61,323 bases of DNA from an uncultured Gammaproteobacteria bacterium (GCA_964485575.1 CAZAJO010000007.1:1-61323), one strand, 5' to 3'; shown: positions 1-61,323, counted from the first letter of the stretch. The notes: generated from the sequence alone by a model not told the origin. Translations and numbers: made by a program.

Positions 1-1287
<1,287 letters not shown>

Positions 1288-1386
1288 AATTAAACTCTCA
1301 GGCCATCCAGCAATGGAAGGACTAAGTTAATTAGTCTTTCCTGCCACTTTTCAAGCGTCTAATTGTTCACTTATTAAATACAGAAA

Positions 1387-1412
1387 CCTCGCAACACATG
1401 CGGGGTTTTTTT
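1387..1412 (+). terminator. Intrinsic terminator-like hairpin ~100 nt after the 16S 3' end
   Basis: CCTCGCA-acaca-TGCGGGG (one G.U pair) followed by TTTTTTT. Confidence 0.6.
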
Positions 1413-1443
1413 GTGGAAAAAATGGGGGGGGTGTCTGTTTGGG

Positions 1444-1515
1444 TGGGCGCACATGGGATCGAACCATGGACCTCGTTCTTATCAGGAACGCGCTCTACCA
1501 CTGAGCCATGCGCCC
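1444..1515 (-). tRNA. tRNA-Ile (anticodon GAU)
   Basis: Cloverleaf drawn by hand on the reverse complement. Acceptor GGGCGCA/TGCGCCC, D stem GCTC/GAGC, anticodon stem CGTTC/GAACG with loop CTGATAA, T arm CATGG-TTCGATC-CCATG. 72 nt, no encoded CCA. Confidence 0.9.
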
Positions 1516-1592
1516 AACTCACACAATAGACAATTATATCAAAATTGCCTCAAAAGAGCCACACATTTTATTTTGATGATTTCATCCCTCCG

Positions 1593-1622
1593 TTGACTTT
1601 ATCTTTACATAACTTCTAAACT
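1593..1622 (+). promoter_or_regulatory. Sigma70-like promoter TTGACT-N18-TAAACT, only 6 nt before GTG 1629
   Basis: TTGACT at 1593-1598 and TAAACT at 1617-1622. The string TAAACTAAAT..GTG recurs at 35578-35592. Confidence 0.45.
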
Positions 1623-1628
1623 AAATAG

Positions 1629-3752
1629 GTGGAAGATCAATTACCTACTCAACCGGAGGTATCTGTAGTAGAAGAGACTACTTCTGGTAATACTCGCAGA
1701 AACATTTCATTGGCAGCAGCTTTTCTGACCATGCTTCTTCTGATAATTGCTGGTGCAGTATTTGGAGTCCAAAAGATTCAGGAAACAAAGAAAAGCGAGT
1801 CACCAAAAGAACAATTTAAATCCCTCACAAAAAGCACTATCGTATATGGATATTGGACAAATAAGTCATCTGTCATCAGAGCGTTTGACCTTTCCTCCGG
1901 GAGTGAGGCTACTATCGCAGATCTTGGAAAGAATATAAAGCATGTCAGAGTCATCAACAATCATACTATCTCCTATATCAAAGACACTGACGCTCATGAT
2001 TATGGGAAAGAGCTAGTGATTAGAGACATAGAACAGAATATAGATAAAAAAGTGATTGCCGCCGATTCCAATTTTGGCATAGATGACTATACAGTTTCAC
2101 CAAATGGTGATTTTTTTGCTGTATGGATGGTAGGAGATGGTTCAGGTAATCAATTTTTTGGTTCCCCATCAAGAGTCTATACGATAAATATTTCAAACAA
2201 TGAACATCATCTTATCTACGACGAGACTTCTGCAAAGTCATATCCTGTTCATTACCCAATTGCAATTTTGGACAACGGTAAATTATTGACTGACCAATTT
2301 GTTCCAAATTCAGGGGCAGGATGGGGTTACGGTATGAGTGTTTCTGACTTTGACGGGGTTGTTAGAAGTGATATTACTACTATGAAAAATGGAACATATA
2401 GCACGCAGCCAGCTGAGAGTCCTGACGGAAAATACTTGGGATTTGCTGGATATTCAGGAACAGATGGAACAATTTTAGTTGATGGATTCAGGAAGGCACT
2501 GACTGTTCCTGATACGGTTGAAATCATTGATACACAAACGCTTCTAAGAAAAAAAATAGCAACAGGGTTATCAGGAGCATTATATTCTTCCGTAGCATGG
2601 GATCATTTGACAGGCAACCTGCTTTTTCATTCTATACAAAGAAAAACTGATTCAATTATTAGTGCTACATTTTCTTATTCACCGAGTTTGGCGCTCGTTA
2701 CGAAATTAACCGAAAATCCAGCTCTCGATTTTTTTGCTGATCTTGATGATGGAAAAATGTTGATGGGGCAGAAATTTCAGGATACTTCGGGAGTTGGAAA
2801 TCTGGGATCATCTTACAATCAATCAGTAAATAAATTTTACGTTGTTGATAAGAGTACCTTTGAACAAAGTGCAATTCCTATCGGAATTGCTCCGATACAG
2901 TTCATCGCGTTAAAACCTGCTGGATATTTCCCTATCGTTGAAAAAAATGGAAAGGATTCTAAAAATGATTCTCAAAGACTGAGTCTCCAAACATTTGAAA
3001 TAAAACCATCATTGGCGCCTCAACGAACAAACCAGCAAAGTGATCCGCCACCACTAAGACCTGAGTCACCCACAACACCGGTAGACTTGCCACTTTGCAG
3101 AACAATAACGTACCCGCAATGCAATCAATTGCTTGGAACTAATTACCCGACGGATAAAGATATAGGGGATCTTAATGACAAGGCATTTTCTGATTGCGTA
3201 TGGAAATTCCAACAGGCAGGCGAGGCTAGTTCAACATGTCTTGATAGTCCTCTATATTTGTATGGAAATCCTGGGACAAGAATCAATATTAAGGTGGATA
3301 CTTCAATTTCAAATGCAAATACTAAAGTCGTCAATAATATAATTTCGCAAACACTAGAAAAAGATGGCAACACACTTACCTTTGATTATATCTCCCGTAT
3401 TAAAAACATCTCACGTCCCGTGGGCGGATGGATTATTACGAATAAGGAAAAAGAAAGTAGTGTAGAAAAAATTGCGAAAAAGTTTGGGTTCAATCAAAAA
3501 GAAACTGAAGATGTTGTTAAATTTATCAGAAGCATCAATTCACCAAATATCCTTTTAAGTTATTTCGACCACGAAACATCCCAAAATATACTCCCTCTCT
3601 ATTTTGATCCAACACCTGATACGTATAGAAATATTGTTTTTTATGTTAAAAAACTCGTAGTATTGCCTGAACAAACTCCAAAAGAACCGACGGTAATCCC
3701 GATAAGAAGAGTAGGGTTAACAGCAATTGAAATCAGTTATTTTGTAGAATGA
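1629..3752 (+). CDS. Membrane-anchored protein with TolB/PD40-like beta-propeller repeats, function unknown
   Basis: 707-aa ORF with GTG start. It has one N-terminal TM helix (ISLAAAFLTMLLLIIAGAVFGV) and repeats such as YTVSPNGDFFAVW and AESPDGKYLGFAG typical of PD40 blades. The C-terminal half matches no family I recognise. Confidence 0.7.
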   Translation: MEDQLPTQPEVSVVEETTSGNTRRNISLAAAFLTMLLLIIAGAVFGVQKIQETKKSESPKEQFKSLTKSTIVYGYWTNKSSVIRAFDLSSGSEATIADLGKNIKHVRVINNHTISYIKDTDAHDYGKELVIRDIEQNIDKKVIAADSNFGIDDYTVSPNGDFFAVWMVGDGSGNQFFGSPSRVYTINISNNEHHLIYDETSAKSYPVHYPIAILDNGKLLTDQFVPNSGAGWGYGMSVSDFDGVVRSDITTMKNGTYSTQPAESPDGKYLGFAGYSGTDGTILVDGFRKALTVPDTVEIIDTQTLLRKKIATGLSGALYSSVAWDHLTGNLLFHSIQRKTDSIISATFSYSPSLALVTKLTENPALDFFADLDDGKMLMGQKFQDTSGVGNLGSSYNQSVNKFYVVDKSTFEQSAIPIGIAPIQFIALKPAGYFPIVEKNGKDSKNDSQRLSLQTFEIKPSLAPQRTNQQSDPPPLRPESPTTPVDLPLCRTITYPQCNQLLGTNYPTDKDIGDLNDKAFSDCVWKFQQAGEASSTCLDSPLYLYGNPGTRINIKVDTSISNANTKVVNNIISQTLEKDGNTLTFDYISRIKNISRPVGGWIITNKEKESSVEKIAKKFGFNQKETEDVVKFIRSINSPNILLSYFDHETSQNILPLYFDPTPDTYRNIVFYVKKLVVLPEQTPKEPTVIPIRRVGLTAIEISYFVE

Positions 3753-3758
3753 TAGTCC

Positions 3759-3787
3759 TTGCCAAATGATCTTGCCTTCTGTAGAAT
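3759..3787 (+). promoter_or_regulatory. Sigma70-like promoter TTGCCA-N17-TAGAAT upstream of dcd
   Basis: TTGCCA at 3759-3764 and TAGAAT at 3782-3787. Confidence 0.5.
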
Positions 3788-3818
3788 GGTTAAATAACCG
3801 CAAGCCCTACTGCCAATT

Positions 3819-4388
3819 ATGGTTTTATCCGATAGAGATATCAAAGATTATATTAAGAAGAAAAAGATTGTTATAACCCCGACTCCTGATTTCAAAACTC
3901 AGCTTGGAACCTGTTCCCTAGACCTTCGGCTCGGCACAAAATTTCGTATTTTTGATCACAGTAAGAATGCCTATCTTGATCCAACGAAAAAAGACTACAC
4001 AAATGAGATAACTACTGAGGTGAAAGTCAAAAAAGGATCCCCATTTATAATGCAGCCTGGGGATTTTGTTTTGGCTGTGACCTTAGAACGCGTAAAGATT
4101 CCCAATGACCTTTTGGGAAGGTTAGAGGGCAGATCGTCACTGGGACGCCTCGGTATTGTCGTGCACTCAACTGCAAGTATCTTTGATGCTGGTTGGGATG
4201 GGAATTGTGTATTAGAGCTTGGAAACTTAGGTAGAATGGCAGTAGCTCTGTATCCTGGCATGAGGATTTGTGCGATGGCATTTGAACAACTTTCCTCACC
4301 TGCAGAAGTTCCATATACCGCTCGCAAAGAAGCAAAATACCGATTCCAAAAAGGACCTGATGAAAGCCGCTACAATTTGGATAAATAG
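3819..4388 (+). CDS. dcd: dCTP deaminase
   Basis: 189 aa. MVLSDRDIKDYI..., ...LGRLEGRSSLGRLGI...H..A...DAGW.G...LE matches the Dcd/dUTPase-fold family pattern. Confidence 0.9.
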   Translation: MVLSDRDIKDYIKKKKIVITPTPDFKTQLGTCSLDLRLGTKFRIFDHSKNAYLDPTKKDYTNEITTEVKVKKGSPFIMQPGDFVLAVTLERVKIPNDLLGRLEGRSSLGRLGIVVHSTASIFDAGWDGNCVLELGNLGRMAVALYPGMRICAMAFEQLSSPAEVPYTARKEAKYRFQKGPDESRYNLDK

Positions 4389-4434
4389 TTAGTAGTTAGT
4401 AGTTAGTAGTTAGTAGTTAGTAGTTAGTAGTTAG
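4386..4434 (+). repeat. Heptanucleotide microsatellite (TAGTTAG)x7, starting at the dcd stop codon
   Basis: Seven perfect 7-nt units read directly, giving TAG stops in all three frames, followed by an A-run. Confidence 0.95.
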
Positions 4435-4473
4435 TAAAAAAACTATCAACTATTAACTTTTAAATAATAGATA

Positions 4474-5544
4474 TTAGAGTGCTAGCAAGAAGATTCCGGC
4501 AAGTACTACGATAAGTATTCCACCAATAACTCCAAATGTCTGAGCCAATCCGCCTGGTTTTGCGATGGTTGGCGTTGCAGTTGGGATATTTGTAGCTGTA
4601 GGTGTATTGGTAGCAGTAGCTACAGCAACTGTTGGGGATGGAGTTGGGGTAGGCGAAGGGGTTGGAGTGTTTGTAGGTGTAGGAGTTGGTTGCTGTGTGA
4701 TCACAATTACCGTTGGGGTTGGAGTTATTGGCGTTGTAGGCGTGGGACTTGGTGTTGGCGTAGGGGTGTTGGTAGGAGTTGGTGTTGGCGTCCTGGTAGG
4801 TGTAGGGGTTGGAGTATTTGTGGGTAGCGTAACGACGGTAGGGGTGACCGTTGTTGTTGATCCGCCAGCTGGCGGAGTTGTTGTAGTTGGAGTTGGTACT
4901 TCAGTTACTGATGGAGTGGGGGTTTGGGTGATCTCTGCATCCAATGTCGGTCCAAAGTCAGCAGTCCACCACCAATTTTGGCCATTTGAGTCCTGATGAC
5001 GTGCAATTCCAATGGCACGGTCAGAAGGAGTTTTCATCCCTTCGCGATGCGCATAGGTACAATTGCCGCTGCTGTCAGGATCGCACCCGTCCCTCCATGC
5101 TACAAAAACTGTTTGTGCAAGACCATTCCCTGTGACAGCCGCATTCTCGCTAGCTTGTCCTGGATAACCAAAAAAAGTAGCACGTTGTGCGGGATTTCTA
5201 TTGAGTGAGTCGATGTGACTCAATTTATGTAGTCTTGCCATGTCCTCAGCCATCCATGCAGCCGCTTTTGTGAGTGATTTTGAAGGTTTTAAAGGTTGGA
5301 GATTGAATGTAGCTCTATATTCATTAATTATTCTTACAAAGTTCCATTCTTCCTGGTCAAGCATCACATCTGTTGGAGTTGGAGTGATGGTTGTTGATGG
5401 AGTTGCAGTAACTGTTGGGGTTCCTGTTTCAGTTCCGCTTGCGCGCTGACGGTTATCCTGGTTTTGCTTTACAAGAAATGTGGTGATGCCTATTGCAGCC
5501 AACACAAAAACAATCGCTCCTATGAGGATGAATTTTTTCTTCAC
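4474..5544 (-). CDS. Surface protein with CAP/SCP (PR-1/YkwD-like) domain, PT-rich linkers and a C-terminal hydrophobic helix
   Basis: 356 aa with GTG start. N-terminal TM, then a CAP-like core (EEWNFVRIINEYRA...HKLSHIDS...ENAAV...AWRDG...). A long (T/P)n linker follows, and the C-terminus is KPGGLAQTFGVIGGILIVVLAGIFLLAL. Confidence 0.75.
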   Translation of the reverse strand: MKKKFILIGAIVFVLAAIGITTFLVKQNQDNRQRASGTETGTPTVTATPSTTITPTPTDVMLDQEEWNFVRIINEYRATFNLQPLKPSKSLTKAAAWMAEDMARLHKLSHIDSLNRNPAQRATFFGYPGQASENAAVTGNGLAQTVFVAWRDGCDPDSSGNCTYAHREGMKTPSDRAIGIARHQDSNGQNWWWTADFGPTLDAEITQTPTPSVTEVPTPTTTTPPAGGSTTTVTPTVVTLPTNTPTPTPTRTPTPTPTNTPTPTPSPTPTTPITPTPTVIVITQQPTPTPTNTPTPSPTPTPSPTVAVATATNTPTATNIPTATPTIAKPGGLAQTFGVIGGILIVVLAGIFLLAL

Positions 5545-5688
5545 AATTCATCTTAGCAAGCTATCCGGGTCCTGTCACTCCTCACCCCCATTTGCGCTCC
5601 TTCTCGCCCGCTCTAAATATCGAATATTCATAGTGATCGTTTGCTCGAAGTTCTCAATGGGGGTCCCCCAGTTGTGCCACCCGAAAAG

Positions 5689-5717
5689 TTGGAATATATG
5701 CCTATTTCTGGTAAACT
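5689..5717 (+). promoter_or_regulatory. Sigma70-like promoter TTGGAA-N17-TAAACT upstream of tRNA-Cys
   Basis: TTGGAA at 5689-5694 and TAAACT at 5712-5717, 17 nt before the tRNA 5' end. Confidence 0.5.
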
Positions 5718-5734
5718 CAAGCCTACGACCGTAA

Positions 5735-5806
5735 GGCGCGGTGGCGAAGTGGTAACGCGGGAGTCTGCAAAACTTTTATGCGAGGGTTCGATTCCCTTCC
5801 GCGCCT
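5735..5806 (+). tRNA. tRNA-Cys (anticodon GCA)
   Basis: Acceptor GGCGCGG/CCGCGCC, anticodon stem GGAGT/ACTTT with loop CTGCAAA, T arm GAGGG-TTCGATT-CCCTT. 72 nt, no encoded CCA. Confidence 0.9.
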
Positions 5807-5946
5807 CATGAGTGAGAAATATAAATACATAGAACCTCTTAAAAAGGGGGTTGCTGTGACTGAACTTATTACAAAAACAGTCTATAAATCGATAGAACCA
5901 CGGGTGAAAAGAAGAATGATAAGAAATGTGGCAAAACTTCTGAGAA

Positions 5947-6225
5947 TTACATAACTTTCGTTTCAAATATGGTTGGAGATACAGTGCTCGTAGGTGTTGG
6001 CTCTAGTGTTGGAGTTGGAGTGGGCGTAAGCGGAGCTTGCCCCTGTGCAGGGGTGGGTGTTTTGACAACAGATGTCGGCAGAACTAGTGTGGGAGTTGGT
6101 TCTGAGGCCTGTTGCCTTGTATCTTGTTGCTGGCTCATTTGAGAAATTGTAAGTGGAAGTATAAGAAGGGCAAGAGCAAGGGCTCCCACTGGTAAAAGGC
6201 TGGAATAATTCCTTTTTTTAGGCAT
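5947..6225 (-). CDS. Small membrane-anchored PT-rich protein
   Basis: Start moved to the internal ATG at 6225 (MPKKRNYSSLLPVGALALALLILPL...). GGAGGA lies ~6 nt upstream, and the start mirrors the MPKKTT start of the next gene. Confidence 0.55.
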   Translation of the reverse strand: MPKKRNYSSLLPVGALALALLILPLTISQMSQQQDTRQQASEPTPTLVLPTSVVKTPTPAQGQAPLTPTPTPTLEPTPTSTVSPTIFETKVM

Positions 6226-6331
6226 CTTTGATCCTCCCCCAGGAATAGGGTTTTGAAAATTGTCATTGAGTCCAATTTTCGGTGCCAACGGCCCCTGAAA
6301 TGAATTTTGAGGTATTTCTGCCATAGAATTC

Positions 6332-6946
6332 TTAGCGTCCACCGATTGTAGGTGAAGCAACCGGCTGACTGACAACTATCTGTAATGGAGTGCTGATGTT
6401 AAGAACCGATGCTTGGGAGCTAAATGTGGTCACAGCAGATTTTGGTAGGAACGTAATTTGTGAAAAAGTTGCCCCTGAGAATTTATTTACTGTGAAACCC
6501 AATGTTGCAATTGATCCTGAGCCTGTTTTTTCAGAATCTGTATTTGAAACTGCTATCGCGTAAGAAATTCTTCCTTGAGCAGAGTCGACGTTATTTATGA
6601 GAACGACTGGATTTGTACCAAAAAATGGATTTCTAAGAGCAGGGGTTAGAGTGACATTGGTCAAAACTTTTGGGTCATAGGACAGTTCTATCTGAGCACC
6701 ACTAACAGGTTTTCCATTAGTGTTGATCATAATATCAATTACTTGTGCCGTTGAACTTTTTGAAACGTCGACTGGATTAGTTGAAAATGACAAATCCGCA
6801 TAGGCTTTAACAACAACCGGAGATGGAGTTGGAGGAGTAGAGTTGGTATTTGTCTGAAGGGATTGATCTGATCTGACTGCTAAATAAATCAGGACACCAG
6901 TGATGATAGCTAGAATGACAATGAGTATGGTTGTTTTTTTAGGCAT
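6332..6946 (-). CDS. Membrane-anchored cohesin-like module protein
   Basis: 204 aa. N-terminal TM, then a beta-rich module (VIDIMINTNGKPVSGAQIELSYDPKVL...GRISYAIAV...GSIATLGFTV). The same pattern occurs in 7012-8304 and 15233-15925. Confidence 0.6.
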   Translation of the reverse strand: MPKKTTILIVILAIITGVLIYLAVRSDQSLQTNTNSTPPTPSPVVVKAYADLSFSTNPVDVSKSSTAQVIDIMINTNGKPVSGAQIELSYDPKVLTNVTLTPALRNPFFGTNPVVLINNVDSAQGRISYAIAVSNTDSEKTGSGSIATLGFTVNKFSGATFSQITFLPKSAVTTFSSQASVLNISTPLQIVVSQPVASPTIGGR

Positions 6947-6976
6947 ATAGAGAGTTATTAATAATATTATGGCATA

Positions 6977-7002
6977 TTAACTATCAACTTTTAACTATCA
7001 AC
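6977..7002. repeat. Direct repeat TTAACTATCAAC x2 (2-nt spacer); the core AACTATCAAC also occurs at 4441-4450
   Basis: Read directly. All three copies lie just 3' of minus-strand genes for PT-rich secreted proteins. Confidence 0.85.
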
Positions 7003-7011
7003 TATTGGTTG

Positions 7012-8304
7012 CTAGTCCCCGTTTCTGATATAAAATCCACGGGACAAAATATTAGCGTCTATGTCATCACCTTTGACAACTCCATCATCATTAAAGTCTG
7101 CCTTTTGAGCAACTGCAGTTGTGCAAGCCGCCTGTCCACGATAACATGCCTGGAACAGATTATAGTCGAGAATATCTAGGGTATTATCAGAAGTATTATT
7201 AGGTCCGGTCAAATCTCCAGAAACTAATTCTACAGCAGGTACAGTATTGTCAGGAGACAATTTGTTAATAGTAACAATACCAGGTGTACGTTTGTATAGT
7301 GTATTATCCATCTTAATTTTGACAATGTAAGAACCACTCTGAGTAGCTATCGAAGAGCCTAGACTTATATATCCATCATACCTTCCTGTTGTTGTGCTAT
7401 ACGTCAATACCCCTGTCTTTTCTGTAGTTACTGGAGTGTTTGATGAATCAAGAACAATTGCAGTAGCGACCCTTGTCGCTCTATTAGGTGCATTCTTTTC
7501 TCCCAGGTTAGTTTTAGTACCAATTCCAGGTAAAGCTAAAGAAACCTTAAGTCCTGTTTGGTCGCTGCCTATTGTTGGGATTGGGATAGGAGTCGCGGTT
7601 GGAAGTGGGGTAGGGGCGGTGGTTGGCGTTGGACTTGGAGTCGGTGTATTTGTAGGTGTTGGTGATGTAGCAACAGCTTGCGTTGGACTTGGGGCAGTTG
7701 TTGTGGTTACGGTTGGAGTAGCTGAGGAGTCAATTGGTGTTGTTATAGTGTAGGTCCCGATTATTCCATTGCTATTGGTAATAGGAACATACGTCGAGTA
7801 GGTCGCAGCTGTTGCTTTTGTTGTTGAATCCAGAAAAATCTTTGATTCCCCTGCAGCTAAGGCGGTGAATTTAAAAGTAATGACATTCAAATTATTTCCA
7901 GTGACTTTTGGATTAAGATTCGTATTGATCATTGTTGCCGCATATTTGCCGGCTCCCACTGGGGCATTGTAGATGATTTTGAGTGCAGTATCTTGTTTTA
8001 TAATGGTTGGTGCCGAAAGCTTTGCTGTATCATATCCCAACAAGAATTGAAGTGCGCCTATATCTTCATTGGGAGCAGTATTGAGTAAGAGACTAACTTC
8101 AAAAGTAGAACCGACAACAATTGGTGTTGAATTTGATTGTGGACTGAAATTCAAAGAAATTGCAGGGGCTGTGTCAGCACGTTGTCTGACGTCTTGCTGT
8201 TTGAGCACTTGATTGATAACAAATGGTAATGAGAGTGCCAGGGCAATAACTAGACCAACCATCAATTTCGGTTTACTTCTAAATATCGTCTTTATTTTTT
8301 CCAT
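7012..8304 (-). CDS. Secreted protein: cohesin-like module, PT linker, Ig-like middle region, dockerin-like C-terminus
   Basis: 430 aa with an N-terminal anchor. The cohesin-like block is FEVSLLLNTAPNEDIGALQFLLGYDTAKL...ITFKFTAL. The C-terminal two-segment Ca-loop pattern is SDNTLDILDYNLF plus ADFNDDGVVKGDDIDANIL (D-x-N-x-D-G-x5-D). Confidence 0.65.
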   Translation of the reverse strand: MEKIKTIFRSKPKLMVGLVIALALSLPFVINQVLKQQDVRQRADTAPAISLNFSPQSNSTPIVVGSTFEVSLLLNTAPNEDIGALQFLLGYDTAKLSAPTIIKQDTALKIIYNAPVGAGKYAATMINTNLNPKVTGNNLNVITFKFTALAAGESKIFLDSTTKATAATYSTYVPITNSNGIIGTYTITTPIDSSATPTVTTTTAPSPTQAVATSPTPTNTPTPSPTPTTAPTPLPTATPIPIPTIGSDQTGLKVSLALPGIGTKTNLGEKNAPNRATRVATAIVLDSSNTPVTTEKTGVLTYSTTTGRYDGYISLGSSIATQSGSYIVKIKMDNTLYKRTPGIVTINKLSPDNTVPAVELVSGDLTGPNNTSDNTLDILDYNLFQACYRGQAACTTAVAQKADFNDDGVVKGDDIDANILSRGFYIRNGD

Positions 8305-8314
8305 ATTTTATTAA

Positions 8315-9448
8315 TCAGTTATTGTCTACTTTGTCGGTTTGCTGACGGTCTGGATTTGGGATTGGTGGGCTCGTTGGTGGTGGTACATGAGTTGGTGATG
8401 GAATTGGTGTAGTTTCCCGCGTATCAATAGGTGGGGTTTGTGAAACAGGACTATTTGCTGTACGGAGGCCGTAATTTATATCTTTCCAAACCTGAAAGTC
8501 CAAAATGTTGACAGTGTTGTCTCCTGGAACAAAACATGAGGTTAAGGTTGTATTTACTTGATGAGTGTATTCTTTAAGCCACAATTCATAATCTAATCTA
8601 TTTATGTACCCATCTTTTACTGGATCACAGGATAATTGTTGTGGTGTTGAGGTTGGGGTAATAGATGGAGCGGAAGGTGGGCAAGTTTTATGAGTAGAGC
8701 AAAAATTCTGTGCTTCAAAGTCTAGTCTAAATGTATCCGTGCACTGGAAAGAGCTTGTAAATGTTTTTTGGGTTCCATCATTACAGGTAACTGTTATTGA
8801 TTTTGCTTGAGAAGAGCGGAAACAACCAGTTCTATCATAGGTCTTTGCCATGATACCGTTGGAATTACAGTTTGAAGTTGTTGGGGTTGGTCCATTGGCA
8901 GTTCCACCTTCAGTTGAGGTTGGTGTTGGTGTTCTTGTTGGGGTTGGGTTTGTTTGAGCGACGGTGGGCGTGGCCGTGGGTAATGGTTTGTTGACGCATG
9001 TATTACTACCCTTTAGGTTTGAGGGTGTTAGAACGTCACAGTAGTTTGTCGAACATTGAGAATTTTCACTACACCCACACCCGTTTGCTTTATAAGTAGC
9101 AACACTGCAATTTTGGCAAACTGCAAACCCAGATGCATAAACTGATGTTAGTCCTGTACAGCAAGCAATCTGTTGTGTCGGATCAGGGCTTTGTCCTTGA
9201 TATGCACACTCAGCACGATAGGGACGTGACCCTGTACAATACTGAGTACTTTCCAGAGCACCCGGTCCTGTGCATACACCCTGCTGCGTGCCCATAGTGT
9301 TCGCACTTGGTGGTTGCTCAACGCAGCACCTTGTATTCCCACCACAGGCGCCGGTGGTTGTACAGGTCTGTACTTGAGCTTGCGACTGAGCAACAGAAAA
9401 TACAAAAAAGAGGACAAAAAACAAGAAGACTAACAATTTCTTTCCCAT
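8315..9448 (-). CDS. Secreted Cys-rich protein (24 Cys) with dockerin-like segments and a Pro-rich tail
   Basis: Start moved to ATG 9448, giving the signal peptide MGKKLLVFLFFVLFFVFSVAQSQA. Dockerin-like segments are DPVKDGYINRLDYELWL and GDNTVNILDFQVW, the latter shared with 7012-8304. Confidence 0.6.
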   Translation of the reverse strand: MGKKLLVFLFFVLFFVFSVAQSQAQVQTCTTTGACGGNTRCCVEQPPSANTMGTQQGVCTGPGALESTQYCTGSRPYRAECAYQGQSPDPTQQIACCTGLTSVYASGFAVCQNCSVATYKANGCGCSENSQCSTNYCDVLTPSNLKGSNTCVNKPLPTATPTVAQTNPTPTRTPTPTSTEGGTANGPTPTTSNCNSNGIMAKTYDRTGCFRSSQAKSITVTCNDGTQKTFTSSFQCTDTFRLDFEAQNFCSTHKTCPPSAPSITPTSTPQQLSCDPVKDGYINRLDYELWLKEYTHQVNTTLTSCFVPGDNTVNILDFQVWKDINYGLRTANSPVSQTPPIDTRETTPIPSPTHVPPPTSPPIPNPDRQQTDKVDNN

Positions 9449-9507
9449 ACAAAATACGACGTGCAGTTTAATAGTAGTGAACTTCGGGTAGGGTGTCAAC
9501 CGGAAGA

Positions 9508-10101
9508 TTAGGGGCGGCGGCTTATCGTTTCTTCTAGTAATTCTTTCAAAAATTCGTCAGAGATATTTGCCTTCGCATTTTCAAAGAATTCAGATAGATC
9601 TTTCCCGTGTTCGCGCTCATACTCTAGGGCCTGAAGGGCCATGTCAAGTTTGTCCAATTGCCATAGTAATTGGGACTCTAATGTCTTTCTGTCCAAAAGT
9701 TCTTGGAAAAGGGCGAGTGAAAAATTTGAAGGGTCTGTTTTTTTGAACAATTTCTTGATGCTTGCTTTTTGCTCTGCTTCTTTTGCTTTAAGTCTTTGTT
9801 GGTCGATGATTGTACCTCGGGACGTTACTATGTCCCCGGTTTCAAGCTCGCCGATATCATGGATGAGTGCCATTTTGACTAATTTTCCTTTATTGAGAGG
9901 GTACTGAAGTCTTTCAGAGAGCTCTGTTCCAAGTTGAAGCGCTAGAAAAGAAAGACTGAATATATGCTCTGCCAGGCTTTCTGAGTTGTCTATTTTTTCA
10001 CGTAACCATCCACTTCTTCGGGTTTTTTTAGAGGCATTTGCGAAAAGAAATAAATCTATGAAATGAGGGACTTTATTGAGGCTATTTTTTGTCTTTGTCA
10101 T
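9508..10101 (-). CDS. HD-domain phosphohydrolase (YfbR-like 5'-nucleotidase family)
   Basis: 197 aa with the H...HD...D pattern: ESLAEHIFSLS...LIHDIGELETGDI. Confidence 0.8.
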   Translation of the reverse strand: MTKTKNSLNKVPHFIDLFLFANASKKTRRSGWLREKIDNSESLAEHIFSLSFLALQLGTELSERLQYPLNKGKLVKMALIHDIGELETGDIVTSRGTIIDQQRLKAKEAEQKASIKKLFKKTDPSNFSLALFQELLDRKTLESQLLWQLDKLDMALQALEYEREHGKDLSEFFENAKANISDEFLKELLEETISRRP

Positions 10102-10146
10102 CGTAGACTGGGACAGTTTACAAACTTTTTATCTAATTTTCAAGTG

Positions 10147-11463
10147 TCAAGGCAAAGGGAAATTGCGCATTGCCTTTTTCACTTCAAGTGCAATTTTTTT
10201 TATATTTTTATTACCATCAACCTTCTTTCGGAATTCTTTGAAGAAGGGACTTCGTTCTTCTTTAACATCAGGAAGGGCATTTCCTTTTATCTCTTCAATT
10301 ACATCATTGATCCAATGAGCCAAAACTACCATATCTTTTTCGCGCATGCCCCTTGTTGTTGCAGCTGGCGTTCCGATTCTAATTCCAGATGGGTAGAAGG
10401 GTGGCATTTTGTCGTAAGGCACTGTATTTTTATTTGTGACAATTCCTGCCTGCTCGAGTGCATATGCTGCAAGTGCTCCATTTACCCCCTTATTCGAAAG
10501 ATCAACAACGAGTAAGTGGTTCTCGCTTCCTCCGGTTGTCAGAGAAAAACCAAGTCTTAGCAATTCATTCGCAAGTGCTTTCGAGTTGGTAACGATTTGC
10601 TTTGCGTATTTTTTAAACTCCGTAGTTTCTGCTTCGTGCAAAGCTACTGCAATTGCCGCTGTTTGGTTGTCATGAGGTCCTCCTTGAAGTCCTGGAAAGA
10701 CTGCCTTGTCGATTTTTTGTGCCAACTCGGGGTCTTTTTTTATTCCTTTTTCAGTCACCATCAGCATCGCTCCTCGGGGTCCTCGAAGTGACTTATGAGT
10801 TGTGGTCATGACAATATGAGCATAAGGAACTGGGGAAGGATGAGCTCCTCCAACAACAAGACCGGCGATGTGCGAAATGTCAGCTAGGAGATAACACCCA
10901 ACCTTATCAGCAATTTTCCCAAACCTTTCAAAATCAATGACCTGTGGATATGCAGTAAATCCGCAGACTATGATTTGTGGTTTTTCTTTGATGGCCAGTT
11001 TTTCAATGGCATCATAATCAAGTGTTCCATTCTTGGTGACAGGGAATGAAACAGTCTTAAAATATTTTCCAGAAAAAGAGACTGGAGACCCATGAGTTAG
11101 ATGTCCACCTGATGAGAGTGCAAGTCCCATAATTTTGTCTTTCAAAGGAGTCAGTAGTGCAAAGTAGACTGCAGTATTTGCCGGGCTTCCTGAATATGGT
11201 TGGACATTGACGTGTGGGACACCAAATAATTTTTTGGCACGCTCAATTGCCAAAAGCTCAATCCCGTCAGCATTTGCATTTCCCTGATAGTATCTTTTTT
11301 TTGAATACCCTTCGGAATATTTATTGGTAAGGACTGAGGATAGAGTTGCCCTGACTTCAAGAGATGCGTAATTTTCAGATGGGATGAGCGTTAGCGTATC
11401 TCTTTGTCTTTTGTCTTCTTTTTGGAGTAGGGCATATACATAAGGATCTTTTTGCGACAACAT
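10147..11463 (-). CDS. glyA: Serine hydroxymethyltransferase
   Basis: 438 aa. LIPSENY..., YSEGYS.KRYYQG, and the PLP-lysine region VMTTTHKSLRGPRGAM. Confidence 0.95.
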   Translation of the reverse strand: MLSQKDPYVYALLQKEDKRQRDTLTLIPSENYASLEVRATLSSVLTNKYSEGYSKKRYYQGNANADGIELLAIERAKKLFGVPHVNVQPYSGSPANTAVYFALLTPLKDKIMGLALSSGGHLTHGSPVSFSGKYFKTVSFPVTKNGTLDYDAIEKLAIKEKPQIIVCGFTAYPQVIDFERFGKIADKVGCYLLADISHIAGLVVGGAHPSPVPYAHIVMTTTHKSLRGPRGAMLMVTEKGIKKDPELAQKIDKAVFPGLQGGPHDNQTAAIAVALHEAETTEFKKYAKQIVTNSKALANELLRLGFSLTTGGSENHLLVVDLSNKGVNGALAAYALEQAGIVTNKNTVPYDKMPPFYPSGIRIGTPAATTRGMREKDMVVLAHWINDVIEEIKGNALPDVKEERSPFFKEFRKKVDGNKNIKKIALEVKKAMRNFPLP

Positions 11464-11543
11464 AGGTATAGGGTTTAGTTTAGAAAAGAATAGTTTACTT
11501 ATTGTATTTTGTCAATAGATTTAAATTATCTAAACGCTATTAA

Positions 11544-11560
11544 CTAGACCCTAAACCCTT
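11544..11560 (-). repeat. 17-mer AAGGGTTTAGGGTCTAG (copy 1 of 3)
   Basis: The reverse complement of 11544-11560 is identical to 29729-29745 and matches 20188-20204 at 16/17. Confidence 0.9.
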
Positions 11561-11580
11561 TATTCTGATAATATTGAATT

Positions 11581-12186
11581 GTGGAAGAGTTGATTGAAAA
11601 AATTGGTTGGAAGAAATTCGGAATAATAGTTGTGGTTCTCTGCTTTATTCTCTTGGGCTTTGCACTTCTTTCTTTTGCAAATATTGATAAGAAGCAGACG
11701 GATGTCATCAAAAAGAAAATTGAGATAGAAAAGCAACAATCACGCACCAATAGTACTAAAGGTGGGGGTTTTACAGACATTGAATTTAAGCCTTATGTCA
11801 CACCTGATTATCAGCTGAAATATCCTTCAGATTTCACCACTAAGAGTGCAGAACCAAGCAAGGGTACTAAAAATAGTGTCCTATTTGTGAATAACAACAG
11901 TAATGCAAGTATTTTTGTAGAGGTCTTTGCAAAACCACAAAATACTTATGAAGCGTTGATAAAGCCATATCTACTTAGTGATTACGAGCCTGAGGCTCAA
12001 CCTTTGGAATTTCCTACTTCTGTTGAATTTATTCCTACGAAAGTAGAGGATCCACTGATCCACAAGAAAATTGATTTTATCGAGAAGGATAACTCGATTG
12101 TTAAAATAACTTTGACCTATTCTAGTGATGGAATAGATACTGAAATAGAGCGGAATTTTGTTAAATTACTGATAAGTCTTCGCTAG
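11581..12186 (+). CDS. Membrane-anchored hypothetical protein
   Basis: 201-aa ORF with GTG start and one TM helix (FGIIVVVLCFILLGFALLSF). Its stop is 1 nt from the stop of the convergent gene. Confidence 0.55.
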   Translation: MEELIEKIGWKKFGIIVVVLCFILLGFALLSFANIDKKQTDVIKKKIEIEKQQSRTNSTKGGGFTDIEFKPYVTPDYQLKYPSDFTTKSAEPSKGTKNSVLFVNNNSNASIFVEVFAKPQNTYEALIKPYLLSDYEPEAQPLEFPTSVEFIPTKVEDPLIHKKIDFIEKDNSIVKITLTYSSDGIDTEIERNFVKLLISLR

Positions 12187-12187
12187 A

Positions 12188-13006
12188 TCAGTACTGTATC
12201 GTAGTACATGCTTCACTGATATCTCCCTCACCACGATCCCCATCATGAAGTATGATCTGTGCTCTATAGACGTGACCGTCAGTAAGACCGAGGTTCTTTA
12301 CATCCCATATCATCTCTGCGCCAAAGCTTGGTTCAAATCTCGGATTAACACCTTCAAATTTAACGTTAGAATCTTTTGGAAATGGATCCGCTCCTGGGCC
12401 TAGATCAAGCGCGTTGGCAGGGAAGGGTGCGGTATTGGCGTTGAGTGCTTTCCACGCTCCGAAAATTTCATCGGGCTTGTAGGCTTTTCCACCACTTTGA
12501 GCATCTCCTGACGTGTTGTTGGGATCAGTTGTAATATCACTGATAAATATCGCAGGGAAGAAAGGAAAACCATTAGAATCTTTTGCAGTTTCATCCCCAA
12601 CAACCGGATTTACGGCGTGGTCCTGGGAGCTTTTAGGTGGTGTGACTGCGCCTTTTCCTAAAGTAATAGGCCACTCGTCTTGGTAAAAGACTTTTATCTT
12701 TCCATCTTTTTGTACGATTGTCCCAGGCGCTGGATCTATTGCCCACAATATATATGGTTCTGAAATGCCTTGTATCTTTCCATTTCCACAGTCAAGAGTG
12801 GGAGGAACAAACCTTTTGAATTTAAGAGTTTTTAGCTGTAGATTTTGATTTGCCGGTCCAGAATCTGTGCTATCCTGCCCGTACTGTTCATTTGGATTTG
12901 TGGCAGATTTATTTACCATAGCGCCACTAGTCATAAGAATTCCAAACGCGATAACAATAAAAAGTAGTGGAATTAAAATCTGTCCCGATTGTTTTGTTCT
13001 AAGCAT
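12188..13006 (-). CDS. Secreted protein with TadE/TadG-like N-terminus
   Basis: 272 aa. The N-terminus MLRTKQSGQILIPLLFIVIAFGILMTSG resembles Tad_N pseudopilin-like leaders. The remainder matches no family I recognise. Confidence 0.6.
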   Translation of the reverse strand: MLRTKQSGQILIPLLFIVIAFGILMTSGAMVNKSATNPNEQYGQDSTDSGPANQNLQLKTLKFKRFVPPTLDCGNGKIQGISEPYILWAIDPAPGTIVQKDGKIKVFYQDEWPITLGKGAVTPPKSSQDHAVNPVVGDETAKDSNGFPFFPAIFISDITTDPNNTSGDAQSGGKAYKPDEIFGAWKALNANTAPFPANALDLGPGADPFPKDSNVKFEGVNPRFEPSFGAEMIWDVKNLGLTDGHVYRAQIILHDGDRGEGDISEACTTIQY

Positions 13007-13022
13007 ATTCTTTTGTTTTTTT

Positions 13023-13049
13023 TGTCTAATTCCTGTCGATGACGCCTCC
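13023..13049 (-). pseudogene. Remnant of a third paralog 3' end (...GGVIDRN*)
   Basis: 27 nt identical to 14217-14243, which is the stop region of the gene at 14220-15200. No ORF remains upstream. Confidence 0.5.
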
Positions 13050-13105
13050 CTGCCCCAAGAGCACTTGCCATTTCATGGTGGCGCATTCTAATTTGTGGGT
13101 CGTTG

Positions 13106-14131
13106 TCATCTGTCGATGACACCTCCCCATTCTACGGCTGTAAAACCTGCACGTTTTGGTGGAGTAGACGGGTTAAACAATTTAGTTTCGAATTTTTCAT
13201 CAACCCCTTTAAAGTATGCAATAAATTGGATAAAAACGTTAGGGGTAGGCACTATCTCGACATGATCAGTACGCTCCTTCTCTTCTTTGTCAAGAATTGA
13301 GAAGAAGATGTATCTCTTGTTAAGAGCCAGGAGGCGGGGAGTCCAATATTCAATAAACTCATTTGATTCCATTAAATCCAATCCTAGCCTTGTTGTTTGA
13401 GTCCTGAGTTGTTCAACTAGGTTTTTGCTTTCTATGAAAATTCCGCTGTCTGGGGCTTTGAGTTCTTGTTGCGAACTTTCATAATAAAGCTCCCTATAAT
13501 AATTGTTTTTGTAATACAAAATTCCACCAGGCATTGCAAGTACCCCAAACCAACCATTATTGTATTCTGGAATACTCTCAACTATGTTGCCAGAGACAGT
13601 CACATCTACATAGGTAGATTTTTCCGGATAGAGATAGATAACGGGTTTCCCGATACAATAGTAACCATCTCCCTCTTTTGCATAAGCCTTGCACAGGCTG
13701 TCATTGTATGGAAATTCATTTGGATGGCCATTTATTATAACGGCTTTTCCGTTGATACAAAGAAATGTAAAGTTGGGACATTTACATACGCTGGGATCAG
13801 TCTTCTTACCACTATCTGATATGCACATGGTTGATGTTGGGACTGGCGTTTCTGTTGTCGTTCCTGTTGGTGTTACTGTTGTCGGAGGGGCTGTGGGGGA
13901 TTGGAAATCCAAATCCACCATATGAAGTCCTTCTTTGTAGTCTAATTTTTTAGCATCTGTGGCTGTGTAAACGTTAGTGTCTGTAACGGTGGACTTGGGG
14001 TGTTTAAAAAATCCAGTGAAGTTCATGATCACCAGAAGGACGAGTCCCATGAAAAAAAGTGAAAGAGCAGAAAAACCCTTCTGCCACCTAGAAGACATAA
14101 GACAGTAGACAAAAGACAGAAGTCTAACCAT
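13106..14131 (-). CDS. Membrane-anchored surface protein, paralog A (conserved KPVIYLYP... C-terminal domain)
   Basis: 341 aa: TM, PT linker, Cys-containing region, then a ~190-aa domain highly similar to 14220-15200. Confidence 0.7.
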   Translation of the reverse strand: MVRLLSFVYCLMSSRWQKGFSALSLFFMGLVLLVIMNFTGFFKHPKSTVTDTNVYTATDAKKLDYKEGLHMVDLDFQSPTAPPTTVTPTGTTTETPVPTSTMCISDSGKKTDPSVCKCPNFTFLCINGKAVIINGHPNEFPYNDSLCKAYAKEGDGYYCIGKPVIYLYPEKSTYVDVTVSGNIVESIPEYNNGWFGVLAMPGGILYYKNNYYRELYYESSQQELKAPDSGIFIESKNLVEQLRTQTTRLGLDLMESNEFIEYWTPRLLALNKRYIFFSILDKEEKERTDHVEIVPTPNVFIQFIAYFKGVDEKFETKLFNPSTPPKRAGFTAVEWGGVIDR

Positions 14132-14219
14132 ATTAATAGTATAGAGCTTTTATCTTTTTACTTCTAGCTAGCGTGATGCGCCAAGCTCTGCTTATTGTCT
14201 AATGACTTTTGTCTAGTGT

Positions 14220-15200
14220 CTAATTCCTGTCGATGACGCCTCCCCATTCTACGGCTGTAAACCCGATGCGTCTTGGTGGAGTAGAAGGGTTAAACAATTT
14301 AATTTCGAATTTTTCATCAGCCCCTTTAAAGTATGCGATAAATTCAATAAATGTATCTGGTTTTGGGTTAATTTCAACATGATCGGTTCGCTCCTTTTCT
14401 TCCTTATCAAGAATAGAAAACAGAATATATTTTTTGTTAAGAGCTTGTAGTCGAGGTGTCCAGTAGTCAACAAATTCTTGGGCTTCAATGTCAATTAGTC
14501 CAAGTTTTAATACCTGGTTTTTCAATTCCTGTCTTAATGTTGTTGTTTCTAGAAAGATTCCATTATCTGGAGGATTTAATTCTTCTTGCGAACTTTCATA
14601 ATAGAGTTCCCTATAATAATTGTTTTTGTAAAACAACACTCCGCCGGGCATCGCCAATACCCCAAACCATCCATTATTATATTCCGGAATGCTTTCAACG
14701 ATGTTTCCAGACACAGTTACATCAACGTACGTAGGTTTTGTGGGATACAGATAAATTACAGGTTTTCCCATGCAGAACCATTTGCAGGATGAGTCCTCAG
14801 ATGCTCGAGCTTGGCACTGAATTGTATCTCCCATACATACAGGATTTGCTAAAGGAGGAAAATTACCATTGCAATAGAGACCGAGTGGAAGATTTGGGTC
14901 GCACATACATCCAACACGTTCTCCATAGTGAGGACAATAATTGCTTGTTGGAGTTGGAGTTCTTGTAACTCCCGGTAGGGTTGGTACGGGTATTGATGTA
15001 GGCGTTGGAGTTGGAGATTCAAAATCAATATCCACCATGTGAAGGCCCGTACTGTCAATTTGTTTGCTTCCGGAAGCATTGTAGACATTAGTATCTGTAA
15101 TTGGTGATTTTGGATGTTTGAAAAATCCGGTAAAGTTCATGATGACAAGTAGAATAAGCCCCATGAAAAAAAGAGACAAAGCAGAAAAACCTTTGGACAT
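14220..15200 (-). CDS. Membrane-anchored surface protein, paralog B
   Basis: 326 aa. It shares the N-terminus KGFSALSLFFMGL.LLVIMNFTGFFKHPKS and the block VTVSGNIVESIPEYNNGWFGVLAMPGG with paralog A. Confidence 0.7.
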   Translation of the reverse strand: MSKGFSALSLFFMGLILLVIMNFTGFFKHPKSPITDTNVYNASGSKQIDSTGLHMVDIDFESPTPTPTSIPVPTLPGVTRTPTPTSNYCPHYGERVGCMCDPNLPLGLYCNGNFPPLANPVCMGDTIQCQARASEDSSCKWFCMGKPVIYLYPTKPTYVDVTVSGNIVESIPEYNNGWFGVLAMPGGVLFYKNNYYRELYYESSQEELNPPDNGIFLETTTLRQELKNQVLKLGLIDIEAQEFVDYWTPRLQALNKKYILFSILDKEEKERTDHVEINPKPDTFIEFIAYFKGADEKFEIKLFNPSTPPRRIGFTAVEWGGVIDRN

Positions 15201-15232
15201 ACTATTAGTATAGAATATTTTAAATCTTCTAG

Positions 15233-15925
15233 CTATTTATAAACTACTGGGGGTTGCTCTGTAGGAAAGACTCCATTTATTGGGTAGTTTACAATAAGAG
15301 TACTTTTCTGAAGTACGATAACTTTGCCTCCCTCACGTGAGATAAGTGCCGTTGATGGGGAAAAAGCGATTGATGTCTTCGTTATATTGGTACTTTTAGG
15401 GATAAAAGTAAGAACAGCTACTTTTCCTAGACCTTTTTGTAGAGGGGTGGTAGAAGCCATCTGAAGAGGCAATGTTATGACACCATTTACCGTGTCATTA
15501 TGAGAAGATGACGGTTCAAAGGCGAGAGAAACTGTCGAATTTTTGTCTTTGAACTGGGTAAGCGTTACATTTCCGACAACATTTGGATTGTAGGATATCG
15601 AAATATTAGCTCCCGAAATCTCTTTGCCCCAGGTATTAACGTACACATCAATAGTTTGGACTTTCCCCAAAGGAGCATTTATAGTTGTCGGGTCAAAATA
15701 AACAGTCGCTTCAGGTGAAGTAAGATTGACAGTCGGAGTAGGGCTGGAGAAGATCCCATTCTTCCCGCCTTTTCCAGTAATTAATGTCACGACAAAAATA
15801 ATAGCTAAGAAAATAACTATTGCTCCAGCCAAAAGAATAACCTTATTCTTAAGAAGTTTTTGCAAGCCTGTTTCAGGGTTCTGATTTGTGAGTTCTGAGT
15901 TCTGAGTTATTTCATTATTTTCCAT
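15233..15925 (-). CDS. Membrane-anchored cohesin-like module protein
   Basis: 230 aa. TM helix, then VQTIDVYVNTWGKEISGANISISYNPNVVGNVTL...GKVAVLTFIPKS. Confidence 0.6.
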   Translation of the reverse strand: MENNEITQNSELTNQNPETGLQKLLKNKVILLAGAIVIFLAIIFVVTLITGKGGKNGIFSSPTPTVNLTSPEATVYFDPTTINAPLGKVQTIDVYVNTWGKEISGANISISYNPNVVGNVTLTQFKDKNSTVSLAFEPSSSHNDTVNGVITLPLQMASTTPLQKGLGKVAVLTFIPKSTNITKTSIAFSPSTALISREGGKVIVLQKSTLIVNYPINGVFPTEQPPVVYK

Positions 15926-15926
15926 A

Positions 15927-18677
15927 TTAATTTGACGTACAACAAGCTCCTCTTACGGTGCCATATGCAGCCGCACAATCTGCATTTCCAACAGGTCTAG
16001 CATTTGGATAAGAGCCAAAACATGATGCTTGGCAACTATTTACTCTACCATCGCCATTGTCCAGTGGACAACCCGTTGCTGCAGGCCCTTTTGTAGGGGC
16101 AGGAGTAGTAGTTGTTCCAGGAGCACTTGTGACAACAGGGGAAGGAGTAGAGCAGCTAGAAAGAGGGGTATTACCTCTTCTGTAGCATTGTGGGGTGTCC
16201 GGATTCCAGTCAGCACATGCTGTATTTGCAACACTATCATTAGTGGGTCCATATCCCACTTGGCACGCGTTTGCTGCTACGCATAAATGATTTCCGTCAT
16301 TTGGACATCCTTTTGAGACAGGTGTCGGTGTAGAGTATGGAGTAGATCCTGTACAGATTGCGGGATCAATACTCTTTGGCATAAGTGATTTTGTCCGGTC
16401 GCACCAAAGGTTGGTTGCAGGGAATGGCACACAGAAATATTTGGATGGATCATCAAGGGATGGCTCTGGATTGTGTGAAGAAGCGCAACCACATGCGGAA
16501 GCAGTTGTACAAGGACATCCAGTCCCTTTAAATCCAGACGTGCAATTATTGGAAGCGCCTGGGGTAGGAGTAGGAGTTGGTTTGCCAGCAGGGTACTGGC
16601 AGGTGAATACGCCGTTAAGGTCCGGATCAAGGCATCTGGCTCCTGCTGGATAATCAGAACAGTCTGTGTCTCCACCCTTATAGCAAACATCCCCAAGACC
16701 TAATTTCCTATAACACCCCTGTCCAGCATCAACACAAGTTCCGGCTACATCGCAAAATCTTTTGTTATCAGGACAACAAGTAGTAAGAGTACTGCTATTT
16801 TGGGTGTTTGAAGAATTGTAGTTGAAAGTACAGGTGTAATTTGGTCCATGGACTTTTGCACAATCAACAACTGCCCCTCCAAGGCCAGCTTTACATACCG
16901 GGGTTACAGACGCATCAATCCATGGATAACTATCGCATGATTTATCAGCAGATGGGACAAGCACATCAACATAATTAGTTCCATCAGCGCCTGTTTTTGT
17001 GCAGCGGTAGCGGTCAGCATAGACTCTTCCGGGTTGAGCAGTCTTAGGATCGGTAGCACCAATGAGCCTATGGTCACAAGTAGGGCCTTCGTATCCATTT
17101 GGTTTGCTAAATACTGTATCAACATTTCCTTTTCCAGACTGTGAACACACATCACTTGTAGGAGCGGGGCTTGTCGAAGAACCAGGAGTAGTAGTGCCAC
17201 CACCGGAATTAGGTGAACCCAATCCACTACGTTTTGAATAAATACTGTCGTTTCTAAAGCAACTGCCACCCTTGCTTCCACAGCTATAAAGACCAGTGTT
17301 TGTGGTAGGAGTGCTATAAGTAGTTGAAGGGTCCCCGCTTGGTGTTTCGGCAGAACTCAAGCATTTAAAGGCAGAGTCATTATTGTCATCCAATTCACAC
17401 GAATTTCTATTCGGATCTGTATTACCCGATGGACCTGATGCTGCCGTGCACACAAATTCACTGCTGGTACTAGGTTTTGTACAACTTTTGCTCTGGCAGG
17501 CATCGCCGTGTCCAGAGTCACAATAAGAACCATTAGCCAGTGGCTTAGTAGCACATACATGGTGTCCTAACGAAGGGTTTGGTATACATGCTCCTCCCTC
17601 GCATAGTTCTGGTTTTAGAGCTTCACATTGATCACCGTTCTTTTTAAGTGCTGTGCTTTCTGGTGTCTTTTTGACGCAATTGACATCAGGACAAACCAAT
17701 CCGTCTTCACATACACTATCAAAATAACAGAAATCTCCTTCCTTCATGCTTTTTTTAAATTGGCAAGTTAATGTGCCGGATCTTGGATCGTAGCCAATAC
17801 AATAACCTTGTCTACAGGCCAGATCATCGCTACATGGTTCACCCAATCCCTGGCTTCTTGGATCGATACATGTATGGCGTCCTATTGCTACTATCCCTCC
17901 ACAAAGACCAGACACGCAAGCAGTATTTTCAAAACACGCCCCTCCATTCGGTATACTTCTTGGGAGAACGCAAAGGCGCTGCTTAGCATAATTTTCGCCA
18001 CCACAAACCTCATTGCCATTGCATTCAGAAGTTTCTTTACAAACTTTCAGCGAACTACCACTTGAAGGTGGTGATTCTTGAGGTGTTGAAGATATTTTCG
18101 GGGGAGGAGTTTGGTTTTTGTAATAGCAGGTTCCAGAATTATGATCACATGACTGGTCAGAGTAGCACCCAGCGCCTGCGTGAGTGTCATTACAAGCTTC
18201 TCCCCATCGCGTATCATCTTGGCTCACACACTTAGGTTGTTCATTGTTGCCATACCACCCTGCATACCAAAAACATTTATTTGCAGTGCTATTACAAGTG
18301 TTTGGATCGCCAATTGAACCGCATGATTTAGGTCTACATATGTTGTCGTCACATGACAAATCTGCGTTACAATCTGGCGTATGACCACAAGTTCCACCAA
18401 TTCCGCTTGTGTGTGCCCTGCAAATGTTATTGATACAGACATTCGGACTTCCAGCACATTCTCCATCGTCATAGCACCAGCAAGTGGTATTGTCATCATG
18501 CTTATTTGGAACACGTGGATTTGTTTTATCTAATTCTATATCTTCCGGGTTCCCCGTTCCTGGAGTGCACACATAAGTTCCTCTTGTATAGTTTGCATAG
18601 CCAGGACCTGTCGTTAGAAGAAATAAGAAAAATATGGTCACAAAAAACGAAAATAAATAAGGCCATTTGGCTTTCAT
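15927..18677 (-). CDS. Giant secreted hyper-cysteine-rich repeat protein (82 Cys)
   Basis: Start moved to ATG 18677, giving the signal-like MKAKWPYLFSFFVTIFFLFLLTTGPGYA. At least 9 copies of a 4-Cys module G-x-x-C-x(4-8)-C-x(3-6)-C-x(4-14)-C. Confidence 0.75.
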   Translation of the reverse strand: MKAKWPYLFSFFVTIFFLFLLTTGPGYANYTRGTYVCTPGTGNPEDIELDKTNPRVPNKHDDNTTCWCYDDGECAGSPNVCINNICRAHTSGIGGTCGHTPDCNADLSCDDNICRPKSCGSIGDPNTCNSTANKCFWYAGWYGNNEQPKCVSQDDTRWGEACNDTHAGAGCYSDQSCDHNSGTCYYKNQTPPPKISSTPQESPPSSGSSLKVCKETSECNGNEVCGGENYAKQRLCVLPRSIPNGGACFENTACVSGLCGGIVAIGRHTCIDPRSQGLGEPCSDDLACRQGYCIGYDPRSGTLTCQFKKSMKEGDFCYFDSVCEDGLVCPDVNCVKKTPESTALKKNGDQCEALKPELCEGGACIPNPSLGHHVCATKPLANGSYCDSGHGDACQSKSCTKPSTSSEFVCTAASGPSGNTDPNRNSCELDDNNDSAFKCLSSAETPSGDPSTTYSTPTTNTGLYSCGSKGGSCFRNDSIYSKRSGLGSPNSGGGTTTPGSSTSPAPTSDVCSQSGKGNVDTVFSKPNGYEGPTCDHRLIGATDPKTAQPGRVYADRYRCTKTGADGTNYVDVLVPSADKSCDSYPWIDASVTPVCKAGLGGAVVDCAKVHGPNYTCTFNYNSSNTQNSSTLTTCCPDNKRFCDVAGTCVDAGQGCYRKLGLGDVCYKGGDTDCSDYPAGARCLDPDLNGVFTCQYPAGKPTPTPTPGASNNCTSGFKGTGCPCTTASACGCASSHNPEPSLDDPSKYFCVPFPATNLWCDRTKSLMPKSIDPAICTGSTPYSTPTPVSKGCPNDGNHLCVAANACQVGYGPTNDSVANTACADWNPDTPQCYRRGNTPLSSCSTPSPVVTSAPGTTTTPAPTKGPAATGCPLDNGDGRVNSCQASCFGSYPNARPVGNADCAAAYGTVRGACCTSN

Positions 18678-18719
18678 AATGAGTATGAATAGAATGTCAT
18701 ATCCCGCAAATAAAGTCAA

Positions 18720-19196
18720 TTATGTACAGCCTGTTGGATTTCCGTTGTATTTTTTAAGAACTGTTCCTGAGGATAGGACTCTTATTTCCCAACTCCCCGT
18801 TCCAAATCCAATATCATTAGGTAAAGTAAGTGGATAATTTGTGATAGGAGAGGTAAAAGGTTGAGGAGTACCTATTTCTTTTGATCCAAGCCATAACTCT
18901 ACAGTTCCATTAGTAGGTCCTTCAATTTTTACATTACCTGTCACAAAGGCAGTTTTTCCTGGTTGGCAACTACCCAATGTAACCGTTATATTCCATGCAC
19001 CTGCAGTTGGAGTTGAGGAGCCTGGGGTGGTTGTTGCAAGAGGGTCTGTTGGTGGAGTTGGCTCATCCGTTACTGAAGTGGGTTCATTCCCTGTAAAAAG
19101 TGAGCCCCCACCGCCAGAAAGCATTACTGCAAAAATAATTACAACAATCACAAGAATTATGTAGACTGTTGACTGACCTCTTTGAAGGTTGGGCAT
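18720..19196 (-). CDS. Small secreted protein with TadE/TadG-like N-terminus
   Basis: 158 aa: MPNLQRGQSTVYIILVIVVIIFAVML..., a PT stretch, then a beta-rich domain with 2 Cys. Confidence 0.6.
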   Translation of the reverse strand: MPNLQRGQSTVYIILVIVVIIFAVMLSGGGGSLFTGNEPTSVTDEPTPPTDPLATTTPGSSTPTAGAWNITVTLGSCQPGKTAFVTGNVKIEGPTNGTVELWLGSKEIGTPQPFTSPITNYPLTLPNDIGFGTGSWEIRVLSSGTVLKKYNGNPTGCT

Positions 19197-19201
19197 AATA
19201 T

Positions 19202-20134
19202 TTACAGGTCGCTGCAGATTCTTTGTGCGATTTCTTTGTAGATCTGTTTTAACTTTGTAGGGTCTGGAGTCTCATAAAAATTTGCTGGGTCGCTTACTAT
19301 ATTTGTCATCATATTGCGCATATCGGGGAGGAAGAATATATCACTTTCATCATTTTTGTCATAGATGGCTATAGCGTAGACATTAATACCGGCGTCCCTT
19401 ATCTCTTTGGCGACACTTGGTAACTGTGTAGGATCTTGGGTGAGAGCAAAGCATCTGTTTTGGAATTTGCGCCCGCTTGGACACGAAGGTGCTTCCGATT
19501 GATTCTCAGGAATTCCGTCAGAAAGAAGAATCATTGCAAAATCATTTTCAGGGAATTTTTTTTGAGCAGCAATAATTTTGTCTTTCATAAGTAAAAATGC
19601 TGCCCGAGTATGAGTTGATCCCCCGGGAGGGTTGTAGCTTCTTATTGCTGAAGCTACTTGACCTTTTACATCTTGATATCGTGAGAAGGGAACATCTTCA
19701 GATACCTCGCGTGGTTCACTACTAAAAGAAACCATTCCTATCACTGACTGGCCTCCAAGCCCAGTCGTAAAGGCAGTTAAGGCATCTTGCATGTTAACAA
19801 CTTTTGCTCCTCTCATTGATCCCGAGCGGTCGATGATAAGTCCAACTGCAGCTTTACTGGCGCACTCTTTGAATTTGATCGTCTTTAGTTGAAGTCTTGA
19901 TCCATATGGAGCAGGGGTTTCAAGAACCAATTCTAATTCTCCAGTTTCCCCGGGATCAGAGAGGACAGATTTTGGTGTGACCCCGCGGGAGAGTAACACA
20001 CCCATTCCAATTGCCAATGCGATAAAGGCAACAGTGAACATGGTCCCAGGTCCTGTAAGACTCATCCCAAATCTTCCACCAGAAGAGGTGCCATTACCAA
20101 ATATTCCACCACGCTTCCTATTGTTTGCCATCAT
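19202..20134 (-). CDS. Membrane-anchored von Willebrand factor A (vWA) domain protein
   Basis: 310 aa. MIDAS residues are DRSGS...GGSTH...LSDG, after one TM helix (MFTVAFIALAIGMGVLL). Confidence 0.8.
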   Translation of the reverse strand: MMANNRKRGGIFGNGTSSGGRFGMSLTGPGTMFTVAFIALAIGMGVLLSRGVTPKSVLSDPGETGELELVLETPAPYGSRLQLKTIKFKECASKAAVGLIIDRSGSMRGAKVVNMQDALTAFTTGLGGQSVIGMVSFSSEPREVSEDVPFSRYQDVKGQVASAIRSYNPPGGSTHTRAAFLLMKDKIIAAQKKFPENDFAMILLSDGIPENQSEAPSCPSGRKFQNRCFALTQDPTQLPSVAKEIRDAGINVYAIAIYDKNDESDIFFLPDMRNMMTNIVSDPANFYETPDPTKLKQIYKEIAQRICSDL

Positions 20135-20187
20135 TTTATTTTAGATTGTAAATTTGAATGATGTCAAATTGAGCGTTTAGTTGGAGG

Positions 20188-20204
20188 AAGGGTTTAGGGT
20201 ATAG
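20188..20204 (+). repeat. 17-mer AAGGGTTTAGGGTATAG (copy 2 of 3), part of the left GSGTTTAG array
   Basis: Read directly. Preceded by GCGTTTAG at 20173-20180. Confidence 0.9.
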
Positions 20205-20218
20205 TTATAATTAATAAA

Positions 20219-20581
20219 ATGATAAATTCTTATAAAGAATTAATTGTTTGGAAAAAAGCTATGGATTTATCCAGACTTATCTATAAAGAAACCAAACTAT
20301 TTCCTAAAGATGAAATGTATGGGTTAACATCACAAATTAGAAGAGCTTCTGTTTCAATCCCGTCTAATATAGCAGAAGGTTACGGGCGAAAATCGCGGAA
20401 AGAGTATCTTCAATTCTATTCAATTGCATATGGTTCGGTTCTAGAACTCGAAACTCAGATTATCCTCGCGCATGACTTCGGCTATATTTTAGATGGTCCA
20501 TTTACAGCAATCGAAAAACAAGCAGATGAAGTTTCAAGAATGCTACACTCCATGATCCTGAAACTAAACGCTAAACCCTAA
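20219..20581 (+). CDS. Four-helix-bundle protein (23S rRNA intervening-sequence protein family)
   Basis: 120 aa. ...LIVWKKAMDL...IYK.T..FPK.E.YGLTSQIRRA.VSIPSNIAEGYGR....E..QF..IA.GS..ELETQ is the classic family pattern. TATAAT at 20206-20211 lies 7 nt before the ATG. Confidence 0.85.
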   Translation: MINSYKELIVWKKAMDLSRLIYKETKLFPKDEMYGLTSQIRRASVSIPSNIAEGYGRKSRKEYLQFYSIAYGSVLELETQIILAHDFGYILDGPFTAIEKQADEVSRMLHSMILKLNAKP

Positions 20582-20610
20582 GCAAATTTTTAACTAAACC
20601 CTCACAATCC

Positions 20611-20639
20611 TTGCCTAAGCACAAACTCTTTGCTATAAT
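20611..20639 (+). promoter_or_regulatory. Promoter TTGCCT-N17-(TGC)TATAAT upstream of rpsB
   Basis: TTGCCT at 20611-20616 and the extended -10 TGCTATAAT at 20631-20639. A 76-nt leader with SD AAGGAA follows. Confidence 0.6.
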
Positions 20640-20715
20640 ACCTATATTACACATGCTTTGGATTACTTCCTGGCTGAAATACGCCCACAAAGCAGAGGCA
20701 AGTAAGGAATAAAAT

Positions 20716-21501
20716 ATGCGTCAAATCACATTAGAAGAATTATTGGAAGCAGGTTGTCACTTTGGACATCAGGTCAACCGCCGAAATCCAAAAGCTAACC
20801 GCTATATTTTTGAAGCCCGAAGTGGAGTTAATATCATCAATCTTGAGGCAACTCAGGAGGGACTTATCGCTGCAGCAGAATACGTCAAAGACTTGGCTTC
20901 AAAAGGTGGAAGTTTTGTCGTTGTCGGTACAAAAAGACAAGCTCAAACTATCGTTAAGGAAGAAGTAGAACGTGCTCGAGAGGTAACTCCAGACACAATC
21001 CACTACATCATATCCCGATGGATCGGTGGAATCTTCACAAATTTTGAAGAAGTAAAGAAAAATTTCAAAAAATTAGTTGATTTGGAAAAAATTGTAACTT
21101 CTGAAGACCGCGGAGGATATACAAAAAGAGAAGTTGGAATTTTTGAAAAAGAACTTGCAAAACTTAAAGATATCTATGGCGGACTTTATACTATTAAGGA
21201 AGCACCTGCTGCTGTATTTATCATTGATACTCACGGGGAAAACACTGCAGTAAGAGAAGCTGGAAGAGTCGGACTTACCACAATCGGAATAACTGATACG
21301 AATGCTGATCCATCTGAGGTTACTTATTCAATTCCTGCAAATGATGATGCAGTCGGATCAATAAAATTAATAACTTCTTATCTTATTGACGCATGGATCG
21401 AAGGATCAAAAGAGAAAGGTAAAGCAGATGCAGTCGCAGCTGAAAAAGCAGCAAAAGAAGTAGCAAAAAAAGCAAAGGCAGCAGACAAAGTGACAGCCTA
21501 A
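20716..21501 (+). CDS. rpsB: 30S ribosomal protein S2
   Basis: 261 aa. LLEAG.HFGHQ..R.NPK...YIF..R..V.IINL. The C-terminal tail is Lys/Ala-rich. Confidence 0.95.
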   Translation: MRQITLEELLEAGCHFGHQVNRRNPKANRYIFEARSGVNIINLEATQEGLIAAAEYVKDLASKGGSFVVVGTKRQAQTIVKEEVERAREVTPDTIHYIISRWIGGIFTNFEEVKKNFKKLVDLEKIVTSEDRGGYTKREVGIFEKELAKLKDIYGGLYTIKEAPAAVFIIDTHGENTAVREAGRVGLTTIGITDTNADPSEVTYSIPANDDAVGSIKLITSYLIDAWIEGSKEKGKADAVAAEKAAKEVAKKAKAADKVTA

Positions 21502-21574
21502 AGGCTGTCATCCCGGACTCGATCCGGGAACCAGAATATAAATAGAATGGATCCCTGGTCAAGCCAGGGATGAC
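21491..21574. repeat. Compound palindromic element between rpsB and tsf (three hairpins plus outer inverted repeat)
   Basis: TGACAGCC-taaa-GGCTGTCA has the rpsB stop codon in its loop. Then come TCCCGGA-ctcga-TCCGGGA (21511-21529) and ATCCCTG-gtcaagc-CAGGGAT (21551-21571). The outer repeat is GTCATCCC...GGGATGAC. Confidence 0.8.
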
Positions 21575-21582
21575 AAAGTCAT

Positions 21583-22035
21583 ATGACAGTTACAGCACAA
21601 CAAATTAAAGATCTTCGAGAAAAAACACAAGCAGGGTTTGCCGATTGTAAAAATGCTTTGGAAGAGGCAGGGGGAGACATGAAAAAAGCAGAGGAGATAC
21701 TTCGAAAAAAAGGATTTGAAAAAGCTGCAAAAAAATCTGACCGCGAAACAGGACAAGGACTTGTTGAGTCATATGTTCACCAAACTGGGAAAGTTGGAGT
21801 ACTCGTATCACTTCTTTGCGAGACTGATTTTGTTGCAAGAACTGATGAATTTAAATCTCTAGCACACGAAGTAGCTATGCAGGTTGCTGCAATGAATCCA
21901 AAAGACACAGCGGCACTTTTAAAGCAAGAATACATAAGAGATGGTTCAAAAACCATAAATGATTTAGTTACCGAAGCAATTGCAAAACTTGGTGAAAATA
22001 TTCAGATCGGTGAATTCAAGAGATCTGAAATCTAG
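21583..22035 (+). CDS. tsf: Elongation factor Ts, short form (150 aa)
   Basis: The N-terminal UBA-like region is IKDLREKT.AG...CK.AL.E..GD..KA...LRKKG, and the core is CETDFVAR. It lacks roughly the C-terminal half of E. coli-type EF-Ts. Confidence 0.85.
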   Translation: MTVTAQQIKDLREKTQAGFADCKNALEEAGGDMKKAEEILRKKGFEKAAKKSDRETGQGLVESYVHQTGKVGVLVSLLCETDFVARTDEFKSLAHEVAMQVAAMNPKDTAALLKQEYIRDGSKTINDLVTEAIAKLGENIQIGEFKRSEI

Positions 22036-22070
22036 TAGTCCTCAGTCTTTAGTTTTGACATAACTTCCGA

Positions 22071-22076
22071 TATAAT
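22071..22076 (+). promoter_or_regulatory. -10 hexamer TATAAT 8 nt before the rseP ATG (leaderless candidate)
   Basis: TATAAT-aaatctca-ATG(22085), with no SD. Confidence 0.45.
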
Positions 22077-22084
22077 AAATCTCA

Positions 22085-23194
22085 ATGCTTGTTACTGTTA
22101 TTGCTTTTGTCGTAATTCTTTCCGTTCTTGTAGTCGTCCATGAATTAGGGCATTTTTTGGTTGCCAAAAAATTGGGCATTAAAGTTGAGGAGTTCGGAAT
22201 TGGATTCCCCCCAAGAGCTTTCAGTAAAAAAATCGGAGAGACTGTGTATTCCATCAACTGGCTTCCCGTTGGGGGGTTTGTAAAACTATTTGGTGAAGAT
22301 GAGGCCGGAGGAGGAAAAATTGGACGTCAGAAGTTAGGAGCTGGAAGTCAGGGTGATGAAGTTGAAAGAGCATATTATGCGCGGCCTCTTTGGCAGAGAA
22401 TGGCAGTAGTAACTGCCGGGGTTATCATGAATGTCATTTTGGCAATCGTTCTCATCTCTTTCCTTTTTGGGACTCAAGGAGTGCCGCTTCCAACGGACAA
22501 TATCATCGTTACTGAAGTTGCCCATAGCTCACCGGCTGAAATCGCAGGACTTCGAAAAAACGATAGGATACTAAGTATTAATGACAAGAAAATCACAGAT
22601 ACAAGTTTGTTTATTTCAGAGACAAAAAAACTAAAGGGACTAGAGGTTACGCTTATCGTCAAAAGAGGTGACCAACAGTTCACTACAAAACTAACTCCAC
22701 GTGTAAATTCACCAAAAAACCAAGGGGCAATGGGGGTAGCGATCTCAAATATAGAAGTTAAGAAATATTCGTGGTGGGAGGCTCCATTTTTTGGGACATT
22801 AGAGGCTGCAAAATTCTCATGGATGATAGCAAGTGGGCTTGGGAGTATGATAGGGGATTTTGTATTGCACGGAGTAAAACCTCAAGGAGTTGCTGGTCCA
22901 ATTGGGGTTGCTCAGCTGACCGGGGAAGCTGTGAGAGCCGGATGGTTTGCGGTACTATGGTTCATGGCACTGTTGTCACTAAATCTTGCAGTTCTTAATA
23001 TTTTGCCGATCCCAGCACTTGATGGAGGAAGATTTTTCTTCATGATAATTGAAATGTTAACCGGAAAGAAAGTGAGTCCGAAATACGAAGCGTACGCCCA
23101 TGCAATAGGACTCTTTTTATTGCTTGGGCTTATGGCTGTTGTTACGATCCTTGATATCACAAGGCTTGCCCAAGGAAAAAGCATAATTCCGTAG
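22085..23194 (+). CDS. rseP: RIP (site-2) zinc metalloprotease, M50 family
   Basis: 369 aa with HELGHF in TM1, a central PDZ-like region and C-terminal ...LNLAVLNILPIPALDGG. Confidence 0.85.
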   Translation: MLVTVIAFVVILSVLVVVHELGHFLVAKKLGIKVEEFGIGFPPRAFSKKIGETVYSINWLPVGGFVKLFGEDEAGGGKIGRQKLGAGSQGDEVERAYYARPLWQRMAVVTAGVIMNVILAIVLISFLFGTQGVPLPTDNIIVTEVAHSSPAEIAGLRKNDRILSINDKKITDTSLFISETKKLKGLEVTLIVKRGDQQFTTKLTPRVNSPKNQGAMGVAISNIEVKKYSWWEAPFFGTLEAAKFSWMIASGLGSMIGDFVLHGVKPQGVAGPIGVAQLTGEAVRAGWFAVLWFMALLSLNLAVLNILPIPALDGGRFFFMIIEMLTGKKVSPKYEAYAHAIGLFLLLGLMAVVTILDITRLAQGKSIIP

Positions 23195-23210
23195 AATAGC
23201 GTTTGGTTAG

Positions 23211-23239
23211 TTGAAATCAAATAAGCATTCTGGTAGTCT
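23211..23239 (+). promoter_or_regulatory. Promoter TTGAAA-N17-TAGTCT, 9 nt before the frr ATG
   Basis: TTGAAA at 23211-23216 and TAGTCT at 23234-23239. No SD. Confidence 0.45.
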
Positions 23240-23248
23240 TAACTCGAT

Positions 23249-23812
23249 ATGGACAATCAAATTCAAGCATCAACAAAGCAAAGAATGGAGCGAGCGCTTC
23301 AGGTTCTTAAAGATGATTTTGGGACAGTCAAAACCGGCAAAGCAAACCCTCAACTTGTCGAAAGTATAGTCATAAAGGCTTATGGCGGCTCGGCAATGCT
23401 TAAGGTAAATGAGCTAGCAACTATCCATGTCCAGGATGCATCAACTGTTATCATAACTCCTTTCGATCATTCTGTTCTAGGAGATATAGAAAGAGGAATA
23501 TCTGACAGTCAAATGGGACTTGGGATATCAGTTGATGGAAGTATCATAAGAATCACCGTTCCTCCATTGACTCAAGAGAGACGTGAGGAATTCGTAAAAT
23601 TAATACATAAAAAAGCAGAGAATGGAAAAATCATGATAAGACAAGCAAGAGCTGAGTCAAATGATGAGATAGGTAAAATGAAGAAGGATAACGAAATTAC
23701 AGAAGATGATGAAAAAAGGCTGGAAAAAGAGGTTCAAAAATTGACAGATGAGTATGTTGAAAAGATTGATGAGATAGAGAAAATGAAAGAGCAAGAGTTG
23801 ATGACTGTGTAG
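23249..23812 (+). CDS. frr: Ribosome recycling factor
   Basis: 187 aa. ...VKTGKANP.L...I.V.AYG....L...A.I......I.ITPFD... is typical RRF. Confidence 0.95.
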   Translation: MDNQIQASTKQRMERALQVLKDDFGTVKTGKANPQLVESIVIKAYGGSAMLKVNELATIHVQDASTVIITPFDHSVLGDIERGISDSQMGLGISVDGSIIRITVPPLTQERREEFVKLIHKKAENGKIMIRQARAESNDEIGKMKKDNEITEDDEKRLEKEVQKLTDEYVEKIDEIEKMKEQELMTV

Positions 23813-23820
23813 TTCCCCAC

Positions 23821-24429
23821 ATGAAAATTCCAAAAGCATTAGAGCGTGTTGTCGAAAGCTTTGAGCGGCTTCCCGGTATCGGTCCAAAGTCTGCTCAAAG
23901 ACTTGGGTTTTATTTACTCCATGTTCCTCAAAGTGATCTTGAAGACTTCGCGGATGCGCTAATCAACCTTAAAAAGAATACTAAAATGTGTGCGATATGC
24001 TTCAATATCGGCACAACAGAACTTTGTGATGTGTGTGCAGATCCAGAACGCGACGTATCAACGGTCTGCATTGTTGAGGATGCATTAGACGTTCTTGCAT
24101 TTGAGAGGTCTGATAAATTTAAAGGGGTCTATCATGTTTTGCATGGTGTTGTTGATCCGCTTAATTCTATCGGTCCTGACGACATATATATACCACAGTT
24201 AATGAATCGAATTAGGGAGAAGGAATCAAAAGTTAAGGAATTGATTATTGCAACAAATCCCACGATGGAAGGCGAGGCAACAGCAATGTATATAGCGAAA
24301 GGAATAAAGAATGAGGAATCAGGGATTAAGCTAAGTAGGATTGGAAGAGGCCTTCCAGTTGGTGCAGACATCGAATACGCTGATGAAGTGACATTGGGAC
24401 GTGCTTTGGAGGGAAGAAGCGAATACTAA
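23821..24429 (+). CDS. recR: Recombination protein RecR
   Basis: 202 aa with LPGIGPKSAQRL, a C4 zinc finger C.IC....C..C, and a Toprim region. Confidence 0.95.
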   Translation: MKIPKALERVVESFERLPGIGPKSAQRLGFYLLHVPQSDLEDFADALINLKKNTKMCAICFNIGTTELCDVCADPERDVSTVCIVEDALDVLAFERSDKFKGVYHVLHGVVDPLNSIGPDDIYIPQLMNRIREKESKVKELIIATNPTMEGEATAMYIAKGIKNEESGIKLSRIGRGLPVGADIEYADEVTLGRALEGRSEY

Positions 24430-25916
24430 GCAGCTTTTGCTAGATCATCAGTTGCAGATGCTTGACCAGGTTGTGCTGGAAATTGTGTAACAGAATCGCT
24501 AGCTTCAGGAGTAGGAGGGGTAGTTGGTAAACCTGCACTAAGAGAAGCAGTATCATCTACGATTCCAGCTTCAGTTGCAAGAGGTGTTGGTAGTACAGGG
24601 TTAGTTGGCGACATTGTTCCTGGAACAGCAACAGTAGGAGCTGTGGGTTCATTGTCAACATCATTTGCGACCGGAGCAGCATCATCCGCAATTTCACCAA
24701 CAGTTGACGTTTCAGAACCGGTTTCTATCGGAATATCATGACCAACTTCTGCTGTTTGATCAGATGGTTCAGCAAGTGCAGCAGCAGAGAATGGAGGTCT
24801 TTCAGCGGCGACTGCGGCTCCATCAGCCATAGCTTGACCAAGAGCGTCACCATCAACAGCAGCATCACCACTAACAACAGGTGCATCAGGATGTGAAGCT
24901 GTTCCATCGACTGACCAATCTGGTGGAGCCATAGTACCATCTGCAACTGCCCCGGGACCCGCATGAACTGCTTCAGCATTTGCATCTGCGGACTGACCAA
25001 CTGGTAATTCTTCTGCTGGAGCATCTTCAGTAGCAACCTCTTCAGTTCCTGGCTCTACGACTGGAGTTGTTTCAACTGAAGTTGCGGCGGTTTTACTTGG
25101 GTCTCCTAGTCCTTCCACTGGGATAGCAGCAGCAGGTGCTTCTGGCAAAGCGCTTACTTCCTCAGCTGGTGCAACGTCAGCACTTGGAGTAAAAACTGCT
25201 GGAGTCTCAGGTGCATCTGTCTCAAGGACAGCAGGATGCTCTCCCGCATTTTCCATATCTTGTGTCAAGGTAGTTGCAGCTGCTTCAACTACAGGTGCTG
25301 GGACAACTTCTGGTTGAGTTGTACCAAGTGAAGGAGCAGGGGTTGCTACAACTTCAGCAGAAGCAGGTGTTGATGCGACCATTCCGCCATTTTCTGGACT
25401 TGGAATTGAATTTTGGAATGGTACACCTGTTGCAGCACCAGCAGCCATGGCATCGGGAGTTGAGAGCCCAGCATAGTTATTTGCTGCAGGAGTACTAAAG
25501 TCTCTCGTTACTGCAGGACCATCGGCAGTTGCACCGTTAAGATTGGCAACTGGTGGAGTTTCAAGAGTGCCATTTGGTGTTGTAGTTAGATGGTCAGGGG
25601 TGGGTTGTGGAGTGACAGTTTCAGTAGTTACGCTTGCACGAAGACCCAATGCGCCCAAAATTTTATGAAATCTCCCTGGTTCTTGTGGTGCTGTTTTTTG
25701 TGCAGCAACTTCAGCGGCTTTAGTATTTGCAGTAGCGAGTATTTCAGGCATTTGAGGAGTACCCACAGCTTCAAGTCCAGTCAAAGGTTTTGCTTCAGGT
25801 AGAACGGCAGGGTGCTGTCCATCAGCTTCCATATCTTGAGTTAGTGTAGTTGCAGGAGCAGCATCAACCGTTGGTGCACTAGATGTAGTATTGGGGGATT
25901 CTGTCTGAATATCCAT
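24426..25916 (-). CDS. Highly acidic, low-complexity (A/P/T/E/D/V) protein, predicted disordered
   Basis: 496 aa with no TM or signal peptide. By eye it has ~11 K/R against several-fold more D/E. It contains an internal repeat TTLTQDME(A/N)(D/A)G(Q/E)HPAVL and one basic amphipathic patch, GRFHKILGALGLRAS. Confidence 0.6.
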   Translation of the reverse strand: MDIQTESPNTTSSAPTVDAAPATTLTQDMEADGQHPAVLPEAKPLTGLEAVGTPQMPEILATANTKAAEVAAQKTAPQEPGRFHKILGALGLRASVTTETVTPQPTPDHLTTTPNGTLETPPVANLNGATADGPAVTRDFSTPAANNYAGLSTPDAMAAGAATGVPFQNSIPSPENGGMVASTPASAEVVATPAPSLGTTQPEVVPAPVVEAAATTLTQDMENAGEHPAVLETDAPETPAVFTPSADVAPAEEVSALPEAPAAAIPVEGLGDPSKTAATSVETTPVVEPGTEEVATEDAPAEELPVGQSADANAEAVHAGPGAVADGTMAPPDWSVDGTASHPDAPVVSGDAAVDGDALGQAMADGAAVAAERPPFSAAALAEPSDQTAEVGHDIPIETGSETSTVGEIADDAAPVANDVDNEPTAPTVAVPGTMSPTNPVLPTPLATEAGIVDDTASLSAGLPTTPPTPEASDSVTQFPAQPGQASATDDLAKAA

Positions 25917-25950
25917 TACAAACTAAGTTACAGGAAAAGGGGTTGGATTG

Positions 25951-26697
25951 TCAAGAGTTTCCGCCCTTTTTCCATGGGGCGCTTTGTAATACAACTCCAT
26001 ACACATCTGTTGTTGGGTCAATATCAAGAAGTTCCAGTTCCTCCTCAGATGGATTACGGTCCTGAAATTGGACAAACGGAATATCAGTGATAATTGCAAA
26101 TGGAGTTTGGTTTGCTCCTTCACCCATGACAACAACTGCTCCAGCAGATATCCCATCCATCACACCAACTTGAGTCATTTTCAAAATTCTCCCAAAGATG
26201 TCAGGGGTTCCAACCTGATTGTTGAGTGCTAAAAAACCACTATGTGCTATTCCAATTCCAGTTATGCCATAGCGAAGTGGTGTGGTTTTACTATCAGTTA
26301 TAAGTACTCCAATATTTTTTAAATCATGTTTTTGTACAAGATGTTCCCTTATTCTGTTGGCGCTTTCTTGAGGATCTTTCGGCCATAGAACATAACCTTC
26401 TTTAGTATTAGATTCATCGATACCTGCATTGACTGCCAAGACATTATTTTTCAAAGTTACTGTTACGTGAAATGTATTTGTTTCTTTCGGAAGATAATAA
26501 TCTGCTTGAGATATGACAAGCTCTTCCTTTTCAATTGATCCAATAGGAACTGTGTTCCCTTCGCAAATAGCAATTATCTTACTTGTTACAACAAGAATAG
26601 AATTTTCTGAAAGAGTTGGTACATATTGGTCAATAATTTTTAAAATGTCTTTGTCTTCGCGAGTTATCTTGTGGGTTTTTACAGTTACAATATTCAT
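25951..26697 (-). CDS. CofE-like (F420-0:gamma-glutamyl ligase family) protein
   Basis: 248 aa. VVTSKIIAICEG, VNAGIDESN, GVLITDSKTTPLRYGITGIGIAHSG, and GR.L..T.V...D.I...A..VMGEG....P.AII match CofE family blocks. Confidence 0.75.
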   Translation of the reverse strand: MNIVTVKTHKITREDKDILKIIDQYVPTLSENSILVVTSKIIAICEGNTVPIGSIEKEELVISQADYYLPKETNTFHVTVTLKNNVLAVNAGIDESNTKEGYVLWPKDPQESANRIREHLVQKHDLKNIGVLITDSKTTPLRYGITGIGIAHSGFLALNNQVGTPDIFGRILKMTQVGVMDGISAGAVVVMGEGANQTPFAIITDIPFVQFQDRNPSEEELELLDIDPTTDVYGVVLQSAPWKKGGNS

Positions 26698-26709
26698 ACT
26701 CGGATTGTA

Positions 26710-27813
26710 TCAAAATCGTGGGACTAATATTTTTTTTGTATCGATAAGACCATACTTATCCAGTATCGTTGAAAGGATTGGGGATTTGGTAGCGTACAGT
26801 AATTTTCTCGGATATTTTTCGGCACGCAAATTCTCAATTTCATGGTATCCCAATAAATAGCACGCGTCTTTTGGAAATCCTCCTGGACGGGATGTGTCAG
26901 TCATGCCTCTTTTGACCCGGTATGTCATGATGAAAGCCCGTTGTGGATTTAGATTTTCAAGTAATAACTCATATATCTCAGAAAAACTTTTATGCAGATT
27001 TCTGACAGCCTTTATTCTGTAGTAGTACATCTCAAAAGCACTGGGAGTAATTTTTCGGGTAGTTATTTCATTATATATAGCAAGTCCCTCCCCATACAGA
27101 TTTTGGTTCCCATATTTCGTAAATTCAGCAAGGGCAGTATGGGAGTTTTTTGTGTTCTCAGTCTGAAGGACATGAGATTCAATCTCGTGTACGACAAGCC
27201 TATCAACATTGCACTCAAATCTTTTTATCTCGCTACCTATATTAATAAGATTGTATCCAACATTGATCATGTGGGGGGCAAAATCATTAACATTAATCTT
27301 AAAACTATCAATATTATATCTGGCTAGCGTTTTTTCAAATCTTTTCTTTATATCTTCTGCATTCTTTAATTCATGTTTTATATGTAATTTAAATTCCACA
27401 TTTGGAGTATTTGTGAGAAGTAAGTCAAGTCTATCTGTTCCCCAATCAAAAAGGTTATGAACATTCTCTGAGAATTCTTCCTGCCCAACAGATAATTTAG
27501 TTTTATAAAGTTCTATCTGATCGTCTAGAAATTCCAGAACGTGCTGCTTTAAATCCCCTGGAATTTCGAGTGCATCAACCCTTAATTTATAATCATCAAT
27601 TTCAGAAGCAAAATCGGGAAGATCTTGGGTTCTATATACGAATTGCGGATTATATGATGGGTCTGCAAAAAACTTTTCTTTTTCCTCGGCATAATTTAAC
27701 GGGGTGAGAGATGTGTTTCCAAGGCGCAGGGTTTTTTTAATTGTTATGATTTCCTTTGCTATAGTTTCTAATTTTTCAAGATCGGAAATAGAATGCTTAT
27801 TTGATGATTTCAT
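26710..27813 (-). CDS. DUF1704 / QEGLA-motif metallopeptidase-like protein (MATCAP-type carboxypeptidase family)
   Basis: 367 aa with an HExxxH-type site VVHEIESHVLQ and a downstream GEGLAIYNE (QEGLA-like) motif. Confidence 0.7.
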   Translation of the reverse strand: MKSSNKHSISDLEKLETIAKEIITIKKTLRLGNTSLTPLNYAEEKEKFFADPSYNPQFVYRTQDLPDFASEIDDYKLRVDALEIPGDLKQHVLEFLDDQIELYKTKLSVGQEEFSENVHNLFDWGTDRLDLLLTNTPNVEFKLHIKHELKNAEDIKKRFEKTLARYNIDSFKINVNDFAPHMINVGYNLINIGSEIKRFECNVDRLVVHEIESHVLQTENTKNSHTALAEFTKYGNQNLYGEGLAIYNEITTRKITPSAFEMYYYRIKAVRNLHKSFSEIYELLLENLNPQRAFIMTYRVKRGMTDTSRPGGFPKDACYLLGYHEIENLRAEKYPRKLLYATKSPILSTILDKYGLIDTKKILVPRF

Positions 27814-28163
27814 GAACTCCTATGTTATCATCGACAGCCTATATTGTCTAATTACCGCAGGACAGTTACGGAGCAAATTGTAGGCTGTAGTGGGCAGGTT
27901 GTAGGTTGTAACAAATTGAACAAAATCTAGTTTCGAAACAAGTGTTCAATATAAGTAGAAATTGCATAAACACATTTGCATTTTGGGTGATAAAAACCCG
28001 CAAAAAATAATTTTTTTGTTGATTTTAAGTTTTACATTTGAAGTTTTAAGTTTAGAAGCTTGCGGAAATATAATTACCGCAATGACAATTTTTTAAAGTA
28101 GATCATAATATGTCAGGGTTTGGGAGCTTGTATGCGTAGTGTTAGATGCATATAATTAGTAAC

Positions 28164-29726
28164 ATGCAGTTGAATAAATTCTCAGAGAATCTCATTCATC
28201 TATTTGAGAAAGCAAAAGAGGTTCCTATTGAGAGTGCCAACATAGTAAATCCATTAGTCAGTGAGCTCGCGTCGTGGTATGAGAAATTTAGGAACTCTAT
28301 AGAGTACCGGGATGAGGAAGTGATATTGCGGGCATCAATAGAAAGAATTCTGAAAAGACGACTTGCTCTCGGAGGTAGTGGTGCCACAGCTGCAAAGCCC
28401 CTTTTAAAAGAACTTGTATGGGCACGTTATTTTCCAGAGAGTCTATACACAGAAGAGACAATAAGCAGCATAGAAAAGATCATCAACTTTTATCTGCAGT
28501 TAAAAGTTGAAGTGGTAAAAAATCATATTCTGAAGGAAGGGGAGATGCGTCATCTCATGTTTCAACTGATGTCTTCAGATGTTGAGCAAACCCTTCATCC
28601 AAACAGAGTAGAAGAGGCGGTTGGTAATTATATCTTTTACGTTTTACAAAATAACATAACCATTGAAGAGGGCATGGAAGAGGAGAGGGATGTACAGTTA
28701 TTTATTGCCATAAGACGCGCGTATTCAAAAGACGATTTGGCTTTTCTGAGATTCAAATTATACACGCAGTACTTCGGTAAAATGAGCGTCCAAGAAGCTT
28801 CTTCCGTTTCTGAAAGATTTGCTGAAGCCCACCGCCAAATAGAGAGCCAGTTGACCCACCCGGCACGATTTAAAATACTCTCATATGTAAAAAGACAAAT
28901 ACCTCCTTTCCTTATCATCGAAGATATTTTTGCTAGTCACGAGAACATCCGGGAGCTGGCTCAAAACGAAGCAGAACTCAATGAAAGTGTGCTGGCTGCT
29001 TGTAAGAAAAAATACAAGACAATCTCTGAAAAAGTTAGACGTGCAATCATCAGAAGTGTCATATTTATTCTTCTTTCAAAAACTCTTATCGCTTTTGGTA
29101 TCGAAGGAACATATGAAAGGATATTTTTGGGACACATCCAGTGGATGACTTTAGCATTAAATGTTGCGATACCTACTTTATTTATGATAGTCGTTGGGTT
29201 TTCTATTCGTACTCCTGGGGAAAAGAACTCACGGTTAATTTTATCCCGAATACATTCGCTGCTTTTCGATGAGATGCCGAAAGTCGGACGTTCTATTGCA
29301 TTTCCGCTCCCAGATAGTAAAAAGCCAAGGTCAGTTATGGAGTGGATATTTGGTATCCTTTGGGTAGCAGCCTTTCTTTTGAGTTTTGGAGCTGTTTCAT
29401 TGGGACTTTCATTCCTTCACTTTAGCGCAGTAAGTCAAATGATATTCATATTCTTCTTGGCAATTGTCAGCTTTTTAGCATACAGAATCAATATAACTGC
29501 TCATGAGTATAGCGTTGAAAGTAGGCAAGGGATATTAACCCCAATTGTTGACTTTTTCTTCATGCCTATTGCACGAGTTGGGCAATATCTAACTGCTGGA
29601 ATTTCTCAAATAAATATTTTCTTGTTTATTTTAGACTTTATTATCGAAGCACCCTACAAAGGACTCGTTGCGTTCTTTGACCAATGGTTTTTCTTCTTAC
29701 ACTCCAAGAGGGAAGAGATAGGATAG
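28164..29726 (+). CDS. Large hypothetical protein with C-terminal multi-TM region
   Basis: The ORF runs 28146-29726. Start preferred at ATG 28164 because TATAAT (28151-28156) lies 7 nt upstream. There are about 5-6 TM helices in the last 230 aa. Confidence 0.6.
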   Translation: MQLNKFSENLIHLFEKAKEVPIESANIVNPLVSELASWYEKFRNSIEYRDEEVILRASIERILKRRLALGGSGATAAKPLLKELVWARYFPESLYTEETISSIEKIINFYLQLKVEVVKNHILKEGEMRHLMFQLMSSDVEQTLHPNRVEEAVGNYIFYVLQNNITIEEGMEEERDVQLFIAIRRAYSKDDLAFLRFKLYTQYFGKMSVQEASSVSERFAEAHRQIESQLTHPARFKILSYVKRQIPPFLIIEDIFASHENIRELAQNEAELNESVLAACKKKYKTISEKVRRAIIRSVIFILLSKTLIAFGIEGTYERIFLGHIQWMTLALNVAIPTLFMIVVGFSIRTPGEKNSRLILSRIHSLLFDEMPKVGRSIAFPLPDSKKPRSVMEWIFGILWVAAFLLSFGAVSLGLSFLHFSAVSQMIFIFFLAIVSFLAYRINITAHEYSVESRQGILTPIVDFFFMPIARVGQYLTAGISQINIFLFILDFIIEAPYKGLVAFFDQWFFFLHSKREEIG

Positions 29727-29728
29727 GG

Positions 29729-29745
29729 AAGGGTTTAGGGTCTAG
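29729..29745 (+). repeat. 17-mer AAGGGTTTAGGGTCTAG (copy 3 of 3) within a TAG-word spacer
   Basis: The 29-nt convergent spacer 29727-29755 reads GGAAGGGTTTAGGGTCTAGGTTTCAGGTT. Confidence 0.9.
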
Positions 29746-29755
29746 GTTTCAGGTT

Positions 29756-30097
29756 CTAGCTTTTAATATCAAGAAGCTCGACTTCGAAGATTAGATCGGC
29801 AAGGGGTGGGATGACATCTCCGGCACCTTCTTCTCCGTACCCCATTGTATATGGAATATAGAGTTTTCTTTTGCCACCTTTTTTCATACCAGGAACACCT
29901 TTGTCCCAGCCGGCGATGACATGACCGACACCAATTTTTGTTTGGAAGGGTACACCTTTATCAACAGAGCTATCAAACTTTTCTCCATCATCAAACATAC
30001 CAGTGTAGTGTATAACAACAGTATCACCAGATTTTACCTCAGGACCTGTTCCTTCTAAAATTTCTTCAATTTTGAATTCTGAGATTTTTGTTTTCAT
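29756..30097 (-). CDS. FKBP-type peptidyl-prolyl cis-trans isomerase
   Basis: 113 aa. V.IHYTG.F.DG..FDSS...G.PF...IG.G.VI.GWD.G..GMK.GGKR.L.IP...GYG. Confidence 0.9.
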   Translation of the reverse strand: MKTKISEFKIEEILEGTGPEVKSGDTVVIHYTGMFDDGEKFDSSVDKGVPFQTKIGVGHVIAGWDKGVPGMKKGGKRKLYIPYTMGYGEEGAGDVIPPLADLIFEVELLDIKS

Positions 30098-30136
30098 CAG
30101 AAAATTAGTATACAGTATTTCTTGGAGATTTTCCTC

Positions 30137-30427
30137 TTATTTTACTCCTACAAAATCAATGCGGGGGAGGAAGGCGCGGATTTGATCCCAAAATTTATCT
30201 GAAAGTCCGGTCGAAAATTTGGAGTACTGACCTTTATCTTGCTGAGACGTCAATTTCCTTTCATATTCGCGGATAATCTCAACGACTTTTGCACCCTTTT
30301 CATTAAAATCCTTTTTAAAAGATTCTTCGTCGTTGACAAATTTATCATGAACTTCTTTGAAATCGAGCATAGTATCTCGGTGTTCTTCCATCATCTCCAA
30401 AAATAGTTGGCGGTACTTTGCTGACAT
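30137..30427 (-). CDS. Hypothetical protein (96 aa, helical, charged)
   Basis: ORF only; no family recognised. Confidence 0.5.
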   Translation of the reverse strand: MSAKYRQLFLEMMEEHRDTMLDFKEVHDKFVNDEESFKKDFNEKGAKVVEIIREYERKLTSQQDKGQYSKFSTGLSDKFWDQIRAFLPRIDFVGVK

Positions 30428-30490
30428 TGTTTAGGATATATTAAATAGTAAATAGCGATTAGTCAAGGCTATGTGGTAAAATTAGAACTC

Positions 30491-31411
30491 ATGAAATATC
30501 AAATTTTGCTCTGGTATAAATATGTGCCGATTGAAAATCCTGTTCACGAAATGCGGGAACTGAGGCGCTTGTGTGAAGCTCTAAATCTTAAAGGGAGAAT
30601 AATAATTGCGTCAGAGGGAATTAATGGGACAGTGGAAGGGACAATAAAAGACACTGAAAAGTTTATAAAAACGACAGAAAAAGATCCACGTTTTACAGGC
30701 ATTCATTGGAAAAAATCAGAAGGCACTGGTATGGCATTTCCAAAACTTTCGATAAAAGTCAGAGAGGAGATTGTGAGCATGCATCTGCATGAGAACGATA
30801 TAAAACCATGGTCTGTCACGGGAAAATATCTGACTCCTGAAGAGTTACATTCTTGGTTTGAAAATAAGGTGGAATTTTACATAGTGGACATGAGAAATGA
30901 CTACGAGCACCAATCCGGATATTTTGAAGGATCAATATTGCCACCACTCACTAACTACAGAGATCTTCCGAAATTATTACCGATGCTAAAAGATTTGAAA
31001 GATAAAAAGGTCCTCACAGTATGCACTGGAGGAGTGAGGTGCGAGAAAGCATCGGGTTTTTTGGTGAGCAATGGTTTTTCTGACGTGTACCAGTTATATG
31101 GAGGAATAGTGTCATATATGGAGAAGTATCCGAATGAGCACTTTAAAGGTAAGTTATATGTTTTTGATCAAAGAATTCTCATGGGTTTTAATATAACTGA
31201 TCCATCGCATGAGATAGTAGGTAAATGCGAGAAATGCAAAGAAAAATCAGAACACTATATAAATTGTGACACCATAGGATGTCACAGACATTTTATATTA
31301 TGTGAAAAATGCATCGATAAATTCGGACAAATATGTCCGGAAGGTTGTCAATACGCCCGAGCCAAACAGCGGGAAAATCCGGTACACCCAGGGTCAAAAT
31401 CTACTAGTTAA
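30491..31411 (+). CDS. trhO: Rhodanese-domain protein, TrhO/YceA (UPF0176) family
   Basis: Start set at ATG 30491 because the extended -10 TGGTAAAAT ends 8 nt upstream. The N-terminus is YKY..I, the rhodanese loop is CTGGVRCEKA, and the C-terminal tail is Cys-rich. Confidence 0.8.
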   Translation: MKYQILLWYKYVPIENPVHEMRELRRLCEALNLKGRIIIASEGINGTVEGTIKDTEKFIKTTEKDPRFTGIHWKKSEGTGMAFPKLSIKVREEIVSMHLHENDIKPWSVTGKYLTPEELHSWFENKVEFYIVDMRNDYEHQSGYFEGSILPPLTNYRDLPKLLPMLKDLKDKKVLTVCTGGVRCEKASGFLVSNGFSDVYQLYGGIVSYMEKYPNEHFKGKLYVFDQRILMGFNITDPSHEIVGKCEKCKEKSEHYINCDTIGCHRHFILCEKCIDKFGQICPEGCQYARAKQRENPVHPGSKSTS

Positions 31412-31435
31412 TAGTTGCTAGCTGTTAGTTTTCTT

Positions 31436-32722
31436 ATGTCAAAAAAGCTTCTATCATTATTTCCGGCTTTCGGAGAAAGAAATTATAGATATTATTTTTT
31501 GGGACAACTCATCTCGCAAATAGGTACATGGCTACAAATTGTTGCTCAGGGTTGGCTAGTTCTACAACTAACAAATTCAGCATTTCTTATCGGTCTTGTA
31601 GCAGCTGCAGCAACTCTCCCTTCGTTATTATTTTCTCTTTTTGGAGGAGTTATTGTTGATAGGTTTGATAAAAAAATGACGATTGTTGCGACTCAGACAG
31701 CTTCGATGGTTCTTGCCCTTCTTCTGGGAGTACTAACAGTTTTTAGAATCGTAAATGTTTGGGAAATTATGCTCATATCATTCCTTTTGGGAATTGTCAA
31801 CGCAGTTGATATGCCCGCTCGTCAAGCTTTTGTGAGCGAGATGGTGCCACCCGGGAAAGTTCCGTCAGCGATAGCACTTAACGCAGGAATTTTTAATTCT
31901 GCACGCGTTGTTGGTCCGTCAGTTGCAGGAATTCTGATAGCTGTCGTAGGAACTGGTGGAGCTTTTCTTCTCAATGGAGCAAGCTACATAGCTGCAATAA
32001 TCGTTCAGTTTTTGATCATCCCGATACTTGTCCCAAAACCAAAACATCCCCATCCTTTCACTGCAATAAAGCAAGGAGTTGCCTACACATGGACGCATCC
32101 GGTAATACGATCACTTGTAATTTTGACAGCTGTTGTAAGTGTTTTTGGGTGGTCGTATACAACCATCATGCCTTATGTTGCTGACAAAATATTTCATCAA
32201 GGAGCGGCAGGACTTGGGTATTTATATGCAGCAGCAGGAGCAGGGGCTTTGGTTGCTACATTTGTTGTGTCGGGGTTTGGAAGTAAATTTGCATCATCAG
32301 TATTTATCAATGGAGGAATACTTTTATATGCAGTAACAATGATCTTTTTCTCATACACATCAAATATTTGGATAGCATACCTGACGTTATTTTTAGGAGG
32401 GTTTGGATTGTTGTCGGCATTTTCTATCATAAATGCGCGGATTCAACATTTAGTAGAACCCCATTTTAGGGGTCGGGTGTTAAGTATTTATCTTTTAATG
32501 TTTGTTGGGCTTTTTCCCGTCGGTAACCTTCAGATCGGTATACTCACAGAGCAATTTGGACCCCAGATAGCTATTCGCACCGGTTCTGTGATAGTTTTTG
32601 TTGCTGCAATTGTTGGGTATCTTTTGAAAGGAAAAATTATTTCTTCCCACGCCGAGTACTTAACAAAGCGTGAGATTGAAGCAGGTACGCAAGAAGTGAT
32701 AGTAGACACTAGAAAAAGTTAA
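31436..32722 (+). CDS. MFS transporter
   Basis: About 12 TM helices and the MFS motif GG.IVDRFDKK. Start set at ATG 31436 (MSKKLLSLFPAF...). Confidence 0.8.
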   Translation: MSKKLLSLFPAFGERNYRYYFLGQLISQIGTWLQIVAQGWLVLQLTNSAFLIGLVAAAATLPSLLFSLFGGVIVDRFDKKMTIVATQTASMVLALLLGVLTVFRIVNVWEIMLISFLLGIVNAVDMPARQAFVSEMVPPGKVPSAIALNAGIFNSARVVGPSVAGILIAVVGTGGAFLLNGASYIAAIIVQFLIIPILVPKPKHPHPFTAIKQGVAYTWTHPVIRSLVILTAVVSVFGWSYTTIMPYVADKIFHQGAAGLGYLYAAAGAGALVATFVVSGFGSKFASSVFINGGILLYAVTMIFFSYTSNIWIAYLTLFLGGFGLLSAFSIINARIQHLVEPHFRGRVLSIYLLMFVGLFPVGNLQIGILTEQFGPQIAIRTGSVIVFVAAIVGYLLKGKIISSHAEYLTKREIEAGTQEVIVDTRKS

Positions 32723-32880
32723 GTGATTTGTGTAGAATTATTTTGACACTATAAATCAAGAGGAGGAGTAGAGTATTGGCTCGTTGATCCCTCCAGCAAC
32801 CCTGAGGAAACTTGAAGGGTGCTACACCCAACCCTATTAAGGGAAGGATTAGTCCTAAGCTATACGCCAAGGAAAAATAA

Positions 32881-32906
32881 AACCTCTCTTTTAGGGAGGT
32901 TTTTTT
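32881..32906 (+). terminator. Intrinsic terminator 22 nt upstream of the next start codon
   Basis: AACCTCTCT-ttt-AGGGAGGTT followed by TTTTTT. The SD GGAAGGTGG and ATG 32928 follow. Confidence 0.65.
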
Positions 32907-32927
32907 GTGGGAAGGTGGTGAATAAAT

Positions 32928-33158
32928 ATGTCAGAATTTGATACACATAGTCAAAAAGGTGCACCTTTTGCCGGTGCTGCAAGAGATGATGAATCCTTTG
33001 TTAGAAAACTTAATGATCTTTCAGTTTGTGGTTTTGTTGATGTCGATACTATTAACGAGCGACCTGATGGATCAATATTTTTTGCTGGTTGGATTGTTAG
33101 AGAAGGTCCAACAGAAATAGCCAAACCAGAAGGGTGGCAGTTTTTTGTAAAAAAGTAG
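32928..33158 (+). CDS. Hypothetical small protein (76 aa)
   Basis: Good SD (GGAAGGTGG), no recognised family. Confidence 0.45.
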   Translation: MSEFDTHSQKGAPFAGAARDDESFVRKLNDLSVCGFVDVDTINERPDGSIFFAGWIVREGPTEIAKPEGWQFFVKK

Positions 33159-33169
33159 TAAAATCCAAC

Positions 33170-33880
33170 ATGGGCAAGCTTTCAAACGTACGAAGTGATT
33201 TAAAAAAGGCAAGTTCCCCTGAGAAAGCAAAGAAAAGTGCATGGTTTTTTAAAACTGAAAAAGGGCAATATGGGTATGGTGACAAATTTATCGGCGTCAC
33301 AATGCCAGAGCAAAGAATAGTTGCAAAAAAATATCCTGATCTTACTTTAACCGATATTGAAAAACTTCTTGCATCACCAATTCATGAAGAGAGAAGTGTT
33401 TCGCTGATAATATTATGCAAACAATTTGAAAAGGCGGATGATAAAAGACGGGACGAAATATTTGAATTTTATGTTTCGCATTCAAAGTATATAAATAATT
33501 GGGATCTAGTTGATGGATCTGCGTCTAGAATAGTAGGTGAGTATTTACTCGATAAAAAAATTACGCTTCTTATCATGTATGCCAAATCAGGAGATCTGTG
33601 GGAGAAAAGAATCGCTATGATATCAACATTTGCATTCATTTACCATGGAAGAACGAAAGAAACATATTTAATTGCCGACCTCTTGTTAGATGAAAAACAT
33701 GATCTTCTACAAAAAGCAGTTGGTTGGATGCTGCGTGAGACTGGAAAGAGAGTCTCTGAGAAAGAACTAAAGAGTTATCTAAAAAAGAACTACAAAAAAA
33801 TGGGGAGGACAGCACTGAGATATTCTATAGAACATTTTCCCAAAGAAGAAAGAGACAAATACCTCAAGGGTCAGATCTAA
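33170..33880 (+). CDS. DNA alkylation repair protein (AlkD-like HEAT-repeat family)
   Basis: Start at the internal ATG 33170. ...A...FFKT..G.YG.GD.F.GV.MP..R..AK.......NWDLVD......G....... is the family pattern. Confidence 0.8.
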   Translation: MGKLSNVRSDLKKASSPEKAKKSAWFFKTEKGQYGYGDKFIGVTMPEQRIVAKKYPDLTLTDIEKLLASPIHEERSVSLIILCKQFEKADDKRRDEIFEFYVSHSKYINNWDLVDGSASRIVGEYLLDKKITLLIMYAKSGDLWEKRIAMISTFAFIYHGRTKETYLIADLLLDEKHDLLQKAVGWMLRETGKRVSEKELKSYLKKNYKKMGRTALRYSIEHFPKEERDKYLKGQI

Positions 33881-33882
33881 TT

Positions 33883-34509
33883 ATGTACATCCATTTTGAA
33901 AATTGGTCAAATTATATGAGTGGTATCGACAAACGCATACCAAATCAAGGGGAAGTCATAAAAGCGTACGGAACTTTTACTGATCCTCGGGACTTTTTCC
34001 AAGATCCCAATCTTGCGGTAATGGAATTTAGTCATGCCCCCTTTTTGGAAAGCGAGGTTTTTTCTTATGGACAACAACGTGAGGGATACACAGGTGCTAC
34101 ACTTGAGGAAGATTTGTCCAGAGTAACTGAAATGGGACTTCGCTTCCAGCCAGAAATTCCGCTTGATGATATCGCAAAAAAAACAACAAGAGCAATGGTT
34201 CGACTTGCCCATTCGACGGAATTCCCGGCTGCATCTGCTGCAATGTTAGCCCTTGACCCTGATGGAAGGTGGCATTTCAACCATCCCTTCAGTCTTTTCC
34301 ACGGATTTGAAAAACTTACCAGAAAACCAGAGAGGAGTATGGCAATACATTTTGATATCATTTCGCCTAACTCACTAGAACTTCTTGGCAAAGTTTTTGA
34401 TTGGAAGGATCCGGAAAAATTAGTGCCAATAAGAGAGGGTAAAAGACTTCGAGAGGTAGATTTAGGTAGAATATTTCAGGAAGGAAATCCACACGGCAAA
34501 GAACGTTGA
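33883..34509 (+). CDS. Hypothetical protein
   Basis: 208-aa ORF with no family recognised. The start is uncertain (alternative ATG at 33916). Confidence 0.5.
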   Translation: MYIHFENWSNYMSGIDKRIPNQGEVIKAYGTFTDPRDFFQDPNLAVMEFSHAPFLESEVFSYGQQREGYTGATLEEDLSRVTEMGLRFQPEIPLDDIAKKTTRAMVRLAHSTEFPAASAAMLALDPDGRWHFNHPFSLFHGFEKLTRKPERSMAIHFDIISPNSLELLGKVFDWKDPEKLVPIREGKRLREVDLGRIFQEGNPHGKER

Positions 34510-34533
34510 TAAAAAAAGCTATAATAAAAAACA

Positions 34534-35031
34534 ATGAAACAAAGTGATTTTAAAAAATATAAAGTAGGGTTAGTCATAGGGCGTTTTCAACCTTTTCATT
34601 TAGGACACAAATTTCTTATAGAAGAAGCTCTAAAAATTTCAGAAAAAATTATTATTGGTGTTGGAAGTTCAAATAAAAAAAACAAAGACAATCCTTGGTC
34701 TTCCCATGAACGGAGGAAAATGCTTCAGCTATTTGTAGAGCATCATGAATTTGAAAATCGAATTTTGAAAATTGTAAACGCTGATGACTATCCAGATGAT
34801 GATGTATGGTTTGAAAAACTATACAAAAAAACTGGGCCTTTTGATGTAACGCTGGGTAATAATGATTGGAATAACGGCATCATAAAAAGACACGGAATCG
34901 ATGTTATCTACACAGGTATGTTTAAGAGAGAAGAGCTCGAAGGTTATAGAATCCGGAAATTGATGCGTGAGAAAAAACCCTGGAAGGAAAGAGTGCCAGA
35001 GTATCTTTCAGGTGAAATAAGACCTCTTTAG
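34534..35031 (+). CDS. Nicotinamide-nucleotide adenylyltransferase (archaeal-type NMNAT, cytidylyltransferase fold)
   Basis: 165 aa with GRFQPFHLGH near the N-terminus. TATAAT (34520-34525) lies 8 nt before the ATG. Confidence 0.8.
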   Translation: MKQSDFKKYKVGLVIGRFQPFHLGHKFLIEEALKISEKIIIGVGSSNKKNKDNPWSSHERRKMLQLFVEHHEFENRILKIVNADDYPDDDVWFEKLYKKTGPFDVTLGNNDWNNGIIKRHGIDVIYTGMFKREELEGYRIRKLMREKKPWKERVPEYLSGEIRPL

Positions 35032-35568
35032 GTGTACAATTCCCACATGGTAGAGCAGTTTGGTTATCCATTTGTTGAGGGAAGTCATGGTATTCCATTT
35101 TCCAAAATGGTGATAGGTGGTGATTCTATCCACACAGCTCAGGGGAGAACATTAAATTACACACTTGAGTCTGATACCGTTTATGTCTGGGATCCTGACA
35201 TGAGTGTTGCTAACAGCCTTATGGCCAATGTTAGTGATAAGGTGTTAACGCTTTCTTTACATCCTACACCCGACGACAATCATGAATCACCTAGACACCC
35301 TGATTTATTTGCAGGAAAGTTTGTTGATTTTATTCTAGATTATTTTGCAAATAACGGAACAACTATCGAATCTCATTTCTCAGATTGGTTAAATGGTAAA
35401 AATTTGGATGATTATAATTCTCTTTGGGCTCAAGGTGCAGAACCTGGTTACGCTGCAAGTCAAACTTGGATTGGCAAAAAATTAATTTCAAAGGGTTTTG
35501 ATCCTGCTAAAGATGAAGACGTGTCTAGGAAAAAGGGATCTGTTTATGCCATTTTCAAGAAAAGATAA
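35032..35568 (+). CDS. Hypothetical protein
   Basis: 178-aa ORF abutting the NMNAT stop. The start could be GTG 35032 or ATG 35047. Confidence 0.5.
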   Translation: MYNSHMVEQFGYPFVEGSHGIPFSKMVIGGDSIHTAQGRTLNYTLESDTVYVWDPDMSVANSLMANVSDKVLTLSLHPTPDDNHESPRHPDLFAGKFVDFILDYFANNGTTIESHFSDWLNGKNLDDYNSLWAQGAEPGYAASQTWIGKKLISKGFDPAKDEDVSRKKGSVYAIFKKR

Positions 35569-35589
35569 TAGATCTGATAAACTAAATGA

Positions 35590-36249
35590 GTGATATTACT
35601 ATTTTTCCTAGAGCTTTTGGTACTTTTTTTTCTCTCAAGATCACTGACTTCTCATCTCTCTTTTTTGCTTCGTGCAATAGTTAGGAGTAATAGGGTAACG
35701 ATAATTTTGATGGCAATTATTTTTCTTCCTGGAACAATTATTCACGAATTTGCACACGCTATTATGGCAAAACTATTGTTTGTTTATGTTGGCCATATGG
35801 AGTTGATGCCACAGTTACACGATGAAAGTCTGAAGTTGGGGAGTGTTGAAGTCGGAAAGACAGATATTGTCAGAAATTTCTTAATCGGTATTGCTCCATT
35901 TATTGTAGGGACGGGTCTATTACTTTTAGTTCTTTACTATTCATTCACAAACAATATTTTTGGCTTTAATCTGTTGACGTTTGTAGTTTTATTTTTTACT
36001 TTCGTTATCTCAAACACGATGTATTCTTCGAGAAAAGACATGGAAGGAGCAGTGGAATTTTTTCTTTTAGTAGTTGTACCAATAATTTTTCTTTATTTCA
36101 TTGGAGTAAGGATTCCGGGATTTACTCTTGAATCTTTGAGAGGAAGCGGAGTAGAGAGCTTTTTCAGGATGTCTGCGATCTTTTTAGCTGTTCCCTTTTT
36201 GCTTGATGTATCATTTATACTCTTTGCAAAAATGTTACTGAAAAGGTAA
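35590..36249 (+). CDS. Integral membrane protein with HExxH motif (putative membrane metalloprotease)
   Basis: 219 aa with GTG start and the motif IIHEFAHAIMA in a multi-TM protein. The extended -10 TGATAAACT ends 6 nt before the GTG. Confidence 0.55.
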   Translation: MILLFFLELLVLFFLSRSLTSHLSFLLRAIVRSNRVTIILMAIIFLPGTIIHEFAHAIMAKLLFVYVGHMELMPQLHDESLKLGSVEVGKTDIVRNFLIGIAPFIVGTGLLLLVLYYSFTNNIFGFNLLTFVVLFFTFVISNTMYSSRKDMEGAVEFFLLVVVPIIFLYFIGVRIPGFTLESLRGSGVESFFRMSAIFLAVPFLLDVSFILFAKMLLKR

Positions 36250-37728
36250 CTAAATATAACTCACTTTTTCAAGCAACTCATCTTCCCAATGGGTAACTTT
36301 TTGTTCCGGCAGTAATAACGCCTTTGTAGGCTTAAGCTCTTTTATAAAATCTTCTGTGTGACTTACGATAAGAAGCGTTCCTGTATATTTCTTGATTGCT
36401 TCAAGAATTATCCTCTGAGACATAACGTCTAAGTAGGTTGTTGGCTCATCAAGAATAAGCATGTTGTAGTTTTCTAGAAGTAGAAGAGCTATTGAAAGTC
36501 TTGTTTTTTCACCACCCGATAAAGATCCCACTTTTTGAAAAACTCTGTCTCCAGAAAAAAGAAAGGCAGACAAATGCTGTCGTATTTTTTCAATTGGCAT
36601 GGCTTTTACAGTTTCAATTGTTTCAATAAGATTTAGAGAGAAGTCAAGTGCTTCAAGTTCTTGAGAGTAGTAACCAATTTTTAACTTTTCAGCTTTTATA
36701 ACCTCTCCTTTTGTGGGAGTCGTGTCTCCCACAATTATTTTAATGAAAGTACTTTTTCCTGCGCCGTTGTGTCCAATGAGTGCAATTTTTTCTCCACGAC
36801 CTACAATCATTGAAAAGTCCTCTAAAATCACTTTATCTTCATACGATTTTGAGATATCAACGATTCTGACTGGAATATCACTCATGTTTTGTGGTTCTGG
36901 AAGTGTGAGCTTAAATCCACGCGCTTCCTTTGGAAGTGGGGGAAGGGATTCTTTTATCCTCTCAATCCTTTTCTGGAGTTGAACGCGTTGTCTGACTCCT
37001 TTTTCTGACTTTCTACTCATAAGACCCACCAAACTTTTTTCCATTCTTTTGACATGTTTTGTTTCGTTGACTATCTGACGGGTCAAAAGTGTGTCGTGCT
37101 GTGCTTTTAATTTCAAATAGGTTGTGTAATTTCCTTTATATTCTTCGATCTGAGCTTTTGCTGGATTTATTGCAATCACCTTATCAATAGAACTATCCAT
37201 TAACTCCAAGTCATGACTAACAAGAAGCAATGTTTTGGGATAGGTGCTTAAGAATTTTGAGACCCAAGCTTTTCCTTTTGTATCTAAAAAGTTTGTTGGC
37301 TCGTCAAGTAAAAGAATATCCGGTTCTAAAAGTAGGGCGCGGATGATGGCTAGTTTTGTCTTTTGCCCACCTGAAAGGCCATGCGGATCTCCATAGAGGT
37401 CAATATCATTCATCTCAAGTCCATGGAGCATCGATATAATCTCGCGGTCATCTTTTACGTAATGTTGGTCCAGATATTCGCGGATGGTAAAACTTTTTTC
37501 AAGAATCGGGTCATACTTAATTTCCTGTGGGACAAGAACAATAGACCCATCAATTATGATGTTTCCTTCTTTTGGATGCTCTTCGCGCATCAAGAGTTTG
37601 AAGAGTGTGCTTTTGCCTGCGCCATTTGGGCCGGCAATCCCCACGATCTGGTCATCACCCACGGTAAAACTTACATCAGTAAAGATGGGGCGAAGGTGAG
37701 CAAACGTAAGATTTTTTACCTGAATCAT
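36250..37728 (-). CDS. ABC-F family ATPase (two ABC domains, no TM domain)
   Basis: Start at ATG 37728 (MIQVKNLTFAH). Walker A motifs are GPNGAGKST and GHNGAGKST, and signature motifs are LSGGQKTK and LSGGEKTR. Confidence 0.9.
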   Translation of the reverse strand: MIQVKNLTFAHLRPIFTDVSFTVGDDQIVGIAGPNGAGKSTLFKLLMREEHPKEGNIIIDGSIVLVPQEIKYDPILEKSFTIREYLDQHYVKDDREIISMLHGLEMNDIDLYGDPHGLSGGQKTKLAIIRALLLEPDILLLDEPTNFLDTKGKAWVSKFLSTYPKTLLLVSHDLELMDSSIDKVIAINPAKAQIEEYKGNYTTYLKLKAQHDTLLTRQIVNETKHVKRMEKSLVGLMSRKSEKGVRQRVQLQKRIERIKESLPPLPKEARGFKLTLPEPQNMSDIPVRIVDISKSYEDKVILEDFSMIVGRGEKIALIGHNGAGKSTFIKIIVGDTTPTKGEVIKAEKLKIGYYSQELEALDFSLNLIETIETVKAMPIEKIRQHLSAFLFSGDRVFQKVGSLSGGEKTRLSIALLLLENYNMLILDEPTTYLDVMSQRIILEAIKKYTGTLLIVSHTEDFIKELKPTKALLLPEQKVTHWEDELLEKVSYI

Positions 37729-37819
37729 AGGACAACCGTAGTGACTGCATAGGAACGAAGGCAAGACTCTTTACTTCGAACTTTTCTTACTACGGAAAGA
37801 GGCTTATATTATACCTTAT

Positions 37820-38356
37820 CTAAGCGTTTGGATCTGGAGGAAGAAATTCTTCACCGCCGTGGTCTTCATTCTTGACATATTCACCAGGTTTTAACCATTC
37901 GACGTATGTGCATCCCGTGGCCTGTCTTGCCTTTGCATCCCAACCGCTCATTGAGCATTTCTTCATTTTCTTGCCGGCTGCGGTAGTGTAGAGAACTAAT
38001 TTATTGCCACACGTTGGACAATCCTCATCCAATGGTTCTGTGGTTCCATTTATCCATTCTACAAAGTCGCACCCAGTTGCTTGCTTTGTCTCAGCATTCC
38101 ACTGGTTTGTTGAGCACTTCTTCATTTTCTTTCCAAAACGGGTAACTACCATGACAAGTGGATTACCACACTTTGGACATTTTTCATTTAACTCTTCCGG
38201 AGGAGTCTCGAGCCATTTTACATAGTCACATCCTACATTCTTCTTTGCTTCTTTATCCCATGAACCAGTAGAGCATCTTTGTAGTCGACGTCCGGTTGGG
38301 GTTGTTGTTATTTCTGCAAGTGGGTTGCCGCATTTGGGACACATTTCTTCAGCCAT
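37820..38356 (-). CDS. Stand-alone protein made of three topoisomerase-type C4 zinc-ribbon repeats
   Basis: Three ~55-aa repeats of CP.CGN.L-x(12-16)-(K/R)CS-x3-W-x9-GC.(Y/F)VEW. Start set at ATG 38356 (MAEEMCPKCG) because of the promoter at 38364-38392. Confidence 0.65.
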   Translation of the reverse strand: MAEEMCPKCGNPLAEITTTPTGRRLQRCSTGSWDKEAKKNVGCDYVKWLETPPEELNEKCPKCGNPLVMVVTRFGKKMKKCSTNQWNAETKQATGCDFVEWINGTTEPLDEDCPTCGNKLVLYTTAAGKKMKKCSMSGWDAKARQATGCTYVEWLKPGEYVKNEDHGGEEFLPPDPNA

Positions 38357-38363
38357 GGAATTC

Positions 38364-38392
38364 ATAGTAGCGGTTAGTAAAATATAAGTCAA
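38364..38392 (-). promoter_or_regulatory. Promoter TTGACT-N17-TACTAT, 7 nt before ATG 38356 (leaderless candidate)
   Basis: The minus-strand sequence reads TTGACTtatattttactaaccgcTACTATgaattccATG. Confidence 0.5.
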
Positions 38393-38399
38393 TAGGAAA

Positions 38400-39023
38400 T
38401 TAAAATCCGAGGTCCTCTTTTATGAAAATAAGATTGATGCGCGACTTATTCAATTCATTATTGAGAATAAAAAGCTTATTCACATTACTTGATGCTTCAG
38501 GCCCATAGACAGATTTCATACGCTTATCCTCCTGGGGAAGAACATGCTCATATATTCGTGCCAGTCCTTCCTCGAGATTTTTGACAATCTTTTTTGTAGA
38601 CACAACCCAAATGACGTGAGAAGCGCCATATGTGTAAGCGGGTAGTTGGCTTCCGGATCCTGACGCTACGATAACTTTCCCATCTTCGGTCACTGCATGA
38701 ACGCTTCCTATTATATAGTCAGGACCAGCTCCCAATTTTTGCATAACCAAGCTATCTATGTTGCGATCAAGTTTTGACAATTGTGATTTTACGGAGTTAT
38801 GCATCCCACTATCATTTATTACATCGGTAAGTCCTAATTGATTAAGTGTCGTTGATGTTGCGGTCATAACTTCTACTCCTTTTGGGATGAGGGAATGAAC
38901 TAATTTTCTTGTTTGGGAAGAATTATCTGCTACATAGACAGTAATACCATGAGAAGAAAGAGCAGTGGTGGCTTTTTGGATTGATGCTGTTGTTGCGAGT
39001 GTTGAGAACTTGTTTTTATTCAT
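38400..39023 (-). CDS. LUD (lactate-utilisation B/C-like) domain protein
   Basis: 207 aa. ...V.V.....A.......IP.G..V....S.TL..LGL......IIGSVHAVTEDGKVIVASGSGSQL. Confidence 0.75.
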   Translation of the reverse strand: MNKNKFSTLATTASIQKATTALSSHGITVYVADNSSQTRKLVHSLIPKGVEVMTATSTTLNQLGLTDVINDSGMHNSVKSQLSKLDRNIDSLVMQKLGAGPDYIIGSVHAVTEDGKVIVASGSGSQLPAYTYGASHVIWVVSTKKIVKNLEEGLARIYEHVLPQEDKRMKSVYGPEASSNVNKLFILNNELNKSRINLIFIKEDLGF

Positions 39024-39138
39024 ATCTATAGTACACTATATATACTAACTTTACTTTCAACAAGTACACACTATATTGTCATATACATACTAAAAAGTAA
39101 GTAAGGATATATTCAGTTTATTTTAAGCTAGCAAAAAT

Positions 39139-39486
39139 ATGATTGATAAAGATATGCAGACCAAAGACATCACGAGTTGTTCATCCGTCAAAGTAACATT
39201 GGAAGTTATGGGTGGAAAATGGAAGCCTCTTATAATGTTTCTTTTAGTGGAGAGGACCATGAGATTTTCGGAACTCCAAAGAAGCATTACTGGTATTACC
39301 CAAAAAATGTTGACTGAGCAATTGAGAGAATTAGAGCGCGATGGAATGATATCGAGGAAAGTATATCCGCAGGTACCCCCCAAGGTAGAGTATTCAATAA
39401 CAGCGTATGGCAAAACCCTCCTTCCAGTTCTTGAGACTATGCATGATTGGGGAAAAAACCACAGGATCCTAACTCCTAACTCCTAA
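39139..39486 (+). CDS. HxlR-family winged-helix transcriptional regulator
   Basis: 115 aa. C.....L...GGKWK.LI...L.....RFSEL.R.I.GI..KMLT.QLRELE.DG...R.VY..VPP.VEY..T..G. Confidence 0.85.
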   Translation: MIDKDMQTKDITSCSSVKVTLEVMGGKWKPLIMFLLVERTMRFSELQRSITGITQKMLTEQLRELERDGMISRKVYPQVPPKVEYSITAYGKTLLPVLETMHDWGKNHRILTPNS

Positions 39487-39492
39487 CTCCTA
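39469..39492. repeat. Heptanucleotide repeat (CTAACTC)x3, which is (GAGTTAG)x3 on the minus strand
   Basis: Read directly. It overlaps the last codons of the hxlR-family gene and is related to (TAGTTAG)n at 4386. Confidence 0.9.
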
Positions 39493-39645
39493 TTTCATCT
39501 TAATATTCATGAACGGGATAGTTACTCCAGGTTGCGGAGGTTGAGTAACTTTTGTTTGTTTGGATCTTATGTTTTGAATTAAAAGAATAGAGATTATAAG
39601 AATCAGCCCAACACAAATCACAAGTTGTACCAAAGAAAATTTCAC
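39490..39645 (-). CDS. Possible 51-aa single-TM micro-protein (below the ORF-track cutoff)
   Basis: Translated by hand: GTG-KFSLVQLVICVGLILIISILLIQNIRSKQTKVTQPPQPGVTIPFMNIKMK*. The RBS is weak, so this is speculative. Confidence 0.3.
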   Translation of the reverse strand: MKFSLVQLVICVGLILIISILLIQNIRSKQTKVTQPPQPGVTIPFMNIKMK

Positions 39646-39713
39646 ATTACATTTTAACCTGTTAACCCGTTAACTCGCAACTCACTGCTAGTCATATTGT
39701 ATACTTTTAAGTG

Positions 39714-40637
39714 ATGAAAAAAGAAAAGAAAATTACAGCAAAAAAAGTCATTATTTGGTCATTTGCAGTTGATCTGTTAGACATATTGCTTTCACTGGGT
39801 GCTGCAGTAATCACTGGAAGTATTGTGATGTTTACAGAAGCCCTTGAAGGGGTTTCTGATCTAATCTCTTCAGGCCTTCTTCTCATTGGTCTTAAAAGGT
39901 CGTCAAGAAAGGATGATAGGGCACACCCATTTGGGTATGGTAGGGAAATTTATTTCTGGACCCTTCTTGCTGCTTTGGTAATGTTTGGTATCACGTCTTC
40001 TGTCTCTATCTATTTAGGTTGGGAAAGGTTTTGGAATCCGCACGCACTTCATGATATACACTTGGCTTTTATTATTCTCTTTTTTGGGGTGATCACTAAC
40101 GGTTACGCATTTTACTTAAGCTTCAAGAGATTAATGAAAAAAAGGAGCATAAAGCAGATTATTAGGATTTTTTACCGGTCATCTCTTATAGAAACAAAAA
40201 CGACCTTCACGCTCGACCTAATGGGGACGGTTGCGGCTGTACTAAGAATTTTAGCTTTGACCGCATACGTTCTTACGGGGGATGCTCGGTTTGATGGTAT
40301 TGGAGCTATGGTAGTGGGTGTTGCTCTCGCTTTTTTCGCTTTTATACTTCTACTGGGAATACGTGACTTACTGATAGGCAGAAGCGCCTCGCCAGAGACT
40401 GAGGCTAAAATCCGTGAGGCTGCTCTTGCTGTTGATGAGGTTGCCAAGGTCCTTGACCTCAAAACATTACACGTAGGCTCAGAAAAACTTCTCGTTAATC
40501 TTGAGGTCAATATGAATAATAATCTAAATACAGATGAGCTTGAGCATCTCATGGACAAAGTAAAAGAGAGCATCCAGATCCAAGTGCCATCGGTAAAGTA
40601 CATCCAAGTAGAGCTTGAAACTCCCGAAAAAGCCTAA
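39714..40637 (+). CDS. Cation diffusion facilitator (CDF) family metal efflux transporter
   Basis: Six TM helices plus a C-terminal cytoplasmic domain, with ...EALEGVSDLISS...HPFGYGR. TATACT (39700-39705) lies 8 nt before the ATG. Confidence 0.85.
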   Translation: MKKEKKITAKKVIIWSFAVDLLDILLSLGAAVITGSIVMFTEALEGVSDLISSGLLLIGLKRSSRKDDRAHPFGYGREIYFWTLLAALVMFGITSSVSIYLGWERFWNPHALHDIHLAFIILFFGVITNGYAFYLSFKRLMKKRSIKQIIRIFYRSSLIETKTTFTLDLMGTVAAVLRILALTAYVLTGDARFDGIGAMVVGVALAFFAFILLLGIRDLLIGRSASPETEAKIREAALAVDEVAKVLDLKTLHVGSEKLLVNLEVNMNNNLNTDELEHLMDKVKESIQIQVPSVKYIQVELETPEKA

Positions 40638-40692
40638 TTTGTCAACTCCTCAGTACCTTTAAAATACACCGAAAATATGCTATACTACATGT

Positions 40693-40791
40693 TCGGTTTT
40701 AAACCTATAGTGTGATTTTATCACGCGAACGTAGTAGGTGTTTAAATCACTCTTACTACGTATAGTCTACGTTTCGCATGTAGATTTTTTT
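40693..40791 (+). ncRNA. Candidate ~100-nt small RNA (or long 3' UTR of the CDF gene)
   Basis: The extended -10 TGCTATACT sits at 40678-40686. It is followed by hairpins GTGAT-ttt-ATCAC and ACGTAGTAGG-N13-CTTACTACGT, then the terminator TCTAC-N9-GTAGA plus T7 (40766-40791). No ORF longer than 8 codons. Confidence 0.3.
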
Positions 40792-40851
40792 GGTTCCAAA
40801 AACCTGCACTTTGAAAATTTGGTTTCGTATTTTTAGATAGTTTTTTATTTT

Positions 40852-40872
40852 ATCCCGCACTCGATGCGGGAT
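40852..40872. repeat. Palindromic hairpin ATCCCGCA-ctcga-TGCGGGAT, related to 21511-21529
   Basis: It has the same loop (CTCGA) and stem as TCCCGGA-ctcga-TCCGGGA, with a compensatory G:C to C:G swap. It sits at the left edge of the high-GC island. Confidence 0.7.
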
Positions 40873-40969
40873 CTACTAGGTATTTGATCGTGGATCAGGG
40901 GTGGGTTATCCCACTCGCGACCCACGATCAAGATTTCCTATATTAGTCTTGTCTGGGAAGGAGTTCGTA

Positions 40970-41155
40970 TTGACGAACAAGATATTTGATCGAGTCGGAA
41001 GACTTCTTAGCCGGCGCGCTCACGATGTTGGGCATGCTGCTATGGAATTCGGACACAGTGTCCACGACATCGAACGCGCGGCAGCAAGCCGCATGCACAG
41101 GGAAAAAGCCGACAAAGCCCATCCCGCCATCGTCAACGACAAGCCCGCCAACTAA
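40970..41155 (+). CDS. Possible small ORF (61 aa) at the start of the high-GC island
   Basis: TTG start 6 nt after AAGGAG. The high-GC context inflates ORF length and no family is recognised. Confidence 0.3.
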   Translation: MTNKIFDRVGRLLSRRAHDVGHAAMEFGHSVHDIERAAASRMHREKADKAHPAIVNDKPAN

Positions 41156-41201
41156 GACGGGTTACTGTAACCACCCAAACCAAGGCAAGGAGAGATTGAC
41201 G

Positions 41202-41363
41202 ATGTCACAACACGTCAGAAAAAAGACAAAGAAGAGGCGTGAGTCTCATGGTACGCGCGGGTCGCCGAAAATCGGCAAGATCCGCAAATTCAGGAACCGC
41301 CAACAACAAAACGGTTCCGATACTTCACTCCGCAACGCTTCGCGTGGCGGACTAGTGTCCTAA
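41202..41363 (+). CDS. Possible small, very basic ORF (53 aa) in the high-GC island
   Basis: ATG 41202 lies 7 nt after AAGGAGAG. The product is MSQHVRKKTKKRRESHGTRGSPKIGKIRKFRNRQQQ... Confidence 0.3.
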   Translation: MSQHVRKKTKKRRESHGTRGSPKIGKIRKFRNRQQQNGSDTSLRNASRGGLVS

Positions 41364-41384
41364 GGGACAGAAGGAACTACCTAG

Positions 41385-44048
41385 TTGACTCAGCTTATTA
41401 CAGCCCAAGATGGGGAAGCCGTCAAGAGCGGGGCAGCAGCCCCGACGACGTACGTCTATCCGTTCCGCGAAGGCAACGCAACCATGCGAGACCTTCTCGG
41501 CGGCAAAGGAACTGGCCTGGCCGAGATGACCAATTCAGGCGCGCCTGTTCCTCCCGGCTTCACCATCACCACCGAAGCTTGCAATGCGTTTTCCGCGACC
41601 GACCAATTCCCTGATGGGATGATGGATCAAGTTATGGTTGCGCTGGCCGAGGTGGAGAGGCAGACCGGAAAGCGGTTCGGTGATCCCACCAACCCGCTTC
41701 TGGTATCCGTCCGTTCCGGCGCGAAGTTCTCGATGCCGGGCATGATGGACACCGTCCTCAACCTGGGTCTCAACACCCAGACAAGCGAGGGCATGGCGCG
41801 GTTGACCAACAACCCGCGCTTTGCTGCGGATGCGTATCGCCGCTTCGTTCAGCTCTATGGCAAGATCGTTCTTGATGTGGACGGAGAACTCTTCGAGCAC
41901 GTCATGAACGAAGCGAAGGGTGGTGATCGTCAAGACACCGACCTGAGCACCAAAGAACTGATTGCGATCGTCGAGAGATTCAAGGCGATCGTTCTCGAAG
42001 TAACCGGCGTAGCATTTCCAGAAGATCCTCACAAGCAGTTGGTAGAAGCGATCGCCGCGGTCTTCCGTTCCTGGAATGGCCGACGCGCACGCGACTACCG
42101 CCGTCTCAACAAGATCTCGGACCTGCTCGGCACCGCGGTCAATGTCCAGTCGATGGTATTCGGCAACATGGGCAATGATTCCGCAACGGGGGTTGCGTTC
42201 TCACGCAACCCTTCGACCGGCGAACCAGGCCTCTACGGAGAATACCTGGTAAACGCTCAGGGTGAGGACGTTGTAGCGGGTGTACGCACCCCACGTCCCA
42301 TCCAAGAAATGGAGCGTGATATGCCGGAGGTGTATCGCCAGTTCTGTGACATCGCCAGCGGCCTGGAAAGGCACTACCGCGACGTTCAGGACATGGAGTT
42401 CACCGTCGAACGCGGCAGACTTTACATGCTCCAAACCCGTACCGGCAAGCGCACGGGCAAAGCGGCGATTCGTATTGCCGTGGACCTCGTCCGCGAAGAA
42501 GTGATCGATCGGGTAACGGCAGTCCAACGTGTTGAGCCTCAACAGCTCGACCAACTCCTGCACCCGATGATCGTTCCTGCTGCCAAGCAAAAAGCCGGCT
42601 TTCTGACCAAGGGACTTCCCGCCTCACCCGGCGCAGCGTCGGGGAAGGTAGTGTTTGATCCCGACGAAGCAGTAGAGCTGGCTAAGGTCGGTCCGGTGAT
42701 CCTGGTGCGGACCGAAACTGCACCCGAGGATTTCCATGGAATGGTTGCTGCCCAAGCGGTGCTTACCGCACGCGGGGGCATGACCAGCCACGCTGCCGTC
42801 GTGGCACGCGGCATGGGCAAACCCTGCGTCGCTGGCGCGGGCGCACTGAGCATCAATTACGGTGTCCAGTCGTTCAGCGTCAACGGCACAATCATCAATA
42901 AAGGTGACTTCATCACTCTCGACGGTTCAACCGGCGAGGTGTTCGTGGGTCATCTCCCAACACAAGACCCGGTGCTGGACGAGTACTACCACACCCTGAT
43001 GGGCTGGGCAGACGAGTTCCGCACGATGGGTGTCAGGACCAATGCAGACACGCCAGAAGACGCACTCAAAGCGCGTGAGTTTGGCGCCGAAGGCATTGGT
43101 CTTTGTCGCACCGAGCACATGTTCTTCCAAGGCGACCGGATCGACGCTGTCCGCGAGATGATCCTGGCAGAGACGCTCGAAGAGCGCGAAGCAGCGCTCG
43201 CCAAAATCGAACCCTACCAGCGAGAGGATTTCGTCGGAATCTTCCGCGCTATGGACGGGTTCCCAGTGACCATCCGGACTCTCGACCCGCCTTTGCACGA
43301 GTTCCTCCCTCATGAAGAGAAGGACATTCGTGAACTGGCCGAAAAGATGGGCGTGGACTTCGCTTTGCTCATGGGCAAGGTGCATAGTCTGCGTGAAGCA
43401 AACCCAATGCTTGGCACGCGTGGTTGCCGGCTTGGTATCTTGTTCCCCGAGATCACTGAAATGCAGACGCGCGCGATCTTCGAAGCGGCCGTGCAGGTAA
43501 GTGGTGAAGGGATCGAGGTTCATCCCGAGGTGATGATCCCCCTGGTCAGCACCGTTCAAGAGTTTCGGTCCCAAAAGACGATCGTCAGGCTCGTAGCTGA
43601 GGAAGTTGGTTTTACCGACCACCTCATAGGCACGATGATCGAGATCCCGCGAGCAGCCCTGGTTGCCGACGAGATCGCCGAAGAGGCTGAGTTCTTCTCT
43701 TTCGGCACCAATGACCTGACGCAGATGGCGATGGGCATCTCTCGTGACGATGCAGGTCGGTTCATTCCGCACTACATCGAAGCGAAGATCTTCGCCGACG
43801 ACCCCTTCCAGGTCCTCGACCAGAAGGGCGTCGGTCAATTGGTCGAGATCGGTACCGAGCGTGGTCGCAAGACCCGCCCGAACCTCAAAGTGGGAGTCTG
43901 CGGTGAGCATGGCGGTGAGCCATCCTCCGTGCAGTTCTTCGCACGCACTGGTCTTGACTACGTCTCCTGTTCGCCGTATCGCGTGCCTATCGCGCGGCTG
44001 GCAGCAGCACACGCGGCACTCAAGATGCAGCAAGAGGCCGCCGTTTAG
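41385..44048 (+). CDS. ppdK: Pyruvate, phosphate dikinase
   Basis: 887 aa. The N-terminus is MRDLLGGKGTGLAEM, the phospho-His motif is GGMTSHAAVVARGMGKPCV, and the PEP-utilising C-domain is GLCRTEHMF...FFSFGTNDLTQ. TTG start after AGAAGGAA. Confidence 0.93.
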   Translation: MTQLITAQDGEAVKSGAAAPTTYVYPFREGNATMRDLLGGKGTGLAEMTNSGAPVPPGFTITTEACNAFSATDQFPDGMMDQVMVALAEVERQTGKRFGDPTNPLLVSVRSGAKFSMPGMMDTVLNLGLNTQTSEGMARLTNNPRFAADAYRRFVQLYGKIVLDVDGELFEHVMNEAKGGDRQDTDLSTKELIAIVERFKAIVLEVTGVAFPEDPHKQLVEAIAAVFRSWNGRRARDYRRLNKISDLLGTAVNVQSMVFGNMGNDSATGVAFSRNPSTGEPGLYGEYLVNAQGEDVVAGVRTPRPIQEMERDMPEVYRQFCDIASGLERHYRDVQDMEFTVERGRLYMLQTRTGKRTGKAAIRIAVDLVREEVIDRVTAVQRVEPQQLDQLLHPMIVPAAKQKAGFLTKGLPASPGAASGKVVFDPDEAVELAKVGPVILVRTETAPEDFHGMVAAQAVLTARGGMTSHAAVVARGMGKPCVAGAGALSINYGVQSFSVNGTIINKGDFITLDGSTGEVFVGHLPTQDPVLDEYYHTLMGWADEFRTMGVRTNADTPEDALKAREFGAEGIGLCRTEHMFFQGDRIDAVREMILAETLEEREAALAKIEPYQREDFVGIFRAMDGFPVTIRTLDPPLHEFLPHEEKDIRELAEKMGVDFALLMGKVHSLREANPMLGTRGCRLGILFPEITEMQTRAIFEAAVQVSGEGIEVHPEVMIPLVSTVQEFRSQKTIVRLVAEEVGFTDHLIGTMIEIPRAALVADEIAEEAEFFSFGTNDLTQMAMGISRDDAGRFIPHYIEAKIFADDPFQVLDQKGVGQLVEIGTERGRKTRPNLKVGVCGEHGGEPSSVQFFARTGLDYVSCSPYRVPIARLAAAHAALKMQQEAAV

Positions 44049-44165
44049 ACCGCGTCTGACGCGGAACATCAATACGAAACCAAATAAGGCCGACCGCACG
44101 GTCGGACATCCCGTCTGACTCTAACGAGCAGACACCCCCTCCGCGTATAGCGGGCAACCCAAGCT

Positions 44166-44198
44166 GGGTTCCCTTCGCTTGCGCGGAGGGAACCCTTT
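44166..44198 (+). terminator. Hairpin GGGTTCCC-N14-GGGAACCC plus TTT at the right edge of the high-GC island
   Basis: Perfect 8-bp GC-rich stem followed by TTTAAAATT. Confidence 0.5.
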
Positions 44199-44248
44199 AA
44201 AATTCATTCCCAATTCAAAAAAATTCTATGCTATAATTTCCTACGTTT

Positions 44249-44491
44249 ATGGTAGATAGAGATGAAAGATCAAAACTTGGTGCACCTGATTGGTTTCCTG
44301 ACGTTTTGTCTGAAGAAGAGCAAAGGTACAGAAATTTAGTTCATGTGGTGCGCCCGCTTGTTAATGGGATGGCAATCCACTTAGCATCAGATGAAGCTCA
44401 AGCGCAGTATAAAGAAGGAGAAATGAACTATCTACAAGAATTGATCTCAGAAGCATACAGAAGAATGGAAAAATATCCCCCTCTTTGGTAG
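44249..44491 (+). CDS. Hypothetical protein (80 aa)
   Basis: ORF with the extended -10 TGCTATAAT (44229-44237) 11 nt upstream and no SD. Confidence 0.5.
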   Translation: MVDRDERSKLGAPDWFPDVLSEEEQRYRNLVHVVRPLVNGMAIHLASDEAQAQYKEGEMNYLQELISEAYRRMEKYPPLW

Positions 44492-44530
44492 AAAAAAGCA
44501 TCTCCCCATTTCTAACCTCCATTTTGCGGG

Positions 44531-44560
44531 TTGACTTCAGTTTTTTTAGGTGGCTACAAT
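44531..44560 (+). promoter_or_regulatory. Promoter TTGACT-N18-TACAAT with an ~85-nt leader before ATG 44645
   Basis: TTGACT at 44531-44536 and TACAAT at 44555-44560. Confidence 0.5.
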
Positions 44561-44644
44561 GAATGAAGGACTTCCTATGTTTTAGCTTTTGAACTGAACA
44601 GTGCAAAAGCCAAGGAATGCAACATTTGAAATCACCAATTTAGC

Positions 44645-45889
44645 ATGTTTTACTTTTCAGAACTCATCAATAAAAAAGTAGTCAATGAGAATGGTAAGAC
44701 TGTAGGAAAGTTGAAAGACTTTCTTTTTCTTGCTGAAGAATCCCCAAAGATAACAAAAATTTTCATAAAAAAAAGCCCACGACGAAGCTTTGCCATATTT
44801 ATTAAAGAGGTAAAAGAGATAAATGATCATATAGTTGTCAATAAAGATTTTGTTGAAAAGGACATAGCAGAGCGCGAGTTTTCCATAGCCAAAAATCTTC
44901 TTAACCGCCAGATCATTGATGTTAAAGGAGGAAAGGTTGTTAGGGTAAATGATATAGCGATACAGGACAAGCAGAGTGTATCGTCCGGAACCAATAAAGA
45001 GGAGGGTCAAGAATATTATATAGCTGGTGTTGATGTTGGATTTAGAGCCATTTTGCGGTGGTTCAAATTAGAAAAGCCTACGGTTCCTCTTTACAAATTA
45101 TTCAAATTATATTCCCATCCACATTTTCTGTCATGGGGGGACATAGAGCCATTGGAACTTGCACGGGGTAATGTCCAGCTGAAAAAAGATATTGGGGATC
45201 TTGAACGGATGCGCCCAGAGGATCTGGCTGATTACTTAGAAAAGACTAACATTAGAAACGTCAATAAGATCATCACCGGTCTTGATGACGAATACGCAGC
45301 TGACGTTATCGAGGATTTGAATATCAACTATCAGACAGCACTTTTCAAGCGCTTCGAGCCGGAACAGGCAACAAGACTTATAGACTTTTTAGAACCTGAT
45401 GAGGCAGTTGATATTCTATTGACGTTGCCTAGGGAAAAGAGAAACGAAATATTAGATAGCTTGCCTAAAGGCAAAAACGATGAATTGCGCGAGTTGATGA
45501 AGTATTCAAAGACTTCTGTCGGAAAACTTCTCAATCCTGATTTTATCACGGTCAGTTCTGAAGCAACCGGATCCCAAGCTCTTTCAATAGTGAAAGAGAA
45601 ACTTCCTGAATCCCCATTCTCTTCCTATATATATGCACTCAACCAAGAAGGGCATCTGGTAGGAGTAGTTGAATTATCAGACCTTTTAATGCATGAGGGA
45701 GACGAGCAGGTGTTTAAATTCATGGAGCAAGATGTTGTTGTAGCTCATCTCACGACTCCTCAAGAAATAGCTCTCAAGCGCATGCTCAAATATAAATTGT
45801 ATGCGCTTCCCATTATCGAAGATAGCCAAAAGATGATTGGGGTAGTGACGTTTGATGACATGATAGAAGATGTAGTGGACAAACTATAA
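44645..45889 (+). CDS. Soluble PRC-barrel + MgtE N-domain + tandem CBS protein (no MgtE membrane domain)
   Basis: 414 aa. PRC-like segments are LINKKVVNENGKTVGKLKDFLF and LLNRQIIDVKGGKVVRVNDIAI. The MgtE_N region is RPEDLADYLE...EPDEAVDILL..., followed by two CBS motifs. The ORF ends without TM helices. Confidence 0.8.
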   Translation: MFYFSELINKKVVNENGKTVGKLKDFLFLAEESPKITKIFIKKSPRRSFAIFIKEVKEINDHIVVNKDFVEKDIAEREFSIAKNLLNRQIIDVKGGKVVRVNDIAIQDKQSVSSGTNKEEGQEYYIAGVDVGFRAILRWFKLEKPTVPLYKLFKLYSHPHFLSWGDIEPLELARGNVQLKKDIGDLERMRPEDLADYLEKTNIRNVNKIITGLDDEYAADVIEDLNINYQTALFKRFEPEQATRLIDFLEPDEAVDILLTLPREKRNEILDSLPKGKNDELRELMKYSKTSVGKLLNPDFITVSSEATGSQALSIVKEKLPESPFSSYIYALNQEGHLVGVVELSDLLMHEGDEQVFKFMEQDVVVAHLTTPQEIALKRMLKYKLYALPIIEDSQKMIGVVTFDDMIEDVVDKL

Positions 45890-45896
45890 AAATATT

Positions 45897-47141
45897 ATGA
45901 TGAAGATTTGGAGACAAGTAAGAATTAAGTTTTTGATTTTGATTGCCGTCATGGGTCCAGGACTCATTACGGCTTTTGCTGACAATGATGCGGGTGGAGT
46001 GGCAACTTATTCTGTAGCAGCATCGAGATTTGGTTATTCAATGCTCACGACACTAATCCCGATAACAGTAGTTCTGATGGTAACGCAAGAAATTGGAAGT
46101 AGACTTGCTGTTGTGACTGGGAAAGGATTGGGCGATTTGATTCGTGAAAAATTTGGGATAAGAGTGTCAGTTCTGATCTTTAGCATCCTTTTCTTTGTAA
46201 ATTTTGGTGTAATTATCCAGAATCTTGGTGGTCTTAAAGATGGTCTTGCGCTTTTTAATCTTAACTTATGGATATTTATGCCGATAGTGATTGCATTTCT
46301 TTTCTTGCTTATCACCAAAGCCTCATATGCAAAGGTTGAGAAGTTCTTTCTATTTTTGATATTTTTCTACGTTGCTTACTTAATAAGCGCAGTTCTTGCC
46401 AAACCTGATTGGGGACTAGTTGGAAAGTCACTTGTGGTTCCGCAAGGAAAAATTTCATTTGGGTACCTATATACTGCTGTTGCTGTGCTTGGAACAACGG
46501 TTACTGCATGGGGACAGTTCTTTATTAATAGTTATGTTAAGGATAAAAAATTGACGGTTGATAGGCTCAAATACAACCAGATAGAAATTTATGCTGGAGC
46601 ATTTCTGACTGACATAATAACGCTATTCATGATGGTGGCTGTCGCGGCCACAATTTTTGTAAATAAAGTTCAGATATCTGGAGCTGCTGATGCTGCACTG
46701 GCAATAAAGCCCTTTGCAGGAGATCTGGCTGGTGTTATGTTTGGAGGAGGCCTTCTTATCGCTGGATTTATCGGGGCAGCCATCGTGCCACTTGCTACAG
46801 CTTATGCCTTCTCAGAATTTTTTGGATACGAAGGAAGTCTTGATGTCAGTTTTTCAAAAAGTAGATTATTTTATGGGTTTTTCATATTTCAGATACTCTT
46901 AGGACTTTTGGTCATCAGTTTTCCGAATTTCTCATTATTTAAGATTACGCTTTATGCCGACTACATTAATGGAATATTCTTACCTGTTATCTTCTTCTTC
47001 CTATATAAATTCGCTAATGACAAAGAACTTATGGGTAAGCATAAAAACACAAAGCTCCAAAATATCTTGCTTGTTGGATCTGGACTTGCCATTACAATAG
47101 CTGCTTTAGTAGGAGGGATCGGAAGCATGCTTGGAAAGTAA
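45897..47141 (+). CDS. NRAMP/SLC11-family transporter, non-canonical metal site
   Basis: 414 aa with ~11 TM helices. TM1 reads GPGLITAFADNDAGGVATYS where canonical proteins have DPGN. TM6 reads AVLGTTVTAWGQFF where canonical proteins have G-A-x-V-M-P-H. Confidence 0.85.
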   Translation: MMKIWRQVRIKFLILIAVMGPGLITAFADNDAGGVATYSVAASRFGYSMLTTLIPITVVLMVTQEIGSRLAVVTGKGLGDLIREKFGIRVSVLIFSILFFVNFGVIIQNLGGLKDGLALFNLNLWIFMPIVIAFLFLLITKASYAKVEKFFLFLIFFYVAYLISAVLAKPDWGLVGKSLVVPQGKISFGYLYTAVAVLGTTVTAWGQFFINSYVKDKKLTVDRLKYNQIEIYAGAFLTDIITLFMMVAVAATIFVNKVQISGAADAALAIKPFAGDLAGVMFGGGLLIAGFIGAAIVPLATAYAFSEFFGYEGSLDVSFSKSRLFYGFFIFQILLGLLVISFPNFSLFKITLYADYINGIFLPVIFFFLYKFANDKELMGKHKNTKLQNILLVGSGLAITIAALVGGIGSMLGK

Positions 47142-47183
47142 TTCCTCTTGCTTCTTTATTCTAAATTCTATATTCTAAACTTC

Positions 47184-48248
47184 ATGGCAAGACTTTCATA
47201 CGATCAACTCATAGCAAAGCACCTAGACATTCTCAAGTCACTCCAATATGATTCTGGTCTTTTTGCAGCAGCGGGCAAAAATGTTGAGACCGGATATGAC
47301 AAATCATGGCTTCGGGACAATTTTTACGAGACGATAGCTTTTGAAGTAGTTGGCGATTGGGATACCGTTGAAAAGACTTACGAAGCAATTTTACAGATTT
47401 TGATCAAGCACGAAGAAAAAATAGATTGGGCAATCGAAAATAAACCTACCGAATCTTTCCAATATATCCATGCACGGTTCCATCCAGAGACGTTTGATGA
47501 ATTCTGGGAGTCATGGGGCAACAAACAGAATGATGCCATTGGATGCATCCTTTTTCGTATAGGGGAACTTGAGGCGCATCAGAGGCGGACCATTCTCAAA
47601 GACGAGGCCCATATCCGCATCGTTAACAAATTGGTTAAATATCTGGAAGCCGTTGAATATTGGCAAAACGGGGACAGTGGTATGTGGGAGGAAGGCGAAG
47701 AGCTCCATGCTTCCTCAGTTGGAGCATGCGTTGCCGGACTTAAATCGATCAATAGATTGCAAAGTATCGAAGTACCAGATGATTTGATCCAAAAGGGCCA
47801 AGAGTCGCTTGACGCATTATTACCTCGTGAATCTGAAGGAAAATTTGTTGATCTAGCCCTGTTGTCTCTTATTTGGCCATATAATGTAGTAACAGATGAA
47901 CAGCGAGATCAAATTCTGGAGAATGTAGAGTACCATCTTTTACGTGGAAGGGGAGTCATCAGGTATAAGGGAGACGCGTATTACAATAAGAATGAAGATG
48001 AGAGAAGCGAAGAGGCGGAGTGGACATTTGGTCTTTCCTGGCTTGCCATAATCTATCAACATATAGGACAAAAAGAAAAGGCCATGGAATGTATAAAAGA
48101 CCTTATCGCAAATGATACTCCAGATGGTCTTCCTGAGTTATACTTTTCAAATTCTCCTGAATATAATGCAAACACACCTTTAGGCTGGTCTGAATCTTTA
48201 TTTATTGTTGCTCTCTACGAGATGCAAGAACGCTTGGAGAAGGAATGA
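47184..48248 (+). CDS. Glycoside hydrolase family 15-like (glucoamylase-related) protein
   Basis: Start at the internal ATG 47184. Contains GLFAAA......GYDKSWLRDN.Y, and the (alpha/alpha)6-type pattern continues to the C-terminus. Confidence 0.75.
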   Translation: MARLSYDQLIAKHLDILKSLQYDSGLFAAAGKNVETGYDKSWLRDNFYETIAFEVVGDWDTVEKTYEAILQILIKHEEKIDWAIENKPTESFQYIHARFHPETFDEFWESWGNKQNDAIGCILFRIGELEAHQRRTILKDEAHIRIVNKLVKYLEAVEYWQNGDSGMWEEGEELHASSVGACVAGLKSINRLQSIEVPDDLIQKGQESLDALLPRESEGKFVDLALLSLIWPYNVVTDEQRDQILENVEYHLLRGRGVIRYKGDAYYNKNEDERSEEAEWTFGLSWLAIIYQHIGQKEKAMECIKDLIANDTPDGLPELYFSNSPEYNANTPLGWSESLFIVALYEMQERLEKE

Positions 48249-48320
48249 TTGGGGTTGTAGGGTACTTGATTTAAAACCTGAATTCCTGCATCATGGTAAT
48301 AGAACTCATTTATTGTTCAT

Positions 48321-49973
48321 ATGGATCCACAATTACTGTCCCAGTTAACTAAGGTTGTTGAAGGAGATGTCTCCTCAGACCAGACAACCCTTCACGAATT
48401 TAGTCATGACGCATCTTTGTTTGAGGTCATTCCACAAGCAGTAGTATTCCCAAAAACAAATAAAGATGTCGAAAATCTCGTCAAATTCGTAGCCGACAAC
48501 AAGAAGAAATATCCGAAATTATCACTAACTGGGAGAAGTGCAGGGACTGATATGGGTGGAGGATCCATCAACGATTCTATAATCGTTGCATTCACAAAAT
48601 ACTTCAATCTAACTCCAACAATCAAAGAAAGGATCGCTACAACGCAACCGGGAGTATATTATCGTGACTTTGAAAAAGAAACATTGAAGGAAGGGCTTTT
48701 ATTCCCTTCATATCCTGCATCCCGTGGGTTATGTGCCATGGGCGGAATTGTCAACAATAATTCCGGTGGAGAAAAATCCTTACAATATGGAAAAACTGAG
48801 CGGTATGTAAAAAGTGTGAAGGTGGTTCTTCGAGACGGTAATACGTATGAGTTCAAAAAGATTTCTGAAGCAACACTTGAGAAAAAAATGGAACAAAAAG
48901 ACCTGGAAGGTGAGATCTATCGGGAGATGTTCCATCTTATTAAAAATAATTACGATGAGATAATGGCTGCAAAGCCACAGGTAAGTAAGAATTCTGCCGG
49001 ATACTATCTGTGGAATGTGTGGGACAAGGAGGAAAAAACCTTTGATCTGACAAAATTGTGGGTAGGCGCTCAGGGTACTTTGGGACTTCTTTTAGAAGCT
49101 GACATTGAGCTTGTGCCAATTCACACTCACCGAGAGATGATGGTTATTTTTCTTCATGAGCTGACGCATTTAGGGGAAATAATAAACGCTGCGCTTCCTC
49201 TCAAGCCCGAAAGTTTTGAATCATACGATGACAATACTCTAAAGCTTGCTCTTAAATATTTCCCAGAGTTTGCGAAACAACTGGGAGCTAAAGGATTTAT
49301 TGGAAGTGGTATTGCATTTTTCCCTGAATTTTTGATGGTAATGAGTAGTGGGCTTCCAAAATTGGTGTTGCAGATAGATTTTACCGGAAATGATCCAGCA
49401 GAGCTTGCCCAAAAGATAGCAACGCTTAAAGAAAAATTGTCACCATTTCATCCTCAGATAAAAATTGCAATAGAATCACAAGAAGAGAAGTATTGGTTGA
49501 TAAGACGGGAAAGCTTCAACCTGTTAAGGAAAAAGATAAAGAATAAGCATACAGCTCCATTTATCGATGATTTTGTCATAAAGCCTGAATATATCGCTGA
49601 AGTAATGCCTCAAATAAACAAAATTATACAACGCCACAAGAATTTCATCTATACGGTAGCCGGGCATGTGGGGGATGGAAATTTTCATATCATTCCACTC
49701 GTTGATATCACCAAAAAATCTATCAGAGATGCAATCCCACAGATCTCAAAAGAAGTGTATGAGTTGATCATAAAATATGGAGGATCCATAACTGGAGAGC
49801 ACAATGACGGTCTTGTGAGGACACCGTATTTACGGCAAATGTATGGGTCTAAGGTCTATGAGTTATTTGAGAAGACAAAAGAGATCTTTGATCCAGAAAA
49901 TATTTTTAACCCTCGGAAAAAGGTGGGAGTGACTATGGACTATTCGATGCAACATCTCCGCATGCATTGGTAA
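48321..49973 (+). CDS. FAD-linked oxidase (GlcD / D-lactate dehydrogenase-like)
   Basis: 550 aa. The FAD_binding_4 pattern is P.AVVFP....DV..LVKF......L..R.AGT...GG. Confidence 0.85.
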   Translation: MDPQLLSQLTKVVEGDVSSDQTTLHEFSHDASLFEVIPQAVVFPKTNKDVENLVKFVADNKKKYPKLSLTGRSAGTDMGGGSINDSIIVAFTKYFNLTPTIKERIATTQPGVYYRDFEKETLKEGLLFPSYPASRGLCAMGGIVNNNSGGEKSLQYGKTERYVKSVKVVLRDGNTYEFKKISEATLEKKMEQKDLEGEIYREMFHLIKNNYDEIMAAKPQVSKNSAGYYLWNVWDKEEKTFDLTKLWVGAQGTLGLLLEADIELVPIHTHREMMVIFLHELTHLGEIINAALPLKPESFESYDDNTLKLALKYFPEFAKQLGAKGFIGSGIAFFPEFLMVMSSGLPKLVLQIDFTGNDPAELAQKIATLKEKLSPFHPQIKIAIESQEEKYWLIRRESFNLLRKKIKNKHTAPFIDDFVIKPEYIAEVMPQINKIIQRHKNFIYTVAGHVGDGNFHIIPLVDITKKSIRDAIPQISKEVYELIIKYGGSITGEHNDGLVRTPYLRQMYGSKVYELFEKTKEIFDPENIFNPRKKVGVTMDYSMQHLRMHW

Positions 49974-50066
49974 ATACTAACCTCAAAAAACTTGAATTAC
50001 ATTCCATCGTAGCGGGTTCTAAATTCATTGAATTTAGACCCATAATATGAGATAATTCCTCCTCAT

Positions 50067-51083
50067 ATGATGAATCCAAAAAATGCTAAAGAAGCTCGTG
50101 GTTATTATTCAAGAGCTAAAAACGAACTTGATCATCTTAAAATTGCCCGTGAATCAAACACTGAGCTTGCAGTTGCTGAAGGAATAACCCACGCTGCAGA
50201 ATCTATAACACACTCAAAAAAAAATAGTGCTCTCCTTTTTGGTGGTATTCTTGGGGTGTTTGGAGCTCATCAATTAATAGGAAATGAAAGTTTTACATTG
50301 ATTTCTTCAATCCCGGTTAATGTAGTTGGAGGGATGGTCTTGGGTGAAACAACAAAGCTTGCAACAAGATTTCATCGCAACCGAGTAATAGCAGAAGGTA
50401 CTAAAACTCTTGATGCACCACTAAAGGCACCAAGTGACGAAATTAAGTTGGCCCAAGTGAGGGAGGCTGTCCGCGACCTTCTAAGTATCGCCCCTGAAGT
50501 ACCTGTTACATCAGGTGAAGTTGACAGATGGGTTGAAAAAGGTCGGATGAATGCAATATATAATGGAGATCCCCGGATTGATATAGCCAAAAAACTTCAC
50601 AAGAGAGTTTCTGAATTTCATCCCGATCAACCAGAAAACGTTTCTGTCCCGGCATTTATGAGGGCTCATGTTGAAATGCTAGAGAATAAAAGAACCCGTA
50701 GGTCTATTGCCGGTGAGGCGAGACGTCTTATGTTGGATCAAGCGACGGGACAAGCAGCGGTATTCGGTCTATGGGCTTCAAGCCTCTATGCTTTTGGCAG
50801 CAGATATTCTGCATTGACTGGTGGAGCAGATGATGTTGCTACACTTGGCCTTATTTACCTTTTTACTCCTGCAAAGAAAATATTTACTGGCGAAACTGCA
50901 CATGATATATATGACGCTACAAAAGAAGCGTACAGAAAAGTTGCTTTTTGGAAGAAAGAGGAAGTGCAGGAAGAACCAATGCGTCTTCTTGAAGGTCCAA
51001 AACCCCTCCTTCCGGACAATGAAATAGTAATAGGAGCAATCCAAAACAATGCAATAGAAGATGGTAATGATTTTCCCTCTTGA
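50067..51083 (+). CDS. Hypothetical membrane protein
   Basis: 338-aa ORF with 3-4 hydrophobic segments and no family recognised. Confidence 0.55.
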   Translation: MMNPKNAKEARGYYSRAKNELDHLKIARESNTELAVAEGITHAAESITHSKKNSALLFGGILGVFGAHQLIGNESFTLISSIPVNVVGGMVLGETTKLATRFHRNRVIAEGTKTLDAPLKAPSDEIKLAQVREAVRDLLSIAPEVPVTSGEVDRWVEKGRMNAIYNGDPRIDIAKKLHKRVSEFHPDQPENVSVPAFMRAHVEMLENKRTRRSIAGEARRLMLDQATGQAAVFGLWASSLYAFGSRYSALTGGADDVATLGLIYLFTPAKKIFTGETAHDIYDATKEAYRKVAFWKKEEVQEEPMRLLEGPKPLLPDNEIVIGAIQNNAIEDGNDFPS

Positions 51084-51113
51084 CAGAAATTGTAGGATTG
51101 CTATGCTTAATTT

Positions 51114-51716
51114 ATGGCTGCCACAAAAAAGTCCTCCAACACTCCTAAAATAATCATCATTGTTGTTATTCTTCTCCTTCTTGGTGTTGGTGCATATTTT
51201 GTTTTGGGTAATGGCAAGAATTCTATGATGGGTTCTGCTGTCAACAAGATAACATCAGCTAAAGACATGTTGACAGCTTCTGTCAGCATGCACTGTGAAT
51301 ATGATGAGAACAATATGCATTCAAAAGTTGATATCAAAAATGGTGCTGTAAGGGTAGATAGCACGGGTCAAACTGAAGATCAGAATGGCAGCATAATTCT
51401 GAAAGGAAAAAAGATGTATATGTGGCGCGGAACTGAGGGTTATGTCTATGACATTCCTGATGAGGTTGATGAAAATGGGAAGACAGTAGATTCACAGTCG
51501 ACTCAAAAAGAGGACCTTATGAAGTCACTTGAAGCATACAAAGATGCTTGCAAACCAGCTGTAGTTAGTGACAGTATTTTCAATCCACCATCAGATGTAA
51601 CATTTTCAGATGTTAACAGCATGATGAAACAAAACACGGGAGATATGATGAAGTATCAACAATATGCACCAGAAGAAGGACAATATGACAGTGCTCCTGA
51701 TGACAGCGGATACTAG
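51114..51716 (+). CDS. Hypothetical secreted/anchored protein
   Basis: 200 aa with one N-terminal TM helix (IIIIVVILLLLGVGAYFVL) and an acidic C-terminus. Confidence 0.55.
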   Translation: MAATKKSSNTPKIIIIVVILLLLGVGAYFVLGNGKNSMMGSAVNKITSAKDMLTASVSMHCEYDENNMHSKVDIKNGAVRVDSTGQTEDQNGSIILKGKKMYMWRGTEGYVYDIPDEVDENGKTVDSQSTQKEDLMKSLEAYKDACKPAVVSDSIFNPPSDVTFSDVNSMMKQNTGDMMKYQQYAPEEGQYDSAPDDSGY

Positions 51717-51792
51717 ATAGATTCTCCTTGCTGCGTCTAGAAAATCTCATTTGTATTATTAATAACCTCTTGCTATACTGGGACTTGCTTTA

Positions 51793-52209
51793 ATGAAAAA
51801 AAGTCTTCCAAAGAAAGAAAAACCAACCCTTTTTAGACCTAGTTGTGATACTAAGACATTGTTAGACGGACGAGGTGGAATATTTACGTGGGTACCTCAA
51901 GATGCCATAAGAGAATTCAATCTCCTATACTTCAATACAGGAATAATTCGTGGAAATCATTATCATCCGGAATTTGTTGAATACTTCTTGGTCGTTGAAG
52001 GATCCGGTGCCATGGTTTATAAGGCAGAGAAAGGAACTCCAGAAAACGTGGTACATATGAGTAGGGGTACTTGTGTAAGGACTCCTCCCGGAGTTGCGCA
52101 TGCTTTTCAAGCGATAACAAATGTTACGGCAATTGCGTTACTTACAAAGCCATGGGATGATTGCAAGACGCCTATTGTTAGGATTGACGTCATCCAGAAG
52201 TCTTCATGA
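51793..52209 (+). CDS. Cupin-fold NDP-sugar isomerase/epimerase-like protein (FdtA/WxcM/RmlC-like)
   Basis: 138 aa with RGNHYHPEF...GVAHAF. The TGCTATACT promoter lies 13 nt upstream. The stop overlaps the next start (ATGA). Confidence 0.6.
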   Translation: MKKSLPKKEKPTLFRPSCDTKTLLDGRGGIFTWVPQDAIREFNLLYFNTGIIRGNHYHPEFVEYFLVVEGSGAMVYKAEKGTPENVVHMSRGTCVRTPPGVAHAFQAITNVTAIALLTKPWDDCKTPIVRIDVIQKSS

Positions 52210-52904
52210 AGCAGGTAGCAGTCATAGGTTGCAGGGGTTATGTTGGAAGTGCTCTTTTTGAGAAATTACAAAAAGACAAAAAATACAAAGTCACAGGAGT
52301 AACACGGGACAACTATTCATACTTTTCAAAAAGATCTTATGATATTGTGATAAATTCCGCGATGCCATCAAAACGTCTTTGGGCAGAGCAAAATCCAAAG
52401 AAAGATTTCATAGAGACGGTCAAGAAAACAGCAGATCTTGTATACACTTGGAAATACAAAAAATTTATCCAGATAAGTACAATCTCCGCTCGTTCAGAAT
52501 TGGATAAAGTATATGGTAGAAATAAAGCGGCGGCCGAGGATATAAGTTTGTTTGACAATAATTTAATAGTGCGTCTGACATCAACATTTGGAGACACGCT
52601 TTCGAAAGGATCTGTAATTGATATACTCAATAAGCAGAAAGTTTGGGTTGACGGGAAAAGTAGGTATAGCTTTGCCAGTCTTGATTTTGTGACAAATTGG
52701 ATCGCAAAAAATTTGGATAGGACTGGGATTGCGGAGGTAGGTGCAAGAAATTCACTATCACTTGAAAGAATTGCAAAACACTTAAAAATTGTTGTACCAT
52801 TTCAAGGGAAATTGGATCATCAAATTGTCCAAAATCCATTGCCCGAATTTCCAGATGCGAGAGAAATCCTAAAGTATCTAAATGAAAGAATAAAAAATAT
52901 ATGA
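52206..52904 (+). CDS. Short NAD(P)-dependent sugar epimerase/reductase (SDR, RmlD-like)
   Basis: 232 aa with the N-terminal Rossmann motif VAVIGCRGYVGS and the catalytic YGRNK (YxxxK). Confidence 0.7.
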   Translation: MKQVAVIGCRGYVGSALFEKLQKDKKYKVTGVTRDNYSYFSKRSYDIVINSAMPSKRLWAEQNPKKDFIETVKKTADLVYTWKYKKFIQISTISARSELDKVYGRNKAAAEDISLFDNNLIVRLTSTFGDTLSKGSVIDILNKQKVWVDGKSRYSFASLDFVTNWIAKNLDRTGIAEVGARNSLSLERIAKHLKIVVPFQGKLDHQIVQNPLPEFPDAREILKYLNERIKNI

Positions 52905-54157
52905 TCAACGTTACAAAAGTCAAAAAATGTAGAGTCTGTAAAAATACAGATCTTGTGCCGGTCATAGATCTTGGTGACCAATATCTTTCATCTGTATTTC
53001 CGGAAAATTTGTCATACAGGAAAAAATCAGATAGGTATCCCTTAGATCTTGTCCTTTGTAAAAAAAATAAAAATACCTGCGGGGCCTTGCAGCTTGCGCA
53101 TTTCATTAATCTCGATTCAATGTACGAGCTGTACCCCTATTCAAGTTCGACTAACTCTTCCATGGTAGGGATATTAAAGGACATAGTGGACAGCGCATAT
53201 CCGTTAGTTCAGTTGAAGAAGGATGATCTTGTTTTAGATATCGGTGGCAATGATGGGACACTTCTTTCTTTTTTTGCAAAAGAAAAATTGGATCTTTTAA
53301 CAATTGATCCCGCTCAGAAGATAAAGCAGGTTTTTAAATCCCCCAGATACCGTTATATTTGTGATTTCTTCAATAAAAAAACATACGATAAGGTAACTTC
53401 CAAAAAGGCAAAGTTAATTTTTAGTATCGCTATGTTTTATCATCTATCAGATCCTGTGTCTTTTTCAAAAGAAGTGAGAGATGTCATGGATGAGGAAAGT
53501 GTGTGGGTTATTCAGATGGCATATCTGCCTACGATGATAACAACAAATATGTATGACAATATCGTGCACGAACACGCTGGGTATTACACAGCTACAAATA
53601 TGGTATGGATCATGGAAAAAGCTGGACTTGAGGTATTTGATGTGATGCTCAACGATGTGTATGGAGGAAGTTTTCGAATTTTTGTAAAGAAAAAAACAAA
53701 CACCAAGCTTAAAAAAACAAAAAGGCTTAAGAAAATATTGAGTGATGAAAAAAAGCAAAAACTAAACAGTGTAAAAACATATAAGGACTTTATGCAAAGG
53801 ATAGAAAAGACCAAGACTGACCTTCAAAAACTCATCGCTAAATTAAAGCAAGAAAATAAAAGCATTTGGATTTATGGCGCATCGACAAAAGGCAGTACAA
53901 TCCTACAATATTGTGATATCACGAATAAAGAGATTGATGCAGCAGCTGACAGTAATCCCTTTAAATTTGGAAAATATATTATAGGAGCTGACATTTTGAT
54001 AAAAGATGAGAAGGCACTTCGTAAAACAAAGCCAGACTATCTATTGGCACTCCCATATAGTTTTGTCGATGGGTTTATAGCTCGAGAAAAAGAATTAGTA
54101 AATAATGGAACAAAATTTATTGTTCCTCTTCCTCGGGTAAAAGTTCTTCCAAAGTAA
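52901..54157 (+). CDS. NDP-hexose C-methyltransferase-like SAM-dependent methyltransferase
   Basis: 418 aa with an N-terminal Zn-ribbon-like CRVCKN...VIDLGDQYLS, the SAM motif LVLDIGGNDGTLL, and a C-terminal domain typical of TylCIII-type C-methyltransferases. Confidence 0.75.
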   Translation: MINVTKVKKCRVCKNTDLVPVIDLGDQYLSSVFPENLSYRKKSDRYPLDLVLCKKNKNTCGALQLAHFINLDSMYELYPYSSSTNSSMVGILKDIVDSAYPLVQLKKDDLVLDIGGNDGTLLSFFAKEKLDLLTIDPAQKIKQVFKSPRYRYICDFFNKKTYDKVTSKKAKLIFSIAMFYHLSDPVSFSKEVRDVMDEESVWVIQMAYLPTMITTNMYDNIVHEHAGYYTATNMVWIMEKAGLEVFDVMLNDVYGGSFRIFVKKKTNTKLKKTKRLKKILSDEKKQKLNSVKTYKDFMQRIEKTKTDLQKLIAKLKQENKSIWIYGASTKGSTILQYCDITNKEIDAAADSNPFKFGKYIIGADILIKDEKALRKTKPDYLLALPYSFVDGFIAREKELVNNGTKFIVPLPRVKVLPK

Positions 54158-54171
54158 TATAATTGTTCCCT

Positions 54172-54582
54172 ATGTCTGAAATAAGAAAATTGGCAATTGG
54201 TGCAATCGTTTTTTCCGGAACTATGCTTTCGGGATGTGTAAGCGAGCGGGAGACTAATTTTACTTGGTGTACAGAACGTGATAGTAGCCCTCAAAGTACA
54301 GGTGACAGACCTATCTACCTACGTCAGAACAGACTAGGAACAAATTACGAACTAACTCTAGGGGAAAATAAATTTCTTAGAAATCGAGACTCAGGCGAAC
54401 TAGAATGGTTCGTAAAGGATGTACCACAAGAAATCATTCCACAGGAGGAGATAGTAGTGTTTGATAACCATTCGGGAAGAGTCGCCGACATACAAGTTAC
54501 AAAGCGTGATAAAGTTATTCGGTTGGATATAACCGAAACATGCAATAGCAATCAGGAACTCACCCCAATTTATGAGAATTAA
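54172..54582 (+). CDS. Putative lipoprotein
   Basis: MSEIRKLAIGAIVFSGTMLSGC carries a lipobox (L-S-G-C). Otherwise unknown. Confidence 0.6.
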   Translation: MSEIRKLAIGAIVFSGTMLSGCVSERETNFTWCTERDSSPQSTGDRPIYLRQNRLGTNYELTLGENKFLRNRDSGELEWFVKDVPQEIIPQEEIVVFDNHSGRVADIQVTKRDKVIRLDITETCNSNQELTPIYEN

Positions 54583-54599
54583 TCTATAATACAAATAGT

Positions 54600-55229
54600 A
54601 TGGATGATGAACTTTCGAAAGGTAATGTAGAAAAATCATTAGTAAAGAGTAATTCAGATGTTCCCACAGAATTTGAGTTGGGGTTGTTTTTGGACGGTAC
54701 TCTTGAATTTAATGTAAGTGAAGTAGAAGAAAAAGCCAATGAGATTATGCAGTCAAAAGCAACATCTTTAAGTGGATCTATTCTTACAGGAGAAGAACGA
54801 GGCGCGGAACTGTTAAAAAGACACGCTGAACTTTCAGAGGAGGCATTGTGGGCATATTATTTTTCAGGGTTGGTTCCAAAGCATTGGGATAAACCTCTTA
54901 TCGCACAGCAGGATTTAAAAAACGCAAGAAGAGGTAATGTTAAATTGACAAGTGTTCTTGTAGATGCTGGTATTTCGCATCCAAATAGGTATGCTGCCCG
55001 TGAAGCTGCAAAAGGTCAACATCTAACGGTTAGACAGCTCTCTTGGATTTTTGCCCGATCAGATATAGTAGATGAGGACAAAGAGGAAATAGTTGATATT
55101 CAAATGAATAATGGACTTACAGCTGAAGAAGTAGAACATGCAAAGACGTTATCGCAAGAAATTTTAGAGGAAGCGAAAAGAAGAAATATCGAAGGAAACA
55201 AAACATTTTTGCTAGGAAGTTCTTATTGA
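54600..55229 (+). CDS. Hypothetical protein
   Basis: 209-aa ORF, acidic and helical, with no family recognised. Confidence 0.5.
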   Translation: MDDELSKGNVEKSLVKSNSDVPTEFELGLFLDGTLEFNVSEVEEKANEIMQSKATSLSGSILTGEERGAELLKRHAELSEEALWAYYFSGLVPKHWDKPLIAQQDLKNARRGNVKLTSVLVDAGISHPNRYAAREAAKGQHLTVRQLSWIFARSDIVDEDKEEIVDIQMNNGLTAEEVEHAKTLSQEILEEAKRRNIEGNKTFLLGSSY

Positions 55230-56524
55230 GCAGAAGCTTCTTTGCTGAGATATTCTATGACAAGATCTGGTACATAGATAAAGTCATCATTTAAGTATCC
55301 ATTTCGAAGTAAAGCATCTGAGACACTTTTTGAAAGAACGACAGGGTAGTAGTCATCAATTTTTCGAGATAATGTCTGTTGTTCTGTTTGGTCCTCCAAA
55401 AGATCGTAACCGATGGTTAGTATCCCTTTAACATTTTTCTTTGGTTGATACTTTAAAATATCAAGTCTTTCATAAAATCTTTTCTTGTATTCTGATATTC
55501 CTTCTTTAGTTGCTCGAAATGCAATTACTCTTCCTTTTGCTATTTCAATAACTTTTTTAAGAACTATATCTGTCGGATCTATGATAGTCACATTCTGATA
55601 CTTCTTTGATATCGTCTCCAAAGATATGACATCTTCGCTCTTTTTTATTTTTCCGCGCCTATCCTCAGATTGGACAAAGGACTTATGAAATCTATCACCG
55701 ACAATAAGTATTCTTTTTGCTTTCCACTTATTTTTCTTTTCAATAGTCCGAAGATCTTGACACAATATATCTAATTTATGTGGGGAGAGATCATAAGAAT
55801 TAACTCCAGGAAGAAAAATTTGATCGTCCTTAACGGGAAAGAATATATATTCACCTGTCGCTTTGTCACAAACTCTTTTAATTACTTTTTCTAAAGCATC
55901 AAATGAAGAATTCGCATCATAGTAATTCCATACATTAGTATAAATCGGTCTTGATCCTGCTATGGTCACGGCTTCAGATGCCTTGTGATTGAGTACGAAT
56001 TGGGTTGCGATAAAATCTCCATTTCCTGAGAAAAGAACTGAATGACCCCTTGAAAGATCAAGATCAAGAGTTCCATTAGATAATCTTTTGGTAAGCATTC
56101 CTTTTGAAAAATTTACTTTATCAACCCATGTACGCCTGTCAATAGCATCAAACAATTTTTTGATTCCCAAAAAACCGAATGAGTAGAGGATGACATTTGG
56201 TATATGATACAAAATATTTTTTTGGTCAACAGTATCCCCGATGATATTCCAAATGTAGTTAAGTCCATCATGAATTGGGTCTGGAAGATTGGTCCATGAT
56301 GGGAGAGAGTGCGAAACACTGTCAGCAATTTGTGGAAAGACTGCCATTGCAAATCCTAAAGTGAGTCCAAGGGGAACAGCAGATTTTTTTAAAAGACCAA
56401 CGAATTTTACTTCCTCGTCTTTCTTCTCAAAAGAAAGGATAAGTTCCATTTCGTTTGGTGTTATCTTGCCACCCGTTGAAATTTTCTTAGAGATTCTCAG
56501 AAGCTGTTTTTTTGAATACTTCAT
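55223..56524 (-). CDS. Hypothetical membrane protein
   Basis: 433-aa ORF with two hydrophobic segments in the first 130 aa, then a soluble alpha/beta-looking domain. No family recognised. Confidence 0.6.
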   Translation of the reverse strand: MKYSKKQLLRISKKISTGGKITPNEMELILSFEKKDEEVKFVGLLKKSAVPLGLTLGFAMAVFPQIADSVSHSLPSWTNLPDPIHDGLNYIWNIIGDTVDQKNILYHIPNVILYSFGFLGIKKLFDAIDRRTWVDKVNFSKGMLTKRLSNGTLDLDLSRGHSVLFSGNGDFIATQFVLNHKASEAVTIAGSRPIYTNVWNYYDANSSFDALEKVIKRVCDKATGEYIFFPVKDDQIFLPGVNSYDLSPHKLDILCQDLRTIEKKNKWKAKRILIVGDRFHKSFVQSEDRRGKIKKSEDVISLETISKKYQNVTIIDPTDIVLKKVIEIAKGRVIAFRATKEGISEYKKRFYERLDILKYQPKKNVKGILTIGYDLLEDQTEQQTLSRKIDDYYPVVLSKSVSDALLRNGYLNDDFIYVPDLVIEYLSKEASAQ

Positions 56525-56643
56525 AATGTTTTGTGTATTCTACCACTTTGAAGTTTACCTACAAAGTGGCAAAAAATAAAACATTCTTGCCTTCTTTAAA
56601 GAATTGGTGAATAATAAAGTTACGATAGAAGGGAGGTGTATGT

Positions 56644-56814
56644 ATGAAAAATAATGCAGGATCAGGTGCAATTTATGGACTCGGAGTTTTGGGGGCACTC
56701 ATATATTTTCTCCAACACGCAACTTCTTTTATCGATGGACTTGTTGGTATAATTCAGGCATTTTTCTGGCCGGGAGTAGTACTTTATAAAGTTTTGGAAA
56801 TGCTAAAACTCTAA
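56644..56814 (+). CDS. Small two-TM membrane protein (56 aa, below the ORF-track cutoff)
   Basis: Translated by hand: MKNNAGSGAIYGLGVLGALIYFLQHATSFIDGLVGIIQAFFWPGVVLYKVLEMLKL*. The SD AGGGAGG lies 7 nt upstream. Confidence 0.55.
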   Translation: MKNNAGSGAIYGLGVLGALIYFLQHATSFIDGLVGIIQAFFWPGVVLYKVLEMLKL

Positions 56815-57536
56815 CTTTCTTGTGGAGATGATCGAAAGACTTGTATTTCACCCTTATCTGTATCAATTTCCCCAATTAGTCGAAATCTGTCCGGCCACAT
56901 CTTCGGAAATGGTATTCCATCCGCTGAGTCAAAACGTGGAACTCTTGGGTTCATCTGACTAGCAACTACAGTAATTGGCTTTGTATCTGAAATTATTCGA
57001 AGGTTGTTTTCAACTGCAAATTGTGCCGCATGACCATCTGGCCAAAATGGGTTGTACATATAAAAAATTGTCCCGTCAGACATATCGGTTTTTGCGGCAT
57101 CTCCGTTAACAAATGAAACATTTTCCTGTTTTAATCTTCTTTTTATCCTCTCAGCCATAACAACTCTATTTTTGACGAACTCAACTCCCTTAAGAGTAGC
57201 TTTCGTTGTAAGCGCTCCATACAGTGCAAATCGACCATATCCACTCCCAATATCATATATGACATCCTCTTCAGTTGGCTTTAGAAAGTGCATGGTCTTT
57301 CTTATGGTTTCATAATCTGATCCTTCGTAAATATAATCAAAAGAGCGAACAAAAACATTTGAGTATTGTTTCCCTTCAAATTGAAGTCCTTCATGGAAAA
57401 ATGGGATTCCAAGTGCCATATCCAAGAAAAAATCATCAATTTCTTCACCAGATTCGTGTACCTCTTGAAAGAGTTCCCGTGTTTGTTGTGGATTTCCGTA
57501 CGCCTCCATTAGTTTTCGTCTATCAAACTCAGGCAT
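56811..57536 (-). CDS. Class I SAM-dependent methyltransferase
   Basis: Motif I is VIYDIGSGYGRFAL. The ORF extends to TTG 57623, but ATG 57536 avoids overlap with the divergent gene. The start remains uncertain. Confidence 0.65.
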   Translation of the reverse strand: MPEFDRRKLMEAYGNPQQTRELFQEVHESGEEIDDFFLDMALGIPFFHEGLQFEGKQYSNVFVRSFDYIYEGSDYETIRKTMHFLKPTEEDVIYDIGSGYGRFALYGALTTKATLKGVEFVKNRVVMAERIKRRLKQENVSFVNGDAAKTDMSDGTIFYMYNPFWPDGHAAQFAVENNLRIISDTKPITVVASQMNPRVPRFDSADGIPFPKMWPDRFRLIGEIDTDKGEIQVFRSSPQES

Positions 57537-57575
57537 GAGGGTGATTTTACCACCAATTGTGGTAAAATTCACCTC

Positions 57576-58529
57576 ATGAGTGTTGAAAGAGACTCTAGTT
57601 TGACTGGACCAGATGGAGGACAACCAAGTGGCAAAGCGTGGAATTGGCCTCCGAAAGATATAGATGTTTCGGATTTAGGTTTTTCGAAAAAATATTACAA
57701 ATTGTTTACTGATGGCTGGACTGGTAAAGCACTTAGAGATGTTTTGAACGGTGAGAGTGGTCGTGTTGATATCATTGGACTAACTAAGTTTTATAGAACG
57801 CGTTTTACTCGTCACATATCCGATGAGCCATTAACACCTGGTGAAAAAGATCTATTTGAATCACTTCGTAACTCCATGGAAGAGTGGTTTTATGAAGGGG
57901 AATGGACAACTCAACCCACAAGTGACATTGAAAGCTACACAAACACTGGAGCATCTGAAGAAAGTCGGTTTCATAGACTGCTTATTCCTGCATACTTACT
58001 CAACAGATTGACAAAGATTGTAGAGCAAGGGGGAATTGAAGATGTCGGTAGAGACAGACTGGAAGAAATAAGTGGTGAAGCATATAGAATCTCACCGAAC
58101 TATTTGACAACTGAAGCACTCACACGCGTTGCAGCTGCTACCGAACAGTTGGATCCAAATCCAAGAAACGGATTTGATGTTAACTCATGGGTTAATGCCA
58201 AGAACACGAATATTAATATTCTTGGAGCAAGAGCTCGATCCATACGGGATATGTCTTATCAAAGAGTGAAAGGAAATTTAAAGGCCGCACCAGCAGCCGG
58301 ATTATATTTTATGAAGTCAGTTGTAGCTGGGGTCATGCAAGAATGGCATAGTGAAAGAATGGGAATATCAGATTTTGTGCCTCCGATTAAATGGCAAAAT
58401 ATTAATAGTAGTTATTCTCTATACAATTTTCAAGACAATACAGAGAATTTTGGTCATATGCATACAAACAACAGTAGATTTCCGTTTCAAAAATACGTAG
58501 CACATCACATGAGAGTGCAGTCGAGATAA
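57576..58529 (+). CDS. Hypothetical protein
   Basis: 317-aa ORF with no TM and no family recognised. Confidence 0.5.
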   Translation: MSVERDSSLTGPDGGQPSGKAWNWPPKDIDVSDLGFSKKYYKLFTDGWTGKALRDVLNGESGRVDIIGLTKFYRTRFTRHISDEPLTPGEKDLFESLRNSMEEWFYEGEWTTQPTSDIESYTNTGASEESRFHRLLIPAYLLNRLTKIVEQGGIEDVGRDRLEEISGEAYRISPNYLTTEALTRVAAATEQLDPNPRNGFDVNSWVNAKNTNINILGARARSIRDMSYQRVKGNLKAAPAAGLYFMKSVVAGVMQEWHSERMGISDFVPPIKWQNINSSYSLYNFQDNTENFGHMHTNNSRFPFQKYVAHHMRVQSR

Positions 58530-58574
58530 CAGATTGAACTTCCAATTATCTTTATTTTTGTTAAAATACCCGTT

Positions 58575-59234
58575 ATGAGTTCACCAGAGGGATCACTGCC
58601 TGATCTTGCGCAATTTTATGCATTAAACGAAGGGACACGCATTGCCGAAGGTGGAGATAGTGTCGTGCACAAAGTAGGAGGATTTGTAGTTAAGGAATAC
58701 AAGCCTTTTATCCACATAGATCAACTTTCGCAGTATCAAAAAGCCACAGGTCAGGTGGAAGCCTCATTAGTTGCGGACCCGTTGACTCATGTAGTGCTAA
58801 TAGGTGATGAAGAGTGGACAGCAAGATATTTTGCAAATCCTATCTTGGAAGTACTGCAACCCCAACATACCTCAGACGTTGCAAGAGCTGTCAGTAGGTA
58901 CGTACCAGGACCGAATGGAAACGACTTGATAGCTGGACCAAATGTTCACACTGGTAGGTTATATAAGCAGCTTGCAGAACTTGGTGATACTTCCGAGAGT
59001 AGGCTTCTTGGGGAAATTGGAATGAGAATGTCTGATCCAAAATTCAAAGCAGATTTTTTAAGAAGCACTATAAGTACAGGCTTAATAGGTAGAATCAGGG
59101 AAGTGACTGGTGTGAGAAACCTCATGATTCTATCCATTCTGAATATAAAATTTAGAGCTAACCTTGAGGATCGCACCTTGAGTCTAATGGTTACTGATTT
59201 TGCAAATGACTTAGAGGACCTGATCTTCCCATAG
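58575..59234 (+). CDS. Hypothetical protein with weak protein-kinase-like features
   Basis: EGGDSVVHKVGGFVVKEYK (Gly-loop plus VxK-like) and a late MVTDFAN (DFG-like). No clear HxD catalytic loop. Confidence 0.45.
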   Translation: MSSPEGSLPDLAQFYALNEGTRIAEGGDSVVHKVGGFVVKEYKPFIHIDQLSQYQKATGQVEASLVADPLTHVVLIGDEEWTARYFANPILEVLQPQHTSDVARAVSRYVPGPNGNDLIAGPNVHTGRLYKQLAELGDTSESRLLGEIGMRMSDPKFKADFLRSTISTGLIGRIREVTGVRNLMILSILNIKFRANLEDRTLSLMVTDFANDLEDLIFP

Positions 59235-59310
59235 TCCAAGTCTTCCTTGTATCACTGCATGTTATACGTCCAGGTTTTCCTTGTATCACTGCGTGATATA
59301 ATCGTCCAAT

Positions 59311-60411
59311 ATGAATATTTCTGTTGGGATTGTAGGATTGCCAAATGTTGGAAAGTCTACGTTGTTCAATGCACTTCTCAAAAAACAGGCAGCTTTAGCT
59401 GCAAATTATCCTTTTGCAACTATAGAACCAAATGTGGGAATTGTTGCAGTTCCCGACGATCGTCTTACCCATTTGGCAGAAATTACCAAAGAAGAAGTTG
59501 GTATGAGTGACCTTCCCCCAATAAAGCCCGCAATGGTTGAGTTTGTCGATATTGCAGGTCTTGTCAAAGGCGCATCCTCTGGTGAGGGATTGGGAAATAA
59601 ATTCCTGTCGCATATCAGGGAAGTAAGGGTTATAGCACACGTTGTTCGTGCTTTTGAAGATAAAGATGTGATCCGGGAAGGGTCAGTCGGGGTTAAAGAG
59701 GATTACGAAACTATAATAACAGAACTTATATTAGCTGATCTAGACACGCTTTCTAAAATTAATGAAAAAACTCTCAGAACAGATACCGTTCTGAGTTCTG
59801 CAGTTACAAAACTCAGGACACACATGGATATCGGGCTTCCGGCCAGAACGGCACTTCTTACTAGCGGTGAGGAGGAAGTAGTAAAGCAATTGTCACTTCT
59901 TACATCAAAACCTGAAATTATGGTCCTGAATATTGGTGAAGATTCGTATTCTGAAAGTAAATTTGATGTTGTCATCTCAGAATACAGCAAACTTTTAGGA
60001 ATGGAAAAAAGTAACATGGTTGTAGTATCAGCAAAGATAGAGAGTGAGTTAGCAGAACTGGGAGACGTAGATGCGAAAGAATATCTCAAAGAACTAGGAG
60101 TTGAAAAGTCTGGGCTTGAAAGACTGATACAAAAAGCATACGAGAAATTAGGGCTTATGTCATTTCTAACTTGTGGCGAAAAAGAAGTAAGAGCATGGAC
60201 TGTCAAAATTGGCACCACAGCAGTTGAGGCAGCTGGGGAAATACACACTGACTTTATGGATAAATTTATCAAGGCAGAGGTCGTAAGTTACAATGATTTT
60301 GTAGAATGTAATGGTTGGAAAGGTGCACGGGAAAAAGGAAAAGCTGGTCTTCAAGGGAAAGAGTATGTTATGCAAGACGGTGATGTAGTTGAATTTAAAA
60401 TAGGGAGATAA
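59311..60411 (+). CDS. ychF: Redox-regulated ATPase YchF (Obg-family GTPase fold)
   Basis: 366 aa. The motifs are GIVGLPNVGKST, DIAGLVKGAS.GEGLGN.FL and a C-terminal TGS/YchF domain ...AW....G..A..AAG.IH.D. Confidence 0.95.
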   Translation: MNISVGIVGLPNVGKSTLFNALLKKQAALAANYPFATIEPNVGIVAVPDDRLTHLAEITKEEVGMSDLPPIKPAMVEFVDIAGLVKGASSGEGLGNKFLSHIREVRVIAHVVRAFEDKDVIREGSVGVKEDYETIITELILADLDTLSKINEKTLRTDTVLSSAVTKLRTHMDIGLPARTALLTSGEEEVVKQLSLLTSKPEIMVLNIGEDSYSESKFDVVISEYSKLLGMEKSNMVVVSAKIESELAELGDVDAKEYLKELGVEKSGLERLIQKAYEKLGLMSFLTCGEKEVRAWTVKIGTTAVEAAGEIHTDFMDKFIKAEVVSYNDFVECNGWKGAREKGKAGLQGKEYVMQDGDVVEFKIGR

Positions 60412-60413
60412 TT

Positions 60414-60968
60414 ATGTTCGGAATTGAAAGAATAAGAGAAAAGAGAAGAGCAGTTGCTGAAGCCGAAAAGCTTGCAAGTGGCATCTACGAAATGGAAGAA
60501 ACCTCAAAATCTGTCGACAAGAAAATTAAGGATCAGATGGAAGAGTGGAAGAAAAGTGTTGAAACAGGAGTTAGCCTCATAACTGAACCCCATAGAGATG
60601 ATGTAAGAGTTCCCTTTACTTTAAGTTACGATACTTATACGAATATTAAAAATGCCACATACGGTTCTAAAAATGACCCGATGAGAAGAGACCTAGAGTA
60701 CTCACTTTGTGAAAGTAGAAAAGGCAGCATGTTAACTTGCATCTCAGATGCAGTTCAAAATGAAGACGGCAATGTTTCACTTTCCCTTTCAGTGGTCGAG
60801 TTAGAAGCTTTGAATAGTGTATTGAGAAGGGATATGTTGTATTTGCCCGAACTTGTGGATGTAAATTTGGCTTTTGCTAGAGATTCAGGACGAGAAGACA
60901 TTACTTATTCTGAAACCGCTCCACATCCCTTAGTTTATCAACCAGTAAAAAAAAGTAGCGGGTGGTAG
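60414..60968 (+). CDS. Hypothetical protein
   Basis: 184-aa ORF starting 3 nt after the ychF stop. No family recognised. Confidence 0.5.
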   Translation: MFGIERIREKRRAVAEAEKLASGIYEMEETSKSVDKKIKDQMEEWKKSVETGVSLITEPHRDDVRVPFTLSYDTYTNIKNATYGSKNDPMRRDLEYSLCESRKGSMLTCISDAVQNEDGNVSLSLSVVELEALNSVLRRDMLYLPELVDVNLAFARDSGREDITYSETAPHPLVYQPVKKSSGW

Positions 60969-61003
60969 ACATATTTAGTAGTATTGGTTAATATAACTAT
61001 ATT

Positions 61004-61323
61004 ATGAATGATTGTATATTTTGCGAAATTGTTAAAGGGGAAATTCCAAAGGACTTTAGGTTCAAAGACGAGAATGTCTTGGCATTTGATGATATCCATC
61101 CTGTTGCAAAAGTTCATGTGCTTTTCATAAGCAAAGAGCATTATGGAGCTTTTGAAGATCTTCACGATGACGATGTTCTTTCCTCTATAAGAAAAGGAAT
61201 TCAAAAAATAGTAGAGGAGACAGAACTTGTTGGTAAGGGATACAAGGTTCTGGCAAACGGTGGTGGCGGGCAAGTCATCAACCATCTTCATTTTCACCTC
61301 ATTGGCCCGACTGGGCTACAAGC
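61004..61323 (+). CDS. HIT-family (histidine triad) protein, 3'-truncated by the window end
   Basis: Translated by hand: MNDCIFCEIVKGEIP...AFDDIHPVAKVHVLFISK...VINHLHFHLIGP. Absent from the ORF track because no stop is reached. Confidence 0.85.
   Translation, partial: MNDCIFCEIVKGEIPKDFRFKDENVLAFDDIHPVAKVHVLFISKEHYGAFEDLHDDDVLSSIRKGIQKIVEETELVGKGYKVLANGGGGQVINHLHFHLIGPTGLQ

Follow-up and report, generated by a model that had tools for sequence, protein, structure and literature searches.

Omelchenko et al. reportedly described, in Genome Biol in 2003, mosaic operons and xenologous gene displacement in situ, in which a gene at a fixed position is replaced by a distant homologue or a functional analogue. 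Conserved flanks with exchangeable contents are found at the pneumococcal capsule locus, between dexB and aliA, and at the O-antigen clusters, between galF and gnd, with their persistently atypical GC content. Slamovits and Keeling are said to have reported, in 2006, lateral transfer of pyruvate,phosphate dikinase (PPDK) into anaerobic eukaryotes; the ppdK gene is often transferred, also into other microbes, and is tied to PPi-dependent or minimal glycolysis.

We analyzed a stretch of DNA of 61,323 nucleotides (the whole of which is called the window here) that carries a GC-rich island with a ppdK gene; all features described below lie on the plus strand unless stated otherwise. The island is probably the product of recurrent in-situ gene displacement in an RNA-defined expression slot of a Levyibacteriota-like CPR clade. 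As in xenologous displacement, the histories of cargo and flanks disagree at this locus, and its marks were found here, i.e., conserved neighbours with unrelated homologues at one position, and a distant donor for ppdK and for one PEP-synthase lineage (ppsA-1). The slot differs from the described cases, however, in that there were at least three recurrences within one narrow clade, in that its edges lie inside the untranslated regions of one predicted mRNA and not at operon gene borders, and in that its frame persists empty in one locus (L026). With the capsule and O-antigen loci it shares conserved flanks that would serve as homology arms, a persistently atypical composition of the cargo, mosaic identity, and a cargo divergence below that of most flanks; unlike those surface-antigen clusters, which are under diversifying selection, it holds a single central-carbon enzyme, and its arms are the UTRs of one predicted mRNA. 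In contrast to the PPDK transfers mentioned above, a CPR bacterium received the gene, apparently from Chloroflexota, in a dikinase slot that already existed. Finally, the sharp atypical composition and the foreign phylogenetic signal resemble a classical genomic island, but the slot has no integrase, tRNA or direct repeats, holds a single gene with no independent insertion, and is old and shared.

The GC-rich island and its dikinase gene

A preliminary description of this region had proposed an abrupt rise in GC content between ~40880 and 44195, and the windowed composition bore this out. The GC content was 56.8-59.4% in the 1-kb windows covering 41001-44000 and 34-48% elsewhere in the window, with the exception of the 16S rRNA at 1-1000, i.e., 57-60% in the island (~40.9-44.2 kb) against a background of ~40%. 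At a resolution of 200 nt, the rise was located at ~40900-41000 and the fall at ~44150-44250. The ppdK gene, which had been described as GC3-rich and unlike the other genes, has a GC of 0.589 and a GC3 of 0.681 (z=7.7 against the 57 other ORFs in the window, with a mean of 0.320, an sd of 0.047 and a maximum of 0.440). The tetranucleotide composition deviated likewise: the distance of 41101-44100 from the background had a z of 13.7, and the seven most deviant 3-kb windows all overlapped the island. Long antisense ORFs are indeed present in the island (e.g., one of 390 aa at 42927-44099 on the minus strand), and none of them had a Pfam match. The two small ORFs (61 and 53 aa), the left hairpin (40884-40931) and the right hairpin (44166-44195) were found as well. 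The ORF, tRNA and repeat surveys agreed with the earlier statement on the borders: no direct repeats were found there, the two tRNAs of the window, at 1440 and 5735, are both far from the island, and the island holds no integrase-like or mobility gene, its contents being ppdK and the two small ORFs without family match.

The ppdK gene (41385-44048, TTG start) encodes a protein of 887 aa, which was assigned on the basis of Pfam, TIGR01828, an alignment to PDB structures, phylogeny and its GC3 (0.68), and which forms the exchangeable cargo of Chloroflexota ancestry. The protein scored 1330.6 bits against the TIGR01828 equivalog (cutoff 843.45), with a match that spans residues 22-879 and profile positions 2-865 of 865. 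Its three-domain plan is complete, with the nucleotide-binding, the swivelling phospho-histidine and the PEP/pyruvate-binding domains (PF01326, PPDK_N; PF00391, PEP-utilizers; PF02896, PEP-utilizers_C). Residues 23-880 align to residues 4-872 of the Clostridium symbiosum PPDK structures 9PZL/1KBL, and in this alignment both GGMTSHAAVVARG, which we take to be the catalytic His motif, and CGEHGG, presumably the C-terminal Cys motif, are conserved. Judged from its sequence, ppdK encodes a genuine pyruvate,phosphate dikinase and is intact. The enzyme would interconvert pyruvate and PEP, and the adjoining LUD and FAD-oxidase genes hint at a route from lactate through pyruvate to PEP.

A jump in composition is also a classic sign of an assembly or binning chimera, in which a piece of Chloroflexota DNA would have been wrongly built into a CPR contig, and two short public contigs have ends close to the borders of the island (the first position of L001 is 40901, and L002 covers only 41125-44102). 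However, L001, which comes from a different sample, crosses the right junction at 98.6% nt identity, and the junctions recur in the independent assemblies L008, L003-L007 (five samples), L014, L013 and L021. Furthermore, no Chloroflexota PpdK closer than ~81% aa was found, and the sequences of the frame described below run unbroken across the borders. Hence, we give a chimera practically no credence.

Origin and age of ppdK

The closest relatives of PpdK outside CPR are from Chloroflexota, with 74-81% aa identity, the named ones being Herpetosiphonaceae, Chloroflexus and Dehalococcoidia. In rooted neighbour-joining trees of limited sampling, CPR PpdK was monophyletic (96/100) and nested within Chloroflexota (87/100). 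Since the CPR clade is nested in this way, the phylogeny supports the view, put forward in the preliminary description, that ppdK was gained horizontally, apparently from a GC-rich lineage, Chloroflexota.

The same description took the acquisition to be recent and unameliorated, which did not hold. In at least five lineages (the window, L008, L003-L007, L014 and L013), the same cation-efflux (CDF) gene immediately precedes the island, with a PpdK identity of 77-93% among them; ppdK at this site is not lineage-specific. A one-off, essentially unameliorated acquisition by this genome would fit the sharp composition borders, the GC3 of 0.68 and the nearest outside relatives in Chloroflexota, but it is very improbable against this distribution over diverged lineages, the monophyly of CPR PpdK, and a GC3 already lowered. 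Most CPR copies have a GC3 of 0.68-0.71, against 0.84 in L015, a copy of the donor clade. In L013 the value is 0.53, and the branch of L013 has 96 S-to-W changes vs 7 W-to-S changes. These comparisons showed that a Chloroflexota-type ppdK entered the slot once, before the lineages of the window, L008, L003, L014 and L013 split; the transfer is old and common to many sibling genomes.

The synonymous changes on the branches of the window, L008, L003 and L014 gave an equilibrium GC3 of ~0.62 for ppdK vs ~0.45 for the flanks, a difference of about z=2.6 in this rough estimate. Such a value is not predicted by simple amelioration. The polarised changes in these four lineages, together with the GC richness of every cargo type, would suit an old native CPR dikinase, without any transfer, with its GC richness under selection and its likeness to Chloroflexota a sign of deep relatedness. 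This is highly improbable, however: an aa identity of 74-81% to Chloroflexota far exceeds the vertical level between phyla, the CPR clade is nested inside Chloroflexota, the gene of the L013 branch decays towards host composition, and four mutually distant cargo lineages occupy one slot beside neighbours that are 70-80% identical. The GC richness may instead reflect GC-rich donors and an incomplete, possibly counteracted, amelioration.

The conserved frame and its exchangeable cargo

Comparison of the sibling sequences shows that the slot is a conserved frame of promoter, structured 5′ leader, small ORF, dikinase and structured 3′ element, and the island would be the present cargo of this slot, directly downstream of the CDF gene. 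The unit would consist of the promoter, a folded leader of ~280 nt, ORF A, a PEP/pyruvate dikinase gene and a 3′ region of ~150 nt with several hairpins. It is likely to form one transcript, with co-transcription, promoter and any processing as predicted from the model. A consensus scan located the putative promoter at 40658-40686 (TTTAAA, a 17-nt spacer, TATACT, and a TG extended -10), at the head of the unit. Its core ATGCTATACT is kept in siblings, as judged from a multi-locus alignment and direct reading, and ATGCTATAMT has only two occurrences in the window, at the promoter site and at 44228. The leader (40690-40969) is shared by ppdK- and ppsA-bearing siblings, as seen in folds, alignment and a motif survey of 12 loci; its fold has an MFE of -92.6 kcal/mol (z=-6.4 vs shuffles), and it contains a hairpin with U7 (40766-40791), an optional palindrome (40852-40872) and the Shine-Dalgarno sequence GGAAGGAG (40956-40963). 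The palindrome had been regarded as a dispersed repeat of the genome, which is not borne out here: it has one exact copy in the window and, across 27 sibling loci, occurs only at this same site. The leader hairpin at 40884-40931 (TTGATCGTGG ... CCACGATCAA), described earlier as nested hairpins, has an interior of very variable length. The repeat survey and covariation gave 10 pairs that are 100% paired in 9 distinct sequences, with two-sided changes at 2 pairs (C-G to U-A in L016/L018/L023, and U-A to C-G in L018).

ORF A (40970-41155, 61 aa, TTG start, with GGAAGGAG just upstream) is a member of the frame: its peptide is conserved across loci, the core TVHD[IV]E.A[AK]A.R[ML] being kept in ppdK, ppsA and empty loci, and L026 retains it intact although its frame has no cargo. 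It had no Pfam or NCBIfam match, and a single relative among 1.84 billion representative proteins. ORF B (41202-41363, 53 aa, basic) may be coding, as judged from the ORF call; no BLASTP alignment was obtained with the basic ORF at the same place in L013. The SD/TTG start adjoining ORF B and the N-terminal extension of PpdK are in common with L013 only. Downstream, a hairpin (CCGCG-TCTGA-CGCGG, 44050-44064, from direct reading and an MFE fold) directly follows the ppdK stop, and in all loci that were read (the window, L013, L016 and L018) this position holds a hairpin, of differing sequence. The conserved GC-rich 3′ element (44088-44200) was delimited by folding, RNAalifold and alignment, with an MFE z of -5.8 and 27 RNAalifold pairs, 11 of which are changed on both sides. 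Its predicted hairpins lie at ~44090-44105, 44113-44134 and 44137-44195, the last being the terminator of the preliminary description. The element is common to ppdK, ppsA and empty frames, and was found in L026 without cargo. Contrary to what had been assumed, the exchangeable cargo does not start at 40880: 40884-41155 is frame in common with siblings that carry another gene, and what is specific to ppdK extends from ~41160-41385 to ~44066.

The slots of the siblings hold ppdK, three unrelated ppsA lineages, or an empty frame (L026), and the frame is absent from L024 and L027. In loci with ppdK or ppsA, the HxlR and CDF genes lie upstream of the slot, as does LUD in nearly all loci. The ppsA types are mutually 39-54% identical in aa, whereas the flanking CDF and HxlR are 69-95% and 72-96% identical. 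Closely related CDF genes adjoin different cargo, the host proxy in this comparison being one neighbouring gene (CDF) that may itself recombine. The ppsA of L009 (ppsA-1) is 80% identical to Chloroflexota-type PpsA (75-81% to PpsA of Tepidiformaceae, Dehalococcoidia and 'Chloroflexi' MAGs), 54% to the ppsA of L018 and 45% to that of L016, and L009 keeps the ppdK-type Shine-Dalgarno context upstream of it. One ppsA lineage (~80% identical to Dehalococcoidia-type PpsA) was shown to have replaced a ppdK. The preliminary description had called the mechanism not obvious. The absence of integrase, tRNA and direct repeats still stands, but the event can be narrowed: it is a replacement of the cargo of a pre-existing dikinase slot and not the insertion of a mobile island, followed by exchange among siblings.

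For this exchange, the sequences indicate that cargo and frame ends have been passed among siblings frequently by homologous recombination, because identity is mosaic and the dS of ppdK is below that of most flanking genes. Between the window and L003, the dS of ppdK was 0.52 and that of most flanking genes 1.1 to saturation, with Nramp also low (0.58). L003 and L014 have 94-99% identity in the leader and the 3′ element and 55-79% in the adjacent CDF gene, and the window and L008 share a 1.7-kb tract of 93-99% identity inside ppdK. Under in-situ displacement, foreign coding sequences would come in as DNA and take the place of the resident dikinase coding sequence through illegitimate or short-homology recombination. 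They might survive because the frame would supply promoter, translation signals and RNA-end structure, and the conserved frame would then act as homology arms for spread among siblings.

A probable long-range helix between the ends of the unit

The preliminary description overlooked a perfect 15-nt inverted repeat that brackets the unit, with its 5′ half ATTTGGTTTCGTATT at 40817-40831 and its 3′ half AATACGAAACCAAAT at 44071-44085, the latter unpaired in the local fold of the 3′UTR. The repeat was kept in 10/10 cargo-bearing loci tested, and the 13-mer of the helix has only two copies in the window, i.e., the two halves. Across 10 loci, 98.5% of the cells of its 13 pairs were paired, with 2 compensatory pairs and 3 U-A to U-G pairs (6 U-G cells). 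None of 500 shuffles matched the observed values, and slid registers paired at 28-49%. Both compensatory pairs come from one lineage, L016, and could reflect one event per side. In the empty frame of L026, however, the two motifs pair, by eye, at only 7/13 positions in register. All of the one-sided changes were A to G opposite U, which is tolerated only as wobble in plus-strand RNA or ssDNA; on the minus strand these U-G cells would be A-C mismatches.

A DNA element whose terminal repeats co-vary would give a similar compensatory pattern. The 15-bp repeats could in this case be the termini or recombination sites of a non-autonomous, dikinase-carrying mobile cassette, in line with a perfect and conserved repeat around the unit, both halves of which changed together in L016, with repeats near the unit ends in L013, and with the presence or absence of cargo that differs among close relatives. 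Nevertheless, no transposase or integrase, target-site duplication or second copy was found in the window or the 27 loci, and the unit always occupies the same site in the same orientation. A scan of public metagenomes with a 21-nt leader motif gave only three stretches, of which L022 and L023 carry the same kind of unit and L021 ends soon after the leader. A perfect inverted repeat could suit a transposon or MITE, yet the conserved frame continues beyond both repeats, with promoter and leader upstream and hairpins over ~120 nt downstream, and only one strand would tolerate the one-sided changes as wobble pairs. A mobile cassette is therefore unlikely. As judged from these sequence changes, the leader and 3′ sequences (13-15 nt complementary) most likely pair in the mRNA, closing the unit.

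Pairing between the 5′UTR and the 3′UTR of a bacterial mRNA has been described for icaR of Staphylococcus aureus, in which a motif of the 3′UTR binds the region of the Shine-Dalgarno sequence over a distance of about 1 kb at most (PMC3868564). In the slot, by contrast, 2.8-3.3 kb separate the partners of the helix, which has been retained with different coding cargo between them. Its 5′ partner lies upstream of the first Shine-Dalgarno sequence GGAAGGAG, by ~125-140 nt, so that the 3′ motif would not occlude it. The 16S and 23S rRNAs are enclosed by helices in the kilobase range, on which RNase III acts, and flavivirus genomes carry cyclisation sequences. The slot helix resembles all of these in joining complementary ends of one (here predicted) transcript, with a complementarity kept in evolution.

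The displacement model does not account for the near-exact and repeated replacement of coding sequence, for what the helix does or for the lasting GC richness. In a speculation that we hold to be doubtful, a small-ORF mRNA closed by the 5′-3′ helix would act as an RNA-defined expression socket that time and again captures, expresses and passes on foreign PEP/pyruvate dikinase genes, with the GC of the cargo actively kept up. If this were true, at least two cargo genes from Chloroflexota would make these bacteria candidate physical hosts or partners of Levyibacteriota-like cells, and the GC richness would point to upkeep, e.g., by recombination-linked GC-biased gene conversion or selection on mRNA folding, and not to the fading trace of a transfer.

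Composition, origin and age of the dikinase gene

The abrupt jump in base composition that the preliminary description had claimed for the region around a pyruvate,phosphate dikinase gene proved to be real and extreme. In 1-kb windows the GC content is 56.8-59.4% across 41001-44000 versus 34-48% elsewhere, the 16S rRNA gene at the left end excepted, and at 200-nt resolution it rises at ~40900-41000 and drops at ~44150-44250. The gene itself, ppdK (41385-44048, plus strand, 887 aa, TTG start), has a GC3 of 0.681 versus a mean of 0.320 (sd 0.047, maximum 0.440) in the 57 other ORFs of the window (z = 7.7); its GC2 is ordinary against the same ORFs (z = 0.6), as expected if codon choice, and not protein content, differs. 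The tetranucleotide distance from the remaining window peaks at 41101-44100 (z = 13.7). The antisense ORFs, the two small ORFs and both edge hairpins were found as first described, and a search for a tRNA, an integrase or a direct repeat at the borders revealed none. No family was matched by the antisense ORFs or by the additional small ORFs of three related loci (L009, L018 and L013).

The gene encodes an intact pyruvate,phosphate dikinase: the protein contains all three Pfam domains, scores 1330 bits on TIGR01828 (cutoff 843) and aligns end to end with the PPDK structures of Clostridium symbiosum, and both the phospho-histidine motif and the C-terminal cysteine motif are conserved. Apart from proteins on a limited number of low-GC contigs, its closest relatives are from Chloroflexota (74-81% at the amino acid level), the named ones being Herpetosiphonaceae, Chloroflexus and Dehalococcoidia. 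In a neighbor-joining tree rooted on the C. symbiosum sequence (an unrooted version was also built), the copies on low-GC contigs form a single clade (96/100 bootstraps) that lies within Chloroflexota (87/100). Among database records, a syntenic relative is labelled Candidatus Levyibacteriota and a homologue of the adjacent cation-efflux (CDF) gene 'Patescibacteria group', and the gene content of the window, with many ORFs without any family, fits a Patescibacteria (CPR) host. The nesting of the protein among Chloroflexota, in such a host, makes a horizontal transfer of ppdK from Chloroflexota into a CPR lineage a well-supported reading of the sequences. The literature on PPDK transfer in CPR, on links between Levyibacteria and Chloroflexi and on Patescibacteria living on Chloroflexota yielded nothing specific. 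A single contig with both a near-donor ppdK (P0007) and a CDF gene (P0131) was considered, as both genes lie on contigs of 9283 bp, and rejected, because the CDF contig (L024) is without any dikinase and the match in length is coincidental. Four public MAGs with the CPR-type locus (L008, L009, L011 and L012) are titled 'uncultured Gammaproteobacteria bacterium', which is likely a placeholder or a mislabel, since it fits neither the gene content nor the Levyibacteriota-like relatives.

The horizontal transfer proposed at first sight was thus upheld by the tree, but not its recent date, because sibling loci share the island. An 84% identical PpdK (P0002) is found on five independently assembled contigs (L003-L007) with the gene order of the window (LUD, HxlR, CDF, ppdK, MgtE-N/CBS protein, Nramp, GH15, FAD-oxidase) and its island, here of 58-60% GC against a background of ~38%, and PpdKs with 93, 78 and 77% amino acid identity to that of the window occupy the same place in L008, L014 and L013, respectively. 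The island is not an assembly chimera: its junctions recur in L001, a contig from another sample (98.6% nucleotide identity) that crosses the window's own right junction, in L021, which crosses the left junction in a relative, and in the independent sibling assemblies. The idea that assemblies break at the island, with L010-L012 starting near the MgtE-like gene, was dropped because L010 has a different synteny without the island, and both L011 and L012 are truncated within the MgtE-like gene. A ppdK copy of the donor clade (L015) has a GC3 of 0.84 on a 63.5% GC contig; four CPR lineages have values of 0.68-0.71, and L013 has 0.53, with 96 GC-to-AT versus 7 AT-to-GC synonymous changes counted on its branch. 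The shared position and this GC3 series indicate that the transfer is older than the split of the lineages of the window, L008, L003-L007, L014 and L013, and that amelioration has been partial. The strain of the window is also represented by two public short-read contigs whose ends fall within or next to the hairpin-rich surroundings of the gene: L001 starts at window position 40901, and L002, equivalent to 41125-44102, covers the island and almost nothing else. Binning by composition could easily lose or misplace GC-rich pieces of this kind.

Different cargo downstream of the CDF gene

The site directly downstream of the CDF gene (the slot) carries other dikinases in further relatives. In L009 a 53-58% GC island in the same position, between the CDF and the MgtE-like genes, encodes a 772-aa PEP synthase (ppsA-1, also in L022) that is 75-81% identical to PpsA of Tepidiformaceae, Dehalococcoidia and 'Chloroflexi' MAGs. 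Two more types, ppsA-2 (L018, L023 and L025; 54% identical to ppsA-1) and ppsA-3 (L016 and L017; 45% to ppsA-1), are 39% identical to each other and sit in 51-61% GC islands. Each of the three PpsA types clears at least one PEP-synthase equivalog cutoff. The L009 ppsA has upstream of it a sequence (GGCNCCAAGTCC.AC.CAG.AG) that L003 and L008 have ahead of the ppdK start, and the retention of this ppdK-type sequence indicates that ppsA took the place of a ppdK there. L009 also has, upstream of ppsA, 269 nt (6790-7058) with an 80-aa GC-rich ORF; these are absent from the closely related L022 (97% nucleotide identity in the cargo), and therefore this ORF is dispensable or spurious.

In L026 (5033-5700; ERZ28573534 scaffold_20136) the promoter, leader, local hairpin, small ORF A (intact, 56 aa), post-stop hairpin and 3′ element, i.e., the frame around the cargo, are present with no dikinase, and the frame is missing altogether from L024 and L027. 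Close relatives on the CDF tree carry unlike cargo: L025 ppsA-2 versus L016 ppsA-3; L026 empty versus L014 ppdK versus L009 ppsA-1; and L027 none versus L013 ppdK. The empty frame of L026 looks like a loss on this tree, although it is not firmly polarised. The closest known concept to the slot is xenologous gene displacement in situ. The mobility features that define a classical genomic island were looked for at the window locus and not found and, unlike a transposon, the slot has no target-site duplication and no transposase, and occupies one site only. A LUD-domain protein gene (38400-39023, minus strand) and a gene for a FAD-linked, D-lactate-dehydrogenase-like oxidase (48321-49973, plus strand) flank the slot in the window and its closest siblings (L003-L005), and the LUD gene accompanies it in nearly all loci; these neighbours hint that the dikinase might serve a route from lactate through pyruvate to PEP.

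The conserved frame and a probable long-range helix

The features of the frame were read from alignments of the non-coding parts across loci of differing cargo. Whatever the cargo, these hold an extended -10 promoter-like site (ATGCTATACT), a 21-nt leader motif (CTTTGAAAATTTGGTTTCGTA), a 10-bp stem (TTGATCGTGG/CCACGATCAA) with an interior of highly variable length, a kept stretch terminating in the Shine-Dalgarno sequence GGAAGGAG, and ORF A (40970-41155 in the window), whose peptide core TVHD[IV]E.A[AK]A.R[ML] is kept and whose family is otherwise almost unknown. Downstream of the dikinase stop there are a hairpin, then the motif ACGAAACCAAAT and finally a set of GC-rich hairpins of ~120 nt. 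The nested hairpins and the terminator, described initially as borders of the island, are by this alignment parts of the frame, and the true ppdK-specific segment runs from ~41160-41385 to ~44066. Homology of ORF B (41202-41363) between the window and L013 was considered, but BLASTP gave no support. Shuffled sequences fold much less stably than the leader (z = -6.4) and the 3′ UTR (z = -5.8). In the local leader stem pairing is complete (100%) across nine distinct sequences, although two of its pairs have changed on either side, and the 3′ hairpins have double changes in 11 of 27 pairs. A search of Rfam over 40600-44700 gave no match even at E ≤ 1, nor did the gathering scan, and therefore the leader and the 3′ element fit no described RNA family. 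Only 3 stretches, all from the same kind of locus, were found when public metagenomes were scanned with the 21-nt motif.

The leader can contain an optional insert, the small palindrome ATCCCGCA-N5-TGCGGGAT, which is GC-rich and is present in the window (40852-40872), L003 (9575-9593), L009 (6383-6401) and L021 (2837-2855), and absent from L008, L014, L022 and L026. It had been taken for a dispersed hairpin of the genome, but searches of the window and of 27 loci revealed no copy at any other site. A different mini-hairpin, likewise GC-rich, lies slightly upstream of this site in L014.

The 3′ motif is the reverse complement of the leader motif; the two make up a perfect 15-nt inverted repeat in the window (40817-40831/44071-44085), the longest in the region, with a 13-mer that has only these two copies in 61 kb. 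Across ten loci, in which the partners are 2.8-3.3 kb apart, 98.5% of the cells pair; no shuffle attains the observed values, and slid registers pair only 28-49%. In L016 two pairs have compensatory double changes (TTTGGTTT to TTGGTTTT, matched by the change in the partner motif at a distance of 2.9 kb), and U-A to U-G changes are seen in three pairs (L009, L022 and L023). All one-sided changes are A to G opposite U, which would be harmless in the plus-strand RNA, whereas on the other strand they would leave an A-C mismatch. The duplex energy is -17 to -19 kcal/mol. We infer that both ends of the dikinase mRNA probably pair, and end protection, an RNase III site or closing of the unit are possible roles. 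In the empty frame of L026 the motifs pair, by our reading, at only 7 of 13 positions in register, since its 5′ motif is of the common type and its 3′ motif of the L016 type. RNAduplex on the whole UTRs was uninformative (-77.5 versus a shuffled mean of -75), as long sequences yield huge spurious duplexes, so that the case for the helix was based on covariation and uniqueness instead. The helix would act like known 5′-3′ UTR pairings such as that of icaR (PMC3868564); unlike icaR, it does not touch the Shine-Dalgarno sequence and spans about 3 kb.

Exchange among siblings, persistent GC richness and significance

Between the window and L003, ppdK has a dS of 0.52 and a dN of 0.095, versus a dS of 1.1 to saturation and a dN of 0.02-0.12 in most flanking genes. 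Between L003 and L014 the leader, ORF A and the 3′ element are 94-99% identical versus 55-79% in the adjacent CDF gene, and the interior of ppdK is a mosaic (68-95%). The window and L008 share a 1.7-kb tract of 93-99% identity within ppdK, with surroundings of 77-91%, and the 5′ end of the window gene (TTG start and N-terminal extension) is of the L013 type, the body being closest to L008. The low dS, the mosaic identity and the L013-type 5′ end together indicate frequent homologous recombination among siblings, for which the ends of the frame are likely the arms. The Nramp gene near the island (45897-47141), with a dS of 0.21 to L008 and 0.58 to L003 versus 0.7 to saturation in its neighbours, suggests a second recent recombination tract.

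Polarised synonymous changes on the window, L008, L003 and L014 branches give an equilibrium GC3 of ~0.62 for ppdK versus ~0.45 for the flanking genes, a gap of z~2.6 by a rough estimate, which parsimony bias should if anything narrow. All four cargo lineages are GC-rich, which could be accounted for by recombination-linked biased gene conversion, selection on folding, or donors that were always GC-rich. As to mechanism, foreign coding sequence would enter by DNA uptake, illegitimate or short-homology recombination would then have swapped the coding sequence almost exactly, several times, and selection for landing inside a working expression frame would have been strong.

The interest of the locus lies in the recurrent swapping of cargo in an RNA-structured slot and in the covarying long-range helix, and not in the GC island itself. 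CPR bacteria have a minimal metabolism and depend on partners, and the locus bears on how they acquire and retain central-carbon enzymes: one key step, pyruvate to or from PEP, appears to have been filled repeatedly by foreign genes at a fixed, RNA-structured site, and these dikinases to have been passed afterwards among relatives by recombination. If this is true, the slot offers a concrete, testable case of in-situ gene displacement with its edges inside the untranslated regions of one mRNA, and a rare bacterial candidate, with covariation support, for kilobase-range 5′-3′ mRNA pairing. The Chloroflexota donor signal, obtained twice, could likewise steer the search for hosts of this uncultured CPR lineage, and an atypical GC content that is old and persistent would warn against equating a 'GC island' with a 'recent transfer', and against binning pipelines that would throw out such segments.

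Other features of the window were also recorded. Next to a partial 16S rRNA gene (1-1285; model positions 189-1533) come a tRNA-Ile(GAT) gene on the opposite strand (1440-1516) and then protein-coding genes (1629-3752); no 23S rRNA gene follows within the window, and therefore the rRNA genes appear unlinked. A SAM (S-box) riboswitch is predicted at 32750-32854 (plus strand; 48.6 bits, just above the gathering threshold of 44.4), downstream of an MFS transporter gene and upstream of an ORF at 33134-33880. The 496-aa ORF at 24426-25916 (minus strand), with no Pfam match, has a very unusual composition (GC1 0.70, GC2 0.58, GC3 0.18), and a GC2 of at least 0.54 is also found in the large ORFs 4474-5544, with a CAP domain, and 8315-9499 and 15927-18719, with no Pfam family. 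These large high-GC2 ORFs possibly encode low-complexity surface proteins.
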